Source: Amphiscolops sp. MND2022
Lineage: Eukaryota
Direction of reading: 5' to 3'
Assembly: GCA_964187785.1 (NCBI GenBank)
Contig: OZ076409.1
Coordinates: 68,140,001 to 68,204,000 of the forward strand
DNA length: 64,000 nucleotides
In this document: one piece after another, positions 1-64,000 of the stretch
How positions within the stretch are numbered: the stretch's first letter is position 1
How the letters are laid out: every line of letters begins with the position of its first letter
Program-made: the position numbers and the translations under genes
Notes under the pieces: model-generated
Told to the model about the DNA's origin: nothing
Database searches by the model: none
What the model saw: only the letters and a program-made list of their open reading frames with translations

Positions 1-2
1 AA

Positions 3-296
3 AATGACCAATGTCGTTACTGCAAAGAAGCAGGCCACATAGTAGCTGACTGTCCAAAGTTAGCTAAACGTCGCAAACTTGAAGAGGATCCAGATGCTGA
101 GAAATGCCAAAACTGCAACACACCTGGACACGAAGAAGAAGACTGCTATTTCGGTGCTAATATGGAAAATCGTCCACTGAAATGGAACCTGACAGAAGCA
201 CAAAAGAAGACCATAGAAGAATATAAACAAGCCAAAAAACCAATCAGACCAAAACTAGAACGATCTCAACAATCCTCATCGAAGGATTTAAACTAG
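3..296 (+). CDS. gag: Gag C-terminus (nucleocapsid) with two CX2CX4HX4C zinc knuckles, partial
   Basis: Frame 3 translation contains CRYCKEAGHIVADC and CQNCNTPGHEEEDC. Stop TAG at 294-296. Confidence 0.92.
   Translation, partial: NDQCRYCKEAGHIVADCPKLAKRRKLEEDPDAEKCQNCNTPGHEEEDCYFGANMENRPLKWNLTEAQKKTIEEYKQAKKPIRPKLERSQQSSSKDLN
287..293 (+). promoter_or_regulatory. -1 ribosomal frameshift slippery heptamer U_UUA_AAC
   Basis: TTTAAAC is phased X_XXY_YYZ in the gag frame immediately before the gag stop. The -1 frame is open from 290 into the pol ORF, which has no upstream ATG of its own. Confidence 0.85.
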
Positions 297-3200
297 AAAC
301 GCCACGCCTTTACACAAAACCACCACAAAAACCAAACTCATCTGATGACTGGCAGCATCAGTTGAGCCCAAAACTCACAAAAACAACACTCGTACAAACA
401 GAATCAAACACCCAAACTTCTCAACACTCAACGGATAACCACTCAGAAGACTTATACGAACTCTTATGTGATGCTCCAGACAACTACTTCACAAAACAAC
501 AAACCCATCCTGAAATTGACCCAGACTTCAATATTCACCACGATTCACCTATTAAAAATCATGTCACTATCAAAACTTCTTGCAATGATCAAAAACAACC
601 CCTTCTAATTGAAGACCTAGCTGAACACCTACAATTTGACAAAGAACGCAACTTGTCATACCTACCAATTTCAACATCCTTGACATTGAAGCGCAAACGA
701 CACATGTACTACATTCCAATGGACTTCCAAAACCTCACACTTGATGGTCTTATTGACACAGGAGCTCTCACAAGTGCAATCTCCGAACAAGACCTCAACA
801 AAATCAAATTGCTCGCAAACGATGCGATAAAAGAAACTGGTCCTCCACCAAACTTCCAAATTATGGTGGCAAATGGACAACTAGAAGTCCCCATTGGTAC
901 AGTATTACTAGAGTTCGAAGTCGCAGACTTCATGTTAAAGGAAAACTTCATCATCATGAAAACCCTACCAAACCCGCTCATCGGATTGTGTTTCCTTCGC
1001 CGAAACAATGCAATTTTCGATGTCACACAAGGAATCTTAACCTTTCCTTACCTCTCAATGCAACTGAAACCCGATACCCAAACAGCAATACGGCAAGCAA
1101 CACCATTGTTTGCAGAAAATACCTACACACTCAGGCCAGGCGAAACACTTGCTATAGCAAGCAAAATGCCTCACCTGATGGACCATAATGCAACCGGAAT
1201 AGTCACTCCATCACAACAATTTGAAAACCACGATAGTATTTTTATTACAGCATCACTTAGCACAGTTAATAATAATGCTATCGGCTACCAGATCATCAAT
1301 TTTTCAGAATTGCCATATACAATAACCATTGACACCCATTTAGCGGATTTCAAAATTCTGACCCCAGAACAAATCAAACACATCCAACCAGTAGACCCAG
1401 CAGTACTATCGTTTATGATACAACATGAAGAAACCATAGAAGTCTACATCAACGAACTCCTCAAAGTACCACAATCAACTCCTGAACAAGAATCGTACTG
1501 GTTCCCTACCCCAGAAGACCCAGGCGATCCCGCAACATACACTCAGATACAACAACGTATATATAACGAACTCCTCGAGTTAAAGGAACTTGAAAAACTC
1601 AACCCACATGACAATGAATCATCCAGGAAAACTTTCCTCTCAAATTTCGACTGGTCTGACACAACACTCAGCTCAGACGAACAACAAGAGATTGAAGAAA
1701 TTCTCGTCGAATTCCATGATATTTTCGCCAGACACCGTTTTGATATCGGTATAAACCGCGAATTCAAAGTGAAATTAACACCCAACGACGACAGACCAGC
1801 TTACAGCCAGAGTCTGCCAACTCCAATCAACCTCAAAGATGACATCACAGGAGAACTTGCGCTTCTACACAAGTACGGTATAATCACAACTCTACCGTTT
1901 TCCAAATATGCAAGCCCGATTTTTGCACAACGCAAACCAAACGGGCGCCTTAGACTCCTAGTCGACCTCCGGAAAATCAATAATCTTATCACTGAAGATT
2001 ACGCCAATAATAACCACCCGGTAAGCACCCTATCTGATGCAGCCCAACACATGGCAGGAAAAAAGCTTTTCTGCAAACTGGATTGCTCCCAGGCTTACCA
2101 CTGCCTCCAAATGGCCGACTACCAATCTATCCAGATGCTCGCGTTTAACTTTGCAAGCAGAACATTTGCTTATCGACGCCTTGCCCAGGGTCTCAGTCGA
2201 TCTCTCTCCGCATTTTCAAGCTTCATGAGAGAATACCTAGACAGAGCAATTAAAGCAGATCAATGTGCCCAAAATGTCGATGATATCGGCATAGCAGCAA
2301 ACGACACAAAACAATTGTGTATAAACATCAAAACTGTTTTTGAATGCATCCGGAATGCCGGACTGAAACTCTCCATGTCGAAATGTCCTTTCGGAGTTAA
2401 ACAAGTCGACTTTTTGGGACGCACAATCACACCAGATGGAGTTGCCCCTCAAGCCGACAAAGTGAAAGATTTTTTGGCAAAACTCAAATTCCCAAAATCG
2501 AAAAAGGCACTACAAAGGTATATCGGATTCTTGAATTATTACCGAAACTATATACCTTGCCTTTCAGAACGACTCACCCCGTTTTTCAAACTCCTCAAAG
2601 AAACCTCCAAATTTTATGTCCCTACAAACTTGGTCGAAGACTTTACAAACCTCAATCAACTTTTGGAAAATTCTTGCCAACTCGCGTTGAAACAACCCTT
2701 GAAAGATAAACAACTCATAGTCATGTCCGATGCAAGCTTCACAGCTGCAGGATATGCCATCATGATTGAAGACGATCCCAATCAGAAGCTTCAATCCAAA
2801 CGAAAAACCTACGCACCCATTGCGTTTGGATCAAAAACGTTCAATCCAACACAAACGAAAATGTCAATCTATGCAAAAGAATTCCTCTCAATATATTTTG
2901 CATTCGTAGAGTTTGGACACCTCATGTGGGGGAGTACCTTCCCTGTCATCGTGTTCACGGATAATCGGTCTGTAACCCGGTTTTTTCAAACGAAAATGAT
3001 TCCTCCAGCGCTTTGGAATGCATGCGATTATGTATTACAATACAATTTTGTAATCGCCCATGTAGCTGGATCGATGAACACAGCCGCCGATTTTTTATCT
3101 AGAACCGAAGTTAACCCAACCGGGAAGCTCGAAATGACAATTCGCAACGATATTCACACAAAAGCAATTGAAGTGAATATACAATCAACTGGAACTGTCG

Positions 3201-5179
3201 AAGAAGAACAAATTTACATCCTTCCTGATGAAGAAATTGATTAAAATCAACTTTGGGAAGAAAAACAAAACACTCGCAATCAAGCACAAAACGAAACTCA
3301 CAATGACCCAGAGAACGACGTCTCTGAATTACAGCAATTTCACAAACCTACATCCGGATTGATCTCCTGCTCCTCTGGACACTTCAAGGACAATGCGAGG
3401 ATACGCCTTGAACAGAACAATGACATAGTCCTTCGAAACCTGAGAGCCAAAATAGAAGGCGAACCGTTTGATGAAATTGAATTAGCTTCCGATTTCAGAT
3501 ATCAACACTACTTACAAAACATAACACGAATCGAGATTAAACACGAAGTTCTCACACGAAAATACTATACAGATACAGGAATGATCTCGCATTATCAAAT
3601 CCTCTTACCAATCCAACTTCTTGAAGAACTACTTCAAGCCCTCCATGGACATAACTCAAACCATCCAGGAATTACCAAGATGATTCAAGAAACACGTCAA
3701 AAATATTACTACCCATGTATGGCCAAATACATAAAGAAATGGGTCAGTAATTGTCAGATTTGTATACAAACAAAACGTATCAACAATGATCTCCTCAGAA
3801 CCGAACTCCTTAATTGTCCCGAATGGGACCTTGGACCGGAAGACATCTTACAGATGGATATTTTGCCAAACCTCCCCCCACGCGGAGGCTACGATCACAT
3901 CATCACAGCAATAGATGTCTTCTCAAGGTATTTGTTTGCCTATCCTGCGACTCGAATTACCGCAACAGCAGTTTCAAAAGTCATAATGGATATCCTATGC
4001 AAACACACCTACCTTCCAACAACTATAATCACGGATCTAGGCACTCAATTCAACGCACAAGTCACTCATGAAATTGCGGCAGTGCTTGGAATCGAAATGA
4101 AACATGCCACAATGAAACATGCACAAACCATAGGACTCTTAGAAAGAACACATGCCTCAGTTAAAACACACCTAAAAGCCGCCACAGGCGAATTCAGGAA
4201 CAACTGGCACAAATATCTTCCTCTAGCAGTCCTTAATCATAACACAACATACCATGCATCACTCGGTTGTGAACCCTCACGAGTTTTCCATGGCCGCATA
4301 CCACACAATATCCTTGACTACAAACTTGGATACAATCCAAATCCGAAGTATCAACCACAAACTGACATTGCAGAAGAAATTCAAAAGCGCATGAGAACAC
4401 TTTTAGACCAAACTAAAAAGAATATCATGCAATCTTACCTTAAATACAAGGCCTACTACGATAGAAAAGCAAAAGCAGCCCCGTTGGAGACAACAGATTA
4501 CTGCTATATTCTTAATCCAAAAGCCGATACACAAGCAACGAAAATACCATTCCGAGAATTCAGATGGTGTGGACCTTATAAAGTTGAAAAAGTGCTCCCT
4601 AACAATAACTACATTGTGAGGAGACTTGGCACAAATAAAACCCAACTACTACATCGGATTCGTTTGCGGAAATTCACACCGCAGGCCCCTTTAGCAGACA
4701 TTTTTGTTCGTGAAACCGACTGGCAAAAAGATGATCAAATGACTATAGCAAATGATGATCTATATGCCCAATCATGGAACACGAATTTTGGAGCAAATCC
4801 ATTTGATGACATTCCCTCAGATGCAATACACAATACTGAGGATACCGAATATGTCCCAATTCAAATACCCGACAATAGCCGCCCACCCTCCCCAGTATCT
4901 TCAAAAAATAGTGGGGGGAGCCCAGTGGATCAGACCACTGAACCAGATCAAAATCACGGAAATCATGCTGATGAAATTCCACAACAATCAAATGATGATG
5001 ATAACAATACCCAAAAAACCCAAAAAGATACAAATATTTCAACAGATGATGATACTCAAAAAACTCCAGAAAATTCCCAAAATACCCCATTGCAAGAAGA
5101 ACCCATAAATACTCGTGGTGAAAAATACAACTTACGTCCTAACCCCAACCCAAATTACTCCGACTCATATAGATATTAA
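290..5179 (+). pseudogene. pol: Gypsy Pol polyprotein (protease, RT, RNase H, integrase), with one in-frame stop and a mutated RT motif
   Basis: LIDTGA protease; RT motifs LVDLRKIN and KLDCSQAY, with NVDD (2273-2284) in place of YxDD; RNase H SDAS...KEFL...TDN...ADFLSR; integrase HHCC, D-D-E and GPY. ORFs 362..3244 and 3359..5179 are in the same frame, separated only by TAA at 3242-3244. Confidence 0.93.
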
Positions 5180-5364
5180 AACAAATACAGACAAACATCT
5201 CTTTTTATCTCCCCTTTTTCTTCAAATAAATATCAGGGAGTATGATGCTTTCTATCAACAACCCAATTTCTCTGTCGAAAGAATAAATACGTGACAGAAT
5301 TGGGGAATAAACAAAGCAGAGAACGAAAAGTAAACAGTAATCAACCATATACTACAATCAACAA

Positions 5365-8300
5365 TCAGTTTTTCTTTGACTTCACAATCTTGGACTTAGT
5401 CTTCTTGGACGCATCTTCAACTGAAGAACTAGAGCAACGATTCAGTGACACACTAATCCTGCTAAGACTAGGGTCAGGAGACGGGGAACTGTTTACACTT
5501 CCAGCTCTACTGACACTCGGAGTTGTTGAGGTAGATGAGACAGTAGGTTTTTCATGCTGTAAAACTGCCTTGCGATATCCAGTTTCAAACTTCCCCAGCA
5601 AAGCTGCTCTTCGCACTCCACTTCCCTTCATGAAGTTCCAAATGGAAAATTTTCTATCAGCCAATAGATCGGCCCCTCGACCCAAGAGACGGAAAACCCG
5701 ACTTATTGATTTGGGATCCCGATAAAGGCTGGAAACATGAGGAATGGAGTTGTAAGACATCTGGAGGCTTTTGACGCAAGATTGAAAACTCTCCTCGTCA
5801 GACGCTAAACCTTCCATCGGAACGATAAATGGTGGAGGCACTTCGATTCGTGGAGGCAAGCATAGGCTCGAGAATTTAAACAATTGAAATAATTCTGGTC
5901 GGCTTTGAAGCTCGTAGTTGGAAGCCAGAAACTGAATCCAATCATCGTACTCAGGGGGGTCATCAGAACGAAGTTTAGCCGCAAGTGATCGGTACTGACT
6001 AACGACCTTCACCTTAAAGCTTGAGAAAATCAAATTAGTAGTGACAAAGTGACTTGTCAGTCTCTCAATAGCAGTAGTGTAATTAATTTCGGGTCCGACG
6101 AGGAGGACAGCGGGATCAAAGGCTGACAGTCCTTTGACAAGTTTGGATTTGAGATTTTCATGTCTCAGCAACTGTTTGCAGAACGATTTGCCAAAGCTAG
6201 TGGACTGTTCTACAAATTTACTGGGACGAGGAAGTTTACTAGCTGCAACCAATTTGTGAAAATCTTCGTTAAGAACATAATCGTCTGGTGCTTTGTAGGG
6301 CAAGTCTGTCCGATCCAGGTCCAGTTGTAGAAAATTATCCCAATCAGATATACTCCCAAGCGAAGTATCAGGCAAGATACTTTGGAGCTGACTGTAAATG
6401 AAAATAGCAAACTGGCTGAAAGCACGGAATCCACCATCTACACTTTTCTGGACTTCGGAGAAGGCTGAAGTATCTGAAACACACCAAAAGTTACAATAGT
6501 ATTGCTTCTACCTAGCAGGAATGTACTAAGAATAAGCTGAAGAAGAAATCGTCATCATAAAAACACGTGCATAATTATCACGGTGAAAGGTAATTCTCTG
6601 ATGCTAAGCTGCACGATTATACGTTATTACACGAAACAAAGATAATAACTATACGTTATTATGCGGAACAAAGCATAGTGATTATACGTCACTATGCGGA
6701 ATGACCTATGGTGATTATACGTCACTATGCGGAATGACCTATGGTGATTATACGTTACTATGCGGAAAAGATACAAATGGTGATTATACGCCACTATACT
6801 GAATGAGATATATTGATTATACGTGATCATGCGTTTCAAGGAGTAGTGACTATACGTCAATATACAAAAACAGCAGAGTAACTGTTTGGGTTATTCTGAC
6901 TGAACGGGACTAGACATACGCATTAATGCGGATTGAAGAATGATGATTACTCATGAATATACGAGAAAAAAACAAAAGTACGCGATATTGTGGATTTTGG
7001 GATTTGAATTCCTGGAACAAGAGAGTACACGTGTACAAAACTACGAAGACAGAAAACGACACAACAAAAGGAAAGTATATAAAACGTGGTAACTAACAAT
7101 GGTCAAGAACACAACGAATGACGAAAAGGCGGGCTAAGTAGGCCGTGTCGAGGCGGGAACATTCATCCAGTGTGTTTGGCTATAACAGAAAGTACCATTG
7201 AGCAAAGAGAAATGCGTTGAGTTTTTATACAATACCTAGTTAACAAACAAATAACCTCTCGCATATGGAACCGGTATACAGGGAGTCTTGCCACCTGATT
7301 AAGGTGATCAACCACATGATCCCAGTTGTTGGATAACAGCTCAATAATCAAAGAGGCATCTTGAAGGGAGTACTCCAGACGGATCACAATCTAAAAAGAA
7401 GATGGGTACTACATAAAAAAGGATTACAGCACCAAATCAGAAATTACCAGGTATGCTAATTACCTCATGTAGCAGTGGTAATTTCTTCAACCAATCGCGG
7501 TCGAGGGCAGTTCTCAGCTTCATCAAGAGATAATCGAGTATAGTCCGAAAATCATGGCGCTCAATAATCTGTGTAGTCGGGACAGCTAGGCTCCTTTCGA
7601 GTTCTTCCGGTCCAAAGGTGTTGATAACGGAGATGTGTTGGTTTCCCGGGAGGCAATTTGACAGGCAATCACCTAATTTATCACCAAAGTCAATCAAGGC
7701 GGTACAAATTGGGGCTTCTTCGAAAAGACTGATAAACGACGAAATTATAGACAACGTTTTCCTTGGCAGTAGCATCCCACGAGGAGCATTTCCTAGGCAA
7801 ACGTGATGGAGTACGTTGCCAGACCAGAATTTAAGGATCAGGAACGTGTTGGTGGGTGTGTGCTGTAAAGCGAGAGAATAGTGTCCGGAAGCTGTTATTG
7901 CAGTTGCACAATATCCGATCAGTTTCCGAAACATGTAGACGAAGGTGCCCTGTATAACAAACAAAGTACACTATTAATTTATAGTAAATGCATTTTCCTT
8001 CAAAAGGTAACTTTCTGAAAGGTTACTCTGTTTTCAATCGAGGAGTGGATGTTATCAATCAAAAAAAATAATACTAACGAAAAGTCGCTGTTGACTCCAA
8101 TTTAGTTCACACGCCCCGTCGCTAGAAGTCAGTCGTGACAGCTCACCATAAATTCCGATTAAGCTTTTAACATGACCACCATGTCGGAGTCCGTGTTCAA
8201 GAATACAGATTTGCGAAAGGACCTTATCCGTCGGGTTGGTAACCGTATTGAAATTGGGGATGGTATCCTGTCCCACAAGGGGATGGCATGAGTCTAGTTG

Positions 8301-9759
8301 AGGTGCGATTGGGTAGTTATTCTTGGCCTTTTTCTTGGCTTCTTGAAGTTGAATCCCATACATTTCCCTGCCTTCTTTGTCGAAAAGCGCCATACCAGGT
8401 ATCTCCATTCGCATCCGATGTTCCTTCACTAGATGTGTTTCGGACTTGTAGTGAGATAATAATTCAAGGCTGCCTCTGCTCATGAGAGAAAGTTCAACCC
8501 GACAAACCCGACACCACCACTTATGGGGAGTCTTGTCTCTGTCGATTGGACCAGTGGCAGAAAATTTCAAAAATGGATGTTTTCTAAGCATTGCTCCCGT
8601 AAGAGAATATCGTGGTCGTCGACGTTTCCCACTAGCTATGACGTGCTCTTCCTGTAGTTCATCAGAATGAGCCCTGGCTTGGTCGTGGGATATCACTTCC
8701 TCTTGACTAGACGTTCCAACCATAGGGGCAGTCTCCATATCATCCACAATCGTTAGTGTCAGCGGTTGCTCGGGTCCGGTCTCGTCTCCAAGAACATACT
8801 CAGGTGGAATCCGCCCAAGGAAACTGCTTATTGTGAGAATTTCTCTCTTGGTAACGCTGATGTTCCCATGACCCGCCCCTGGCACAATGACGCCACTGAA
8901 TCCAACCTGTTCAGATGGAAACATCATGGGTAATGCACTAGAATGTGGCACATTTTGATCTGCCCTGTGAGTTACTGCAGTCGGTTGAGAAGGCCCAGCA
9001 ATTTGTGAAGAGTATGGATCAGTATGTGAGGAAAGTGTTTGCGGGGGTTCCTGATCAATGAATTCATCCACTATTTCACGACTGATGTTGGAAAAGGATC
9101 CCTCCATACCTTCCGTTGAAGTAACTTCTGACTCAGGATTAACTGGTGGTGGGGTAGGATTCCCTTCCTCTACAAGCTCTTGAGACGTATTCGGGGTTGC
9201 TGACTGCTGAATAGAGATGTCATTCGACGTTTCTTTCTCTATACTGATCTCCTCGCGGATTTGGAGCGGAGCAGTAATTGGTGAACTGTTCGTATCGGGG
9301 ACAGCGGAGCTCTTGGGGGAAGATGTCAACAAAGGTGTATAAACCTTACCTGGAGAATGGGATGTCGATAATTCATTGGTCTTTGGTTCGACTGAAACAA
9401 ATAAATTCTTTACCAAAATGAAACTGAGCGAGTGGCAATCGGTTTATGCTGACTGAACTCGGACGCGGGGACAGGAAATGAAAGAAAACCGGATGCTACT
9501 TAGAAATTAGAAACGGAAACGTTTCGAAAAAACTCGAAATTGGTCTGCGAAAACACGGATCACTTTCATTTATTGAGTCTGGCCAACTCAATAGAACGAA
9601 TTTCCTCTAAATCAACTAAACCGAATCATGTTGAAAGTTGAACTTACCAGAATCAGCCCAAAATGAAGGATTGTAGTCTCTTCCTCCAAAGTATTGCGGT
9701 GATTGTCCTTTCCTCGTTCTCCTTTTCCCCGGGGAACTTCCCTCCTGTTGTTCCTCCAT
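5365..9759 (-). CDS. Six-exon antisense gene (~1078 aa): disordered N-terminus, BED-type zinc finger, hAT-transposase-like body
   Basis: Exons 9759-9648, 9391-8079, 7949-7464, 7390-7256, 7179-7098 and 6473-5365 join through five GT-AG introns with matching phases (1,0,0,0,1) into 3237 nt with no internal stop. Zinc finger WCRVC...HYKSETH at 8433-8519. An extra donor (GTAAGG) at 9349 may add another intron. Confidence 0.8.
6615..6965 (+). repeat. Array 1 of 32-36 bp units, core TATACG-N4-TATGCG (8 clear units, 2 degenerate)
   Basis: Cores start at 6618, 6650, 6683, 6716, 6749, 6785, 6818 and 6851. The array lies inside intron 5 (6474-7097) of the antisense gene. Confidence 0.9.
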
Positions 9760-10117
9760 CCAAAAGATGCGAAGAGTATGTAATTAACGATGAATAATTA
9801 AAGAGTAGAATGTCTGATAAAGAGTATCAACTAAACGAATCTAGAAATAAATCTGAAACTGGGACAGATAAAAAGAATGTTTTGATCTGTAACGTGTTAG
9901 ACAAAATACTGACGTACTATTTTCACTTTATTGACTGTTCAAACGAAAGACACAATGCAAAAGGCGTGGCGTAACAAGGCAAAGAAGCAAATGAAACGAG
10001 CTTTGAGCAAATATACCAAAAGAATACTGCAATCTGATTGGCTAATTAAATGTCAATCACTTCTGTCAGAGTGATTGACTGACTCATCATAAAGCTACCA
10101 ACAATTCACTGTATGAG

Positions 10118-10266
10118 AGTATGTGGCAGTATGCGGAATTGCAACAATGATTATACGGTGGTATACGAAATTGCAATGAAGACTATGCGGCAGCATGCGG
10201 AATTGCAGATGATGGTTATGCGGCAGTATGCGGATTGAGTGGTGACGTATACTCAGCACCCTGCGG
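10118..10266 (+). repeat. Array 2 of 32-33 bp units, core TATRCG-N4-TATRCG (about 5 units)
   Basis: Cores at 10120, 10152, 10184, 10217 and ~10250, between the divergent antisense gene (ATG 9759) and the sense ORF (ATG 11060). Confidence 0.8.
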
Positions 10267-11059
10267 TTTACGCTGCATACATTTAAAGGAACGGATTAAT
10301 ATTACTAATGCTTGGAATTGAGTGAAAAGACAATATTACGTAATACTGTGATGTAATTACGACTTGCAAATGTAAATCACGTGTGATTTCATTGATGTTT
10401 AGCCAAATACCAGTGCAATTTTGAACCAAATACATGTATAACAGCTTAGTCTGGTGACGCTTTTCAAACCTTTAAATGAAGTTACTGGTAGTGATGAAAT
10501 TCATGTATTAGATCATAAACTACATTTATATCCTTTAAAATGCAAGACAAGAATCGACTGATGTTTTCTTTAAAAGTCATATGACCTATGGAAGTAAAAT
10601 AGGAAACGCTTCCTAGCTTTCCCTATTTTTTACAAACAGTCATGTAGTTTGAATAAATTTGATTTTAGTTTGTTTTATTGAATATTGCCATGAAGAGTTT
10701 TATTTCATTTTCACTCACATCAAATTGAATTTGTTTACGAATCGTTAAAAGTAGGTTGAATGCTGTGAAGGATGATGATCAAGGGAAATCAGTTGAAGTG
10801 CTTAACATCACACCTTTTATGGAAAATGTCTATGATAAATTGTGGATGATGCTTGTGATATGAATCTAGACAGGAACCCATATAAGGTGGTGTAAGAACC
10901 TAAAACCATGACACTCAACTTTTCCGCGGGTTTTCCGCCGAAAACGAAAGGTATAAAAGAATCCATCACCATATGGTCTATAACAATCTGAAATTCAGTT
11001 GCTATTAATATCAAAATTTTGCTTTAATTCGTCTGATTTTAAATACAAATCAAAAGAAA

Positions 11060-12115
11060 ATGAACCCACTGCAATTTAACCTGGACGAAGATTTGGGCTA
11101 CTCGCCTATTTCACCTGATGTCATCGACATCTCCAGTGGTTCTGGGGACGAGTTCGTGGTAGAAGCTGGCAACATCCCCCAGTTGGACGAGAAATTCAGG
11201 ATCAACACGATGGGGACAAACATGATGACTGCTTTCATGGGTGCAGCAACAGCGTCACTACTTCCCAACACCGACCATGTTGACCAATCAGGATCTATAG
11301 ATACGGCTGGAACTCGTATCGAGAGGGACATTATGGATCTGATAGAAGAGGGCCCTTCCTCCTCTCCTGAATCTCCGCTGTCTTTCATAGATTCGCAATT
11401 TGAAGGGATTGGAATGTCCCCTGTTAATGTTAGTGCTGAACCCAGGATCCAACTGAACAGCTATGGGCGTCCAGTCGCAGCAATATTGCCTACACCAAGA
11501 GCCACAATACAACAACCGAATGAGATCGCCAGGCCAGTGCCCACTTACCCCCCAAATTTTTCACGTGAAACACATGATTCACACCAACTTCGAGCAATTA
11601 ATTCAGACGCTCAAGAAACTGTAAACCTGCCGATTCATCAACCAGAAGGGGTTTACCCTCAAGCAACTTTTGTCCCAGAGGGAATAACGTACCCGGCCAT
11701 CAATGACATCACACCAGTAGTGATACATCTACCCCCTAGAAACATGGGAATTCCTCAAGTCAACTTCAACGATCAATTTCAACAAGTAGTCCAAGCAGGT
11801 TTCCCGTTCAATGTTCTACACAGCACCAACATCCTACTGATGCCGACTAATGAACGACAGAATTTCAGACTGTTCCCAACGGTCATGCCCAACGTCTCTG
11901 GGTATTGCGATTGGTGTGGACGCACCTTTGATCAAGTGGCTCTAGAAACGTTGGGTGACTATCTTGGGGCGACAGCTTATAATGAAGAAACAGTAAGGGA
12001 CCGTGGAGTCAGATCCAGAGCCTTCATAGACGGATTTGAAGCTGCGTTGTTTATCTTCAAGAACGCGGGACTGTCGCGTCCCCAAAGGTGCGATGGGTCC
12101 GGTGTGCATCTTTAA
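11060..12115 (+). CDS. 351-aa orphan accessory ORF: acidic/Pro/Gln-rich N-terminus, C-terminal CxxC domain
   Basis: Uninterrupted ATG-to-TAA ORF in AT-rich surroundings, with YCDWCG followed by a helical-looking C-terminus. No family recognised. Confidence 0.65.
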   Translation: MNPLQFNLDEDLGYSPISPDVIDISSGSGDEFVVEAGNIPQLDEKFRINTMGTNMMTAFMGAATASLLPNTDHVDQSGSIDTAGTRIERDIMDLIEEGPSSSPESPLSFIDSQFEGIGMSPVNVSAEPRIQLNSYGRPVAAILPTPRATIQQPNEIARPVPTYPPNFSRETHDSHQLRAINSDAQETVNLPIHQPEGVYPQATFVPEGITYPAINDITPVVIHLPPRNMGIPQVNFNDQFQQVVQAGFPFNVLHSTNILLMPTNERQNFRLFPTVMPNVSGYCDWCGRTFDQVALETLGDYLGATAYNEETVRDRGVRSRAFIDGFEAALFIFKNAGLSRPQRCDGSGVHL

Positions 12116-12344
12116 GAAGATAAACAACGCCTACAATGTTGTGTCAAACTCTAAAAACTCATCCACTAGTCATGTAACTTGTGTAAATATATTACTTCTA
12201 ATCAGGGTCTCTTAATTGTTTTACTTTGTAAAAGTAACATCTTGATGTACTTTGGGCAACTCCAAAAGCCTTAATGATGATTTTATTAGTTCAAATAACA
12301 CATGTGCAGTGCTACTAATTTCATTCTGAACGAATGGTATTAAT

Positions 12345-12595
12345 TGGATACGTCATCATGCGATATGATTACTATTATTATGCATCACTGCGCGCAGTTG
12401 TAACTCTCAGTATACGTCATTATGTGTTTCAACCATTAATGAGTATACGTCACTATACGTATTTGTGACTTTCATTATGCGTCATTATGCGGTTTATGCA
12501 GTGATGAATATACGTCAGTATACATATTTTCTCATCCAAATTTATATGCGTCATCCCACGGTTCAAGGAGTAGCGAGTACTCGGCATTGTGCGTT
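12345..12595 (+). repeat. Array 3 of 32-36 bp units, core TATRCGTCA-N-TATRCG (8 units)
   Basis: Cores at 12347, 12379, 12411, 12444, 12476, 12509, 12545 and 12578. Shares the 12-mer TTCAAGGAGTAG (12562-12573) with array 1 (6835-6846). Confidence 0.88.
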
Positions 12596-12734
12596 TCTCG
12601 CTATGTTCCTTTTAATTTGAAGGATTAACTTTATGCTTCCATATATAGTGTTAAAAGTCCATAAAATATCGTTGTTTAATACCTTTCTAGGGTCTTTTAG
12701 ACAGCGGAATCGTTTCTGTATGTCATGATATGAT

Positions 12735-12752
12735 GACTCATAGTATATAAAT
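12735..12752 (+). promoter_or_regulatory. Candidate LTR core promoter (TGACTCA site plus TATATAAATA box)
   Basis: Both motifs lie ~300 bp upstream of the gag-like ATG at 13044 and just downstream of array 3. Function is inferred. Confidence 0.4.
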
Positions 12753-13043
12753 AGAATGACGACATTCTGACGAGGCGCTATTATTAGGTTTTCCCGGAAA
12801 TGATGCTAGTAAAATTGCGTGTCATCCTTTTGTAATTTTTGGATTTTCTTTAGAAATAGAAGGAGCTAACACAATTTGAATTACTTTCCTCAAGTCCAGT
12901 CCGTTTTTACTGGACCATAAAGCAATCATTGTAAATCATCTTCATATTTGGACTTCCTAAACAACACAGTCTATTTTCATACAAACTTTCATCTCAAATT
13001 CAAATTCTTGACCCTGCAAATCGATCGTTTTCACTTGAGAAAG

Positions 13044-13620
13044 ATGGGGAATAAGAGAAACAGGAGATCTAGAAGGCTAGAAACACCGTCTCCAGACAGA
13101 AACCCAATTGAGGCACAAGTAGATACGTCAACTCAAGGTAATGAGACTTTGACTAATTTTAACTCAGTTTTACAGGAGAATTTAGGTGAAAACGTCTCAG
13201 AAAACCCAATGGTTGAACCAAGCCAAATTAGTAACGAAATCCAAGCTTGGACCCAGATTATAGAACAAAAGAATAATGATAGAATCGAGAGAATGAGAGA
13301 AGAAATAGACAACAAGTTTGAAGCAATTCTGAAAGAAATCAAGTCAAACAAAAGTGCATCGACAGTAACAAACCCAAGATCAGAGCTTAATGAAAATCAG
13401 GAACCCCAAGCGTCGGGGTCTAAAACTAACAAGTCTACAGGAGTTCACGCATCTTTAAACGAAAATTCAGATTCAGAAAATGAAGATCATCCTCTAAGAG
13501 CTTCTAAAATGAAAGACTTGAGACATCCTGCTAAGCCTATGTTTCGGGATGAATCAGATGTAGATGTAACAATACACTCAGACGAAGAATCTGATGCAGA
13601 GTCCTTAGAGGATTATCACA
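13044..13620 (+). CDS. Gag-like N-terminal ORF truncated at the element end
   Basis: Basic start MGNKRNRRSRR, coiled coil (IQAWTQIIEQKNNDRIERMREEIDNKFEAILKEIK) and acidic tail. The frame runs to ...DYH at TATCACA and stops 14 nt later in apparent flanking DNA. Confidence 0.55.
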
Positions 13621-14167
13621 CACGGTCAGAGTAATGCGAAGTACTGATGAAAAGCAATGAATCAATTTTCCGCCAGGGCAACATGTTGCAAAAAGTGTTT
13701 ACTACTCATAGGGGTAAGACTTTAGGAGTTTTAATTACCTATTTTTTTGTAAACTGTCCGAAACAAAAAGGAGAAATACCCTATGAAGCCAAAAAAATTT
13801 GACGAAAAAAACGCAGAATGAAAACTTTGTACGGTCTCAAAGTGCGAAAAATCCAACTTGCTCATGGAAAAGACACTTCGGGATTTCAAGACAACCATTC
13901 TGAAGCTCCTAAAAATTTTTCGGATGAACTTCAAAAAGCAAATCAAAACTGGGGACGTATCAGTGGCAAAAAAATGGACGCCATCCTGCTTCGAGGTGAT
14001 TTTGTAGTTCATGTTAGAGGCTTTGGTTGCGTTCACAAGTACTTACAACTTTTTGTATATGTGCGAAGTTAACAAAAAGAAGACCGATTGTGATGAATCG
14101 ACGAAAAAATACTAGAAATATATACTAGAAATAGAAATAGAAATACTACAAATGATTGCTTATAAAT

Positions 14168-14474
14168 TGTTGAAAGTGACTTCCAAATTTCGCATCAATG
14201 AAAACAACTCATCAATGAAAATTCATCAATGGATACTAGAGACTTGAAACTTAAAACTGCTTAACAATTGTCTTGAAACTGTTGAAAACATTCTGATATC
14301 TCCAAAACTTGATGAAATTCTTCCGTTACTCCACTTTTCCTCTCACAGCAAAGCAAACTGACCCAGATTTCTGAGACGGGTCAAAATACGTTATGTTTTT
14401 TTATTTTCTTTGTCCCCCTCAGAAATCTGGGTCAATTCAGTAAACGGCCGTCAACTTAAATTAACGGATCAGCA
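14168..14474 (+). repeat. BEL-1 5' LTR
   Basis: TGTTGAAAGTGAC...GATCAGCA, homologous to 20430-20727. Confidence 0.85.
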
Positions 14475-17400
14475 TTTTTTCTATGGTGCCGCGACTAATG
14501 TGACGTTCCCTTTGGACCTTTTTAGCAGTTTGGAGCTGTCGTCCTCTGAAGTTTCGTCATCTACACTAACCCGGTGAGCCTGTTCCAAAAAAGCACGCTT
14601 CACGTGCGAAGGTTTTTTTGTTAGTGCAATTTGAGAAACCATGGTTCGGTTCAAGTGAAAAAAGTCATTATGTCGAAAAAACTGCTTCGAAGCCGGAACA
14701 TACTAAAAGACGAGCTCGAAGAGGCACAAGAAAGGCTCTTGTCCTATGTCAGGAGGGTTGGACGTTACGTTACGTTGAAAAACAATTGAAAACATGCAAA
14801 GAAATACTTTCAGAGACTGATGAGAAAATCCTTCAACTAATTGAAAGCGCTGAGCACTAATCCGAAAACGAACTATATCCGCAGTGGATTAGCAAAACTA
14901 GCGAAGAAAATGATGCATTTTGTGCTCAGGTTAGAAAATACTTGAAGCAGGGAAAATCACCCAGTGATACGCTCAGCAGCATAGTTAGAAAGTCAACAAA
15001 TTCCACAGCATCGTCTGAAAAACTCCGACTTGAAGCTAGCTTACGTCCACAAGAACTAGAACGACGAGCCGAAGAGAACTTTTGTCTTGCTAAAGCAACA
15101 ACTGACTCAGAGTTGATGCAATTGGAAGAAAAAAACCGACGGCAAGTAGCAGATGCAAAAATTCTTGAAGAGCTTTTCGACGAAACTATTTCTAAGAAGA
15201 AATCGAGTAGTACGTCATACGAATCGTCTACTCAGCGAACTGAAAAATGGGTAACTGAAGTTGCAGAAACATGTTTTCAACAACCAAGGATTGATACCGA
15301 AAGCAATCCAATCGTCACCGAAGCTGTTCATGTGAACGCTAACTCAGTCCCGGAAGATGTTCATAGAGTACGATCAGTTCTAATTAGTCAACCATTCTCC
15401 GTTGCTACGCAGTCTCAAGGTACTTTGCTTGATTTGGAACGGATCCAACTACACAAGGAATCCCACTTCGACTCTCAAGCGAATTCATTTCACGTTCAGA
15501 AACCCATCTCACTATTTGACGAAGCCCTCTCCAACGTGTCTCTTACAAAGAACAGTTTCAGCAGAATTACAGGAAACGAGTCTCTCGAAAACAACCAAAA
15601 GTCAACTCCATCACGTCAGCATACATCAATACGCGATAACAATGTTGACGACAGTCCCCAGACAAATGTCAGCGTAAGACCTGTCATCCACGAAAATCTT
15701 TGACTGCAGACTAACATACCAGAAAAGGTTGAAATCTTCAATCAGCAACCGACCAAAAGACCACCAACCGCTGTTCCAGAACCTCCCGCAACGCGTAATA
15801 CAGTTGAAGAAATTGTAGCAAGAAATCATGTTCATAACGTTTGGCCCTCAAAGGAGCTACCGAAGCATATAAACGTGTGCACCTCTCCTTCTTATAGCAA
15901 TTGTCAGCCGGTCTCTCAAAACGACATTGATCAACCGTCAAAAACAACTTGTGTTTCAAACCTGTTTGTGGCCCAACAGCCAATCCTATACAACACTTCT
16001 CATCAACATTTAGCCGCCTATCATTCCTTCCGACAAGAATCTGATCAGCCAATGGCTTACCAACCGTTAGGTTCTCATCAACCAGCCCTTGATATTCTGA
16101 CTTTCAACTCGAAACTTTCAGTTCCTTACCGACAAGAAGCTGATTGTATTTACCAAACCGCCCATCAGACACCAGTTGCACACCGTACACCGTCTAGTAA
16201 AGGAAGAACATCGCTCAAGCACCCATGCTAACAGTCACAACTCATGTGGTAACCCTACTACCATCTATCAACGCCCAGCTGTTTCTTACCGACCAGGAAC
16301 AGACAACCCCCACACGGTGCCGACAACTTAGCCGAACTTCTCGCTTTTGACAAGCGGGATCCATTGTCCGAATGGAAGTTAAGTTGCTTCGATGGAAACC
16401 CTGTGGATTGGCTCGAATGATTTGGCCAATTCAAAAGTGTCATCGATTTTTCTCACCTCTCCAACGATGTCAAATCAACCTAACTGAAAACGTAAGTTTC
16501 GGGGAAAGCTAAAGCCGCTATTCCATATTCGCCTACTGTGGAACAATGTACGAAGAAGCACTTCGAACCTTGCCACGGAAGTTTGGACAACCACAGGCAG
16601 TTGTGTCAGCATACTTGGAGAGACTTTCGAAATACCCGCTCGTGAAAACACATTCTTCGGAAAGCATCATAGACTTCGCTACAACGATGGGAAGTCTTGT
16701 TGGTGTTTTCAAATCTGTTGGATACGAAGCCAATTTGAACAGCACCAGCGTTTTGAATCAAGCTGAACTTCTGCCCAACCTCAAAGAAGCATGGTTATTG
16801 TTCACTGTCAAACAGTCTCTAGAGCGACCGTCACTTCAAGAGTTCAACACATGGCTTCAGCAAAAGGTCGAAGCGCATGATCGCATGCAGACTGTTCACT
16901 CTCAGTCATCGTCGTCGCCAATCTACAGCAAGCAGCCGAGCCAATTACCCCAGCAGCCGAAGATCAAATTCACCAAACGTTTCTCGTCATCCGCAAAAGA
17001 AAAAAAGAAAACAGCGAATATCACAAAAACATCTGTCCATGTGTTCAGGAGCTCATTTGCTGTATCGCTGCAGCAAATTCCGCAACCAAACTACAAACGA
17101 ACGCATCAGGTTCGCGGTTGAGAAAAATTTGTGTTTCTCATGTCTACAAGGAACGCATTCATTCCGCCAATGCCCTACAAAATACTCATGTCTAAAACAA
17201 GGATGCAAAAGCTCTCACAGTGTTTTGCTTCATGGGGCGGAACGCGTGTTCTCAAAGTCATCATCATCAGTACCACAGCTTCAAAACACAGCCGAATCTT
17301 CATCAAAGAACTCTACAATCGCAGCCGCAATAACTTGTAAAAATCTTCTGCAGTTAGCAGAGGTAAACATTGCGTATAAGGGTAGAACTCGAAGAGTCCT

Positions 17401-20400
17401 TGCGATGCTGGATTCTGGAAGTACCCATACTTGGATCGCCGAAAACATTGCCGAAGAACTTGGTCTGCCCGGAGAAGAGCAGAGCATTCGACTTTTCGGC
17501 ATCAACAACGAAAAGGACTCACCACCAAAACGCGTAGCTTTCAACGTCACCGCAGCACATCATAGTAACATACAACATTCCTCACATGAAGTCTACGCTT
17601 ACACAAAAGCCAACCTTAGCATTGGTAAGGTTTCATAAAAAGTCACATCCTTGAAGAAGACATATCAACAGCTAAACCTTTGCCAAACGTCGTCGTCAAC
17701 TACCAAGACGTTGTCCTACGTCTTGATCAAGATCCCTACGAGTGCATCCAACCACTTGAATACAGAGTCGGTCAGCCCAACCAACCTATCGCAGTGCGCA
17801 CAGCCCTTGGATGGGTCCTTGTGGTCATGTGTCCAATCAAGCTTTGAAAGAATGTTCCACCTTTAAAGTTGTCGCCACTAAGATCAACACCTAGCCAACC
17901 AGGTTCAACATTGGAGGGAACTAGAGTCATATGGTTCCAGCAAAACTGGTGACCCACAATCATTGGAAGATCAAAATGCCTTGAAGATTTTGGAAGCTAC
18001 AACATATCACGATGGAAGCTGCTTTGTCGTGGGAAAGTTGTGGTCTTCTGAAGCGTCCTCTTTGCCGATCAATTATTACTACGCCTTAGCACAGCTTCGA
18101 GCTTTGGAGAAACGCCTTGACCGGGACCCAGCACTGAAAGAAAGATATGCCAGCATAATCAAAGAAGACATACAGAAAGAATACGTGATAGAAGTACCAT
18201 CTGCAGAAATTTTTGGAACGTCTCTTCGTCAATGGTATTCACCCAACCAACCAGTACAACACCCGCTCAAACCGGACAATGTTCGTAGAGTACTAAATGG
18301 AGCGGTAAAGTTCTGCGATGTAACGCTAAACTCAACCCTTCTTTGTGGACCTGTTCTTCTTCAAAATTTGCTACAATTTTTTGTTAAGGTTTCGACAACA
18401 CCAATATGCCGTCTCAGCTGACATAGAGGAATTGTTTCTTCAAGAGGGTGTACCAGAAAAAAACCAACTGTCTTTACGATTCCTCTGGAGAGATACTCCT
18501 TCAAAAGTAATCAAAGTCTACCAGTACACACGTCACCTCTTTGGTGCAAAAGACAACCCAACTTGGACCAACTACGCCACGAACAGAACGGGCGTAGACA
18601 ATGCAGCCAAGTTTCCTGAATCAGCTCTCGCTGTGAAACAAAATTTCCACATGGATGACTACTTAGATTCGCGTCCAACTTTGAGTCACTAGAGAATGAT
18701 CTCATCCAACTCCTTTCAAATGGGGGCTTCAAGCTAATAATCAGCAATGCCCCACTGCTAGCAGACCGCCTCAACACTTTCGCCTATTCACATCACAACC
18801 GACAAACAAAATTGTCTTCTGCCAGCTCGATACAAAACAATTTAGGAAAACCCCAACAAACACGATTTCATCCCCACGACAGAGAACCAGCGAATCCACA
18901 CAACTTGGATCCTCTAAAGTATCTCATCCCAGTCCGAGATAACAAACTACTAGACCTAGTGCATTGAAAGTTAACGCAATGGAAAACATAATACCAGTAA
19001 AAAAAGATGTCATTTGGAGACGCAGTCCACACTTCACCGTCAGAAGCTGCACATGCCACGTGTCCCGAGTCTTCAAAAATCAAGCAATGCGAGGATTGTC
19101 CAAGTTTTGCCTCAATAGCATCACCTGGAACTCCAGCAAACCCATCCGTGCTTGGTTTCCGTTGGAATACCGATCAAGACACCCTGATTGTTAGTCGTGG
19201 AACTACTCCAGACTTGATCGGGAAGACAATTACGCAGCGACTTGTTCTTAGTACCGTATCTTCAGTTTTTGATTCCATCCGGACTAATTGCTCCGTTCGC
19301 CATAAGAGCCCTTCTACTCTTGAAACAACTCTGGAAGAGCACCGGTCAACAATGGGACGAAAAAAATCCCGAAGATTCACAATCAAAGTTCCTGGAATGG
19401 TGTTCTGAACTTGAGAACGTATCAAAAATTGCAGTACCTAGAGTCTTTTCCAGAAGCCGAACTGGCTGTACGAGCTTCATGTTTCTGGCGATGCGTCAGT
19501 TGAAGCCATCGCCGCATGCGCCTACCTTCGACAGCCAGACGGTAGGGCAGATAAAAGAAGCCAAACAGCTTTCATAATTGGAAAAATCCCAGTGGCCCCA
19601 ATGAAACTGCTAACTATTCCCAAACTTCAAGCCGCTTTGCTCGCATCACGTTTGAAACGTTTCGTCGAAGATTCACTAGTTATACCCATCAACAAAGTCA
19701 ATCTGTGGACCGACAGTACCACTGTTTGCCAATGCATTACAAAATCTGCTTCAAAACAACCAATTTTCATCACTAATCGCCTTTCAGAGATTCTAGAGCT
19801 CACAGCAATGGATCAATGGAAGTTTGTTCCTAGTAGCCTCAACCCTGCTGACTGTTCTACAGGGGTTTCCCTGCAAACTGTCGCATATCCCAACTCTCAG
19901 TTCCAAGCAAAATATGACCCATCTTCAGCGAAAACATGTTTGAAAGAATCAGAAGAAGAAAACGAAGAAGAAGAAAAAGAAGAAGAAGAAAGCCGACAAT
20001 CAGCAGCTACAATATCCAGACAAATAGTTTCCGCAGCCCTTCAATATAATTTTAGGCCACAAGTGATTCCTTCGAATCGTTTCAGCAACAACAATAAACT
20101 ACTACGAGTTTTTGCATACAATTTGTGCCTTCTCCAAAGTCATTTTGTGTTAAGACAAACTACTAAAATTTCACACCCTGAAGAATACCTAACTTCATTC
20201 TTTCTCTGAAGGAATCTTTTGCCGAAGAACTCAAACACCTACGGAGGAATCAAAATCTTCCGAGTCACTCGCCACGCGGAAACTACCCTTTGGCCCGGGT
20301 GTGCGAGGTTTACTCTGACAGCAAGGGAGTTGCAAGATCTGCCAAAATTATGACCAGGGAGGCAGTTTTGATGCGCCCTGTCAATAAATTGGCCAGATTG

Positions 20401-20429
20401 TGGAACGTCAACAACGCTACCCCCAAAGA

Positions 20430-20727
20430 CGTTAAAAGTGACTACCAAAATTCGCATGAATGAAAACTCATGAATGAAAACTCATCAATGGAAATTAGTG
20501 ACTTGAAACTCGAAATTGCTAAAAAAATTTCTTTAAACTGTTAAAAACCTTCTGATGTCTCTAAAATTTGATGGAATTCTTTTGTTACTCCGTTTTTCCT
20601 CTCACAGCAATGAAAACTGACCTAGATTTCAGAGACGAGTCAAACTACGTTGTGCTTTTTTGTTTGTTCCCTCAGACATCTGGGCCATTTCGGTAACCGG
20701 CCGTCAACTTGAATTAGCGAAACAGCA
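20430..20727 (+). repeat. BEL-1 3' LTR
   Basis: (C)GTTAAAAGTGAC...AACAGCA, homologous to 14168-14474. Confidence 0.85.
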
Positions 20728-23700
20728 TTTATACTTAGCATAGTGGATCAGTCTTTGCCATCGAACTGGTCTGCGCGAGTCCGAATCTGCGACACCGCTT
20801 CTTTTTGATTTGTTTGTTCCTGTATTACTGAACTGTGATATTGATCAATTATTTAAACTGACACTTAATCTTGTTTTCTCATTTATAACATTTAACGACC
20901 GTTGCTCTTTGTGTATACGTACAAATCTGTAAACAACGTGCATAGACTTTTTTGTTGTCCCCTCGGCTGTAAATGCCTAGTTTGCTAGTTACGAACCAGC
21001 TGATAACCAGTCCCCCATTCCTCAATTCCTTGATCATGTATCTTTCATTCATACCGTCGATAAACGTAATCAAACACAGGCCTCTCACTTTGAGGCAAGA
21101 TTCTTTTCTTTAGTCCGAATTTTCTATTGAATTCCCTCACTGTAGCTTGAGAGCTGGCCTGGAACATTGGTGACTTCGTCAACAGCAGATGGTTCAAGTG
21201 GTTCAGACGGTTCTGGTGCTGTGTTGAAGCTTTATCAGTTGGATTCATCGCGGCGAGCTCACTATACGGTTAACAGCAATCCAGCAAGCCGGTGGACTAC
21301 TCGAGGATGTCCAAGTAGAGTTGGAATTCCTAAATTATTGTCGCGATATGCTGTCTGAGTTGGATGCTCAGATACATTTCATTTAAGACGCGACGACATA
21401 GAGGTCGACGTGGAGGATGGTACTGGTGTGTTCTTGGCAGCAGAAAAAGAAGTGAAGTGAAGTCAGGGCATTATCAAAAGTTGCAGCCTCCAAGCACACA
21501 CAGAGCAGCGGCTCCAGCAAGTGGCAGTCTGGCCACAAAGCTCTCTAAGCTGACCCTTCCTTCATTCACTGGTGAATACACACAGTGGGTGTTTTTCTGG
21601 GACCACTTTTAACACTGGTTGACAGCAAAGTTCACATGGCCAACGGTGAGAAGCTATGGTACATCAAGGTTTCACTGAAGGGTGATGCAGCTCAGATAGT
21701 TTCTTCCCTGTTGGTCACTGGTGCAAACTACAACAAAGCGAAGCAAAAATTAGAAAGGAGCTTCAACAACAAGTGTTCAATTTTAAAGGCGCACTTAGCT
21801 GAAATTCATGCCCGACCAGTTGTAAAGAAGGAGTCAAATGTCGAGCTGCAGAAGATGCTGGAATCGACAAATGAACTTTTGGAAGAACTAGAAACTGTTG
21901 CCTGTCAATGGCCTTTTCGTGGCACTTGCAACGGGGGGCTTCATACTTCATTGCACTCTGAACGTCCGGCCGATCAGCAAAGTGGTGTGACGAGTTGGGC
22001 AACATTCGGTAGTCTTTATGTGCTTCTGTCAACAGCAATGGTTGGCATAGATGATACAGCTGGAAAAACACTGTTGTTTTGTGCCTCGCTGGATTCTGGG
22101 ACCCAAAACGTCCTTCATCACATTGGATGCTGCATCAAATCTCAACCTTGTTCGTTCAACAGTCGATGTGAAGATCTCTGAAACTGGTGAACAGCAACAA
22201 GTCGCAAAGGAAGGCTTCAAAAGTTGCCGGTTTCAGCACTTGTTCTGAAATCAATCGCCGGTAATGTTCCTTCTACGTCCTTCATGTTGAAACAATTGGA
22301 GACAATAAGAAGTGTAGCACTAGCAGACAAAAACTTTATTGAGACTGGCGCCGTTCAATTGTTTCTGGGACCGGATGCTTACGAGGATCTCAACGAGAGG
22401 AAGAAGGATCATGGGTTGCACTATTGCAATCTATCTTAGGCTGGGTCGTGACTGAAGTGATGTCCCATACGCGTGGCTGTCGATATCAACCCTTCCAAGT
22501 TGCAGTGTGGAACTGGACCTTGCTCGAGTCTGGGTAGTAGACGAGATTTCTCGAAAGAAGTCGATATTCAAAAAAATTGTCAGTGTGTGGAACATTACGA
22601 CACTACAACCTATGTTGCAGATGACGACAGCATCCCAGTTCGTCTCCCTTTATTTTTTGAGGTACGTCCCTCAACACAGAAAACAGCCAAGAAGAGATTC
22701 TTCGCTTTGGAACAAAAACTCAAGGATCGCAAGTTTGAGAAGCGGCAGTATCATGACTTCATCGAAAAATATTTGGATATGGGTCATCTGCAAGAAGCTC
22801 CTCAGACTTCAGGCTTACGTTACTACGTACCCCACTGTCAATACAAACCTTTGTGTCTAAATGTGTCTCTCAAACTCAGTCGATGTATCAACAACAGAAT
22901 TCATTCACGTACCGTCAGAGGAGATGGGGTTGCCAGTCGATCTGTGCTCACGTGAATAGCTAGCAATGGCTCAGCAGAAGTTCTACTTAAAATGACCATC
23001 GTGGTTAGGATCATCGTTTCCTGACCATTTTCACACTCCCCTCACAAACGAGGAAACCCGACAAGAAGTCAAATCCTTGATTTCAATTCAGCGTTCGAGA
23101 AAACTTTCGAGGCGATCTTTGGTCGGGAGGAAATGGCTTTCGCCTTCTATGCGATGGTCGAAGCAGATCATGTGGTGCACTTTGAAGCCGAGTTCCGAGC
23201 CCTCCGAAATGGTGAGTCCATCAACCCGAAGAACCCATTCATGGAAAACGGCGTCATCAGTGTCGGTGGCAGATTGATCCACTCAATGACTGAGGTACCC
23301 TTCACTGGTGTTGCACCGAAGCAAACAGACAACACCTGCAATCCACGATGCCCACAAGCGAAACCTTCATGTTGGTTCCACAGAAACCGTGGAAGAAATG
23401 AGACTTCCAATCTGGGTCACACTCTCAAGGAGAAGGCGTCAGCGTGCATCAAGAAGTGTGTCACGTGCTTCCGCTTCACTTCAGGTTCAACGCATCAGCT
23501 CATGGGTGACTTGCTGAGGCTCCCGAACCTGCTCTCTATTGTGTAGACCTTGACTTCGCCGGACCTCTAACTTTGAAAAAGGCAACTCAATGTTTCAAGG
23601 GTAACAAGGCTGTTTTTGTGTTTTTAATCCAAGGCTAATCATCTAGAGGCAGTTTCGTCACTGTTATAAGATGCAAGGGTTGCAGCGCTGAGACGATGCA

Positions 23701-26008
23701 TTGCAAGACGTGGCATTCCATGTCAAACTGTGTCCGACAATGCAACCAACATCGTGGGTGCAAGGCGTGACCTCAATGAGTTGGAGAAAGTAGTCCAGGC
23801 AGGGGCGCAATCTTTCAGCAGCCTTGTTTGGCTCGTCATTTCTCCTCGCTCATCTAAGTTGGACGAACTATAGAAAGCAGTGGTGAAGTTGATGAAGCAC
23901 CATTTGCAGTGGGTCATCATGGGGAATTCGATTCTCACGTGTGAAGAGATGACAACGGTCCTGTGTCAAATAGTACAAGTCCTGAACAATCGTCCACTGA
24001 TGCCTCTCACAAACGACCCAGATGACATTCTTGCGGTCACTTCGTCGATGCTAGTCAAGGGCAGCCAATTGGATGCTATCTCACAACCCGTTTGCAGAGG
24101 ACTGATGCTTGACAAAGAAACGACTCCGCGCTCGTCAACAGCTATTCTCTCAATTCTGGAAGCGATGGGCTTCTGAGTGTAGAGCATCACTTCAGCCTTG
24201 AAGCAAATGGCGGTAAGAACGTGCGAACTTCTCAGTTGATGACGTAGTGCTGATCACAAACGATAGCATTCCACCACTGCATTATAGTATTGGTCGAGTG
24301 ATGAAATTGAAGCTAAGTCATGATAGCTTAGCTCGAGTTTCATTGGTTAGAACATCAAGCGGTCAAGTCACAAGGCCTGTCAGCAAGCTGAGACCTCTGC
24401 CAGTTGAGGACAATGACCTCCACAGTGCAAACGTGAAACGTCATGCACACAATTAGTAGCAGCGCGAACGACAGAGAAATTGCGTGCAGTGGTACAGTGC
24501 TTACGTTAAAGTAACAGTGATGCAATGTGAGTCACCAGGTTGGTTGTTCGGCCGTGCACACGCATCAACTCCTGCCTCGCTCTGGCGAGTAGGTTGCAGT
24601 ATTTTCAAGGGAATTTTGCTCAGGTCCGGATTCTCTCCTCTTGGAGGGTTGAAAGGGGGTAAGGGAGGAGGCTTCGTGTGTGAAGAGAATAAAGGAAGAC
24701 AGCCTACATTTCAAACTTTTATGTGCAACAACGACACCGAACTCGAATAGCCAAAGTACATTCAACTCCCCTTTTGTATGATGATGGTGCAGTGGTAAAC
24801 CTAAATAATCATGTATCAGAAAGTATGGACTTCGGATCCTCGAATCATAAAACTTTTTGTGGCATCATAAACTCAAACTTCTGTCATATTGCAATTTTAG
24901 TTTATTCAATCGTAGTTCTTGTGCTAATCATAGATTCGATGAAGTTGGTATGTCATCGCCGGCAGGATGTTGGCGCACGAAATTGAAGTGATCGTAAAAT
25001 ATTATTCGTCCACTTGGCACAGTGCTTACGCTAAAATAACAGTGATGCAATGTGAGTCACCAGGTTGGTTGTTCGGCCGTGCACACGCATCAACTCCTGC
25101 CTCGCTCTGGCGAGTAGGTTGCAATATTTTAAAAAAAAACTTTGCTCAGATCCGGATTCTCTCCCCACGGAGGGATGAAAGGGGGCAAGGGAGGAGGCTT
25201 CGTGTGTGGAGAGAAGAAAGGACGACAGCCTACATTTTAAACTTTTATGTGCAACAGCGACACCGAACTCAAATACCCAAAGTACATTCAACTCCCGTTT
25301 TGTATGATGACGGTGCAGTGGTAAACCTAAATGTTCATGTATCAGAAAGTATGGAGTTCGGATCCCCGAATCATTAAACTTTTTGTGACATCTTAAACTC
25401 AAACTTTTATCATGTAGCAATTTTAGTTTGTTCAATCGTAACTCTTGTGCTAATCATACATTCAATGAAGTTGGTGTCATTGCCGGCAGGATGTTGGCGC
25501 ACGAAATCAAAATGATCGCAAAATATTTTTGTCCACTTCGCACAGTGGATCAATCTTTGCATTCGAATCGGTCCGTGCGAATTCGAATCCGCGACGGCGC
25601 TTTTTTGACTTCTTTGTTCCCGTATCACTGAAATGTGTTATTGTTCAATCATACTATCTGACATTTATTCATAATGCTCATTTCTCTTATACAATACTCA
25701 GCGATTGTTGGTCTAGGTACATAAACACATCTGTAAACAAACTGCATAGACATTTTTGTTGTCCCTTTGGCTGTAAATGCCCAGTTTGCTAGTTGAGAAC
25801 CAGCTGATAACCTGTCGCCTATCCCTGATTTCTTCTTATCTGTTGCCTTTCATTCATACCGTCAATAAACGTTATCAAATATAGTCCTTTTTCTTTGAGA
25901 CAAGATTCAATTCTTCAGTAGCTTGAACTCTATCTCGAGTTCCCTCAATCTCTCTAGTTTGATTTCTTTTGAATTTCCCTGCTGTAACTTGAGAGCTACC
26001 TCAAAACC
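20728..26008 (+). mobile_element. Decayed, internally deleted BEL/Pao element (BEL-2)
   Basis: Gag LPSFTGEY..W, protease LDSGTQ, YYVPH, then most of RT/RH missing; integrase remnants (SDNATN, LNNRPL, RPVSKL) to 24456. Flanked by homologous ~440-480 bp direct repeats (20728-21166 and 25530-26008). The first is followed by a PBS-like TTGGTGAC. Ends are uncertain. Confidence 0.7.
24489..25545 (+). repeat. Tandem duplication of a ~525 bp unit in the BEL-2 3' region
   Basis: CAGTGCTTACG at 24495 and 25020, with colinear high identity throughout. Confidence 0.9.
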
Positions 26009-26074
26009 TAATGCATAACAAGTGGAGGTATTGCGTTGAAATGTGGAAAAAATACTTGCCTTTGTAACTGTCGT

Positions 26075-27520
26075 GGTAAATGGACACTTGGTTTAATTCA
26101 TTTCCCTTTGGCTTGAAGACTATTGGTTGATTGCATATCGTCACTCGACTTTTATCCAGGCAAAAGTATTGGGTAAATGGTCACTTGACCTCATAACAAA
26201 TGGCTGAAAGTCACTAAGTTGAAAACGCGTGGCCGTTTGTTTTCGAAATTGTCATTATAAGGTAGTCAGTTCTATTTACATAGAACTAGTGCCCTCAATG
26301 CAACAGCGAAGCGGAGCGAAGTGCTATGTTGCCATACCTCAATGTTGCTACTTGGCGAAGGGGGCGAAGTCATACAACAAATATGCTGACCTATTCAAAT
26401 AAATCAAGTTTCATACATGAAGAACCTATTTTCAATTTTTGCTGTTCGAAACCTATTTTGTAATTTTGGCTGTATGAATTGTCACCACTACACTATACAG
26501 TGCTATACTTGAAGTCTTCTGGCCTAGAAATATTAGACCAAATGATTCGAAAACGAAATTAGGCCAATTGGTATTAAGCCAAGTGACTTGTAGCCCTTGA
26601 TACATGTTGTCCCTGAGCCTAAAGTCATTTGGTTTCAAATCAAGTTAAAAACGCCTGGCAGCTTTTGGCGAAGTTCTCATTATAACGTAGTCAGCTATGT
26701 TCACATACCCCTAGTTGCCTAAACACAGGAGCGAAGCTAGGCGACGTGCCAAGTAGCCAGGTGTCCTTGTTGCTACTTACTTGGCGAAGGTAGCGAAGCG
26801 ACCGGACCATACAACAAATCTGCTGAACATTACGTTATATTTTTCGTTTATTGTTACTGCTTCCAAATCCTTTGTCAGAAATTCAATTCAGTTTTGGTGA
26901 TGAAGAAGGTTTTTCCAACCATTGCTTGAGAAAGAATACACCTGGCCTAAGTTTGTGGTCATTTCGCTCAAAAATTTTAAGCATAATGACTCGACGAAAA
27001 ACTTAAGCCAAGACTTCACGCCAAGTGACTTGTGACCGCCAGAGTCGTGCTTGTGTTTTCAAACCACGTACGTGTGTCATCGTACCGCGTACTTGATAAC
27101 TCACACGACAAACATCAATGACAACGATCTAAGTCATCTCCGAGAGGTTTTTCTCCGATGATACCGACTAAGCGATGACATCAAAATGACAGCTTAATCT
27201 TTTAGTCCACTCAGCATGGTGGAAATGTCTTTGCTTTCGAACCGGTCTGCGAGATTTCGAATCTGCGACAGCAGCGAATCGGTGAGAAATGCTATCTAGC
27301 CATGCCTCAAGGTTGCTACTTGGCGAAGTTGGCAAAGCCGAACATCAAAAATGCTAACCTATTCAAATAAATCAAGTTTCATACAAAAAACCTACTTTCT
27401 GATTTTTTCTGTTCGATATCTCTAACTTGTGAATTTGGCTGCATGAATTGTCACCACTACACTATATAATGCTATACTTGAAGTCATTCGGCTAAGAGAA
27501 AAAAGGCCAAATGATTCGAA
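26075..27520. repeat. Cluster of decayed MITE-like units (AAGTCACTTGG/CCAAGTGACTT arms, internal core A)
   Basis: Core A copies at ~26262-26390, 26686-26825 and 27295-27360. The unit resumes at 31617-32090 after the LINE. Confidence 0.65.
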
Positions 27521-30500
27521 TTTTTTTAAATTTTCCTCAACTTGCGGAAGGGTGTTTAACGAATAAATAGTACAAAAAGAGCTTTGAGAGTTGGATAAAA
27601 TTAGGTTAGTCTTCAATGATGAGATCTATACGTATTCGTTCAACTTTGTTGACTTTGAGATATAGTCGACAATGGTATTGCAGTCTTCAGTGTCTAGGAG
27701 TTTCAATGAGTCAATGTCTTCTGGTCTGTTTACTTGATATAGACCACATACCAGAAAAAAATGTTCTGCAGTCTCTTCACTTTTCACACATTGGTGATTC
27801 GTCCTGCCACTTTTCGAAGCGTAATTTTCTACAGCGAAAGAATTGCCAGTCAGAATATCACATATTTTGTTGGCTTCGTACCTTTGGAGGTTGAAAAGGG
27901 GCAATTGAGTGTTACACGTTGGTTGGTTTTGGTGCACTTTTTCAGATATGACTTGTTGTCGTTATTTTTTTACCTAAGGTTTCAAAGATGGTTGATCAAA
28001 AAGCTGACATCTTGCTGTTTATAGCTTGTCCATTTTTGAATTCTCAAAAACTTTCAGAATGGAGTAACATGAGTTAGCAACACTGTACGGTAAAGAGGAA
28101 GATGCATCATGAGTCCAATGTATTAAATCGTCATCTAGTTTGAGCTTCAAGAGATGTTTGACGTTGATGGCTGTACTCAGAAGATCAAATGGCGGTGTTC
28201 CCAGCAGAACCTGACATGAGTCGATATTCGGCGAAAATCCGTGTCTACAGACTGTCCTCATGAAGTTATTTTGTACTGCTGCGACGTATTTGAGGTTTTG
28301 TCTCATGCCAAATTGCTGCTGCATAGAGAAGTGTGTGTAAGATGACGATTTTGTATAACAGAACTAGCGTTTATTCTGCTGCAAGGATCCATTTTTTGTT
28401 GCATACCGAATTGCTAATATTCCAATTTCGCTTTGCTTTCTCGATTGTTTTAGTAGAAAAATCCCGGTAGTTGAGCTCGCTATCAATAATTACTCCGAGA
28501 GACGTTGTTTTTTTTAAACTTGATATACATCACCATTGAGGAACGGGAATTCGAAGTCATTTCCGTTGCAATTGAAAAGGGATATTTCAGTTTTTCCTCC
28601 GTTCACTAACATCCTCCAATCTGCACACTACTTCTCGTGTCCGACCAACATTTTCGAAGGATGGCAAATAACTCTGACGGATCTTTCCCAGTGACAATGA
28701 CAGAACTATCGTCTGCAAACTTGAATTTTTGTGCTTGACTACTGGGAAAGTCGTTCAGGAAAATTATGAAGAGCAATGGCGGCAACACACTTCCCTCTGG
28801 AACGCCAATGTTAATCTGGACCTTCGAAGATTGGTATCCTTCCAATTCGATGGAAGCGACTCTGGTTTTTATAAACTATTTTATTATTGGATACATTTTG
28901 CCAGAAATAATGTCTTCCAAAAGTTAAAAGTGAAGGCCGCCCACTCACACGCTATCGAAAACCTACAGCGATAAGGTATCGATTAGAGGCCCATAACAGA
29001 TGCAAAGATCGAGAACATTGCAGTCATTTGCTGCCAAAAACGTAGGCTCACCATCATCGAGAAAGCTGCTGTGGTCGACTTTTTGAACTAGTTCCTCACG
29101 TAACAAGTTACCCAATTTGTCTCCCCAATAGGTGTGCCTTGCATTGAGTTTACCAAAAAGAGAGCTTCATTCAGGCAACTTTTGGTAACATACGTTTTGC
29201 AACTCTGTATAATCTTCCTTGTTTTTCTCAAGCCCTCGAAGTCATCAGGTCTCACAAATGAAGTAGATACAACTAACTTAATTCCGCCCAGCCTAACAGT
29301 CAAAAAAACATTATCAACGGAGGTGTCTTCGATTTGATTAAGTCTTGAGTAAGGGATGTGATTTTTCAAAAACACTGCGACGCCCCCAGAACTTCCACCC
29401 TTACAACTGATTGTAGTGAAATTGTCGAATAGATTTGCACTAATTGGTGTCTTGGTTTCATTAACTCATGATCACTCAGGCCGCATGTATTAATCTGTAA
29501 GAAAATGGAACCAGGGTTAGCCATCTTTTTTTTTACACAGGGTTTCTCGGAGTTGGTGCTTGTAGACCTCGTCTTTCATAAAAAATATGTGTTCCTGATT
29601 AATAAAGGTTGGGCAGTCAAGAAATTTAGTTTCGTGGTTTCCGCTGCGATTGGCACACCTATTGGCAGGCTGATTGCCTTGGCAGTTCTCGACAGAGTGC
29701 TCGACGTAGCAAAGTTTACATGACACTTTCCAATGGCAATTGGAACAAAAATATCCGAAATTCTGACATCGGTAGCAGCGGATTATTCGTATTCCTCGCT
29801 GTATGAGTTCGACTGGTTGATAGTACGAATGGTCAATGAAAACCCAATAAGTTGATGCCTTGTTAAACTGGGCTTTCGAGAAAAATGTAAGTTCGACACT
29901 TTGCCAAAATTTCCCATCAGATTTGATAAAGCGTCTGATTCTGACACCTGGAAAATTATCCGTAAGAGCAGATGTCATGTACGAGTTGGATACTTTTAAT
30001 GGAACTCCCCATATTACGGCGCTGTGGTGTTCATTCCTGCCACTAGCATTTCGAACCGACGAGTCGCCCCCAAAGAATCAGCCTTCCATCCCTGCAAAAC
30101 ACAGTCAGACTCCTCTGGTGTTTCAAACTCAAGAGAAATACTACCACGCGCTGCAAAATAGGCGTACAGTAATTTTTTGTTTGGATACTTTGAAGCAAAC
30201 GCTTTTTTGATTTCAATACTATCTCTAAAATTCTGATTTGTCTTAATGAGCAATAGGTTTTGTCTTGTTCGACTTCTGGTGTCAGTTGTACTTTTCGCTT
30301 GAATTTCGTTTCGATTACTTTTTACTTTATCCGCTTAGTTCTCGAGAGCTTAATTGATGTTAGAATGTCAAGCTTGAGTTTGATGCCTGATAGTTCTTTT
30401 TTCATGGATTCCATGATTTGTATCTCAGTTTTTGTAATTTCAATTTCTTTTTTTTCTGTTGTTGAGTTTTGGCATTTAACGATTTGCAGACGTTAGAAGA

Positions 30501-31606
30501 ACGTCCCTGAAGATACTTGTATTAGCATTTAAAGCAATACTAATGAACTGAGGCATATTTTGGAAGTACTGGTAGGTCCTTTACATCAAGGCCCCCACAA
30601 GGTCCATGACACCACGACTCATCCGTTGCAACAAGTTAAATTTTTTTCAGTTTTCTCAACAATAATTTTACATTTAGGGCAACAATCATCCGAGACTGAC
30701 TGAATTCTGTTTTTTGGTCCCATTGTGTCGGATCACTGCTAAATCTCAAGGTCTCCCAACCAACTAAAGTTTACAAAGACCAAAAAAAAACAGATCACTA
30801 ATCTACTGAGACACTTTCAGTTGTCGGAGCTTCATTCTTAGTCTTTGATTCGGTTTCTTCCTTATGTTTTTACCTGGTTTGAACCTCTGTACGTGATGTC
30901 AGTGTTTCCAGACTATAAATAGGAGCTTGAATTCTAGTGCTGCTGACGGATGCAACTGTTGCAAGTCGGACAAGATCGTACTATCTCTGCGTTTCCTATT
31001 AAAATTAATTTTCTAACAGAGCCAATGATGATGATCTGTGAACCGAATAACCGCCTTTTGATGTCCCCGATGTTCAGACGACGACAGTAAACTATTCTGT
31101 CCCTGAACAGCAGCACATTTTCTATTAGCTGGTCGATCGAATTTGGCTGATAATTGTTGCCTCGATGGGGTGAAATTGAATTGTTTATAACATCGTGCCA
31201 AATAAGAATATTGTTAACTTTACTGAGAGATCCTCGAGTGAGAAGGTTTCGAAGAATTTTTGACGGTTGATGGCTTTATCGTTAGAGCTAAGGTACCGAA
31301 AAGCAGCTGCGAACAAATATATATTTTTTTAGTTTTGTAGGGGATAGAATCGAAAGTTCGGCACAATGAACTAGCGCTAATAACGAAAACCATGTAATTA
31401 GTAGTGAAAGGGGTGCATGCCAAATGACAAGAAACAAGAAAATAAGGAACGAACTAACGATTCTTGATAGAGTCAGATTTGGCACGACAAACCAGCAGAA
31501 CAGTCCCAGGGACCAGATTGTGACGATTGTCCAGAGCCTGATTCCAGTGTAAGGTGAACAATCAATAACTTCGCTGAAACTATTCAACAAGTCTGTCAGA
31601 ACAATC
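27521..31606 (-). mobile_element. Decayed non-LTR retrotransposon (LINE): ORF1 with PHD and three CCHC knuckles; ORF2 APE-RT-CCHC with an internal deletion
   Basis: ORF1 ATG 30723, PHD at ~30525-30682, knuckles RCYRCQNFGY.. at ~29620-29780. APE remnants ~29090-29500; RT GVPEGSVL and KFADD at ~28700-28830; C-terminal C..ETAEHFFLVC. A-rich tail at 27521. Near-perfect TSD ATGATTCGAA (27511-27520) / ATGACTCGAA (31607-31616), splitting a MITE unit. Confidence 0.85.
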
Positions 31607-32092
31607 ATGACTCGAAATTAAAATTAGGCCAATTGGTATCATACCAAGTGACTTGTAGCCCTTGACATTTTTGGTCACTTGGCTCAAAGTCATCAGTTCA
31701 TATGCCCCTAGTACCCTAAGTGCAGGAACGAAGCGAAGCGACGTGCCTTATGGCCAAGCGTCAATGTTGCAATGTTGACACTTGGCGAAAAGCGCGAAGC
31801 GACCGAGCCATACAACAAATTGCTGAACACTCCGTTACATTTTTCGTTTATTGTTGCTGCATCCAAAACCTTTGTCAGAAATTCAATTCAGTTTTGGTCT
31901 TGAATAAGATGTTTCCAACCATTGCTTGAGTTAGAATAGACTTGGCCTAATTTTGTGGTCATTTGACTCAAAAGTTTAAGCCAAAGGACTCGTTGAGAAA
32001 ATTAAATCAAGACTTCACACCAAGTGACTTGTGACCGCCAGGTCGTGCATTTGCAGACCACCTACGTGTGTCATCTTCCCGCCTACGTGATG

Positions 32093-32600
32093 GGAACAGG
32101 ACGTTTCAGCAAAAAAACTCGAAACGTTTTAACAAGTTTTTCATGCCGAAACGTCCCGTCTTATCTTGGTTTTGGTTTTTGGTTTTCTTCAAACTGGTTA
32201 GGTCCAGTTTGTGGAATACCAGTTTGTAGAATTCTGCAATTTTGTAGAGAAACGTTAGGACCATTACTGTAGGAACGATGCAAGGCATAAAACGTGCCTC
32301 GGATATGTCCACAATTCCTCTAGTGCCCCGCGGCCCCTTGGGCCGCTTATATTCCCATCTTGCTAAACGAGGTCGACAGGAACAAAGACCTAGCGGGAAC
32401 GGAGATCGCGAAGCGATCGTAGTGGGATCTGGTCTTTGCGACGGTGAGGGCGAGCGTGCATACACCGGATATGCCCCACATATCATACGAAACGTTTCGT
32501 CAATTGTTTTTAGCCTGGGACGTTTCGGTATATTTTTTTCGTCGAAACGTCCGCCGCCATGGTTCTGACGAAACGTCTTTTGCCGAAACGTTCGGAATCC
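32093..32600. mobile_element. Mutator-like MITE (ACGTTTCG-motif arms, core B)
   Basis: GG...CC ends, inverted arms, core B at 32292-32480, degenerate 9-bp TSD (TACGTGATG / CACATGATG). Confidence 0.65.
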
Positions 32601-33547
32601 CACATGATGATCTACGCGGCACAGGTCAATGACGACCATCGAAGTCATCCAATTTATATTGAAAGGTGTCAATATGTCTTGAAATATGATAAAATGAATG
32701 GAACGTCAAGCTAGGAGCTACATTCTAGAACGGGAACAATGCCCAGGATGCCTAGACAGGAGACCATGGTCCTACAACAACCTGAACACTAGTTTTTCGT
32801 CCCTAAAGGTCTCCTAGGGGACTTTTCCGTTGGTCTGAGGAGACTCCTCAAATGAGAGCTCCGTGGCTACGTGCCGGCACACTCAAAGTCCGGACACGTC
32901 CCACAAGCACGTAAAAACGTTTCCTAAGGTTCCTGCCGCCTCCAACAAACATCCGAGGTCCAAAAATAAGGTGTAGCTGAAATACATTTTATTGGGGGAA
33001 TAAGCTCTAAATCCACCAAAATAGGGATCTAGTAGATCCAATATCATGGCAAATCTGCTAAACAACATCAAAAACATCAAAACAAATTAGAATTTGTCAC
33101 ATTCAAGGATTGTATCCAGTTTTCAGGGTTTTTAGGGTAACCTTCGAAAAAATTCTCCTTTCTTCTGGGGCAATTTCCTGGGCTAGATGGCACAAAACCG
33201 CGTTTTTCTGGCAGTTCTCAGCTCTTCTGGGGTCTCTGACACTGTCTTCTGTGATCTCGAGGGTTTTTCGGGGTTCCCGGGGGTTCCGGGATTTTTTTGG
33301 CTTTTTTTCGTCCTTTTTTCCTTCTTTTCAGGGACCTGCAAGATCGGCCATTTTGAATGATCTCATTTGATATCGCACATTTTTTGCATTTCAACGAAAT
33401 TTTCAAAACTTGATACAACGTCCTTTGCTGGACGTTACAGAATATCAAATTTTGTCAGCAACAAAATAAGGTATTTCTCGGCAACATAAAAGCATTTTTG
33501 TTTTTTGAAGGGAAAACGGAGTAGTATCTACAGGTACATCTAAAAAG

Positions 33548-35038
33548 GTAAATGGTCACTTGGCTCAATGCCATTTGGCTTGAAGTCATTTGGCTTAATA
33601 CAATTGGTCACTTGGCTTCATTTTTTTAAGCCAAGTGTCTCGGGTATTGGTCATTTGGCTTAAAGTCATTTGACTTAAAACCACTTAGTTGGAAACACGT
33701 GGCAGATTTTGTCGAAATTATCTTTATAACGTAGTCAGCGTATTATTATAACATGTCATGTCAAGTACCCCTCGGATATGTCCCCATTTCATTTCCTCTA
33801 GTGGCGTGCGGCCCCTTGGGGCCGCTTATATTCCCATCAGGTGAACGGAAATGGGTCGAAAGAAATGGGTCGAATCGGCCTCCTGTGCCATGGGTCGAAT
33901 CTTCACCGTTTCGGAATTGGGTCGAATGGACTTGGGTCGACCTTGAAAAATGCCAAGTTCAAGGGAGACAACATATTGATTTCGACCCAAGTCCATTCGA
34001 CCCAATTCGACCTCAGTCAATTCGACCTAAGTTATTCGACCAAAAGGGTCGACCTAATTCTTTTCGACCTATTTCATTCGACCCATTTCATGCAATCCAT
34101 TCCCATCTAGGGCACGGTAATAAGTTCGAACGCATAAGTTCGAATTTTAATTTTGAATGGACTAAGTTCGAATTTTCCAAAAACCGGAACGAGTTCGAAT
34201 CACTGTGTTCGAATTTTGAACAAACCGCCGTAAGTATAAAGCGTACCTCTGATATTTCCCCAATTCATCTAGTGCCCCGCGGCCCCTTGGGGCCGCTTAT
34301 GTTCCCATTTGCTAAGCGAGGTCGAACAGGAGCAAAGACCTAGCGGGAACGGAGATCGCGAAGCGATCGTAGTCGGAGCTGGTCTTTGTGACGGTGAGGG
34401 CGAGCGTGCATACACCGGATTTGCCCCACATTAGAAAGGAAAAGTATTTAAAATTTTCTGAGACATTCACGAAAGGTAATATTTTATTCTTGACACACCG
34501 GATATGCCCGATATGAAGATTCGAACTTGGTGTCTCGAAACTATTCCTATTCGAACTTATTCCACTAGTTCACATTCGAACTTAGTAAAACGAACTTATT
34601 GCCCGAAGCTCCCTTGCTAAGCGAGGTCGAACAGGAGCAAAGACCTAGCGGGAGCGGAGATCGCGAAGCGATCGTAGTCGGAGCTGGTCTTTGTGACGGT
34701 GAGGGCGAGCGTGCATACACCGGATTTGCCCCACATTAGAAAGGAAAAGTATTAAAAATTTTCTGAGACATTCACGAAAGGTAATATTTTATTCTTGACA
34801 CACCGGATATGCCCGATATGAAAATTCGAACTTGGTGTCTCGAAACTATTCCTATTCGAACTTATTCCACTAGTTCACATTCGAACTTAGTAAAACGAAC
34901 TTATTGCCCGAAGCCTCCCATCTTGCTAAGCGAGGTCGAACAGGAGCAAAGACCTAGCGGGAACGAAGATCGCGAAGCGATCGTAGTGGGAGCTGGTCTT
35001 TGCGACGGTGAGGGCGAGCGTGTATACAACAAATATGC
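33548..35038. mobile_element. Nested MITE stack: a core B split by MITE 33839-34098 and MITE 34109-34916
   Basis: TSD ATTCCCATC (33830-33838 / 34099-34107) and CCCATCT (34102-34108 / 34917-34923). The second MITE contains a ~305 bp internal tandem duplication. Confidence 0.75.
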
Positions 35039-36562
35039 CTCCTTTTGCAAGGCGACAATATGGCGGCGGACGTTTCGACGACAAAGAAAGTCGTTGAAAC
35101 GTCCGCGGCCATTTTGGCGCTCAGTCGACTGTCATCGAAAACTCCGGATTCCCACTTTTCGACACTTTTAAAAGTAACCTCCGTATCTGACCTGTTGATT
35201 TTGACCATTATTTTGCAAATGGGGGAATGGACCAATGACATTTTTACACGTTACGTTATTCTCGATTGGCACTTAACTGTTTCTTCTCCGAAATTAGTCC
35301 TCCTTGCCATGACGAAAAGTTCAATGGTATATATGCTCAACTGCCGCATCAGAATTAGATTTGAATATTTTAGACCACATCTAGTTAGTTGCGCATTTTT
35401 TTCTTCAGCTCCAAACTGGGCAAAAAAGATATTGAACGCCTAACAATTAACGAAGGCCAATAGAAATCAGTCCGGTCCGCTTTCGGTTTCTCTACATTCT
35501 CTCTGATTTTCCAAGTTTTGATGAAACCAAACGTCCTTTGTTTTTTTTCGACCTCGCGATTTTTCTGTTGAATTGTTTTTAACAAGCCGGGATCGGCATA
35601 AGTCGACGCCATATCTAAGGCTCAAAAATAGCAAAAAAACGTCAAAGTGTCAAGTGTTCTTTTGCAGTACCTGAAAGTTTCAAGTATTCTTTTACAGTAC
35701 GAATTGGCACGCCGGGAGCCTGCTAGCGGGCCCCCGGCGCGCTAGAAGGGGGGACCCTTCCGGATTTTTTTAAGAATCCATAATTGTCAAATATCGAAAA
35801 CTTGAAGGTGGGACCCTTTGGGTAAAAAAAATTCGAAAAAAATCCCTATGCCGAAAAAACTGAAAGGGGGGCCCTTTGGGTTTTTTAACATCTATGCTGT
35901 CGCAAAACATCAAAAAACTTGAAGGGACCCTTTGGCGAAAAAGATTGAAAAAAGTCTCAATGCCAAAAAAAACTGAAAGGGGGACCATTTAGTCTCCCCC
36001 GGTATTGTATGATACGCGGAAAAAGAGGAAAAACTTTTTGCTTTAGTTCGCTAGGCCAAATTGTTACACTTGCGATAAGCAAGTGTTATGGGAAAGTGCG
36101 GGTGCTTTTTTTCCCGCGCGACAACTCTCTCGTTTCAGACCGCAAGTCGCATAATTCAGACTTCTTTGATCTAGCGGTAAGATGCTTGCTTTTCAACCCA
36201 GAGGGTCCGGGTTCGAACCCGTGCCTATGCGCAATTTTTTTTACAAAATTTTCGAAGCAGAAGATTCTCACTTTTTTCGACAATATGAGACCCCCCCTCC
36301 CCCCTTTTCGGCTTTTTGAGACTTATTTTCGAAAATTTTTTAATGTCACGAAAGGGTCCTCCCTTCATTTTTTTTGATATTTTGCAACAGAACGAACGTT
36401 AAAAAATTCAAAAGGGTCTCTTCTTTCAGATATTTCAGCACTATGAGACTGTTGAAAATTCGCATTTTTCTCGAAAATTTTTCGAAGTCTCCAAATGGCC
36501 CCCCTTCAATTTTTTTGAAATATCGCAAAAGAATGGATGTTAAAAAATCTCAAAGAACCCCC

Positions 36563-36806
36563 TGTTGAGACTTTCTAAATTACTATGACACGTCACTTAA
36601 AAATGCTTCAAATTTAAATCAATCAATCAGAAACTGACAACCATGCAAGTCATGCGTGAAAACTTTGACTTTTAACTTCATTGTATCTTTCTTCATTTCT
36701 TGTTCACAAATCAATTGAATCAAGTTGTACTTCTTTTAAACTGATCATAATTGTTTAATCTCATCACGTAAGAATTGAACTTTCTTTTCTTATTCATCCA
36801 GCAACA
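36563..36806 (+). repeat. BEL-3 5' LTR
   Basis: TGTTGAGAC...CAGCAACA. Confidence 0.95.
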
Positions 36807-36847
36807 TATTGGTGCCGCGCCTACCCAGGAAAGGAAAACGTTTAAAA

Positions 36848-39800
36848 ATGTCAGAAGCTCTTATCAGATCTCGAAGCAGTCACCTTGGAACTGTCACCAG
36901 AGCAACAAATTCAGTCGCAGCAATGCTGCAAAGGTCCCCAGAAGAAATTTCGCTAGAAGAAGCATCTAAAATTGAAGCAGCTCTGGAGAGATGTGAAGAG
37001 CAAGAACAAAAGATTCACGACTTGGATCAGAGAATCAAAGACAAGTTAACAGAAGAAGAAGTTGAAGCAGCAATATTCGATAATGAGACAGAAAAGGTCG
37101 ACGAAAATCATCTCAAGGTTCGTTCGATTATCAAAACGATGAGAAAATTCCTTGAAAAGCTTACGTCTACATCAAACGATAACAGTACTGATGCAGTAAT
37201 CGTCAATAGCCGAAGCGGTGGCTCTGGACTCAAACTTCCAAAACTTAGTTTGCCGACTTTCAGTGGCAAATATGACGAGTGGACACCATTCTATGACCTG
37301 TTCATAGGGACAGTCGATACAAATAGCTCCTTATCGGACATCCAGAAGCTCCACTACCTCAAGTCATCCTTGCGTGACGAACCAGCGAAGTTACTAGCCC
37401 ATCTACCCATCACAAGTCAAAATTATGCAGTTGCAGTTCAACTTCTCAGAGACAATTATGCCAACAAACGCATGATCAGTCATACTCATTTACAATCAAT
37501 CTTCGAATTTCCTACTCTGAAATACGAATCGGCCGAGCAGCTACGTAAGTTAGTCAGTACTTATGTTGAAAACACGATGACTCTTCAAGCTATGAATCTA
37601 GATACGAGCCAATGCGATTTTATCTGGGTTTATACTATCGCAAAGAAGTTAGATCCTGAAACACGCAAACAATGGGAACTCTACAGTCCTGGCGATGATA
37701 TCCAGTCAATGCAGCAGATGAAGCGATTCCTGGAGAGAGCTCGAGCGTTGGAAGCGTCCTCGAGACAGCAACCAAAGGCAAATCAGGAGCGACGAGATGA
37801 CTCCCGACGACATCCCAACCCAAAACAGAATGCCTATCATGGGAATCTGAAAGCTGTTACCTGCTTGTGCTGTTCAGAGCCTCACAAAATCTACCAGTGT
37901 GAGAAATTCAAGGCCATGAGTTTCGATGACAAGCAACAGTTAGTAAAAGCCAAAAAATTATGTTATAATTGTCTACGTTCTGGACATACTGTCAAGGAGT
38001 GTAAGTCCGAATCCAAGTGTCAGACATGTAAAAAGGGTCACCATACGCTCCTACAAAGAGCTACGAATGACGGCGAAGAAGGTTCAGGCTCGAAACTCTT
38101 CGTGGGTCACTCGGGGATACTTTCTTCGCAGACCATCCTCCCTACAGTACTGGTTCCGATCTTCATTAACGAAGACAAATTCGTCGAATGCCGAGCTCTG
38201 TTGGATTCTGGAGCAGAATCTAGCTTCATGGGAGAGCAGTACTTGCAACGGTTAGGGCTACACCGAAGGAAAGCGACATTCGAGATAACAGGAATCGGAG
38301 GAGTCACAACCAATGCCAATCTTGGAACCGTAGATATCAAAATGCAAACGAAATCCAAAAGGTCAATCTACACAATTGCAGTGGTCATGAAAAAGCTTAC
38401 AGACCTTATTCCTAGTGTCACACCAAAGGCCAGTGATCTTCCTATTACTAATTCCTTGAAGTTATCAGATCCGAACTTTAGCCAGTCACGACATGTTGAC
38501 ATCATCCTCGGTGGTGAAGTCTACGAACAAATAGTTGGATATCGCAAAATCCAATTCTCTAAAACGCTCTATGCACGTGATACAGAATTCGGCTGGACTG
38601 TATGTGGCAGTCTAGGCTCCAAACCAGCACCCCGAATCCAAGCCTTCCGAGCATCAGTTGATTTTGATCTCGCACAGTTCTGGAAGCTCGAGGAGGTTCC
38701 GAAGTTCAACTCCTCGACCAAAAAAGAAATGGCGTGCGAAGATTTCTTCGTGAAAACTACAAAACTCGAGAATAATCGATTCATTGTAAAGCTACCCTTC
38801 AAGGAAAACAAGCCTCTTGGTGAATCTTACAGTCAAGCCGAGAGACGATATCTACTTCTCGAGAGGAAGTTGGACCAAAAGCCACTTCTCAAACTCCGAT
38901 ATAAAGCCTTCGTCGATGAATTCAAGGATCTGGAACATATGGAGCCAGTACCCTTGAAGGATCTTGCCAAGCCTTCAGACAAAACCTTCTACTTACCTCA
39001 TCACTGCGTATTCAAAGAAGACTCAACGACCACGAAGTTGAGAGTTGTCTTTGATGGATCTGCAAAAACTTCAACTGGAAATTCATTAAACGACAGTTTA
39101 ATGGTGGGAGCAACCGTGCAAGACGACCTCTTCTCGATCAGCATACGATTTCGAACGTATCCAGTAGCTCTCTCGGCAGACATCGCCAAGATGTACAGAC
39201 AAATCGAGATAGAAGAGAACGATCGCGACTTTCACAGAATTCTCTGGAGAGACGACAAAAACGAGCAACTACAACATCTGAGGATGAAGCGTGTAACCTA
39301 TGGTGTCGCATCTTCAGCCTTCCATTCAACTCGATGCTTAATCGAAGTAGCAAATCGAACAAAGAACAAAGAAGTTGAGCATCACCTCCGACACTCCTTT
39401 TATGTGGACGACTTCCTCGGAGGAGCAAACTCAATAGCAGAAGCCGAAACCCTGGTCAACAGCATGTGTCAGGAACTCGAGCTCCATGGATTTCCTATCA
39501 GAAAATGGTCTTCCAATCAACCTTCTATAGTGGACAAGCTTCCAAAAAATCTTCGAGAGACCACAGACAGCCTGCAGCTCTTCTCAGATGAGTACAAGGT
39601 GAAAACTTTAGGCATCTCATGGCAACCTAATCAGGATTACTTCTTCTTCAAATCTACAGTTGATCCGATCGACCACCAACGAAACGAAATCTCTTATCCT
39701 CAATAGCGAAGCTTTTTGACCCTATGGGTTTGTTAGCCCCGATAATCATCACCTACAAGTGTCTGATGCGTCAAGTCTGGCTCACTGGCGTTGGATGGGA

Positions 39801-41990
39801 CGACGAATTACCCAAGGATATATTGGCTCAGTGGCACGACCTCTTGAGTCAGATCTCTAATCTTGCAAAATTGAAGCTACCAAGAGCTTTGGCCAAAAAT
39901 TCTATCAAGGAACTCCAATTGCATATCTTCACAGATGCCTCAGAAATTGCTTATGCCGGAGTAATCTACTCCCGAACCGAAGACATCCTAGGATACATCT
40001 CTGTAAACCTCTTGACTTCAAAGACTAAGGTAGCACCAGTCAAAACTATTTCTATGCCAAAACTAGAACTCTGTGGTGCTCATCTTGGAACGAAACTGCT
40101 CAAATCTGTACGAAAGGTCCTTTCAGTAGCTCATTTCGATGCTCCGATTTATGCCTGGACCGACTCCACAATTGTGCTTCATTGGTTGGCGCAATTGCCT
40201 AGAACCTGGGCGACGTTCGTTGCTAATCGAGTCTCAGACATACAAGATTCTGTGCCTCGAGAAAACTGGAATCATGTTCCTACCAAGGACAACCCTGCGG
40301 ATCTAGCCTCGAGAGGAACTACAGTGCAGCAACTCGTGGATTCTCAGCTTTGGTGGACAGGACCTAGCTGGTTGGCGCAGGAATCGGACACTTGGCCCGA
40401 TCTCAAACCAGCGCATGTCGATCCTCCAGAGAAACGAGAACTTAAAGTTAAGGATTCGCTTGCAGCATTCACTATTGCAATTCAAACCCAACTAGAAATC
40501 GTTCCGATCGAAAAATACAGCAGCCTGCGAAAAATTATTCGAATCATGTGCTATGTACTTCAATTCGTGAAAGATTTACGAAAAAGTATAGACGAAACAG
40601 CCTTGGGTCCAAAGAACCGACGTTTGGCCAAATTTCATCTCGTTCAAATCGAACAACTAAAATACCTCTCAGAAGTCTATCTCACTCTCAGCGATAACGA
40701 GGAGCTCGATAAAGCCTCGAATCTTCGAAACTTGTCACCTTTCATGGACAAAGAATTCAACATTCTCAGAGTCGGTGGACGTCTGGGACAGTCATCATAC
40801 TCCGAGTCAAAGAAGTTTCCGGTGTTAGTTCCAAAAGAGTCAAAATTGGTTCATCTAATCATCGCACAATATCATGAAGTTACCATTCATGGTGGGGTGC
40901 AACTGACTCTAAATTCGATTCGAGAGCATTATTGGATCATCACAGGAAAGGTCTTGGTGAATCAATTCATCAGGAAATGCGTCAATTGTTTTCGATATTC
41001 AGCCAAAGCTCCAAGTCAATTAATGGCTGATCTCCCAGCGAACGAGTGACACCCGCACGACCATTCTCGCAAACGGGACTTGACTTCGCTGGACCCTTAC
41101 AACTCAAAGAAGGCAATGATGTCAAGAAAATCTATATTGCAGTTTTCGTTTGCCTAACGACAAAGGCAGTCCATCGCGAACTCGTATCTTCTTTAACGAA
41201 AGAAGATTGCATTTTTGCCTTAAAAAGGTTTGCAGCGAGGCGAGGAACCCCTAAAAAGATCCTTAGCGACAATGGAAAAAATTTCATCGGCGCACGAAAC
41301 GAGCTTCTTCAAGTTCGTGCGTTACTTAACAGTGACAAAAAAGAGAAATCTCTCGTCCAATTTGTGAACGAAAACGGAATCGAGTGGGTAACAATTCCAC
41401 CCCGCTCTCCGCACTTCGGTGGGCTATGGGAGGCAGCTGTGAAGAGCATGAAGAGACATTTGCGACGAGTAGTTGGTCTTCAAGTACTCCGATATGAAAA
41501 ATTGCTAACGACTTTGACACAATTCGAAGCAATTCTGAACTCAAGACCTCTCCACCCTCTCACCAATGATCCTAACGACAATGCCCCGCTCACGCCTTCG
41601 CACTTCCTGATTGGCGGAAGCCTGTTGGCTCTCCCAGAAGATGACATAGAAGTCACAACCAACATCAGACTCAAGCTGATGCAAAGGATCCAACAGGACT
41701 TTTGGAAGTCTTGGAAAAGAGACTATCTGACAACTCTTCAAATCAGGAAGCGATGGTTCACTAATGGACCTGAGTATAATGTGGGCGACCTAGTTCTCAT
41801 TGCAGAAGACAATGAGGCACCTCTTCAATGGAAAACTGGGCGAATAAAACAGATCTTCACTGGAAATGATGGAAATGTCCGGGTTGTGAAGGTGAAGACA
41901 AGTACTGGGGAGCTGATGCGACCCGTAGTCAAGCTCCGAAAACTCCCCATCGATGCAGGGAATGCTGTAGCACCCCAGCAAAGGTCATAA
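36848..41990 (+). pseudogene. BEL-3 Gag-Pol polyprotein with two single-base frameshifts (~39670, ~41045)
   Basis: LPTFSGKYDEW, three Cys/His knuckles, LLDSGA, YLPHHCV, ADIAKMY, FYVDD, DASE..KLEL..WTDS..NPAD, integrase DFAGP/SDNG/WEAAVK. The frameshifts could be real lesions or assembly errors. Confidence 0.93.
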
Positions 41991-42630
41991 TTACGATTAT
42001 CATTCATTATTCGCTTGTTATTCTTCATTTAGATGATTTTATGACTTGACTCAAAATCGCAAAAATTCTCCCCCAGTGACCGATTTCACTTCTGGAAAAT
42101 TAATTTGGTACTATACAACGGCCAAGACTCCCGGCATTTGGAATCTACCTGATTTGAGACTCTACGACGTTTATTTTCTTTGTTATTCAACAATATTCAA
42201 CGATCATGACTCAATTTCACTGATGTTAAGTCTATAAAATAGCAAAAATCTCAAGGATTTATTGAAATCAGCATAAACAGCATCATCAAGGTATCAGGAA
42301 CGAATACAAACTTCAATGATCAAAGAAAACAAACAGTTTAAAGAAGTATCACCATTTATCAGCAGCGACGTTCTCCAGTCACGGTATACTTCCTTGCCAA
42401 CATCTGTTGTTCAGCAGCGAATTCAGCATCAACTACTCGTTCGACAAAAATGAGTGAGCAAACTGTGCCCTCAGGGATTCCAGTCCATACCGAATGCAGA
42501 TAACCATATGGCCAGTACAGTGTACAACCTGGTTCAATGATACACCACGAAACTTGCCGAGCCGTTGTTTTCGAAAGTGATTGCAAGTAACGGATGGTGT
42601 CAGAAAAATTCGTTCGACGACATCTGGCTA

Positions 42631-42981
42631 GGGTGGGCGGAAATAGGTCGAAGGAACGGGATCGAAAATCAGAGTTAGTCCTCAGGTCGACATACCAAAT
42701 TTTTTGAATGGGATCGAAACAACTCGGATCGAAATTTTTAAAACGTAGTCAGATATGTTCACATACCCCTAGTGCCCTAAATGCAGGAGCGAAGCGAAGC
42801 GGATCGACGTGCCATTATGGCCATGCCTCAATGTTGCTACTTGGCGAAGGGAGCGAAGCGACCGAGCCATACAACAAATACGATAAAATTCGACCGCATT
42901 CCATTCGATCCCAGCAATTCGATCAAAAGGTTCGACCTCTGTCCTTTCGACCAGAAAAATTCGACCTGTTTACAGCCACCC
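42631..42981. mobile_element. Mutator-like MITE (GGTCGAA/TTCGACC arms, core A) inserted in the JmjC gene
   Basis: GGGTGG...CCACCC ends; 9-bp TSD ATCTGGCTA (42622-42630 / 42982-42990). Confidence 0.9.
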
Positions 42982-43528
42982 ATCTGGCTATTACATCTAG
43001 CTGTTTTCCTGTTGGTGAGGATTTGCAGAACAACCATAACTTCCTTCCATTCAAGAGGTTCATGATTGCGTGACCTTTTTCGAAAAGATCATGATGAAAT
43101 GGTCGAAAGCTACTATTCTCCACTAAGATTTGATCGCCTTTTCTCTCTTCCACCAACTCAACATTCTGAAGTGCTTTGTGTAATATAACTGGATTTTTCG
43201 AATTGCTTCCTGAAACCACTCTTGAAGAGTTTTCTACACAAAGACTCCGACAAGATACCCTGATGCCAATGATCTGGAATATCATCTAATGAAGACATAT
43301 TTCGCAGAATATCTTCATCATTCTCAGGCAACCAGATTGCCCTCTCCTGAATTATGGCCAACTCCAGTGCGCTCTAGGACTTCTGTGATTGTTTTCACGG
43401 GTACACAACTTAAATAAGATGTCTTCAGCCACGTGACAAATAAGTCCAGACTGGGAACCGCAGCAACTTCCTGATGTCTCCCTAATGTTCTGGGGTTGTT
43501 TTTTGTGAAATCGGGTACCCTTTTTGCC

Positions 43529-44072
43529 GGGAAATGGTCATTTCGCCTAATGCCATTTCGCCTAAAGTCATTTCGCCTAACGTGTTTGGTCACTTCGCCT
43601 AATTTTTTTTAGGCGAAACGTCTTTTACTTTGGTCACTTCGCCTAATTTTTTTTCAGAAACGTGAAAAACACATGAAATTGGAAAACAAATAAATCGTTT
43701 AAGATCTAAAACTAAAAAGTGATATAAAATAGAAAACGTGCCTCGGATATGTCCCATTCCTTCTAGTGCCCCGCGGCCCCTTGGGGCCGCTTATGTTCCA
43801 TCTTGCTAAGCGAGGTCGAACAGGAGCAAAGACCTAGCGGGAACGGAGATCGCGAAGCGATCGTAGTGGGAGCTGGTCTTTGCGACGGTGAGGGCGAGTG
43901 TGCATACACCGCATATGCCCCACATTTTGATATTTTTGCTTTCAGAAAGCCTTTTTCGAAACATGATTATTTAGACGTTATTCCCGTTTGGTCATTTCGC
44001 CTAATTTTTTTAGGCGAAATGACTCAACTAAATTTTTAGGCGAAATGGCATTAGGCGAAATGACCTGCATCC
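43529..44072. mobile_element. Mutator-like MITE (TCATTTCGCCTAA arms, core B) inserted in the JmjC gene
   Basis: Inverted motif arms; TSD TTTTTGCC (43521-43528 / 44073-44080). Confidence 0.9.
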
Positions 44073-44180
44073 TTTTTGCCCTTCCTGTCTCAGCTCTCTT
44101 CTGGTCACGAACAACAAATTCAGCACACATGCCTTATCTGGAAAGGAAAAACATTGAAGTCCCTTCAACGCGGGCGGCTA

Positions 44181-45054
44181 TTTTGAGACTTTCTAAATTA
44201 CTATGACACGTCACTTAGAAATGCTTCAAATTTAAATCAATCAATCAGAAACTGACAACCATGCAAGTCATGCGTGAAAACTTTGACTTTTAACTTCATT
44301 GTATCTTTTTTTAGTTCTTGTTCTTTGTGTACTGAGTGTCTTGCTATATGGTTCCCAAATATGGTACCCTTCATTGATTTACAGACGTAAATTGGAATTA
44401 TTCAACATGAAGTGCCTGAAATGGGTTACTGGTTTATCAAACTATCTTGAACAACTTGCTGCAACATACACACTTCCAATTTCTTTCTATCTTGTTTTCC
44501 AAGACATGCTTTTCCTTAATAAGACCATCCATGGCAAATATGACCTAAATATTAAAGACTTTATATGTTTTAGCCATCCTGCTAAAGATCTCAGAAGCTC
44601 CAAATTCATCCATCTTTCCCCAGTAAACCCCTGTCACAAATTCAAAACCCAGGAATCTTACTTCCAGAGAATCTGCTGCTACTCTAACTACCTATCAGCA
44701 ATCAATATTTCTGTCTTGGATAACTTCAACAGCTTCAGAAGGGACCTTTCTATTTACCTTCATAATCGAGTGTCTTCCTTTGATATAAATCGTTCTTGCA
44801 CTTGGTTTATTAAGTGCTCTTGTAGCATCTGTCGTGCTTGAAATTTTTTTTCACTTTTTACCCTGTAAAAGTCATTTATACCGCCTTTTAGAACATGCCT
44901 TTTAATACAAAGGGAATTAAGTCTTTCAGTAGTAGTAGTAGTAGTAGTAGTTCACAAATCAATTGAATCAAGTTGTACTTCTTTTAAACTGATCATAATT
45001 GTTTAATCTCATCACGTAAGAATTGAACTTTCTTTTCTTATTCATCCAGCAACA
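44181..45054 (+). repeat. BEL-3 3' LTR, interrupted by a LINE fragment
   Basis: 44181-44323 plus ~44950-45054 together match 36563-36806. Confidence 0.93.
44324..44950 (+). mobile_element. 5'-truncated CR1/L2-group LINE 3' end with (AGT)n tail
   Basis: Post-RT peptide VLSVLLYGSQIWYP...KLE, ending CTWFIKCSCSIC*; (AGT)n microsatellite tail at 44928-44950; absent from the 5' LTR. Confidence 0.85.
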
Positions 45055-47041
45055 CCCCCCTTTCACAGTTTTCGGCCTTGTGAGATTTTTCAAAAGTAAT
45101 AATTTTTGTCTTAAAGTTAGGTTTTCTCAGGCCCAGCACGCTATATCCGATTTTTTTTCAAAGACCGGTGTTTTTCATATGCGACTTTTTCAATTTTTTT
45201 TCATCGAAGTCCCCCCTCAATTTTTACCAAAAATGAAACGTTTTGCGACTCTAAAGGACTCGTCATGGTTTTCGGCACTATGCGACTTCAAAAAAATTGC
45301 CGGTGACCTTCAAAAAAATTTTTCCAAAAATATTTTGGAAAAATTTTTGAAAAAAAATTATAAAAAAAATTTTTCCTTCAATTTTCTGTTTGTTTTTAAG
45401 GATTTCCGTTGAGAAAGATGGGTTTTTTTTGCTGTTTTCAGTTGGGGAAGAATGGTTTTCGAGACTTATGCCCATCCCTTCGGGTATTTTTTGGCGCTGT
45501 AAAATTGATGAAATTTTAACATACTCCTTTTACCCTTGGTTCTACGTATGATATTGCTTATTTGGTTTTCAAAACTTCGCAAGTGTTTGTGAAGCACGGC
45601 TTCGCCTCTGTGTTCAATTTGGGACCATAAAATTTTGTATCACTTTGAACTATTTTGGTCAGTTCGTGTGGATTGAAAACAAAATTTTAAAAAATAAAAA
45701 AAGAGTCACTATAATAGTCTCGTTTCACTTCATGAAGCGCCGACTAAAAACATCCTCAGCGTATTAAGAAGACCGCTGTTTGAGCCTTGAGCGATGCGCC
45801 GAAGTCTCTTATACCTCGCAAGGGCCGTGTGCTCTTGAAGCCATAGATGTCAAGGTTTCTTGCTCTTTATAAGAAGCCGGTATAAAGGATAGTTGATTGC
45901 GCTGCAAGCTGCAGAGCCTCCTTACAGTGTCAATATACATTTTAAAATTGCGTTCACAAAATTGTTCAAGAACGGTAAATTGAAGGTATAGCAAAATCAC
46001 ACAATATTTCATCGCTGAGGTCAATTAGTTCGAGGAGAGCCTCCCCGCTTCAACCAGAAGTAAACGTAAATTTTGCCATATTCAGTTTGATCTTGCGTTA
46101 ACGATTCCTTTTTCAAAAATCATTTTCCAATAAAGTTTTCCTTCAAAAGTTAGTTTTTATTGATATTGTTTGCTTAGAATGTTAAGGGTTGTGTTTCGTC
46201 TGTCCTTGGTAAAACTATTTTTTGAAACAGTTCCTTCTAAACTTGTAGTTATCATAGGCCGTCAAACTTTGATATAGTTCGCGTTCTCTTGTTTTTTTTT
46301 GTTATTGTTTTTTCGCGTTTTCCCAGTGATTTGATGTTATTCTTCGGAAAATGCGATTCTATCGTGATGAGAAAATTTTATTTTTGGACCTACAAAAGCA
46401 CGATTTTCTGAAATGTTTCCAATGGGTCGAAAGTCTTCCAATCTGCCTAAAAAGTTTCATCTCAGACAGAAATTTTGTTTATCGTGCACTCTGATAGGTT
46501 AAATGTTAGAATCTTTTCATATTCAATATATCGACTGCCCCTTTATCGTGTATTGTAGAAGTTGTAGTCAGCTATTACACATACTCCTTGTGCAATACTA
46601 GTCCGACTTGGACGGGCGGAAAGCGCCGCGAGAGGAGGAACGCCGAGTTGTACAACCAGTATTTACTATATTGGCTCGTATAGCACTAAAATGCGATCTG
46701 AATTCTTCTGTTTGAGACCGATTTTCTAAACTCGGTTGTATGAAGTGAACGAAAATTGCGTCCTCTTACTTTCTCATTATTGTAAAGCTTTCATCAAAAG
46801 TTCGATCTTTCATCTCCTCTACTTTGAATAGCAAAGCCGACACGCTTTCAAGCAGTTAAAAACAACCGGACGAGTTTCGTTGTCTACGGCTTGGAAACGC
46901 GAATCTCAAGTTTCCATACCTGGAATAATGCATCGTACTCGTATGCTGACTCAGAAAAAGTTTTTTGGTAAAATGAAATATCTTACAATGTATTAATGAT
47001 CAATTAGGGAATACAAATCAAAAGTTTGGTTTTTGGAATCG

Positions 47042-49129
47042 TTATGCATGTTTTAATTTGTAGTAGGCTTCGATTTCGGCATCAAATATTTTCTTGGCTT
47101 CGTTGTAGAGCTTGCGGTCGTAATAAACTCGTTTTTCAATGGCTTCTCTCTGAGTGCTTGTGATTAAGCCCTTTTCGTAGTTCATGTTCACATTTGCTTT
47201 TATTTCTGGTTCCATGTTGAGTGACAGCATGAACTCGAGTAACTCTTCTGTCATCTTGAAGTTCTCCGTGATTCCAACTAAAGCAAACTTTTTGAGGTTC
47301 TTGAGAGCCTCTTCGTAATGGCTATCGTTTACGGCAATGATTTTTGTAACACCTTTGATATAAGTATCAGGGCCTCCGGAAAATGTAGAAAACAAATCCG
47401 GGTATTTGTCGAACTGGAACATTCGGATAGAATGGTTATCGAAGAATGGAATTTGTTTGTTTTGCGTCTTAACTAAAAAGTCATCCAAACTGGTGCTATC
47501 GAAGACATCCGTGAAAAGTTGATCGCCCAGAAGTTGGGGGTACTTTCCGTGTTTGATATATTGGTACATGGACACGAACCTCGTGACTGGGTCTCGCAAA
47601 ACAGTGACGTAATAACCAGCCTGAGGCACCATGCGATGCAAACCGAACGACCTCTTGTCAAGTGACATGAGTTTGACTTCTGGTTTACGTGTGGCATCTT
47701 TGTAAAAGTTGATCATGTTGGAACAGTAATAGCTGAGGATTACTTTATACTTTGGCTTCTGCATCTGAGCACTGCTTCCTCGCTATGGCCCAGGTGTATT
47801 GTATACCGTTTTCCGAGTTATGTGATGTTTTATATAACATGTCCAGTCGTAAATTTAAAAGGCCAGTCTTTAATCGTTTTTCTCTTGCGAAATGATTTAT
47901 TTTCGTATGTAAAAGTTAATGGTTTCTTGTCAGTCAAAATTGCGGTCTTAATTGTCTCAATTTTTTCCACCACTTTTTTCTTCAAAGAATCACATAATTT
48001 AATGTTTTCAATGTTTGGAGTAAAAACCATTCTTACGTTCAATGCATGATGGTATTATCTACTTTTGAATAACGATAATTTTTGATGAACGGTACACCAT
48101 ACAGTTTTGGGCACCAGTCTGCGCAGTGCCGTTTCCATTGAGGTGCCGCTAGATTTCATCACGTGCACGAAGTATATGTGGGCATGTCTGTATTTGGCTA
48201 CATTGGCCCGGAAGTCGTCTATAGTGTGATAAGATAAGTATGGATTGGGTAGCAAGAATGTTGTGTTGTCGGGCACGAAGCCAATGCACCTAAACAATAA
48301 TCCCATCGAAGTCTTTCATATATTTCATAATTTATTTTAGAAAAGTGTCTTAAAAGTGTGAACAATGTCGAGCTTTTATTGAAACTGCTAACTTTTACAA
48401 TTTGCCAATGGACCAACATTTGATGGTGGATTATTTATTTTGTTTATCGTGTATATATCCAATAACATGTGCTATTCGAGTTAAGAATTTAATCATTGTT
48501 GCAAGTTATGAAGATATGGAAAAAATTGTTATAATTTTGAATGGCTCACAAGGGGGTTCATGTGTATGAACTTCATGCATTTAATTTTATGCTGATTTTC
48601 AATGTTAATGTTGAATTGGTATGATTGTTGTTCAAAATTTCCAATCATGCTATTCACACATTTGTGGAGCTCTATTGATTTTCATTTTTATGCTGTTAAG
48701 GTATTATTAAAAATGGTGCCTATTTCTGTACCTGTTAAAAGACTCCATCATGGAGAGGCAGTAGCTGTGTTTGCCTTTGACTTCGCTTCTATCGAATGAA
48801 TGATGATATGACGTTTGTTGGATTTTCTTATTCAAGTCATCACATGACCATACTTTGGGCAAGTGCAAAACTTGGTCGTGTTCTGCTGAAACTGACCCCT
48901 CGTTTTCCTCAGGATAGTGCTCGGCTTCTATATCTTTGCCCCCGTCGCCGCCACTGTTGCTGATTTCAGCCTCATTGTCGAATGTTTTGAAGAGCACGAG
49001 GTAGGTGATAGAGGAAGCTATCCATATGAAGAAAAGTAACTTGACTGTCGTTTTCTGCGCGAATTTTCGCATGTTTAGCATCATAGTTTCCAGAGGTAAA
49101 CGTTTGACGGATGACTTGTCGGGGATCAT
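47042..49129 (-). CDS. Golgi type II membrane sulfotransferase (HS2ST / Gal3ST / Sulfotransfer_2-like), about 3 coding exons
   Basis: TM segment LLFFIWIASSITYLVLF; 5'-PSB IYFVHVMKSSGTS; 3'-PB YVTVLRDPVTRFVSMY. Exons ~49129-48732 and 48289-~48103 are joined by a phase-2 GT-AG intron. The last exon is ~47780-47042, and its acceptor is uncertain. Confidence 0.85.
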
Positions 49130-52100
49130 AGCATTTTATTTCCTGAAAAAAAAACGCAAGTTGAAAGCTTCCTACATCGTATTTCAAATTGGCGTAATAA
49201 AAATACCATTTTTAAGTTAAATAATTACGCAGAGATGAAAAAATTGTGGATCGCCCGGTCGGATCTATAGCGCACGTAAGCACACGAGTGAGCACCATAG
49301 TTCCAAAAATGATTTTTATTATCGTTACAATCGGGGATGGAAAAGTATATATTTTTTAAATTTTAAAATCGCCCTTCAAACACTTTTGGTTGTGCCCGTG
49401 CTTATTGCCAAATTTTCTTATTATTAGTGATAACTACACACCAACAAATAATCTTTATGTACACGAATCTTATAATAATGACATTTAGTCTATCATAAAG
49501 GTGATACCTAGTGAGATAAATATATGAACTTCGAGGGATTTTTTCATGAAAATTATTTTTAAGATTTAAAATGAATGTTCATTTTTTTGCGAGAGGTATG
49601 TTAAAATGTAATTTTTTAACACCATTGAAATTCGTAGCTGAGAAAAAGTTGCCGTTAAATCAATGTAACTCACTTCGTACCTATTCGGAAAATAAATGCA
49701 ACAACAATAATGCAAGTGATGATGGCATACGAAGACGTTGGCTACAGAATGTCTGGTCGGCATAGTTAATCAATTTCTTAATGGTTCCACAGCGGATTGT
49801 TGACGAAACTAAGAAGCGAAAACGGATTTGTTTGCTGACTAAAGTGTGGTCATCTAGTATTTGCTTTTTGTTTTGTGAATTCCGTCCTACTTTCAAACCA
49901 AAATTTTCATATTACCATCTACACTTGAACATCCGGTCAAAAGTACAATGTGTGTAGCTTTCTTTATAACTCAACTAGTTCTTTTTTCCTGAAGCTATTG
50001 ATATTTTGGATCTTTAAAATTCCTCCTCCCCCGCCACGCGTAAAATTCTGAAAAATTGACTCAAATTAGTAGCTGATTGCATAAATTTGTGACGTCAACA
50101 AAATGGTGTGGTTGAGTTCTTTAAAGAAATTCGCGAAAAGATTTTTAGCATAATTTTATTAAAGTTTTGTTTTTATGGCGAGTGGGTGAAAAACGAAAAA
50201 GCCAATATTTTTGTGAATTTCCAAAAAAAAACGAAATTGCTACCAACCGAGGAATTGTAAAACTTTTATTGGAGTCCGCATGCATGTTAATTCTCGTCTC
50301 AAATAAAATTATTTTCGAGAATTCGAATGATAATTAGTAACTTTTGTTGTACTAATTTTAGTATTGCTTCAAAATGGAGCTAACAGATTCTTGTGTGCAA
50401 TTCAATTTTTTTCAAGTACCACTTTGCTACTGAAAAGTTTTCATTCAATCAAGAAAACTTTAGTGATGAAAGAAATGGGTTGTTTCCTGTCGGAATGGCA
50501 AAAAGTGTGAATTAATTTGGTTAGTTTCCCAAATTAGAAGGAAGTTTGTGCTTTTTAATCTCAGTAATGTGGCTGCCGACTTTTAATTTCCTGCTGACAT
50601 GTCAGTTTATTTGCTTGGGACGGATCTCCCTTCTCGCAAAAATTTTCTATGCCAGTTTGGAAGCTTTTTTCTGCTGTCAGTGATTCACATGATTTGTAAT
50701 GAGACCTGACAGTTTTTCTTTCAATTTTTGTTTCTCGAGACGACCGGAAATGAGCGACCCACGTTATTTCCCTTGTCTAGTCTGAGTCCATTGAGGAATG
50801 TGAAATTCCAACTGTGGAAAAATTCGATGACTTAAAATGAAATACGATTTTTTGGAAAGCATGCTTTTAGCTTACGTAAGTTCTTGATGAACAGTTAGTA
50901 GTAAATAGTTGTCATTTTGCATCAATTTTTATATAAATATTAGTGTACTTTGTTTGAAATAGCTTTTTTTAAATTTTGGGAAACGAAGAATTTCATTGAC
51001 TTCGGTATCGTGGAAATGTGATTATTTTTCCGTTTCACTGTCGTTTGATCTTTCGCAGGGCGCAAATCGGTACTTACCAAAAGTTACATAGGTCTTCCTT
51101 TTAGAGATATACATCCATTCAAAATTGGTACTTGTTTCAGAAGTTAATTCTATTTTTGCGTGCTCAAATAATCTTAGTAGTTTTTTTACTATTTCGTAAA
51201 AAGACTTTAGGAACAGAAAAACCTTCGATAATGAACTTGTCAAAACAATCATTCTGATTTGGAAAAAAGTCGCCTGACTTTGTTGGAACAGAACCACATT
51301 TTGTTTCTCAGACGTTCTTCAAAACGTAAACTAAATTAGTAAGAACGTGATATCATTACTCACTTGATTCAGCTTTGGACGAAACAGCTTAAATCTTGAA
51401 TGACTTGGCTCGATAGTAAAGTCGAGCTTCTTAATGACTTTCTCACGATCAGCTGCTGTTGCGAGTCTTTTTGTGACGCAAGAAGCCTTTTTTGTTCAAT
51501 GGCAATTGTTTTGTACTATGCTGTTAATTATTAAAGCGTCTTGCGTATCTTAAAGACACTATCTTGAATATAGAGCGCGCTTTTTTCAATGAAGGATGCT
51601 CCTAATTTCAAGATGTGCTAAATGGTGTGGTGCTGAAAAATTGTACTTACCAATGCTGTAAGAGCTTGACGTGGCGATGAAAAATAAGGAGACACTGCCG
51701 CAATGTGACAGGTCGCTTATTTTAATGGGAGAAATTTGTTGGAAGGAATAGTTGAAAAGCAGCGGTGAAGCAAAAGTAGATTGGTTTTAAAATCAACCGA
51801 AGGAGATTTAAAATTGTGCGCTTTCTTTTTTTCGCAAAGCGTTTTGAATTGCATTTGGATAATAAATGCTAGGATAATCTAACTTTTCGTTTACTTGTTA
51901 GGTTCTAGGACTGGTCTGTTGTCCATCGCCGTGTTGGCGACGCGGCGCAGAATTGGTGAATTCGAGATATTTGTCGCGTGAATGGTCACTAACAACTGGG
52001 CGGCCGTTTTTCTCTAAATTGTTGCCTTGAGTGAACAATAGTTCGGCGGGTAGGGGGCGGCCGTATATCAATCGTCATCTATCTTGGCAATTGCGGCCAT

Positions 52101-55100
52101 TTTTCATGTCTTGCGCGGCAGGCTCAAAATTGCTAACTACTAACTAGTTGTAGTATTTGTATTAGTAATTCTTGTTCTACTTGTGCGCAAAAGAGCTGCT
52201 GAAATTTTTTTACTAGTGAGCTATTACTATGTCGGGGTATATCCATCCATCCACTAGGAAAGGAGACTATCCACTAAAACAAGCAAGTGCAAGCAGCAGC
52301 TCTCACTGTAAATCTATCCACCCGACTCTATTTCTCAGTGCAGGCAAATCAGGAGCTGGTTGCAAGATGGCCTGGTTTGTTGGAGCATGTATAAGGATAG
52401 GCGAGGCGAGGCGGCTAAGCAGAAATGTATAGAGGATGAAAATACGAAAAATGCCATCTTTTGCAACCGACCCAGTCTCTACTGTTACTGTGTACCTGGT
52501 CTGTGTAAGGCGTAGAGCTGTTTTCTACAGCCATTTATTTGTGCGTCCACAGACCAAGAAGGAAAAGTAGAGAAATAAGGAAATGCTGCGTTGAAGAGGC
52601 AGGCTAAACGGGAAAAGAAAGGCCACCGGTGGCGGCGCAAAGGAATTATTGAATTTAGAAACAACTAGTGCTGATTTGTCAAAGATGATAACTCGCGTTA
52701 GTTGATTCGAATCACCCAAATTGTGCAATAGTGTATGTACCGCTGTTAATGTATTATTGTTGAAAGGGTCGGCCGTTCTGTCCGTCTTCTATTTTCTCAT
52801 TGTCATCTTTTTATCCACTCTGATCCTCAAATGTTACCATCTCATTCAATTGATTGTGCATTCCATTAAAGGCCATTGAAGCAACGAACACCGCGCAAAA
52901 TTAATCAACTTTGCCTCTTTTCCCTATCAACCCCTGTAGAAACGGGCCCGTGTGAATGTAAATTAAATTACTTTTTTAAAATGAAATTGGACAAACTCTT
53001 TTTTATTTTGATTAATTTATATAATTTTCGAATGCGGAAAAACCACAAAAGGCGCTTGACCTCAAAGGGTGTTCGTTTTTTTAAAAAGAAATCATGCGAT
53101 CGATCTTTTTGGCATTTCGCGGGTGGCCATTGTATGAAAACCGCCGCCGGGTTTTTGTTGTATAAAAAGTTCACCTTTTTTTACCACGCCGCTTGGTGAA
53201 TTTTGACGAGTTGTTTTCAAATTCTATCGTACTTACCATCGAGCCAAAGAACCTTTGTGCGACATGTGAAATGCTAATATTCTGCATAGTTTTTGAATAA
53301 CTACTGCATTGCTTTTTTGGGAAGTATTCAATTACTGCAAAGACTAACCTCAGAATGCAGTATATTGGCATCATGTGAACAAGTCTCTCCCTTTGTCCGC
53401 TTTTATAAGTCGATGAAGGCTCTTTTGTGTCAACTAAGTCGTTCTTTCAACTCGGATCTTTCTTTTCCTGAACACAGTCTTTTAAACCAATCTTTTCTAA
53501 TTGCAGTCGAGCTCCTCTGCCCAAGCTTTTTTATTCTATGTACTTTATAACTATTCCAAGCTATACGTTATGTTGACTTTCATGGATAACGAGGTACTCG
53601 ATGGTATAATGAATTGAGGAAAAATTCCACTTGAAATTGAAGTTTTTCGAGTTTCACGGTGTTAAAACTGCAGTTGATTGGATTTTGAAGAGTCGCCTTT
53701 TTTGCATGTCACTCATACATTGAGTTGGAATCAAGTTTTGCAAGGTGTTTTATCTTGAAGAATAAAAGACGTTTGGCACTGTACAAGTGAACAATAGTTT
53801 TCAACTCGTCTTGTTTTCGTTTTTGTTGTAGGCTGCAGCTGCGTAATATTTTTGACTATTGACAAAATGACAAACACCGTATTCAGTGTATCATAAAAAT
53901 TATACAGCGAATTACATCGCAGCCAATGCCAATTTTGCAGCTTTTGCGATCAAAATCATAAATTTTTGTAGTTGTTGTTTTTGTGTGTGTTTCGTTCCCT
54001 GTAGAAGATATATAGAATCGTAGCGTGATATGGAACTCGCTGCTAGTAGTGTTGAAAAGAAAATTGCTTGTAAATGTGTAGATAGAGCATGAAAAATTGG
54101 CGCGGCAATAAACGTCCAAGGCAGATGTGCATATATGACGCTTTCTGCAGCTAGATAGTCCATTTGAATACAAGCTGACGTTATGTTTAATTCTTTAAAA
54201 ATTTATGGCCTTTAAAGCTTCACAACCAAGTCTCGCTACGTCGCCATTTTTTTCCGAAAAGCGGTTTGATACGCCAAAATGAAAATTTTTATTTGACCCC
54301 TTTTTCTTCAGAATTCCCTTTTGTGTATGACCCGGAATTTTAAGACGCTCTTTTGCCATCATAATGGCGCCAATTGTAATATTAAACAATGTTTTATGGA
54401 CTTCGCAAGAATAAAATTATTTAGTCATAGTTTTACTTTTCGCCTCGTTTCCATTGAAGCAATTTCAGTGTTACACCACCTGGTCTTTGAATTTCGTCTG
54501 CGATGATAAAATGGCGATTAGATTTATTCCAGCTGAAACGAGCAAGATCAATTTTGTAGCTTTTATTGCTAATTCAACAAAAACAAGCGGAAACATAATC
54601 CAAGTGGTCTCTCGAAATGGTTGCATGTCACAACCTCCCGGTAAAGTAAAAACCTCCCGGTAAAAAATCTAAGTTAATTTCGAAGTTTGACTTTTTTAGA
54701 CGAAAATCTAGTTTAAAAACTAAATAAAACGTCAAAACATTGGTTGTATGACTGGGCCTTCCTCCTTACGAGGCGCTTCGCTTCCTCCAGGCCGGCTTCG
54801 TTAAAACCAGCTGCTGGACCAATACTTGCACGTCGTTTTGCTGTTGCATTCAGAGCACTATCGGTATGCGATTGTACCTGTTCACGATTCTGAGGAGAAA
54901 TTGCCCTAGGTCAATTTCGTCTAGATTTCGACTTGGGAGAATTCAAGTTTTGACGCACCGATTATTTTTTTCTGAATGAATTTTAACTGAAGTTTTTGGA
55001 TTCGTTGGTTTAAAAATATACTAATGTTGATGCACTTCAACTGAAGCTCCTACATCTGATTTTTTTCTATTATTTGTAAAATGAAATAAGGACCGCGCGT

Positions 55101-55696
55101 AATGAAACCACGAATGAGTTTTTTTAGCTTGTTTGGGCGTAATCTGATAAATTGGAATTTCTTGTAGAGGAAACTATCAATTCATTCATTAGGTCATTCA
55201 ATGTAGTTGTACAGTTGTAGTTTCATTTTGAATTTATTGTTGGAAATTGATTTTAAATATTTGTCTACAGTGGTGTGAAGAAAGAATGCGACTTAGCTGC
55301 TCAAAAAGGCTAATTTTGCAGTCTCATATCTCCAAAACTATTCGAAGTGGTTCAATTTTGCAAAAACAAAAGTTTCTTGAATTTTTGCTATGAATACAAC
55401 GGTTTTTGTTCGAAATTTCAACCATCATTGTTTTCGAAGTTAGAAACATGTGATTTTAGGAGGAAAATAATTAAAATTGCTAATTTTTGAGAAAATATCA
55501 GTGATCCAATGAATATTTTTTGATAAATTTTGCCTTGCAGATACACTCGAATCTCTCGAAAACGAAGATGAAATTTGATTTTGGATATATTTGGAAAATG
55601 TATATTGGTGGGAGTTTTACCAAGTCTAAGTCTCTATTTCCTATCTTAATACATGTATTTCCAGTTTTACTGAACGAAAAAGTGCTCCCATTTTCG

Positions 55697-56594
55697 TTTT
55701 TAGTCGGCGCATTTTAGAAGAAAATGAGCCCGACTATTACAGTGGCTAGTTTTTTTTCTTTTTCGTCAGATAACAGAATGTATGCGTAGTGGACACTTTT
55801 TACAGAACAGAACTACTAAACTAAAGTACTGGATCGGCAAACGGGGAGCGTATTTAAGATAGTGCAAAGGGTCCCCCCTTTCAGTTACTCCATTTTTATC
55901 GTAAGATACAAAACCTGACGAGACAATAGGGTCCCCCCTTTGAGTTTTTTTCGGCACTGTGCGACTTTTTTTTCGAATTTTTTTTGTCTCCAAAGGGTCC
56001 CCCTTCAATTTTCTGCTGTTTTGCGACAAAATGGATGTTGGAAAATTCCAAAGGGTCCCCCCTTTCAGTTTCTTTCGGCACTGTGAGATTTTTTTTCGAA
56101 AATAAAAAATTTTCATCCCTTCAATTTTTTGATGTTTTGCGACAATGGATGGTGAAAAACCCCAAAAGGTCCCTCCTTTCAGTTTTTTTTCGGCACTGTG
56201 AGATTTTTTCCGAAAATTATTTTCTCTCCAAAGGGTCCCCCTTCAATTTCTTTGATATTTTACAACACATTGGGTGTTTAAAAATCCCAAAGGGTCCCCC
56301 CTTTCAGTTTTTCGGCATTGTGAGACTTTTTTTCGAAAATTTGTTTTTTCTCCAAAGGGTTCCTCCTTCAACTGCAACAAAAATGTTGACAATTTCGGAA
56401 GTGTCCCTCTTTTAGCGCGCCAGGGGCTCGCGCTAGCGGGCCCCGGCGCGCCACTCAGTCCATTTTTTGGTTTTTCGAAAAAAAAATTCGATAAAATTTC
56501 GAAAAAAAATTTTAAGTTTTTTTTTCAAAAAAAAAGTCTTTTGCGCTTTTTGAGCCTTAGATATGGCGCCGACTTTAGACGTTCTCGTCTTGTT
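55697..56594 (+). mobile_element. Helentron/DINE-like element with AAAGGGTCCCC minisatellite
   Basis: 5' TTTTAGTCGGCGC plus partial IR GCCCGACT; 3' GGCGCCGACT plus hairpin AGACG-TTCT-CGTCT, then a T-run. Confidence 0.75.
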
Positions 56595-57436
56595 TTTTTT
56601 GGTGTGTATATATAGTGTTAAGGTGTTCAATTTTTTCACTGAAGGGATACATACCGTTTGTGTCCACAAAATCAGGATCTCTTCAAAATGGGACTTATTG
56701 TGAAGAATTCTATTTTGAATTACTAGAACCGAATAGGAAAGTGATGACCAATATAATTGAATCAATTATACCCATTTAATGAATCCGTTAAATTTTCCGT
56801 GATTAAATTGAAACTGGGGTTCTGTCATCGCTAATTTGAACCGCTAATCGCTAATTTTGCAATCGCTAATTTTTTGCTGGTTTACAACTACAGAATAGAA
56901 ACACTTTTTCGAAGTGCAGGGATAAGACTGACTGCCAAAGAGCGTCATGTTTATGGATAGCGCCAAAAAACTTCGTACACCGATTTCTCGGAGAACTCGC
57001 GCAAAAATCAAATGGTTTCTACATTTTACGCAATCTCTTTGTGCATGCCACAGTTTTCTCGAAACAATGTTTTGGGGCAATTGTTCCGCGCTCTCTTGAA
57101 ATGTCAAAATTAAAATGGTTACCGCTAAATCAATTCGCTAATCAATACTCCCCACTTTACTAAACCGCTATTTGTGGTTTCATAGCACTGATTGAAATCC
57201 ATCAAAGCAATCCTTGACTTAATATTGTGCTTTATATAGTTTCAACAACAATTCTATCGCCAATTTCAACTACTTTTAGTAATTTTCCAAACAGCAACCC
57301 TCTTATAACTTGGCGCGTACAGAAAGTATCTAAAATGAAATGAGCAAGGCCAATCAATGATTAATTGCTTTTGTGATGGAGATGGATCTGAATCGATTCT
57401 AAAAGTATTCGGCGAGTTGTTTTGGGCGAGTTTTCC

Positions 57437-57905
57437 GGATGCGGGACAAAACAGCCGTTTTTAAAACGAGACAAAACAGCCGATTCTCAAAACGGGACAA
57501 AACAGCCGATTTTCAAAACGGGACAAAACAGCCGATTTTTGAAACGGGACAAAACAGCCGATTTTCAAAAATACTTGGCATATTTGTTGTATGGCTCGGT
57601 CGCTTCGCTCCCTTCGCCAAGTAGCAACATTGAGGCATGGCCATATGGCACGTCGCTTCGCTCCTGCATTTAGGGCACTAGGAGTATGTGAACATAGCTG
57701 ACTAGGGGAAATTGAAAAATTTATTTTATTCTTTCGGACTTTGTACTGTTTTAAAATCAACTGTTTTGTCCTATTTTGAAAATCGGCTGTTTTGTCCTAT
57801 TTTGAAAATCGGCTGTTTTGCCCTATTTTGAAAATCGGCTGTTTTGTCCTGTTTTGAAAATCGGCTGTTTTGTCCCGTTTAAAATCGGCTGTTTTGTCCC
57901 GCTCC
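57437..57905. mobile_element. Mutator-like MITE (GGGACAAAACAGCCG arms, core A)
   Basis: Multi-copy inverted arms; 10-bp TSD CGAGTTTTCC (57427-57436 / 57906-57915). Confidence 0.9.
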
Positions 57906-58972
57906 CGAGTTTTCCGCATAGCGATTCTGAAAATGGGTATCTTTTTTTTGAAAATCATTTGTGCAATTAACCCCATTGAATGGAACCATTGAATTCATAA
58001 GTCACCCATTGAATTTTAAAAGATCCCTTTAAAAATTAATTGGTCATCACTTATAAGAAATACGAGATAGTGCTTGCAATTCAACAATTAAGCTCGAATT
58101 CATTTGATATAGTTACGATGAGATTATGTTACGATAAATTGGACTTTCTGATATTACGTACCATTTACTCCAGAATCTAGATGTATTCGGCGCTTTACTT
58201 CTAATGTGAATGAATAAACGTATCCAAGTATTCATATACTGTATAAACTGCGCAAATACTATGTAATTGAACTATACTAACTTTATTACTCTCAGATGCT
58301 CTCCGATAGCTTTCACTTGTATGTTTGCTTCCAAATACGTTTCACAAAAAGACGTATTTATTTATAAATTTATAAACTGTGGAGCCATCAACGCTAATTC
58401 ATTCAACCGTTGTTGAGTCAAACGCTAATACTGCAAGCTGTGTAGGCGGAATGTACGTGATGGTAGTTTTTTCGTCTCTTGAAAATTGAAGCGTTTTGAG
58501 GTGTATACCGTAAATGGTAAATCGAGATGGTGGAAATTTTGTAGTTCCCCATGTAATTGACTCAATGAATACAATGTTATCTTTGATATTACTGCTAGTT
58601 AAACCTTGATAAACCTAGCTAGTCATTTCGTCTTCCAATATTGCCAAGTGTAAGTGATATTGAATTCTTGGAAATATTGACGTGTCTTGGTTTAATTTAA
58701 AGAAAAATCTTCTGATGTTGATTTGCGTTCTCTATACAGATATGGCGGTGATGACTGATATTTTTTCTCTATATTAAATCGTAGAGCGACGATATTGGAA
58801 TGAAGAATTCAGTTTTGAGCACTTAATATTTCGATGAGCTTTTGAACTCGAAGATGAGCTTTTGGAACGTATCGTTGAACCTATCAAAAAGGCTCGCTTT
58901 AGTTTCGTGGTGAAATTTTTACGACAAATGTTTCCTGTTGGAGCATTAGATATACGTATTATGATTTTCGGT

Positions 58973-59630
58973 TTTTAGTCGGCGCTTCATGAAGTGAAAC
59001 GCGACTATTATAGTGACTCTTTTTTTTCTATCCACACGAACTGACCAAAATAGTTCTTAAAAGTTCTACAAAATATTATGGTGTCAAATTGCACCATTTG
59101 GCCTAGCGAAGTGGACCAAAATGGTTTTACCTGTTTTTCCGCGTAACATACCATACCGGGCGAGACCAAAGAGTCCCCCCTTTCAATTTTTTGGATTTTT
59201 TTTCGGATTTTTTTTCGAATTTTTTTTTCCTCAAAGGGTCCCCCTGCTTTTTTGATGTTTTGCGACAGAATGGATGTTGGAAAATCCCAAAGGGTTCCTC
59301 CTTTCAGTTTTTTTGGCATTCTGAAATTTTTTTCCGAAAAAAAAATTTTCTTCAATTTTTTCATGTTTTTCGACAGAATGGATGTTGAAAAACCTCAAAG
59401 GGTCCCCCCTTTCAGTTTTTCGGCATTGTGAGACGTTAGCGCGCCAGGGGCTCGCGCTAGCGAGCCCCGGCGGGCCACTAGGTCCATTTTTTTAGTATGT
59501 AATTTTTTCAAAAAAAATTCCGGAAAATTTTCGATTTTCGACTACTGTAAAAGAATACTTGACACTTGGAAGTCTTTTTGCTATTTTGAGCCTTGGATAT
59601 GGCGCCGACTTGGGCCGGTCCCGGCTTGTT
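58973..59630 (+). mobile_element. Helentron/DINE-like element
   Basis: Same sub-terminal IR, minisatellite and 3' hairpin (GCCGG-TC-CCGGC) as 55697-56594. Confidence 0.75.
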
Positions 59631-59730
59631 GTCTTTTCCTTTTGCTCGAAAATCGATTCGATTTTTAATTTTCGGATCTTTTCTGTTAGTCCCCCCAGTT
59701 AAGCGGTCAAATGGAAGTATTATTGAATTA

Positions 59731-60187
59731 GGCACCGCGACAATTCGTACAAACGACATTTCGTACAATAGCCAAAAACCCGACATTTCGTACACGGACA
59801 ATTGGTACAAAAATGAAACTGGACATTTCGTACAAAAGACATTTCGTACAAAATTAAATTGAACAGATTTGCAAAATAGTTCTCAAACAACAGAATTACT
59901 AGCTTTCAGTGCTGTTACAGCCAATATGTATGGAACTTGATTAAATTAAAGAGGTTAGCATACATGTTGTATGGCTCGGTCGCTTCACTCCCTTCGCCAA
60001 GCAGCAACATTGAGGCATGGCCAAATGGCACGTCGCTCCGCTTCGCTTCGCTCCTGCATTTAGGGCACTAGGGGTATGTGAACATAGCTGACTACGTTAT
60101 AATAATAAGTTGTATAATATAAATTGCACGAAATGTCTGGTTTTGGTTTTTGTACGAGATGTCGTGTGTACGAATTGTCGTGCCCCC
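59731..60187. mobile_element. Mutator-like MITE (ACATTTCGTAC arms, core A)
   Basis: 9-bp TSD ATTGAATTA (59722-59730 / 60188-60196). Confidence 0.9.
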
Positions 60188-60203
60188 ATTGAATTAATAG
60201 TAA

Positions 60204-60594
60204 GGTACCCCTGACTAAGTGTGGTCCCTAGCAAATTTAGAATAGCCAACGTAAAGCAAACATTACATGTAGTTCAAAACAGCAGAATTCAATTTAATAG
60301 CTTTTAGTGCTGTTACAGCCAATATGTATGGAACTTGATTTGAAGAGGTTAGCATATTTGTTGTATGGCTCGGTCGCTTCGCTCCCTTCGCCAAGTAGCA
60401 ATATTGAGGCATGGCCATATGGCACGTCGCTCCGCTTCGCTTCGCTCCTGCATTTAGGGCACTAGGGGTATGTGAACATAGCTGACTACCTCATAATAAG
60501 TATTCCGACAAAATATGCAGGGACCACACTTACATTATAGGGACCACACTTAGTAAGGAGAAATCGCTTGGGACCACACTTAGTCAGGAGTACC
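60204..60594. mobile_element. MITE (CTAAGTGTGGTCCC / GGGACCACACTTAG arms, core A)
   Basis: GGTAC...GTACC ends; 8-bp TSD AATAGTAA (60196-60203 / 60595-60602). Confidence 0.88.
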
Positions 60595-61288
60595 AATAGT
60601 AACAACCAATCAAATTGTTGTATTTATAACTAACTGCAACTCATCGCTAATACTGGAAAGGGGGGTGGGGTTGGGTTGGAATTAAAATTTTCGCGGTTAC
60701 TGTTTGTGGGGGGGGGGAGGTTTATTAACGAAAAATTTTCTTGCTTTCAACCAAAATTGTTTTGGAAAATGATTACGCTTAAGTTATTTGAGTGGAGCCA
60801 ATTGTCGCGCTTCGCTTTTATTGTCGAGAAATGATAATCCAAAACAGGCGATAAATGCCTGAGTGAATTTCGACAATTTTCGAAGGATTTTCCTCAATAT
60901 CCTCAATCTTTCCTTTCAATTCCTTACAATGTGCCTTAACTAAAAACTCTATATAGAATAAATTAAGTGGCCATTTTTAGCTCATTTTTCCATTTTTGAG
61001 TTATCTTCACTGGAAACTGCAAAATCTCTAGTTCTTCGTACTAAATCGTTCATCTGTTTCCCCCTGATTTCTTGGATGTTCGTCTCTTTTGATAACCACT
61101 GTCATTGATTTAAGTGGAGCCGATGCTCAAGATGAACGGTTTTGGTTTTTGTATAAATTTTAGTACCCGAGAAACTGATGACTAGTTAATTATTTGTTTA
61201 AAATATTGGAGGGATTACCAATTTATATGATTCATCTTTGAAGCAAATATTTCCTTAAAGAAAAAAGCCCGGCTATTGCAGTGACTGT

Positions 61289-62367
61289 TTTTAGTCGGCG
61301 CTTTTCTAGAGAAAAGTGCCCGACTCTTACAGTGAGTAGTTTTTTTTTTTTTTTGTTTTTTTCAGTTGACAATCTCACTCTGAGTGGTCCACTTTTCTTA
61401 CAATTCTTACAATTTTCAAAATCTTACAATTATTACTTAGCAAAATTAAAATACTGGCGCAAAAGTAGTTTTTATATCATCTAAGGGTCCCCAAAGGGTA
61501 TTTTCGGCACTGTGCGACTTTTTTTCGAAAAAATTTTTATTGTTCCAAAAGGGTCCCCCCTTCGAGTTTTTTCATATTTTGCAACTGAATGTATGTTAAT
61601 ACATCACAAAGGGTCCCCCTTTTACATTTTTCGGCACTATGCGACTTTTTTTGAAAGAAATTTTTTTTCAAAAATTCATGTTTTTTTCCAAAAAAAATTT
61701 TTTTGCGCTTTTTGAGCCTTAGATATGGCGCCGACTTTGGACGTTCTCGTCTTGTTTGTTAGTCTCACTCTGGATGGTCCACTTTTTGTGCACACTGCAC
61801 TTTTACCACACTTGATTTTGAACGCATCCATTCCCAACATGAAATACAAAACCATTCCACAGCAGAAGGGTCCTCCCTTTCGATTTTTTCGGCACTCATA
61901 GACTTCCCCTTTTTCCGGCTCTGAGTTTTTTTTGATATTTTGCAACAGAATGGATGTTTAAAAATCCCAAAGGATCCGCCCTTTCATTATTCGGCAGTGA
62001 CACTGTTCAGCGTTCTCATTTTTCGTCTGATATTGGGTTTTCTCAATAGATATCCACCAATAATTTTTTCAATACTATTTTTGGAGGTGGAGATTCGAAA
62101 ATATTGCACTATATCCGAATTTTTGACGTTATATCCGAACTATATTGCATTTTACTAAGGAGGAGCTGTAGGATCGAAAAAACACTCGCATTTGTCTCAG
62201 CATGCTATATCTAAATATCTGAAGTGTTTTCCGAGCATGAAAGGCACCCTTTGTGTGTTTCGAAACTGTTTTCTGTTTTTCATAAAAACGTCCTGGGCAT
62301 ATTTTAGAAACTTTGCGCTTTTTGAGCCTTAGGTATAGCGCCGACTTTAGACGTTCCCGTCTTGTTT
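61289..62367 (+). mobile_element. Helentron/DINE-like elements (two 3' ends, at ~61757 and ~62367)
   Basis: TTTTAGTCGGCGC start and repeated GCGCCGACTTT-GACG..CGTC-TTGTTT ends. Confidence 0.65.
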
Positions 62368-63507
62368 ACCTTTGTCGTTTAAAAAAATTTAGATTTGAGA
62401 ACATAGTAGCAGCGCAAAGTTTTCAGTCTCAGACACAATCTATATATATCGACTTCTACCAATTTGGCCCATTTTCTCGAGAGCATGAATATCTGAGACA
62501 CCACTTACTTTCTGGACTACCGGTATATTTTACATGTTTTGCCGTGAAAGCTTGGTTTTCTTTTTTAGGCATTGTGTTTATTTTGCATTAAAGGGTCGGT
62601 CCCTTTTGAGTGCTTTGATGTTTAATAACCATATGGAATATAGAATGAAAAATTATTCCATCTTCGAGTGATGTTGTCATATGTAATTTATATTTCAGGA
62701 TTATTTCAGTTAATTGTGTCAAAAGTCTGGAAAAGGTCAGCAAATTCAACAATTCTAAATATTAGTCTCTACTTAAATGGTACGTTTTAATCCTTTGTGA
62801 CATCAAGTTTTGATCGATTCGATTGTAATTACAGAACAAATTACATAACAATAAACTTGAATGTATGCATGGGGTTCAGGTGGCGTCCACCGTTTTTGGA
62901 GAAGCAATTTGTCAATCTGACGTCATCGGCTTCAATCCCTTTGGTGACTAAGCTTTCGGAAAATGTACCTTTCAATTGCAAACCTCAGCAATTTATCACT
63001 TCGAGACAGTGATTGATCTAGACATCAAGTTTTGTGTAATGTTTCCGAATGCAAGAAGACTGAAGATTAGATTGAAGCAAATTAGTTCCGCGGAAATTAG
63101 TGCCAGAAGTAAAACTTCGTTTTTAACCAAAAAATGAAAGTATCTCGCCCAAATATTTTTGTTGTACAATCGTGGGTTTTTGAAAGGTCGTCGTGAATTC
63201 TTTTGAATTTTTCACCAACGATTTCGTGCATCGTACGTGATTTCATTTCACCTTTTGTAGTTTTTGTCTTGACTGTGAAAATTGTTATTAGTCGGCGCGA
63301 CGTTGTTTCCAAGAGTGCCCGCCATTTCCAGTGGTAAAGATTTTTAGTCGATGCTTTTTGAAAAATGCAGGCTATTGTATTGACTAGTTTTTGGTCGGCG
63401 CTTATAGTTAAGACTAAAATACTCAAACTATTCCTGTCTCTTGTTTTTCTTACGAATGCGACAAAAACGGATAGGATGATCGACATGCGAAATGAGTTGT
63501 TGTTGTT

Positions 63508-63560
63508 GGCCTAGTGGTTGGCTTCCAAGTCAGCCTGACAGGGTTCGATTCCCACCACCA
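63508..63560 (+). repeat. tRNA-derived (SINE-like) head
   Basis: GGCCTAGTGG A-box and GGTTCGATTCC B-box, but no complete cloverleaf. Confidence 0.45.
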
Positions 63561-64000
63561 TCCAAACTTTTTAGAACATATTAACTCACGTATGAGAACA
63601 AAGTGTCCCTTCTATTTTCTTTGATTTTCTCACTTAGGAAAATTTTTCATGAGCGCTAAACGCCCCTTTTAATTTTTTGAACTTAGATTTTTCAGGGTTT
63701 TCACTGCCCCTGAGCTTATTTGGAACAATTTGCGCCGTTTGAGCTTTCAACAGGGCGCCAATGTAGAGCAGTTCTTAGCTTGGTTTTTCTCGTCTCATCG
63801 AAAAATAGTTTTTCTTTAACTTCTTCAGCTTTTTAGTGCGTCAAGTATCGTTATGTAGGAAATCCATAAATTCATTGGAAGCTTTTTTTGGTTAACGGAG
63901 TATTTTCGCCTCTTTTCGACAGTGGAATAAATGAAATTATCAAAAGGGGGCCCTTTGGACCTGAAGGGCCTTTTCCTAAATGAAAATGTGAAAAACCAAA

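What the first reader, a model, noticed from the sequence alone, without database searches (positions are those of the whole stretch)
5365..9759. Intron-containing antisense gene, apparently a disarmed hAT transposase, inside a Gypsy retrotransposon
Seen: four separate minus-strand ORFs plus two small exons missing from the ORF track (9759-9648 MEEQQEGSSPGKRRTRK...; 7179-7098 PNTLDECSRLDTAYLARLFVIRCVLDH) splice through five phase-compatible GT-AG introns into one 1078-aa protein. It has NLS-like KRRTRK and GKRRRPR, a long disordered S/T/P/E region and the zinc finger WCRVCRVELSLMSRGSLELLSHYKSETH. Inference from motif order: the finger, YSLALQHT..FLILKFW (where hAT has FSxxxDES), LSAFDP and RPELFQLFKFSSLCLP (hAT dimerisation-like, lacking the following ERxFS) suggest a hAT transposase that lost catalytic residues. 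Established: antisense introns are not spliced out of the genomic RNA, so they survive retrotransposition. This would be a retrotransposon that has domesticated a DNA-transposon protein as a DNA-binding regulator.
Basis: partly seen in the sequence, partly recalled or inferred. Interest (0 to 1): 0.88.

Follow-up and report, generated by a model that had tools for sequence, protein, structure and literature searches.

The report
Retrotransposon carries a disarmed DNA transposase
A large family of copy-and-paste (Gypsy) retrotransposons carries, on its opposite strand, a conserved gene with a predicted six-exon structure that likely descends from a cut-and-paste hAT transposase, likely can no longer cut DNA, and would act as the element's own DNA-binding regulator: one class of mobile DNA taming another.

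Summary
Six minus-strand exons give a 1078-codon frame through five GT-AG introns. The gene lies inside a 16-kb Gypsy element with 99% identical LTRs and a 5-bp target duplication, and has no TIR or 8-bp duplication of its own. All 45 other copies examined (last exon down to 21% amino-acid identity) sit convergent to a Gypsy pol. Splice sites are conserved, dN/dS is 0.07-0.10, and four copies have lost an intron precisely. Folding points to hAT ancestry: exon 3 forms the RNase H core (Hermes 153-266), exon 6 weakly matches Hermes 368-609, and exon 2 resembles hAT N-termini. No sequence search reaches significance. The catalytic DDE positions are not conserved; the CCHH finger is invariant. New here: helically phased TATRCG arrays lie in an intron, upstream of the gene and in the LTR, as in plant VANC anti-silencing systems, but only in two of four clades. 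Best reading: a dead hAT-derived protein that binds and regulates its own retrotransposon. Expression and function are untested. My paper searches found no precedent.

The parts
9648..9759 (-). exon 1 (start codon, basic NLS-like stretch)
   Evidence: found by tblastn in 16 of 20 mid-distance copies
8079..9391 (-). exon 2: acidic S/T/P/E-rich region, second basic stretch, CCHH finger, hAT-like N-terminal domain
   Evidence: 45% S/T/P/E in the first 248 aa; dN/dS 0.075 in the C-half, 0.50 in the N-half
8433..8513 (-). C-x2-C-x16-H-x5-H zinc finger
   Evidence: all four ligands invariant in 22 of 22 aligned copies
7464..7949 (-). exon 3: predicted RNase H-like DDE core without conserved catalytic Asp
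   Evidence: model pLDDT 81.8
7256..7390 (-). exon 4 (likely insertion domain)
7098..7179 (-). exon 5 (88-96% aa identity in 20 of 20 mid-distance copies)
5365..6473 (-). exon 6: helical insertion-domain and C-terminal part, basic tail
6615..6860 (+). 33-bp tandem array of TATRCG motifs in intron 5
10113..10265 (+). 32-bp array of the same motif upstream of exon 1, between the divergent gene and ORF B
12398..12529 (+). array of the same motif inside the LTR
227..5179 (+). Gypsy pol (protease, RT, RNase H, integrase); this copy has an in-frame stop at 3242-3244
11060..12115 (+). ORF B, second accessory ORF with a C-x2-C motif, ending inside the 3' LTR
12072..13620 (+). 3' LTR (TG...CA), 99.0% identical to the 5' LTR at L031:7634-9182
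13621..13625 (.). 5-bp target-site duplication of the whole retrotransposon

Best explanation
The Gypsy element carries a conserved antisense gene that likely descends from a hAT transposase, likely lacks cutting activity, and would make a nuclear zinc-finger protein predicted to bind repeated motifs in the element's own LTR, upstream region and intron and so likely promote the element's transcription. Shown: gene structure by conservation, constant linkage, purifying selection, invariant finger, unconserved catalytic positions, motif arrays. Inferred: the introns survive because the packaged RNA is the other strand; the gene is transcribed from the region it shares head-to-head with ORF B; the protein keeps the hAT scaffold to present several fingers to phased repeats, as Hermes does with its subterminal repeats; the acidic disordered N-part acts as an activation or anti-silencing region. 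Odds by step: real constant gene 0.97, DDE-transposase origin 0.9, hAT 0.8, catalytically dead 0.85, binds and regulates its own element 0.55.
Confidence: 0.5

Rival explanations
1. Same dead hAT-derived DNA binder, but a repressor: it limits the element's own transcription or copy number, or poisons competing hAT transposases by mixed oligomers.
For: Host-domesticated transposases often repress (recalled). The gene's upstream array suggests feedback. Its RNA is antisense to the genome RNA.
Against: Thousands of candidate copies and many young subfamilies and an acidic N-part fit an activator better; arrays mark the element itself, not hAT ends.
Confidence: 0.17
2. The protein acts after reverse transcription: it binds LTR DNA to help nuclear import, synapsis or target choice of the integration complex.
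For: One array lies in the LTR; basic NLS-like stretches; the hAT scaffold naturally holds DNA ends; genes are conserved in clades without arrays.
Against: Two of three arrays are internal, and the LTR array lies 330-460 bp from the LTR start; insertions have ordinary 5-bp duplications.
Confidence: 0.15
3. The ancestor was not a free hAT transposon but another insertion-domain DDE protein (Mutator/IS256-like) or an already domesticated host ZBED/ZNF862-like gene captured with its introns; function as above or as a captured host regulator.
Against: Exon 6 finds Hermes and not ISCth4 among 50 rows; the exon 2 neighbours are hAT families. No free-standing copy among 45 examined.
Confidence: 0.13
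4. The protein is still an enzyme with a rearranged active site, for example a nuclease acting on element or host DNA.
For: Whole scaffold retained under strong selection; Glu at the first position in the deepest clade; invariant W153, D119 and near-invariant D133.
Against: In 29 of 37 copies the first position is non-acidic; second position is G in 22 of 37; no CxxH and no conserved third Glu.
Confidence: 0.04
5. An ordinary nested hAT transposon that is carried along passively.
For: Nested insertions are common in this window.
Against: No TIR with 8-bp duplication; present in 45 of 45 copies across a deep radiation; purifying selection.
Confidence: 0.01

Closest known systems
Antisense additional ORFs of plant Gypsy elements (maize Grande gene23, rice RIRE2, Retand TRP28 ORFs) and Botrytis Boty
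   Same: Antisense gene between pol and 3' LTR, present in nearly all copies, often with tandem arrays; Grande gene23 is nuclear and has its own promoter (PMC11963269, PMC7264820; passages).
   Different: Those papers say the origin is unknown and similarity to other TEs is lacking; the word intron does not occur in either main text. Here the gene has five predicted introns and a traceable hAT-like architecture; no TRP28 match.
hAT transposases (Hermes; ZBED/ZNF862-type derivatives)
   Same: Order finger, N-terminal domain, RNase H core, helical insertion, C-terminal helices; collinear fold matches to Hermes.
   Different: No conserved DDE or CxxH, no TIR, no 8-bp duplication, long acidic N-extension; it moves by retrotransposition.
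VANDAL VANC and Spm TnpA transposon-encoded regulators
   Same: Element-encoded accessory protein plus tandem motif arrays in introns and non-coding regions (PMC5735166); TnpA derives from a transposase (10.64898/2026.08.24.746577).
   Different: Those serve DNA transposons of plants and act on DNA methylation; this one sits in an LTR retrotransposon, comes from a different class of element, and the window shows no CpG-methylation footprint. Binding is untested here.
Retroviral antisense regulators (HTLV-1 HBZ, HTLV-2 APH-2)
   Same: Antisense-encoded nuclear regulator of an LTR element (named in PMC11963269, passages).
   Different: No homology is claimed; those are not transposase-derived (recalled).

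Membership tests
Ty3/Gypsy LTR retrotransposon (host element) | pol order protease-RT-RNase H-integrase | tested here: met
   Pfam
Ty3/Gypsy LTR retrotransposon (host element) | paired TG...CA LTRs, primer site, short target duplication | tested here: met
   (5-bp duplication in 6 of 6 close copies); LTR pairs also in deep copies L090 and L101
Ty3/Gypsy LTR retrotransposon (host element) | gag upstream of pol | tested here: met
   open frame upstream with sub-threshold Retrotrans_gag (E 0.006) and Ty3_capsid (E 0.007) matches
autonomous hAT DNA transposon | terminal inverted repeats and 8-bp target duplication | tested here: not met
   0 candidates with duplication; inverted matches 71 against 89 in shuffles
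autonomous hAT DNA transposon | catalytic D, D, E triad | tested here: not met
   first position D in 0 of 37, second D in 11 of 37, no conserved E after the CLP-like motif; the mapping of positions uses fold ranges plus recalled hAT motifs
autonomous hAT DNA transposon | CxxH motif at the end of strand 5 | tested here: not met
   motif recalled
hAT-derived protein | RNase H-like core preceded by a helix and followed by a helical insertion | tested here: met
   shared with Mutator/IS256-type enzymes
hAT-derived protein | N-terminal BED-like zinc finger | tested here: inconclusive
   invariant CCHH finger and hAT/BED atlas neighbours at 0.85-0.91, but no zf-BED Pfam match
hAT-derived protein | C-terminal hAT dimerisation domain (PF05699) | tested here: inconclusive
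   no Pfam match in 33 members; weak fold match to Hermes 368-609
VANC/TnpA-like anti-silencing system | tandem arrays of a short motif in non-coding parts of the element | tested here: met
   in two of four clades only
VANC/TnpA-like anti-silencing system | protein binds the motif and derepresses the element | not testable with these tools
   needs binding and expression assays
VANC/TnpA-like anti-silencing system | acts against DNA methylation | tested here: inconclusive
   no CpG footprint in element or rest of window; methylation itself not measured
Retand TRP28 antisense ORF | PF04195 domain | tested here: not met

The most novel reading that the evidence does not exclude
A Gypsy lineage long ago domesticated a hAT transposase, introns included, as its own sequence-specific transcription factor, and rebuilt the transposon's subterminal-repeat code as phased motif arrays in its LTR and introns: cross-class domestication by a retrotransposon that gives it a VANC-like self-activation system and may explain its large radiation in this genome.
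Probability: 0.4. Interest if true: 0.9.

Novelty: new variant of a known kind. Interest (0 to 1): 0.8.

Why it matters
Antisense accessory genes of LTR retrotransposons are an open question: reviews state that origin and function are unknown. This family gives one a traceable origin (a DNA transposase), a candidate target motif and thousands of natural variants, so both questions become testable. It extends transposase domestication from hosts and DNA transposons to a retrotransposon as the domesticator. The precise intron losses imply that spliced antisense RNA can be written back into the element. Because ORF-based annotation splits the gene into unnamed pieces, similar genes may be overlooked elsewhere.

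Full report
1. The observation. The six exons named under the observation check give 3237 nt, 1078 codons, with phases 1,0,0,0,1 and GT-AG at all five introns. The check was done exon by exon with phase arithmetic. An alternative in-frame acceptor would shorten exon 2 by 14 codons.

2. The host element. Pfam finds protease, RT, RNase H and integrase in Gypsy order on the plus strand. The 3' LTR is window 12072-13620; the 5' LTR lies upstream of the window (L031:7634-9182), 99.0% identical over 1550 bp. Ends are TG...CA, a primer-site-like TGG follows the 5' LTR, and the gag frame starts inside the LTR. The element is 15,987 bp. Five other copies match at 98-99% along the whole length, gene included; 6 of 6 have 5-bp target duplications, and two share flanks and are probably one insertion. 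Around the gene there is no inverted repeat with an 8-bp duplication; inverted 11-mers number 71 against 89 in shuffles.

3. Constant linkage. A search of the own genome with exon 6 scored 125 of 6649 candidates, most with open frames. I fetched 20 of these 125, chosen to span subfamilies (61-81% identity): 20 of 20 have exons 2-6 in order, convergent to the same pol, then ORF B and the LTR; exon 1 was detected in 16. Searches with three distant proteins and one search gave further clades; 20 chosen copies (21-54% identity in exon 6) all lie convergent to a Gypsy pol. One lacks exon 2 (L100). Two deep copies have clear LTR pairs with the same primer site; two others gave a partial or over-long match (4 tested). 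Integrase and gene trees agree at depth (Spearman 0.90, 18 of 34 splits, 5 of 7 well-supported; L070, L076, L095, L098 left out). They disagree at the tips: the window's integrase groups with L082/L084/L086, its gene with L048/L050/L052, which suggests cassette exchange. The gene evolves about six times faster than integrase. The copies were picked from top hits, so this is not a census.

4. The gene is real. Splice dinucleotides are conserved while flanks vary, and one subfamily uses a GC donor with an otherwise perfect consensus. Exon 3 keeps 486 nt between AG and GT in 15 of 20 deep copies; the other five carry indels. Intron 4 is absent, to the base, in L088, L089 and L094 (217-nt exon = 135 + 82), and intron 5 in L100; in 16 other copies intron 4 is 66-188 nt with GT-AG. 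dN/dS on unsaturated pairs is 0.07-0.10 for the folded parts and 0.50 for the acidic N-part (few pairs qualify). Selection between subfamilies means selection on the replicating element (inference). No RNA data were available.

6. Disarmed. In 37 copies the position matching the first catalytic Asp is Q 20, E 8, other 9, D 0; the second is G 22, D 11, N 4; there is no CxxH and no conserved Glu after the last core helix (position mapping partly recalled). The four finger ligands are invariant in 22 of 22, as is a Trp at the end of exon 3 where hAT has its conserved Trp (recalled; PMC5499845, passages, notes such a Trp in Hermes). Residual doubt: E in the deepest clade and two conserved Asp elsewhere.

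7. A candidate target. TATRCG occurs in pairs 10 bp apart within 32-33-bp repeats at three places: intron 5, upstream of exon 1 and in the LTR. All 20 mid-distance copies show hits at these places although synonymous sites are near saturation. A clade about 40% identical has the same core in arrays of 40-bp period in intron 3, upstream and LTR. L098-L102 have 3-5 scattered hits and the nine deepest copies 0-3, with no substitute array found. The spacing equals whole helical turns, as expected for protein sites (inference).

8. Mechanism. Most likely the gene is transcribed from the region it shares with ORF B, spliced, and makes a nuclear protein that uses the hAT scaffold to place several fingers on the phased arrays and promote transcription of the element. 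Hermes uses multiple BED fingers on phased subterminal repeats (PMC10368747, passages); VANC targets are tandem motifs in introns and non-coding regions (PMC5735166, passages); transposases can activate transcription and TnpA arose from one (10.64898/2026.08.24.746577, abstract, outline and passages). Against a methylation-based version, CpG is neither depleted nor hypermutable here. Repressor, integration helper, capture of a host ZBED-like gene and residual enzyme are the rivals.

9. Novelty. Antisense accessory ORFs at this position are known in plant and fungal Gypsy elements, with unknown origin (PMC7264820, PMC11963269; passages). Six searches (listings only) showed no report of an intron-bearing, hAT-derived one; the library is incomplete and supplements were not read. 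Distant relatives exist in other assemblies, context unknown. Verdict: new variant of a known kind, interest 0.8; structure and linkage are solid, hAT origin likely, function inferred.

Noticed in passing
window 11060-12115 (+): ORF B, a second accessory gene with no Pfam match; its C-x2-C region is conserved to the deepest clade (33% over 72 aa), dN/dS 0.12, found in 20 of 20 mid and 16 of 20 deep copies; its stop lies inside the 3' LTR.
   Followed up: partly
window 13044-13620 and L031:8606-10000: The gag frame begins inside the LTR and runs through the primer site, so about 190 codons of gag are duplicated in each LTR.
   Followed up: partly
L088, L089, L094 (intron 4); L100 (intron 5): Precise loss of antisense introns in subfamilies, suggesting that spliced antisense RNA recombines into the element.
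   Followed up: partly
L048, L050, L052: A subfamily uses a GC donor at intron 1.
   Followed up: yes
L050, L098: Internal tandem duplications of part of the antisense gene (exons 1-3 in L050; pol end plus exons 4-6 in L098).
   Followed up: no
A4 alignment, finger helix: Clades with motif arrays have Ser before the first His ligand; clades without have His, Gly or Arg there. Only about four independent clades, so a lead.
   Followed up: no
L031:1-5900 and L032 (minus strand): Older, broken relatives of the same Gypsy family (about 70% DNA identity) lie directly upstream in opposite orientation.
   Followed up: no
window 14206-20665, 21576-24176, 36779-41987: Three BEL/Pao-like elements by motif appearance (label recalled, not tested); the first has 84% identical terminal repeats, the third long open frames flanked by a 97% identical repeat (36565, 44183).
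   Followed up: no
window 57432-57884: Inverted arrays of a 26-bp unit, MITE- or foldback-like.
   Followed up: no

Follow-up and report, generated by a model that had tools for sequence, protein, structure and literature searches.

Among the closest described systems are the plant Gypsy elements Retand, Grande and Tat (accessible parts of PMC11963269 and PMC7264820). VANDAL is a Mutator-like DNA transposon with an accessory protein, VANC, which removes DNA methylation and diversifies together with its targets; these are motifs in tandem repeats within introns, intergenic and terminal regions, and the arrays turn over between relatives (PMC5735166, accessible part). In hAT transposases such as Hermes, an N-terminal C2H2 finger precedes an RNase H-like and helical body, and binding of short repeats by the BED domains of Hermes is cooperative (PMC10368747, accessible part). 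Plant transposase-derived regulators without catalysis are documented: Spm TnpA and FAR1/MUSTANG keep DNA binding, lose catalysis and serve their own DNA transposon family or the host (bioRxiv 10.64898/2026.08.24.746577, accessible part); "retrotransposon" and "Gypsy" are absent as whole words from the main text of that preprint. Like the element reported here, the planarian giant Gypsy element Burro is large, has many copies, accessory coding capacity and tandem repeats; its extras (BIR, BCL2-like, MATH, env) sit for the most part inside the polyprotein or 5′ of it, and the accessible part of the paper makes no mention of an antisense or transposase-derived gene (PMC6431247). A search of the accessible literature, main texts only, found no description of an element such as the present one.

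The window, which is the whole stretch of 64,000 nucleotides analysed, contains a Ty3/Gypsy LTR retrotransposon, in which gag is followed by PR, RT, RH and IN in the order of the Pfam matches (RVT_1, 8e-19; RT_RNaseH, 4e-14; Integrase_H2C2, 3e-15; rve, 6e-10). An in-frame stop at 3242-3244 interrupts the pol of this copy. The region from pol to the 3′ LTR, about 7.5 kb, houses three tandem arrays, an antisense gene with six predicted exons and a sense gene, ORF-C. Apart from the arrays and the antisense gene, the features are:

3..293, + strand: 3′ end of gag with a CCHC zinc knuckle (Pfam zf-CCHC, E 5.4e-7); the element starts upstream of the window
227..5179, + strand: Ty3/Gypsy pol in PR-RT-RH-IN order (Pfam and ORFs)
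11060..12115, + strand: ORF-C, an intronless accessory gene of 351 aa (97 clusters)
12734..12799, + strand: putative LTR core promoter with an AP-1-like word, a TATA-like word at 12744 and a STAT-like word at 12791 (consensus matches only)
13044..13620, + strand: 3′ part of the 3′ LTR, which codes for the gag leader and ends in CA at 13620

The 3′ end of the LTR is placed at 13620 because cluster members diverge directly after it and gag fusions run on into gag. The LTR start was not found; array 3 lies either inside U3 of the 3′ LTR or immediately ahead of this LTR. There is no clear polypurine tract, and the 5′ end of the element lies outside the window. Searches for tRNAs and in Rfam gave no match, and the exon-6 profile found no related loci in the metagenome or viral contigs searched. 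A one-off nested insertion was rejected, as the cassette co-occurs with the LTR and integrase on other contigs. Likewise, a position of the accessory genes within the LTR was rejected, true same-contig duplicates making up only 3 of 287 cluster-contig entries.

Whereas Retand, Grande and Tat have plant hosts, the host here is taken to be an animal, judging by its BEL/Pao elements and spliceosomal introns. The present element also differs from them in that its antisense gene has five predicted introns, is hAT-like and encodes a C2H2 finger, in its additional sense gene, and in its three dispersed homologous arrays with conserved cores. TRP28 (PF04195), the family of the Retand antisense ORF, has no Pfam match in the present element. 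The antisense gene, of 1078 codons, is intact:

9648..9759, − strand: exon 1, predicted start (ATG, GTAAGT donor, fitting phase)
8079..9391, − strand: exon 2, with a variable low-complexity N-terminal part, a basic NLS-like motif and a C2H2 finger (92 clusters)
about 8613-8627, − strand: the basic NLS-like motif in exon 2
about 8433-8513, − strand: the C-x2-C-x16-H-x5-H finger in exon 2
7464..7949, − strand: exon 3, predicted, RNase H-like region (54-71 % identical in relatives; atlas look-alikes DUF4371 and FAM200-ZBED5 RNase-like)
7256..7390, − strand: exon 4, predicted (match to relative P0482, E 1e-5)
7098..7179, − strand: exon 5, predicted (homologous peptide just 5′ of exon 6 in three relatives)
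6474..7097, − strand: intron 5, 624 nt, containing array 1 (GT-AG, in phase)
5365..6473, − strand: exon 6, C-terminal part (101 clusters at 90 % identity; Hermes model match)

Exon 1 is the least certain, because no homologue was found among the proteins compared. Three relatives (P0449, P0468 and P0482) encode the same gene, yet their intron 5, at about 69-126 nt, is too short for an array (a usable exon-5 match was present in 3 of 18 examined). By this comparison the intron array is lineage-specific, being missing from the three relatives.

There are about 100 subfamilies for each accessory gene part, and the antisense gene co-travels with ORF-C, the LTR and the integrase across contigs. On one contig the integrase is 98.9 % identical to that of the present copy and exon 2 only 50 %; accessory cassettes appear to have been swapped among subfamilies. 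In ORF-C the last 100 aa are conserved and include an invariant CxxC; the protein has no Pfam match, belongs to no known family and shows no relationship to the antisense protein.

The antisense product resembles hAT transposases. Atlas look-alikes scored 0.86-0.93 (DUF4371, FAM200-ZBED5 RNase-like, ZBED1 RNase-like and DUF659), and the exon 6 model gave a weak though extended alignment with Hermes 368-605, over 170 residues (Z 4.6, tied with unrelated helical folds; rmsd 9.1). The finger residues C, C, H and H are kept in 75, 75, 75 and 76 of 76 aligned sequences. These results favour the hAT-like protein of the preliminary description, but in Pfam the antisense protein hit no zf-BED or hAT family and none of the 76 members hit zf-BED. 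The atlas search with exon 6 gave nothing above 0.80, Foldseek nothing at E≤0.001, and PDB profile searches nothing meaningful; the fold search with the finger model returned short helical matches only, with weak ones to TUT4 (Z 4.5). Catalysis of the hAT type has probably been lost, as the candidate catalytic E is kept in 35 of 61 aligned sequences and Q stands at the first-D position in the three subfamilies seen, these positions having been mapped by eye against the hAT motifs (DDE, CxxH, RW).

A search around the gene for a hAT terminal inverted repeat with an 8-bp target duplication was negative: it gave a single inverted match, T-rich, 11 bp long and lacking a duplication (5180-5365 versus 9760-12750), and there were no inverted repeats of at least 25 bp. 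The element would have in common with hAT elements the order of finger and body, and also short repeated words open to cooperative binding by several fingers (PMC10368747, accessible part), but it differs in its internal, direct and regular arrays, in the H-x5-H finger and in the apparent loss of the catalytic motifs. A Gypsy LTR retrotransposon carries the arrays, so they do not represent subterminal repeats belonging to a mobile hAT element. The arrays are:

6614..6965, + strand: array 1, eight clear units (6618-6866) and a decayed tail (TRF, unit alignment, pattern scan)
10116..10265, + strand: array 2, four clear units, flanked by the two divergent accessory genes (TRF, unit alignment, matrix ranking)
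12343..12593, + strand: array 3, eight units (TRF, unit alignment, pattern scan)

TRF (6615-6824, period 33; 10113-10234, period 32; 12398-12529, period 65) and unit alignment agree on three arrays of 32-33-bp units in one orientation, as first described. With the first T of the first hexamer taken as the unit start, units begin at 6618, 6650, 6683, 6716, 6749, 6785, 6818 and 6851 in array 1, at 10120, 10152, 10184 and 10217 in array 2, and at 12347, 12379, 12411, 12444, 12476, 12509, 12545 and 12578 in array 3; decayed units at about 6884, 6915, 6948 and 10250 were excluded from the final counts. All 20 clear units (8, 4 and 8) are on the + strand. Nine of the 17 spacings are 33 bp, six are 32 bp, and array 1 and array 3 each have a single spacing of 36 bp, in agreement with the first description. 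Coding repeats were rejected, given the 6/17 spacings of 32 bp. The reported locations likewise hold: array 1 is within the predicted intron, array 2 between the divergent genes and array 3 150 bp before the TATA-like word.

The proposed core, TATRCG-N4-TATRCG, needs amendment. The strict form is exact in only 8/20 units, while TATRCGNNANTATRCG (TATRCG-NNAN-TATRCG) with at most one mismatch matches 16/20, every match lying within the arrays; in 100 shuffles the same pattern gave a mean of 0.09 matches and at most 1. The N4 is not free, its third base being A in 19/20 units, and an A stands two bases before the first hexamer in 17/20. The unit is therefore a 10-bp word, xxAxTATRCG, present twice, plus a spacer of 12-16 nt. 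Conservation rises and falls alike along the two half-words (Spearman 0.71, permutation p=0.013). When a matrix was built from the units of arrays 1 and 3, two misregistered tail units included, the units of array 2 ranked 1, 2, 4 and 7 among 127,944 positions. Helical phasing between units is loose, successive ones being rotated by 17, 51 or 154 degrees (at 10.5 bp per turn); the half-site distance of 10 bp is the only fixed one.

Between the arrays of this one copy, hexamers are 0.78 identical and spacers 0.34, and gapped spacer identity is 0.424 as against 0.408 when shuffled. With spacers at the shuffled level and hexamers at 78 %, the array cores look constrained, in keeping with the earlier observation that cores are kept while spacers vary. 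The contrast (observed 0.32, null 0.12 ± 0.04) was reached in 0/600 and 0/600 neutral simulations, although two choices favour it, in that units were picked by their cores and the simulation had no indels.

The preferred reading, to which we give a probability of roughly 45 %, is that these are operator arrays bound by the element's own transposase-derived protein, the candidate binder, and that they regulate the element's promoters. An ancestral Gypsy element would have captured an intron-containing hAT gene in antisense, and because of this orientation the introns would survive reverse transcription. The protein would have retained its zinc finger and probably an oligomerising scaffold while losing catalysis, the loss being presumed from the hAT motifs. 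By analogy with Hermes, pairs of fingers may read both 10-bp words on one helical face, an oligomer spanning several units. Arrays occupied in this way, close to the promoter of the LTR and to those of the divergent accessory genes, would then sustain transcription of the element or tune it, acting in trans on all related copies. Units may have spread between sites by duplication and exchange, in line with the spacer shared between arrays.

It is unlikely, but the most serious alternative, that the arrays are instead enhancers, homotypic sites for a host factor (BED-type or bZIP) selected for cell-appropriate expression, with the accessory proteins otherwise employed. Core conservation would be accounted for equally well; in-register CRE half-sites (TGACG, − strand) occur in three units of array 1 and six of array 3, the arrays have AP-1-, STAT- and TATA-like words beside them, and xxAxTATRCG is also found in a dispersed host repeat (45277, 61636). 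However, array 2 keeps the double word without any in-register CRE half-site, the single word occurs only four times in 50 kb outside the element and is never paired there, and a candidate binder that is strongly conserved is encoded by the element itself.

It is improbable that the arrays are now functionless, either as neutral minisatellites or as remnants of the subterminal repeats of the captured hAT element, which slippage and template switching would have spread. Tandem arrays, of unknown function, are common in long regions between pol and the 3′ LTR (PMC11963269, accessible part), the spacers at 6683 and 6716 are identical and those at 6818 and 12545 have 12/13 bases in common, which points to recent duplications, the array ends decay, and the intron array is restricted to one lineage. 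Against this, spacers are saturated between arrays and cores are not, the half-words vary at the same positions, and the core-spacer contrast was reached in 0/1200 simulations.

There is a small chance that the motif works in genomic RNA, as repeated sites bound by an accessory protein that controls export, packaging or splicing in the manner of Rev/Rex. All 20 units are oriented with the genomic RNA, with neighbouring genes facing both ways. The H-x5-H spacing is also known from the RNA-binding matrin-type fingers, the TUT4 matches would fit, and in folding array 1 does better than its shuffled versions (z -3.7). Arrays 2 and 3 do not (z -0.24 and 0.06), however, the fixed 10-bp spacing suits duplex DNA, and a conserved RNA hairpin was rejected, the candidate 5-bp hairpin showing no covariation and 63 % pairing as against 64.7 % when shuffled.

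In strong nucleosome-positioning sequences TA steps recur every 10 bp and CG follows some 5 bp behind, which is also the arrangement within the unit; array 2 is also about the length of one nucleosome. That the arrays position or exclude nucleosomes with no specific binder is nevertheless very improbable, since the 32-33-bp period drifts by 1-2 bp per unit and so loses the nucleosomal phase within 147 bp, and exact bases rather than dinucleotide classes are kept. Equally remote is the idea that the protein is still, at least in part, an active transposase or recombinase and moves or swaps the cassette through the arrays. The apparent swap on one contig, which would speak for it, is explained by template switching in reverse transcription, no terminal inverted repeat with target duplication was found around the gene, and the likely catalytic positions, as mapped by the hAT motifs, are not kept.

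The operator reading, with its CpG-bearing cores, had been likened to the plant VANC anti-silencing factors. The host shows no CpG depletion (CpG o/e 0.94) and no clear CpG hypermutability (transitions 6/1698 versus 19/9835, p=0.25), so that a methylation-countering role of the cores is without support. What remains of the analogy is an element-encoded accessory protein and arrays in intronic, intergenic and terminal positions that turn over between relatives, as in VANDAL (PMC5735166, accessible part). The present element differs in its retrotransposon carrier, the lack of a methylation signature and its near-invariant finger; no VANC homology was found, and neither accessory protein has a Pfam family.

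A scan for the double-unit pattern gave eight metagenome matches and one viral match, 8/9 of them simple 10-bp repeats and none homologous to the element by tblastx. On one unrelated contig (L008), two double-word units 34 bp apart lie 450 bp 3′ of a Dimer_Tnp_hAT fragment, a weak, post hoc observation (1/8 hits); this fragment gave no alignment to the exon-6 profile (probability 0.4).

In its fullest form the operator reading is tentative, with the odds against it: a class I element would have domesticated a catalytically dead, intron-bearing hAT protein, which would bind the element's three operator arrays and either activate the element or shield it, probably from silencing other than by DNA methylation, and which would be kept in about 100 subfamilies and swapped as a cassette. 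What antisense genes and tandem arrays do in long regions between pol and the 3′ LTR awaits an answer in plants too; in the present case a candidate binder, the small near-invariant finger, and a sharply defined candidate site, the doubled 10-bp word, are within one element, which makes the link testable. If it is true, transposon-encoded sequence-specific regulators would extend from plant DNA transposons to animal retrotransposons, and a transposase would have been domesticated by another mobile element instead of the host. Unlike in Spm TnpA and FAR1/MUSTANG, the beneficiary would then be a class I element, served by a class II-derived regulator.

The three tandem paired-motif arrays are a real, constrained feature of a large retrotransposon family. 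From its domain order, the element is classed as Ty3/Gypsy, because the end of gag is followed by a PR-RT-RH-IN pol, which in this copy is interrupted by a stop (3242-3244). The 3′ LTR end is placed at 13620, because relatives of the 13044 ORF diverge exactly there and gag fusions continue; no LTR start was found for the element in the 64-kb window. The LTR itself encodes approximately 190 codons of gag leader (13044-13620), and in 5′ LTRs this leader continues through the LTR end into gag, as in P0395 and P0399. Two genes sit between pol and the LTR, ORF-C and an antisense hAT-transposase-like gene, whose six predicted exons have GT-AG boundaries and join in phase into 1078 codons without a stop.

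Features of the window (window positions)
1-5179, + strand, gag end and pol, from domain order
~6614-6965, array 1, within predicted intron 5 of the antisense gene
10116-10265, array 2, between the 5′ ends of the antisense gene and ORF-C
11060-12115, + strand, ORF-C, intronless, 351 codons
12343-12593, array 3, ~150 bp upstream of a TATA-like word at 12744
13620, + strand, 3′ LTR end
14861-22181, BEL/Pao LTR retrotransposon, fragmented, judged from translations only
34303-35028, 305-bp tandem repeat
36779-41990, BEL/Pao LTR retrotransposon, mostly continuous, Pfam matches to DUF1759 and RT
47042-47782, - strand, sulfotransferase-like host ORF, Gal-3-0_sulfotr E 2e-5, under the curated cut-off
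57442-57899, 26-bp tandem repeat, inverted arrangement
59738-60182, 16-bp tandem repeat

The three tandem repeats downstream are probably ends of non-autonomous DNA transposons, and the BEL/Pao elements together with spliceosomal introns presumably indicate an animal host. Perfect STAT-like words, TTCCNGGAA, follow array 1 (7009-7017) and array 3 (12791-12799), each with a TATA-like word near (7076 and 12744); the other 50 kb of the window has only one such site. The host DNA also has a dispersed repeat whose core is CGGCAYTRTGMG (45273, 55928-56371, 59421, 61505, 61632). This repeat is similar to the final array 3 unit, and two of its copies contain the single word xxAxTATRCG.

The preliminary description was right about the position, genic placement and common orientation of the arrays. 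Their periods are 33, 32 and 65 (TRF; arrays 1, 2 and 3), and a matrix scan gives 20 clear units (8 + 4 + 8), all on the + strand, a count that excludes decayed units near 6884, 6915, 6948 and 10250. The unit spacing of 32-33 bp with two exceptions of 36 bp was also borne out (32, n=6; 33, n=9; 36, n=2); the helical phasing claimed between units is loose only, with rotations of 17-154 degrees per step. The bipartite core holds in a relaxed form: TATRCG-N4-TATRCG is exact in only 8/20 units, and TATRCGNNANTATRCG is matched by 16/20 at up to one mismatch (0.09 in shuffles), with no match outside those 16 across the whole 64 kb. A better description of the unit is two copies of a 10-bp word, xxAxTATRCG, followed by 12-16 free bases. 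The A of the word is present in 17/20 first and 19/20 second halves, and both half-words vary at matching positions (Spearman 0.71, p=0.013). The arrays are homologous, because units of arrays 2 and 3 come near the top when a matrix is built from two arrays and scanned over the sequence: the four of array 2 rank 1, 2, 4 and 7 of 127,944 positions, and 7/8 of array 3 fall inside the top 20 (the remaining unit at 225), in a run whose data included two misregistered array 1 tail units. As proposed, cores are kept and spacers diverge, with identities between arrays of 78 % for hexamers and 34 % for spacers; gapped spacer identity is 0.424 versus 0.408 in shuffles. Arrays 1 and 3 have one spacer in common (12/13 bases), which is a sign of recent exchange.

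The finger of the antisense protein (C-x2-C-x16-H-x5-H), the residues within it and the preceding basic motif are near-invariant in 76 aligned sequences (75 of 92 matches plus that of the window); the N-terminus diverges freely. The preliminary description supposed that the element has its own BED/hAT-like protein. In a relative, the region made up of the finger and exon 3 is similar to atlas clusters of hAT type (0.86-0.93); profile searches with the protein found no family. The exon-6 model aligns 170 residues with Hermes 368-605 (Z 4.6, rmsd 9.1), a Z tied with unrelated folds, yet the longest alignment. In a comparison with hAT motifs, the protein seems to have lost the first D, the CxxH and the W; the candidate catalytic E is E in 35/61. 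With moderate confidence, the protein is hAT-derived and probably nuclease-inactive.

The antisense gene and ORF-C travel with the LTR and integrase. At 90 % identity there are 92 clusters for exon 2, 101 for exon 6 and 97 for ORF-C, all made up of unnamed ENA proteins. Among members listed (up to 15 per cluster; contigs told apart by their length; a shared contig is not proof of a shared element), the clusters to which exon 2 and exon 6 of this subfamily belong lie on one common set of 12 contigs, exon 2 and ORF-C occur together on 12/12 and 11/12 contigs in two other subfamilies, an accessory gene is present on 7/14 LTR-ORF contigs, and exon 2 on 5/13 integrase contigs (~0.4 expected, given 2 collisions among 9,614 pairs). 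True same-contig duplicates are only 3/287 entries, therefore the accessory genes are internal to the element, outside the LTR. Three more distant relatives (3/18 examined) span exon 5 to exon 6 via ~69-126 nt, which supports the predicted exon model and shows array 1 to be lineage-specific. On shared contigs, identity to the window copy is 76-99 % for pol, 67-73 % for the finger domain, 45-53 % for exon 2 and 40-53 % for ORF-C. One contig pairs an integrase 98.9 % identical with an exon 2 only 50 % identical, suggesting that the cassette evolves fast or is swapped. ORF-C is an orphan family with a variable N-terminus and a conserved C-terminal 100 aa that includes an invariant CxxC, and is likewise a candidate binder or cofactor.

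The leading reading (probability roughly 0.45) is that the arrays are operators for the antisense protein, a plausible link in which it would bind the paired words cooperatively and would regulate both the LTR and the divergent promoters of the accessory genes. It is rather unlikely that they are instead enhancer clusters for a host factor. Neutral relics are improbable; the observed core/spacer contrast was reached by 0/600 and 0/600 neutral simulations (random trees, mean identity matched to the data), in a comparison where unit selection relied on cores and the model had no indels; p values of 0.047 and 0.008 came from column variance, a less specific statistic. An RNA-level signal is likewise improbable, with no conserved hairpin found in the arrays. 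Nucleosome positioning and residual transposase activity are both very improbable.

As a weak, post hoc pointer to a link between hAT proteins and operators, an unrelated metagenome contig (L008) carries a Dimer_Tnp_hAT fragment (519-806, +, E 3.8e-5), which is a bona fide C-terminus of hAT type. Two TATACG-NNAN-TATGCG units (1260-1309, -), with 34 bp between them, lie 450 bp 3′ of this fragment and might be true subterminal repeats of a hAT element that share the word. The fragment gave no alignment with exon 6, and the remaining 8/9 double-unit matches in the collections are simple repeats.

Short repeats are bound cooperatively by Hermes BED domains (PMC10368747), catalytically dead transposases turn into regulators (bioRxiv 10.64898/2026.08.24.746577), and planarian Burro elements are large animal Gypsy elements that carry other extras (PMC6431247, PMC11410931). 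A search of the openly accessible literature, Repbase being outside its scope, found no Gypsy element from an animal that combines matching arrays with a hAT-derived gene containing introns. The analogy drawn with the plant anti-silencing factor VANC fits in layout, since VANC targets are described, in PMC5735166, as tandem-repeat motifs in introns, intergenic and terminal regions. For methylation the analogy is unsupported in this element: the observed/expected ratio of CpG is 0.94 over the window and 0.84 over gag-pol, and private transitions among close copies number 6/1698 at CpG versus 19/9835 at other C/G (odds 1.8, p=0.25), few events that may include read errors. In addition, VANC diversifies whereas the finger of this element is near-invariant, and therefore a single motif is predicted to be common to the whole family.

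Follow-up and report, generated by a model that had tools for sequence, protein, structure and literature searches.

Structure of the element and its antisense gene

We analyzed a 64,000-nt stretch of contig OZ076409.1 of Amphiscolops sp. MND2022 (hereafter, the window). It contains a BEL/Pao retrotransposon with a JmjC gene on its minus strand (Table 1). The gag-pol region matches DUF1759, a zinc knuckle, an aspartic protease, RVT_1 (reverse transcriptase), Peptidase_A17 (RNase H region), rve (integrase) and DUF5641, giving the BEL-type order gag-PR-RT-RH-IN, with the stop of the integrase frame at 41990. No Pfam match was obtained for the 3′-LTR insert, which resembles the 3′ end of a LINE. 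When later insertions are removed, the element measures ~7 kb with LTRs of 244 nt, which is within the BEL/Pao size range. Members of the Belpaoviridae have LTRs of 0.2–1.2 kb, a total length of 4.2–10 kb, a primer-binding site complementary to tRNA-Arg or tRNA-Gly and a polypurine tract of ~10 nt; BEL/Pao elements are metazoan (PMC8742986).

Table 1. Positions of the BEL/Pao element, its antisense JmjC gene and associated features in the window
Feature	Position	Strand	Evidence or remark
BEL/Pao element	36563-45054		LTR pair and 5-bp target duplication CCCCC on each side
Left target-site duplication CCCCC	36558..36562	.	each sister copy is flanked by a 5-bp duplication of its own
5′ LTR, 244 nt, TG...CA	36563..36806	+	sequence comparison
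Candidate primer-binding site, begins TGG	36810..36827	+	sequence
gag-pol	36848..41990	+	now over three frames; domain matches
Candidate polyadenylation signal AATAAA, ~100 nt past the JmjC stop	42258..42263	-	also at the same place in a sister copy
JmjC gene, whole broken span	42359-44130	-	two MITE insertions and two frameshifts
JmjC gene, 3′ piece and stop	42359..42630	-	distal His H243 (codon 42496-42494) in H-S-V-W-T
MITE 2	42631..42980	.	later insertion, 10-bp duplication
JmjC gene, middle piece	42981..43528	-	H163 43096-43094, D165 43090-43088, K181 43042-43040
MITE 1	43529..44070	.	31-nt perfect inverted repeat, 10-bp duplication, later insertion
JmjC gene, 5′ piece, ATG at 44130	44071..44130	-	sequence
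Splice-acceptor-like TTCCAG	44138..44143	-	ends 7 nt ahead of the ATG
Candidate polypurine tract, G-rich, pyrimidine-interrupted	44170..44180	+	sequence
3′ LTR, first part	44181..44323	+	5 mismatches against the 5′ LTR in 143 nt
626-nt insert in 3′ LTR, (GTA)n tail	44324..44949	+	missing from both sister copies
3′ LTR, second part	44950..45054	+	105 nt identical to the 5′ LTR
Right target-site duplication CCCCC	45055..45059	.	sequence

A first-pass annotation of this DNA had described an antisense gene enclosed by matched LTRs and a target-site duplication and split by two MITEs. The gene pieces were found on the minus strand in the frames it gave, and both the LTR pair and the duplications flanking it proved real. 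A DNA search of the genome recovered two sister copies with 98–99% identity, both of which lack the two MITEs and the 3′-LTR insert, indicating that all three are later insertions. Partial relatives of both MITEs were found at other places in the window. Comparison with the sister copies placed the two frameshifts of the middle piece near 43368 and 43245; their number agreed with the first-pass annotation, but its positions (~43375 and ~43196) had to be corrected, one of them by ~50 nt.

One sister copy carries a natural open JmjC frame of 287 codons (P0001), slightly longer than the ~285 residues first estimated, and the other has a frameshift near the start of the gene. Gag-pol is frameshifted in all three copies. 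Because their LTR pairs differ at only 5, 1 and 3 positions per ~244 nt, the three insertions are young. The window copy itself is dead, and the function proposed below therefore describes the family rather than this locus. All protein work was based on the natural open frames of other copies rather than on a repaired reading of the window copy.

The encoded protein has a predicted JmjC fold

Searched as a single protein, P0001 had no Pfam match at E ≤ 10, and its best match in a PDB search was NO66 at E ~1. Single-sequence searches with two distant members returned nothing relevant, and a word search of 5.8 billion proteins returned close kin only and no named protein. The Atlas placed P0001 at 0.94, adjoining JmjC/Cupin_8 clusters. 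Three relatives (L047, L048 and L050) scored 25.3, 24.0 and 30.3 bits against the PF02373 cut-off of 24, with no match for the window subfamily, and JmjC_2 was matched at E ≤ 1 by 11 of 26 family members. The Pfam search suggested by the first-pass annotation thus failed for the single protein, and the JmjC assignment came through profiles, relatives and fold.

An AlphaFold model of P0001, a BEL member, built with its relatives aligned, showed a JmjC fold, a double-stranded beta-helix, with a pLDDT of 86, in line with the initial reading, and a model of a Gypsy-borne member (pLDDT 84) had the same fold. The top Foldseek matches of the BEL model were PHF2, KDM7A, PHF8 and JMJD5; PHF2, KDM7A and PHF8 were also among the best for the Gypsy-borne member. 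With VIA, JmjC proteins occupied all of the first 14 places for the BEL model (Z up to 13.4) and all of the first 19 for the second (Z up to 13.8).

We then aligned 22 diverse members with a mean identity of 25%, omitting L037, a probably decayed copy. The sole invariant columns were H163, D165, K181, W183, P238 and H243. H163, D165 and H243 align with the metal ligands of PHF8 and KDM7A, K181 corresponds to the 2-oxoglutarate (2OG) lysine of strand 4, and the other two are structural. The JmjC signature noticed at the outset, with both metal histidines, the aspartate and the lysine, is therefore not a chance motif, since all six residues are invariant in 22 of 22 members and the predicted fold is JmjC. 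We consider it almost certain that the family is an element-maintained Fe(II)/2OG JmjC oxygenase, and the conserved residues and modeled fold argue for its catalytic competence.

The family members are stand-alone proteins of ~260–300 residues. Pfam detected no PHD, CxxC, F-box, LRR or other reader domain in them. In three of the 22, outside the window subfamily, the C-terminal tail is strongly basic (11–13 K+R in the last 30 residues).

The gene occurs in BEL/Pao and Ty3/Gypsy elements

A six-frame search of the genome, which is 1.07 Gb in size, gave at least 148 matches (among 136 of the 328 candidates scored), many of them interrupted by stops. At all 30 loci cut out, two of which were the window itself, a BEL integrase lay on the opposite strand, tail-to-tail with the JmjC gene. 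The same layout was found at five of five more distant loci and at six of eight loci reached through a remote relative; one of the remaining two had BEL gag and RT pieces nearby and the other had nothing. Five still more distant loci comprised two in BEL elements, one in a Gypsy element and two in another family, which was also Gypsy, as confirmed for one locus by a longer flank. In one BEL family the JmjC gene was located inside both LTRs. Altogether, the gene is carried by at least 14 BEL subfamilies (13 in the JmjC/integrase comparison below, plus the family just mentioned) and two Gypsy families, lying antisense to gag-pol between the integrase and the 3′ LTR. The first-pass annotation had described the gene for a single BEL element and gave no hint of this scale.

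The database proteins P0005 and P0034 had best matches of only 51% and 42% in this genome, and P0032 had none at E ≤ 1e-12. Among other public contigs, two of three matches showed the same BEL layout, with 65–73% DNA identity to the loci described here. Given these distant proteins and contigs, the antisense gene probably occurs in other assemblies as well. Pattern matching in IMG/VR gave 27 matches, none of which was confirmed, and L065, from a metagenome scan, was rejected as a chance bacterial match.

The gene is old cargo under purifying selection

We compared natural open frames of nine subfamilies by local alignment, omitting frameshifted or stop-containing copies here and in the integrase comparison. 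In all 36 between-subfamily pairs, identity was highest at codon position 2, followed by positions 1 and 3, and pS was saturated (0.66–0.84), compared with a pN of 0.31–0.52. Within subfamilies, omega ranged from 0.27 to 1.29 (17 pairs) and close copies were near-neutral, the pattern expected because most of their differences arose after insertion.

Across 13 loci representing 13 subfamilies, JmjC divergence correlated with integrase divergence (Mantel rho 0.825, p 0.0001). Both trees recovered ABC, EFGH and KL as groups, but they placed subfamily D differently. Together, the selection data and the congruence with integrase indicate that the gene is old cargo that has been under purifying selection during element replication. 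This agrees with the first-pass annotation, which had regarded the gene as element cargo and had suggested a search for further copies: an intact frame exists, both sister copies retain the gene, and there is no neutral decay over the long term.

The host JmjC genes examined were only remotely similar to the family. In a tree including them, a comparison likewise envisaged earlier, 15 LTR-type rows were separated from five non-LTR rows, but with support of only 83/91 and on long branches. A BEL-only JmjC clade was not rejected (p-AU 0.23). The tree thus singles out neither a donor nor a direction of transfer between BEL and Gypsy.

Introns and a conserved acceptor point to an antisense mRNA

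In all six split families examined, the JmjC frame was interrupted by an A+T-rich gap of 67–114 nt with GT...AG ends; five of these introns were at one homologous place and one was elsewhere. Subfamilies A–C have no intron. In 16 of 17 family representatives a TTYCAG motif precedes the ATG by at most 16 nt, compared with 19 of 2160 ATGs in the window, although this count is partly circular because the ATGs of distant families were chosen by inspection after the motif had been noticed. The splice acceptor proposed at first, with its AG at 44138-44139, thus belongs to a conserved feature, with the distance to the ATG being 7 rather than 8 nt. In subfamilies A–H the ATG is 40–56 nt from the CAACA that marks the LTR edge; subfamily B has an extra in-frame ATG 18 codons further up.

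The introns and the conserved acceptor argue for a distinct antisense mRNA that is spliced. Introns that survive retrotransposition in antisense orientation would be sensible only if such an mRNA is made. From its position, the 3′ LTR is a plausible site for the promoter, as first proposed. TTTCAG can serve as a trans-splice acceptor, and a trans-spliced leader may be an alternative to cis-splicing. Only two public RNA runs, from one seawater sample and one study, covered a small share of the stretch. Their contigs, which are few, unstranded and at a depth of ~3, cover the 5′ part of the JmjC gene, the LTR and the start of gag, and give no evidence either way; the one junction among them leaps over 1021 nt and has no splice signals at its borders.

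Possible functions of the JmjC protein

An old LTR retrotransposon lineage captured a JmjC gene and has kept it as a separate accessory gene opposite gag-pol. It is probably expressed from its own spliced antisense mRNA, starting in or beyond the 3′ LTR, and its introns, lying on the opposite strand, would survive reverse transcription of the genomic RNA. The product is a stand-alone protein of ~280–300 residues with an intact H-x-D...K...H site and would be an Fe(II)/2-oxoglutarate oxygenase. Its most likely job would be to remove oxidatively those repressive methyl marks on histones that KDM7 enzymes remove (H3K9me1/2), and the resulting loosened silencing would allow the element to be transcribed. 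Without a reader domain, the enzyme would either have little site preference or depend on a partner for recruitment. H3K27 is also a KDM7-type mark, and the KDM2/KDM7 group as a whole demethylates H3K9, H3K27 or H3K36. We give this role, that of a histone demethylase acting against silencing, an even chance.

PHF2/KDM7 enzymes act on H3K9me2/me1, a repressive mark (PMC10769511). In profile comparisons, KDM7A (E 1.4e-8), PHF8 (2e-8) and ceKDM7 (5e-8) were well ahead of JMJD6 (5e-4), KDM2A (0.014) and NO66 (0.03). Other profile runs again placed the KDM7 group on top, with PHF2 next after these three. The residue four places past the distal His is Thr in 15 members, Ser in five, Ile in two and Asn in none (n = 22). 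This agrees with Table 1 of a JmjC survey, where the KDM2/PHF2 (JHDM1/PHF2) group is distinguished by a Thr that replaces the Asn past the distal His (PMC2938197).

Other comparisons count against the KDM7 reading. For the BEL model, VIA gave Z scores of 13.4 for both FIH (rmsd 4.0, 212 aligned) and PHF2 (rmsd 4.4, 218 aligned), 13.0 for KDM2A and 12.9 for JMJD5; for the second model, the values were 13.8 for PHF2, 13.6 for JMJD5 and 13.3 for FIH. Identity to the structural matches was only 8–16%. The modeled folds thus do not tell demethylases from the hydroxylases FIH and JMJD5. The FIH/JMJD5/TYW5 hydroxylase clade is marked by an insert of its own and by a conserved Asn where strand 3 begins; our comparison with it covered overall fold similarity. 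The Trp after the Lys (W183) differs from the residue in PHF8 and KDM7A and is shared with a host JMJD4-like gene, and the column that holds a Thr before H-x-D in KDM7 (Arg160 here) is Arg in 16 of 22 members. With hhalign, the host JMJD4-like protein (94.8%) ranked slightly above a KDM2/7-like protein (92.1%), whereas hmmsearch reversed the order (25 bits for JMJD4-like against 31 and 38 for KDM2/7-like). As a control, the host JMJD4-like protein itself matched PHF8 at 33 bits, near the family's 37.

JMJD4, JMJD5, JMJD6, FIH and TYW5 act on protein or RNA targets of their own. It is quite possible, though short of probable, that the family is likewise an active JmjC oxygenase with a target other than histone methyl-lysine. 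It would then hydroxylate or demethylate either some protein or RNA of the host (for instance a factor of translation, splicing or the small-RNA pathway, or methyl-arginine marks) or the element's own Gag or Pol. Small size, lack of a reader domain, the invariant G-x-K-x-W and the structural tie with FIH and JMJD5 would all suit such an enzyme, as would JMJD6 being the next profile match after the KDM7 group and the nearest Atlas clusters being unplaced JmjC/Cupin_8 proteins rather than named KDMs. However, the Asn of the JMJD4/JMJD6 H-x-x-x-N motif in strand 7, present in the host JMJD4-like gene, is found in none of the 22 members. Furthermore, JMJD6 scored ~14 bits below KDM7A, although for a genuine JMJD4/6-type protein it is by a wide margin the best match, and FIH, JMJD5 and TYW5 were missing from the profile lists at E ≤ 0.1.

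A reader domain is named as a mark of histone demethylases in the portion of the survey available (PMC2938197), and because such fusions are absent, the family is not a KDM2/7 member in the strict sense. The protein would probably work like a JmjC enzyme of the KDM2/7 or the hydroxylase type, and we lean modestly towards the former; the first-pass annotation had likewise left the choice between an anti-silencing demethylase and a hydroxylase. The JmjC domain of fission-yeast Epe1 has reportedly been argued to work as a binding module. That the family is such a module, or a decoy that counters silencing by competing for methylated histones or their readers, with catalysis secondary, could explain why its substrate-side columns diverge from KDM7 and why L037 lacks the distal His. 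We nevertheless regard this as unlikely, since in the alignment without L037 not one of the 22 members has lost a metal ligand or the 2OG Lys, which at such low mean identity would be difficult to account for if catalysis did not matter. Finally, many copies are broken, the window copy included, and close copies have omega near 1, as would suit a passenger, a fragment of a host gene acquired a single time and of no use to the element, but this very improbable reading is largely refuted by the open frames and catalytic residues kept between subfamilies despite saturated synonymous sites, the congruence with integrase, the presence in two retrotransposon superfamilies and the remoteness of the host JmjC genes.

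Relation to known systems

Animal retrotransposons are silenced largely via histone methylation, and the literature searched held no element-encoded enzyme that erases histone methylation in such retrotransposons. As the proposed demethylase is small, has a single domain and exists in many natural variants that are intact, self-erasure of silencing marks becomes a direct biochemical question. Were the target not a histone, the family would point to an unrecognized host restriction step and would still be a new deep JmjC family. It also illustrates how a retroelement can carry a gene that has introns, and suggests that BEL and Gypsy elements may exchange accessory genes.

One parallel is provided by Ty3/Gypsy elements of the orchid Phalaenopsis, in which an additional ORF encodes a 2OG/Fe(II) dioxygenase, an AlkB-type m6A RNA demethylase with demonstrated activity that is proposed to counter host control (PMC9289625). 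The AlkB gene was captured recently and lies near the plant host enzymes (PMC9289625), whereas the JmjC gene described here is known from sequence, occurs in animal BEL/Pao and Gypsy elements, and is old and very diverged. The accessible text of a study of fungal DNA transposons describes TET/JBP dioxygenases encoded by them, and cites SET-domain HarbingerS/MuDR and Vandal anti-silencing factors (PMC12730594). These enzymes modify epigenetic marks, as is proposed here, and likewise have an H-x-D...H triad and occur across unrelated transposon lineages in one genome, but they belong to DNA transposons and act on DNA methylation, whereas ours are JmjC proteins of retrotransposons; within that text, no TET/JBP gene was found in retrotransposons and JmjC does not occur (PMC12730594).

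Some LTR elements of bdelloid rotifers carry an enzymatic ORF3 (GDSL esterase or DEDDy exonuclease) that is common to several retroelement types, as far as the available part of the paper goes (PMC5408684). Like our gene, ORF3 is an extra enzyme gene downstream of pol and a separate spliced unit found across animal retroelement groups; its enzymes are different, and the term JmjC is absent from that part (PMC5408684). JmjC genes are also found on other selfish elements of animals, the large DNA viruses: ORF11 and ORF13 of LbFV, in the accessible part of the report, were captured from the wasp host and are proposed to alter host chromatin (PMC5381508). LbFV is a dsDNA virus and its proteins are larger with clear host homologues (PMC5381508); their fold match to the present family is weak (E 8e-4).

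The proteins resemble KDM7A, PHF8, PHF2 and KDM2A, their best profile and Foldseek matches, in H-x-D, Lys, His and the Thr after the distal His. They differ from them in having only 10–16% identity, no PHD, CxxC, F-box or LRR, a Trp after the Lys and, in most BEL members, an Arg before H-x-D. The element itself agrees with the Belpaoviridae in its total length, the size of its LTRs and the order of its gag-pol domains; the description of that family includes gag, pol and sometimes env, and an antisense enzyme gene is absent from it (PMC8742986). In the portions available, a BEL/Pao survey lists gag, pol and env only and does not contain the term JmjC (PMC3118150), JmjC is likewise missing from a review on giant transposons (PMC6431247) and the JmjC survey has no occurrence of 'transpos' (PMC2938197). 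The first-pass annotation had known of no BEL element with JmjC cargo, and our literature search likewise turned up no LTR retrotransposon with a JmjC gene, although one could be described in Repbase Reports, in subscription journals or in supplements. The family apparently represents an undescribed case of transposon-borne epigenetic-mark modifiers, in which a JmjC protein is encoded antisense, by an intron-bearing gene, in animal LTR elements of two superfamilies.

More tentatively, animal BEL/Pao and Ty3/Gypsy elements may encode a common histone demethylase of ancient origin that has passed horizontally between them, is translated from an antisense mRNA after splicing (possibly trans-splicing) and strips repressive methyl marks from chromatin; with a second, independent capture of a KDM2/7-type gene by another multicopy element of this genome, this would point to a genome-wide arms race over histone methylation. 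We judge this scenario somewhat less likely than not.

The same genome contains separate multicopy repeats carrying an unambiguous KDM2/7-type gene, with no inverted ends in the flanks fetched. These repeats have no bearing on the substrate of the present family, and they make a chromatin arms race in this genome more plausible.

JmjC genes in other repeats and in the host

A JmjC gene clearly assigned to the KDM2/KDM7 type was found in two further multicopy repeats, distinct from the LTR-borne antisense JmjC. In a PDB search this gene matched KDM2A (E = 2e-18), and its Pfam JmjC score was above the cut-off. Apparently, the gene is split into several exons. Dozens of near-identical matches were detected in the genome. 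Both families share neighbouring ORFs in their flanks, including a BRCT-domain ORF and unassigned ORFs, and no BEL or Gypsy pol adjoined the repeats in the loci and flanking sequence listed below. The repeats are probably a large DNA-type element that captured a demethylase independently.

Among the LTR retrotransposons, one BEL family (L066) carries the antisense JmjC ORF within each of its two LTRs. A genome search returned many paired matches ~7 kb apart, which look like members of this family. In the JmjC-bearing Gypsy family, integrase is followed by a Macro-like domain, whose match to Pfam Macro (E = 0.006) falls short of the cut-off; it may represent a second enzyme that counters host defence. 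Tandem element copies were present at three pairs of loci (L010/L011, L012/L013 and L038/L039), which have an LTR in common or are duplicated head to tail in some other way.

The JMJD4-like host JmjC gene forms a single long open frame, and a second, partial copy was present at another locus (L058).

Other features of the window

Three of the long ORFs downstream of the Gypsy pol at the window start are antisense, and one of the ORFs contains a WWCRVC zinc-finger-like motif. None had a Pfam match; they are possibly other accessory genes.

Locations of JmjC-related loci (L handles, numbered within each locus) and of other window features
Feature	Location	Remarks
KDM2/KDM7-type JmjC repeats	L051:2220-2840 (-); L052; L053:978-1595 (+)	flanking sequence L059-L062
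LTRs of L066 BEL family	L066:790-2271; L066:7868-9347	1.48 kb, 98.5% identical to each other
Gypsy family with JmjC and Macro-like domain	L046:1-1038; L047:2639-3601; L067	Pfam
JMJD4-like host gene	L057:320-1294 (-)	
Pol region of Gypsy element at window start	window 227-5179	pol
Long ORFs after this pol	window 5365-6507 (-); 7437-7970 (-); 8055-9443 (-); 11009-12115 (+)	
Further decayed BEL/Pao pieces	window 14861-23546	DUF1759, protease, Peptidase_A17 (Pfam)
Sulfotransferase-like ORF	window 47042-47782 (-)	Pfam Gal-3-O-sulfotransferase, E = 2e-5, under cut-off
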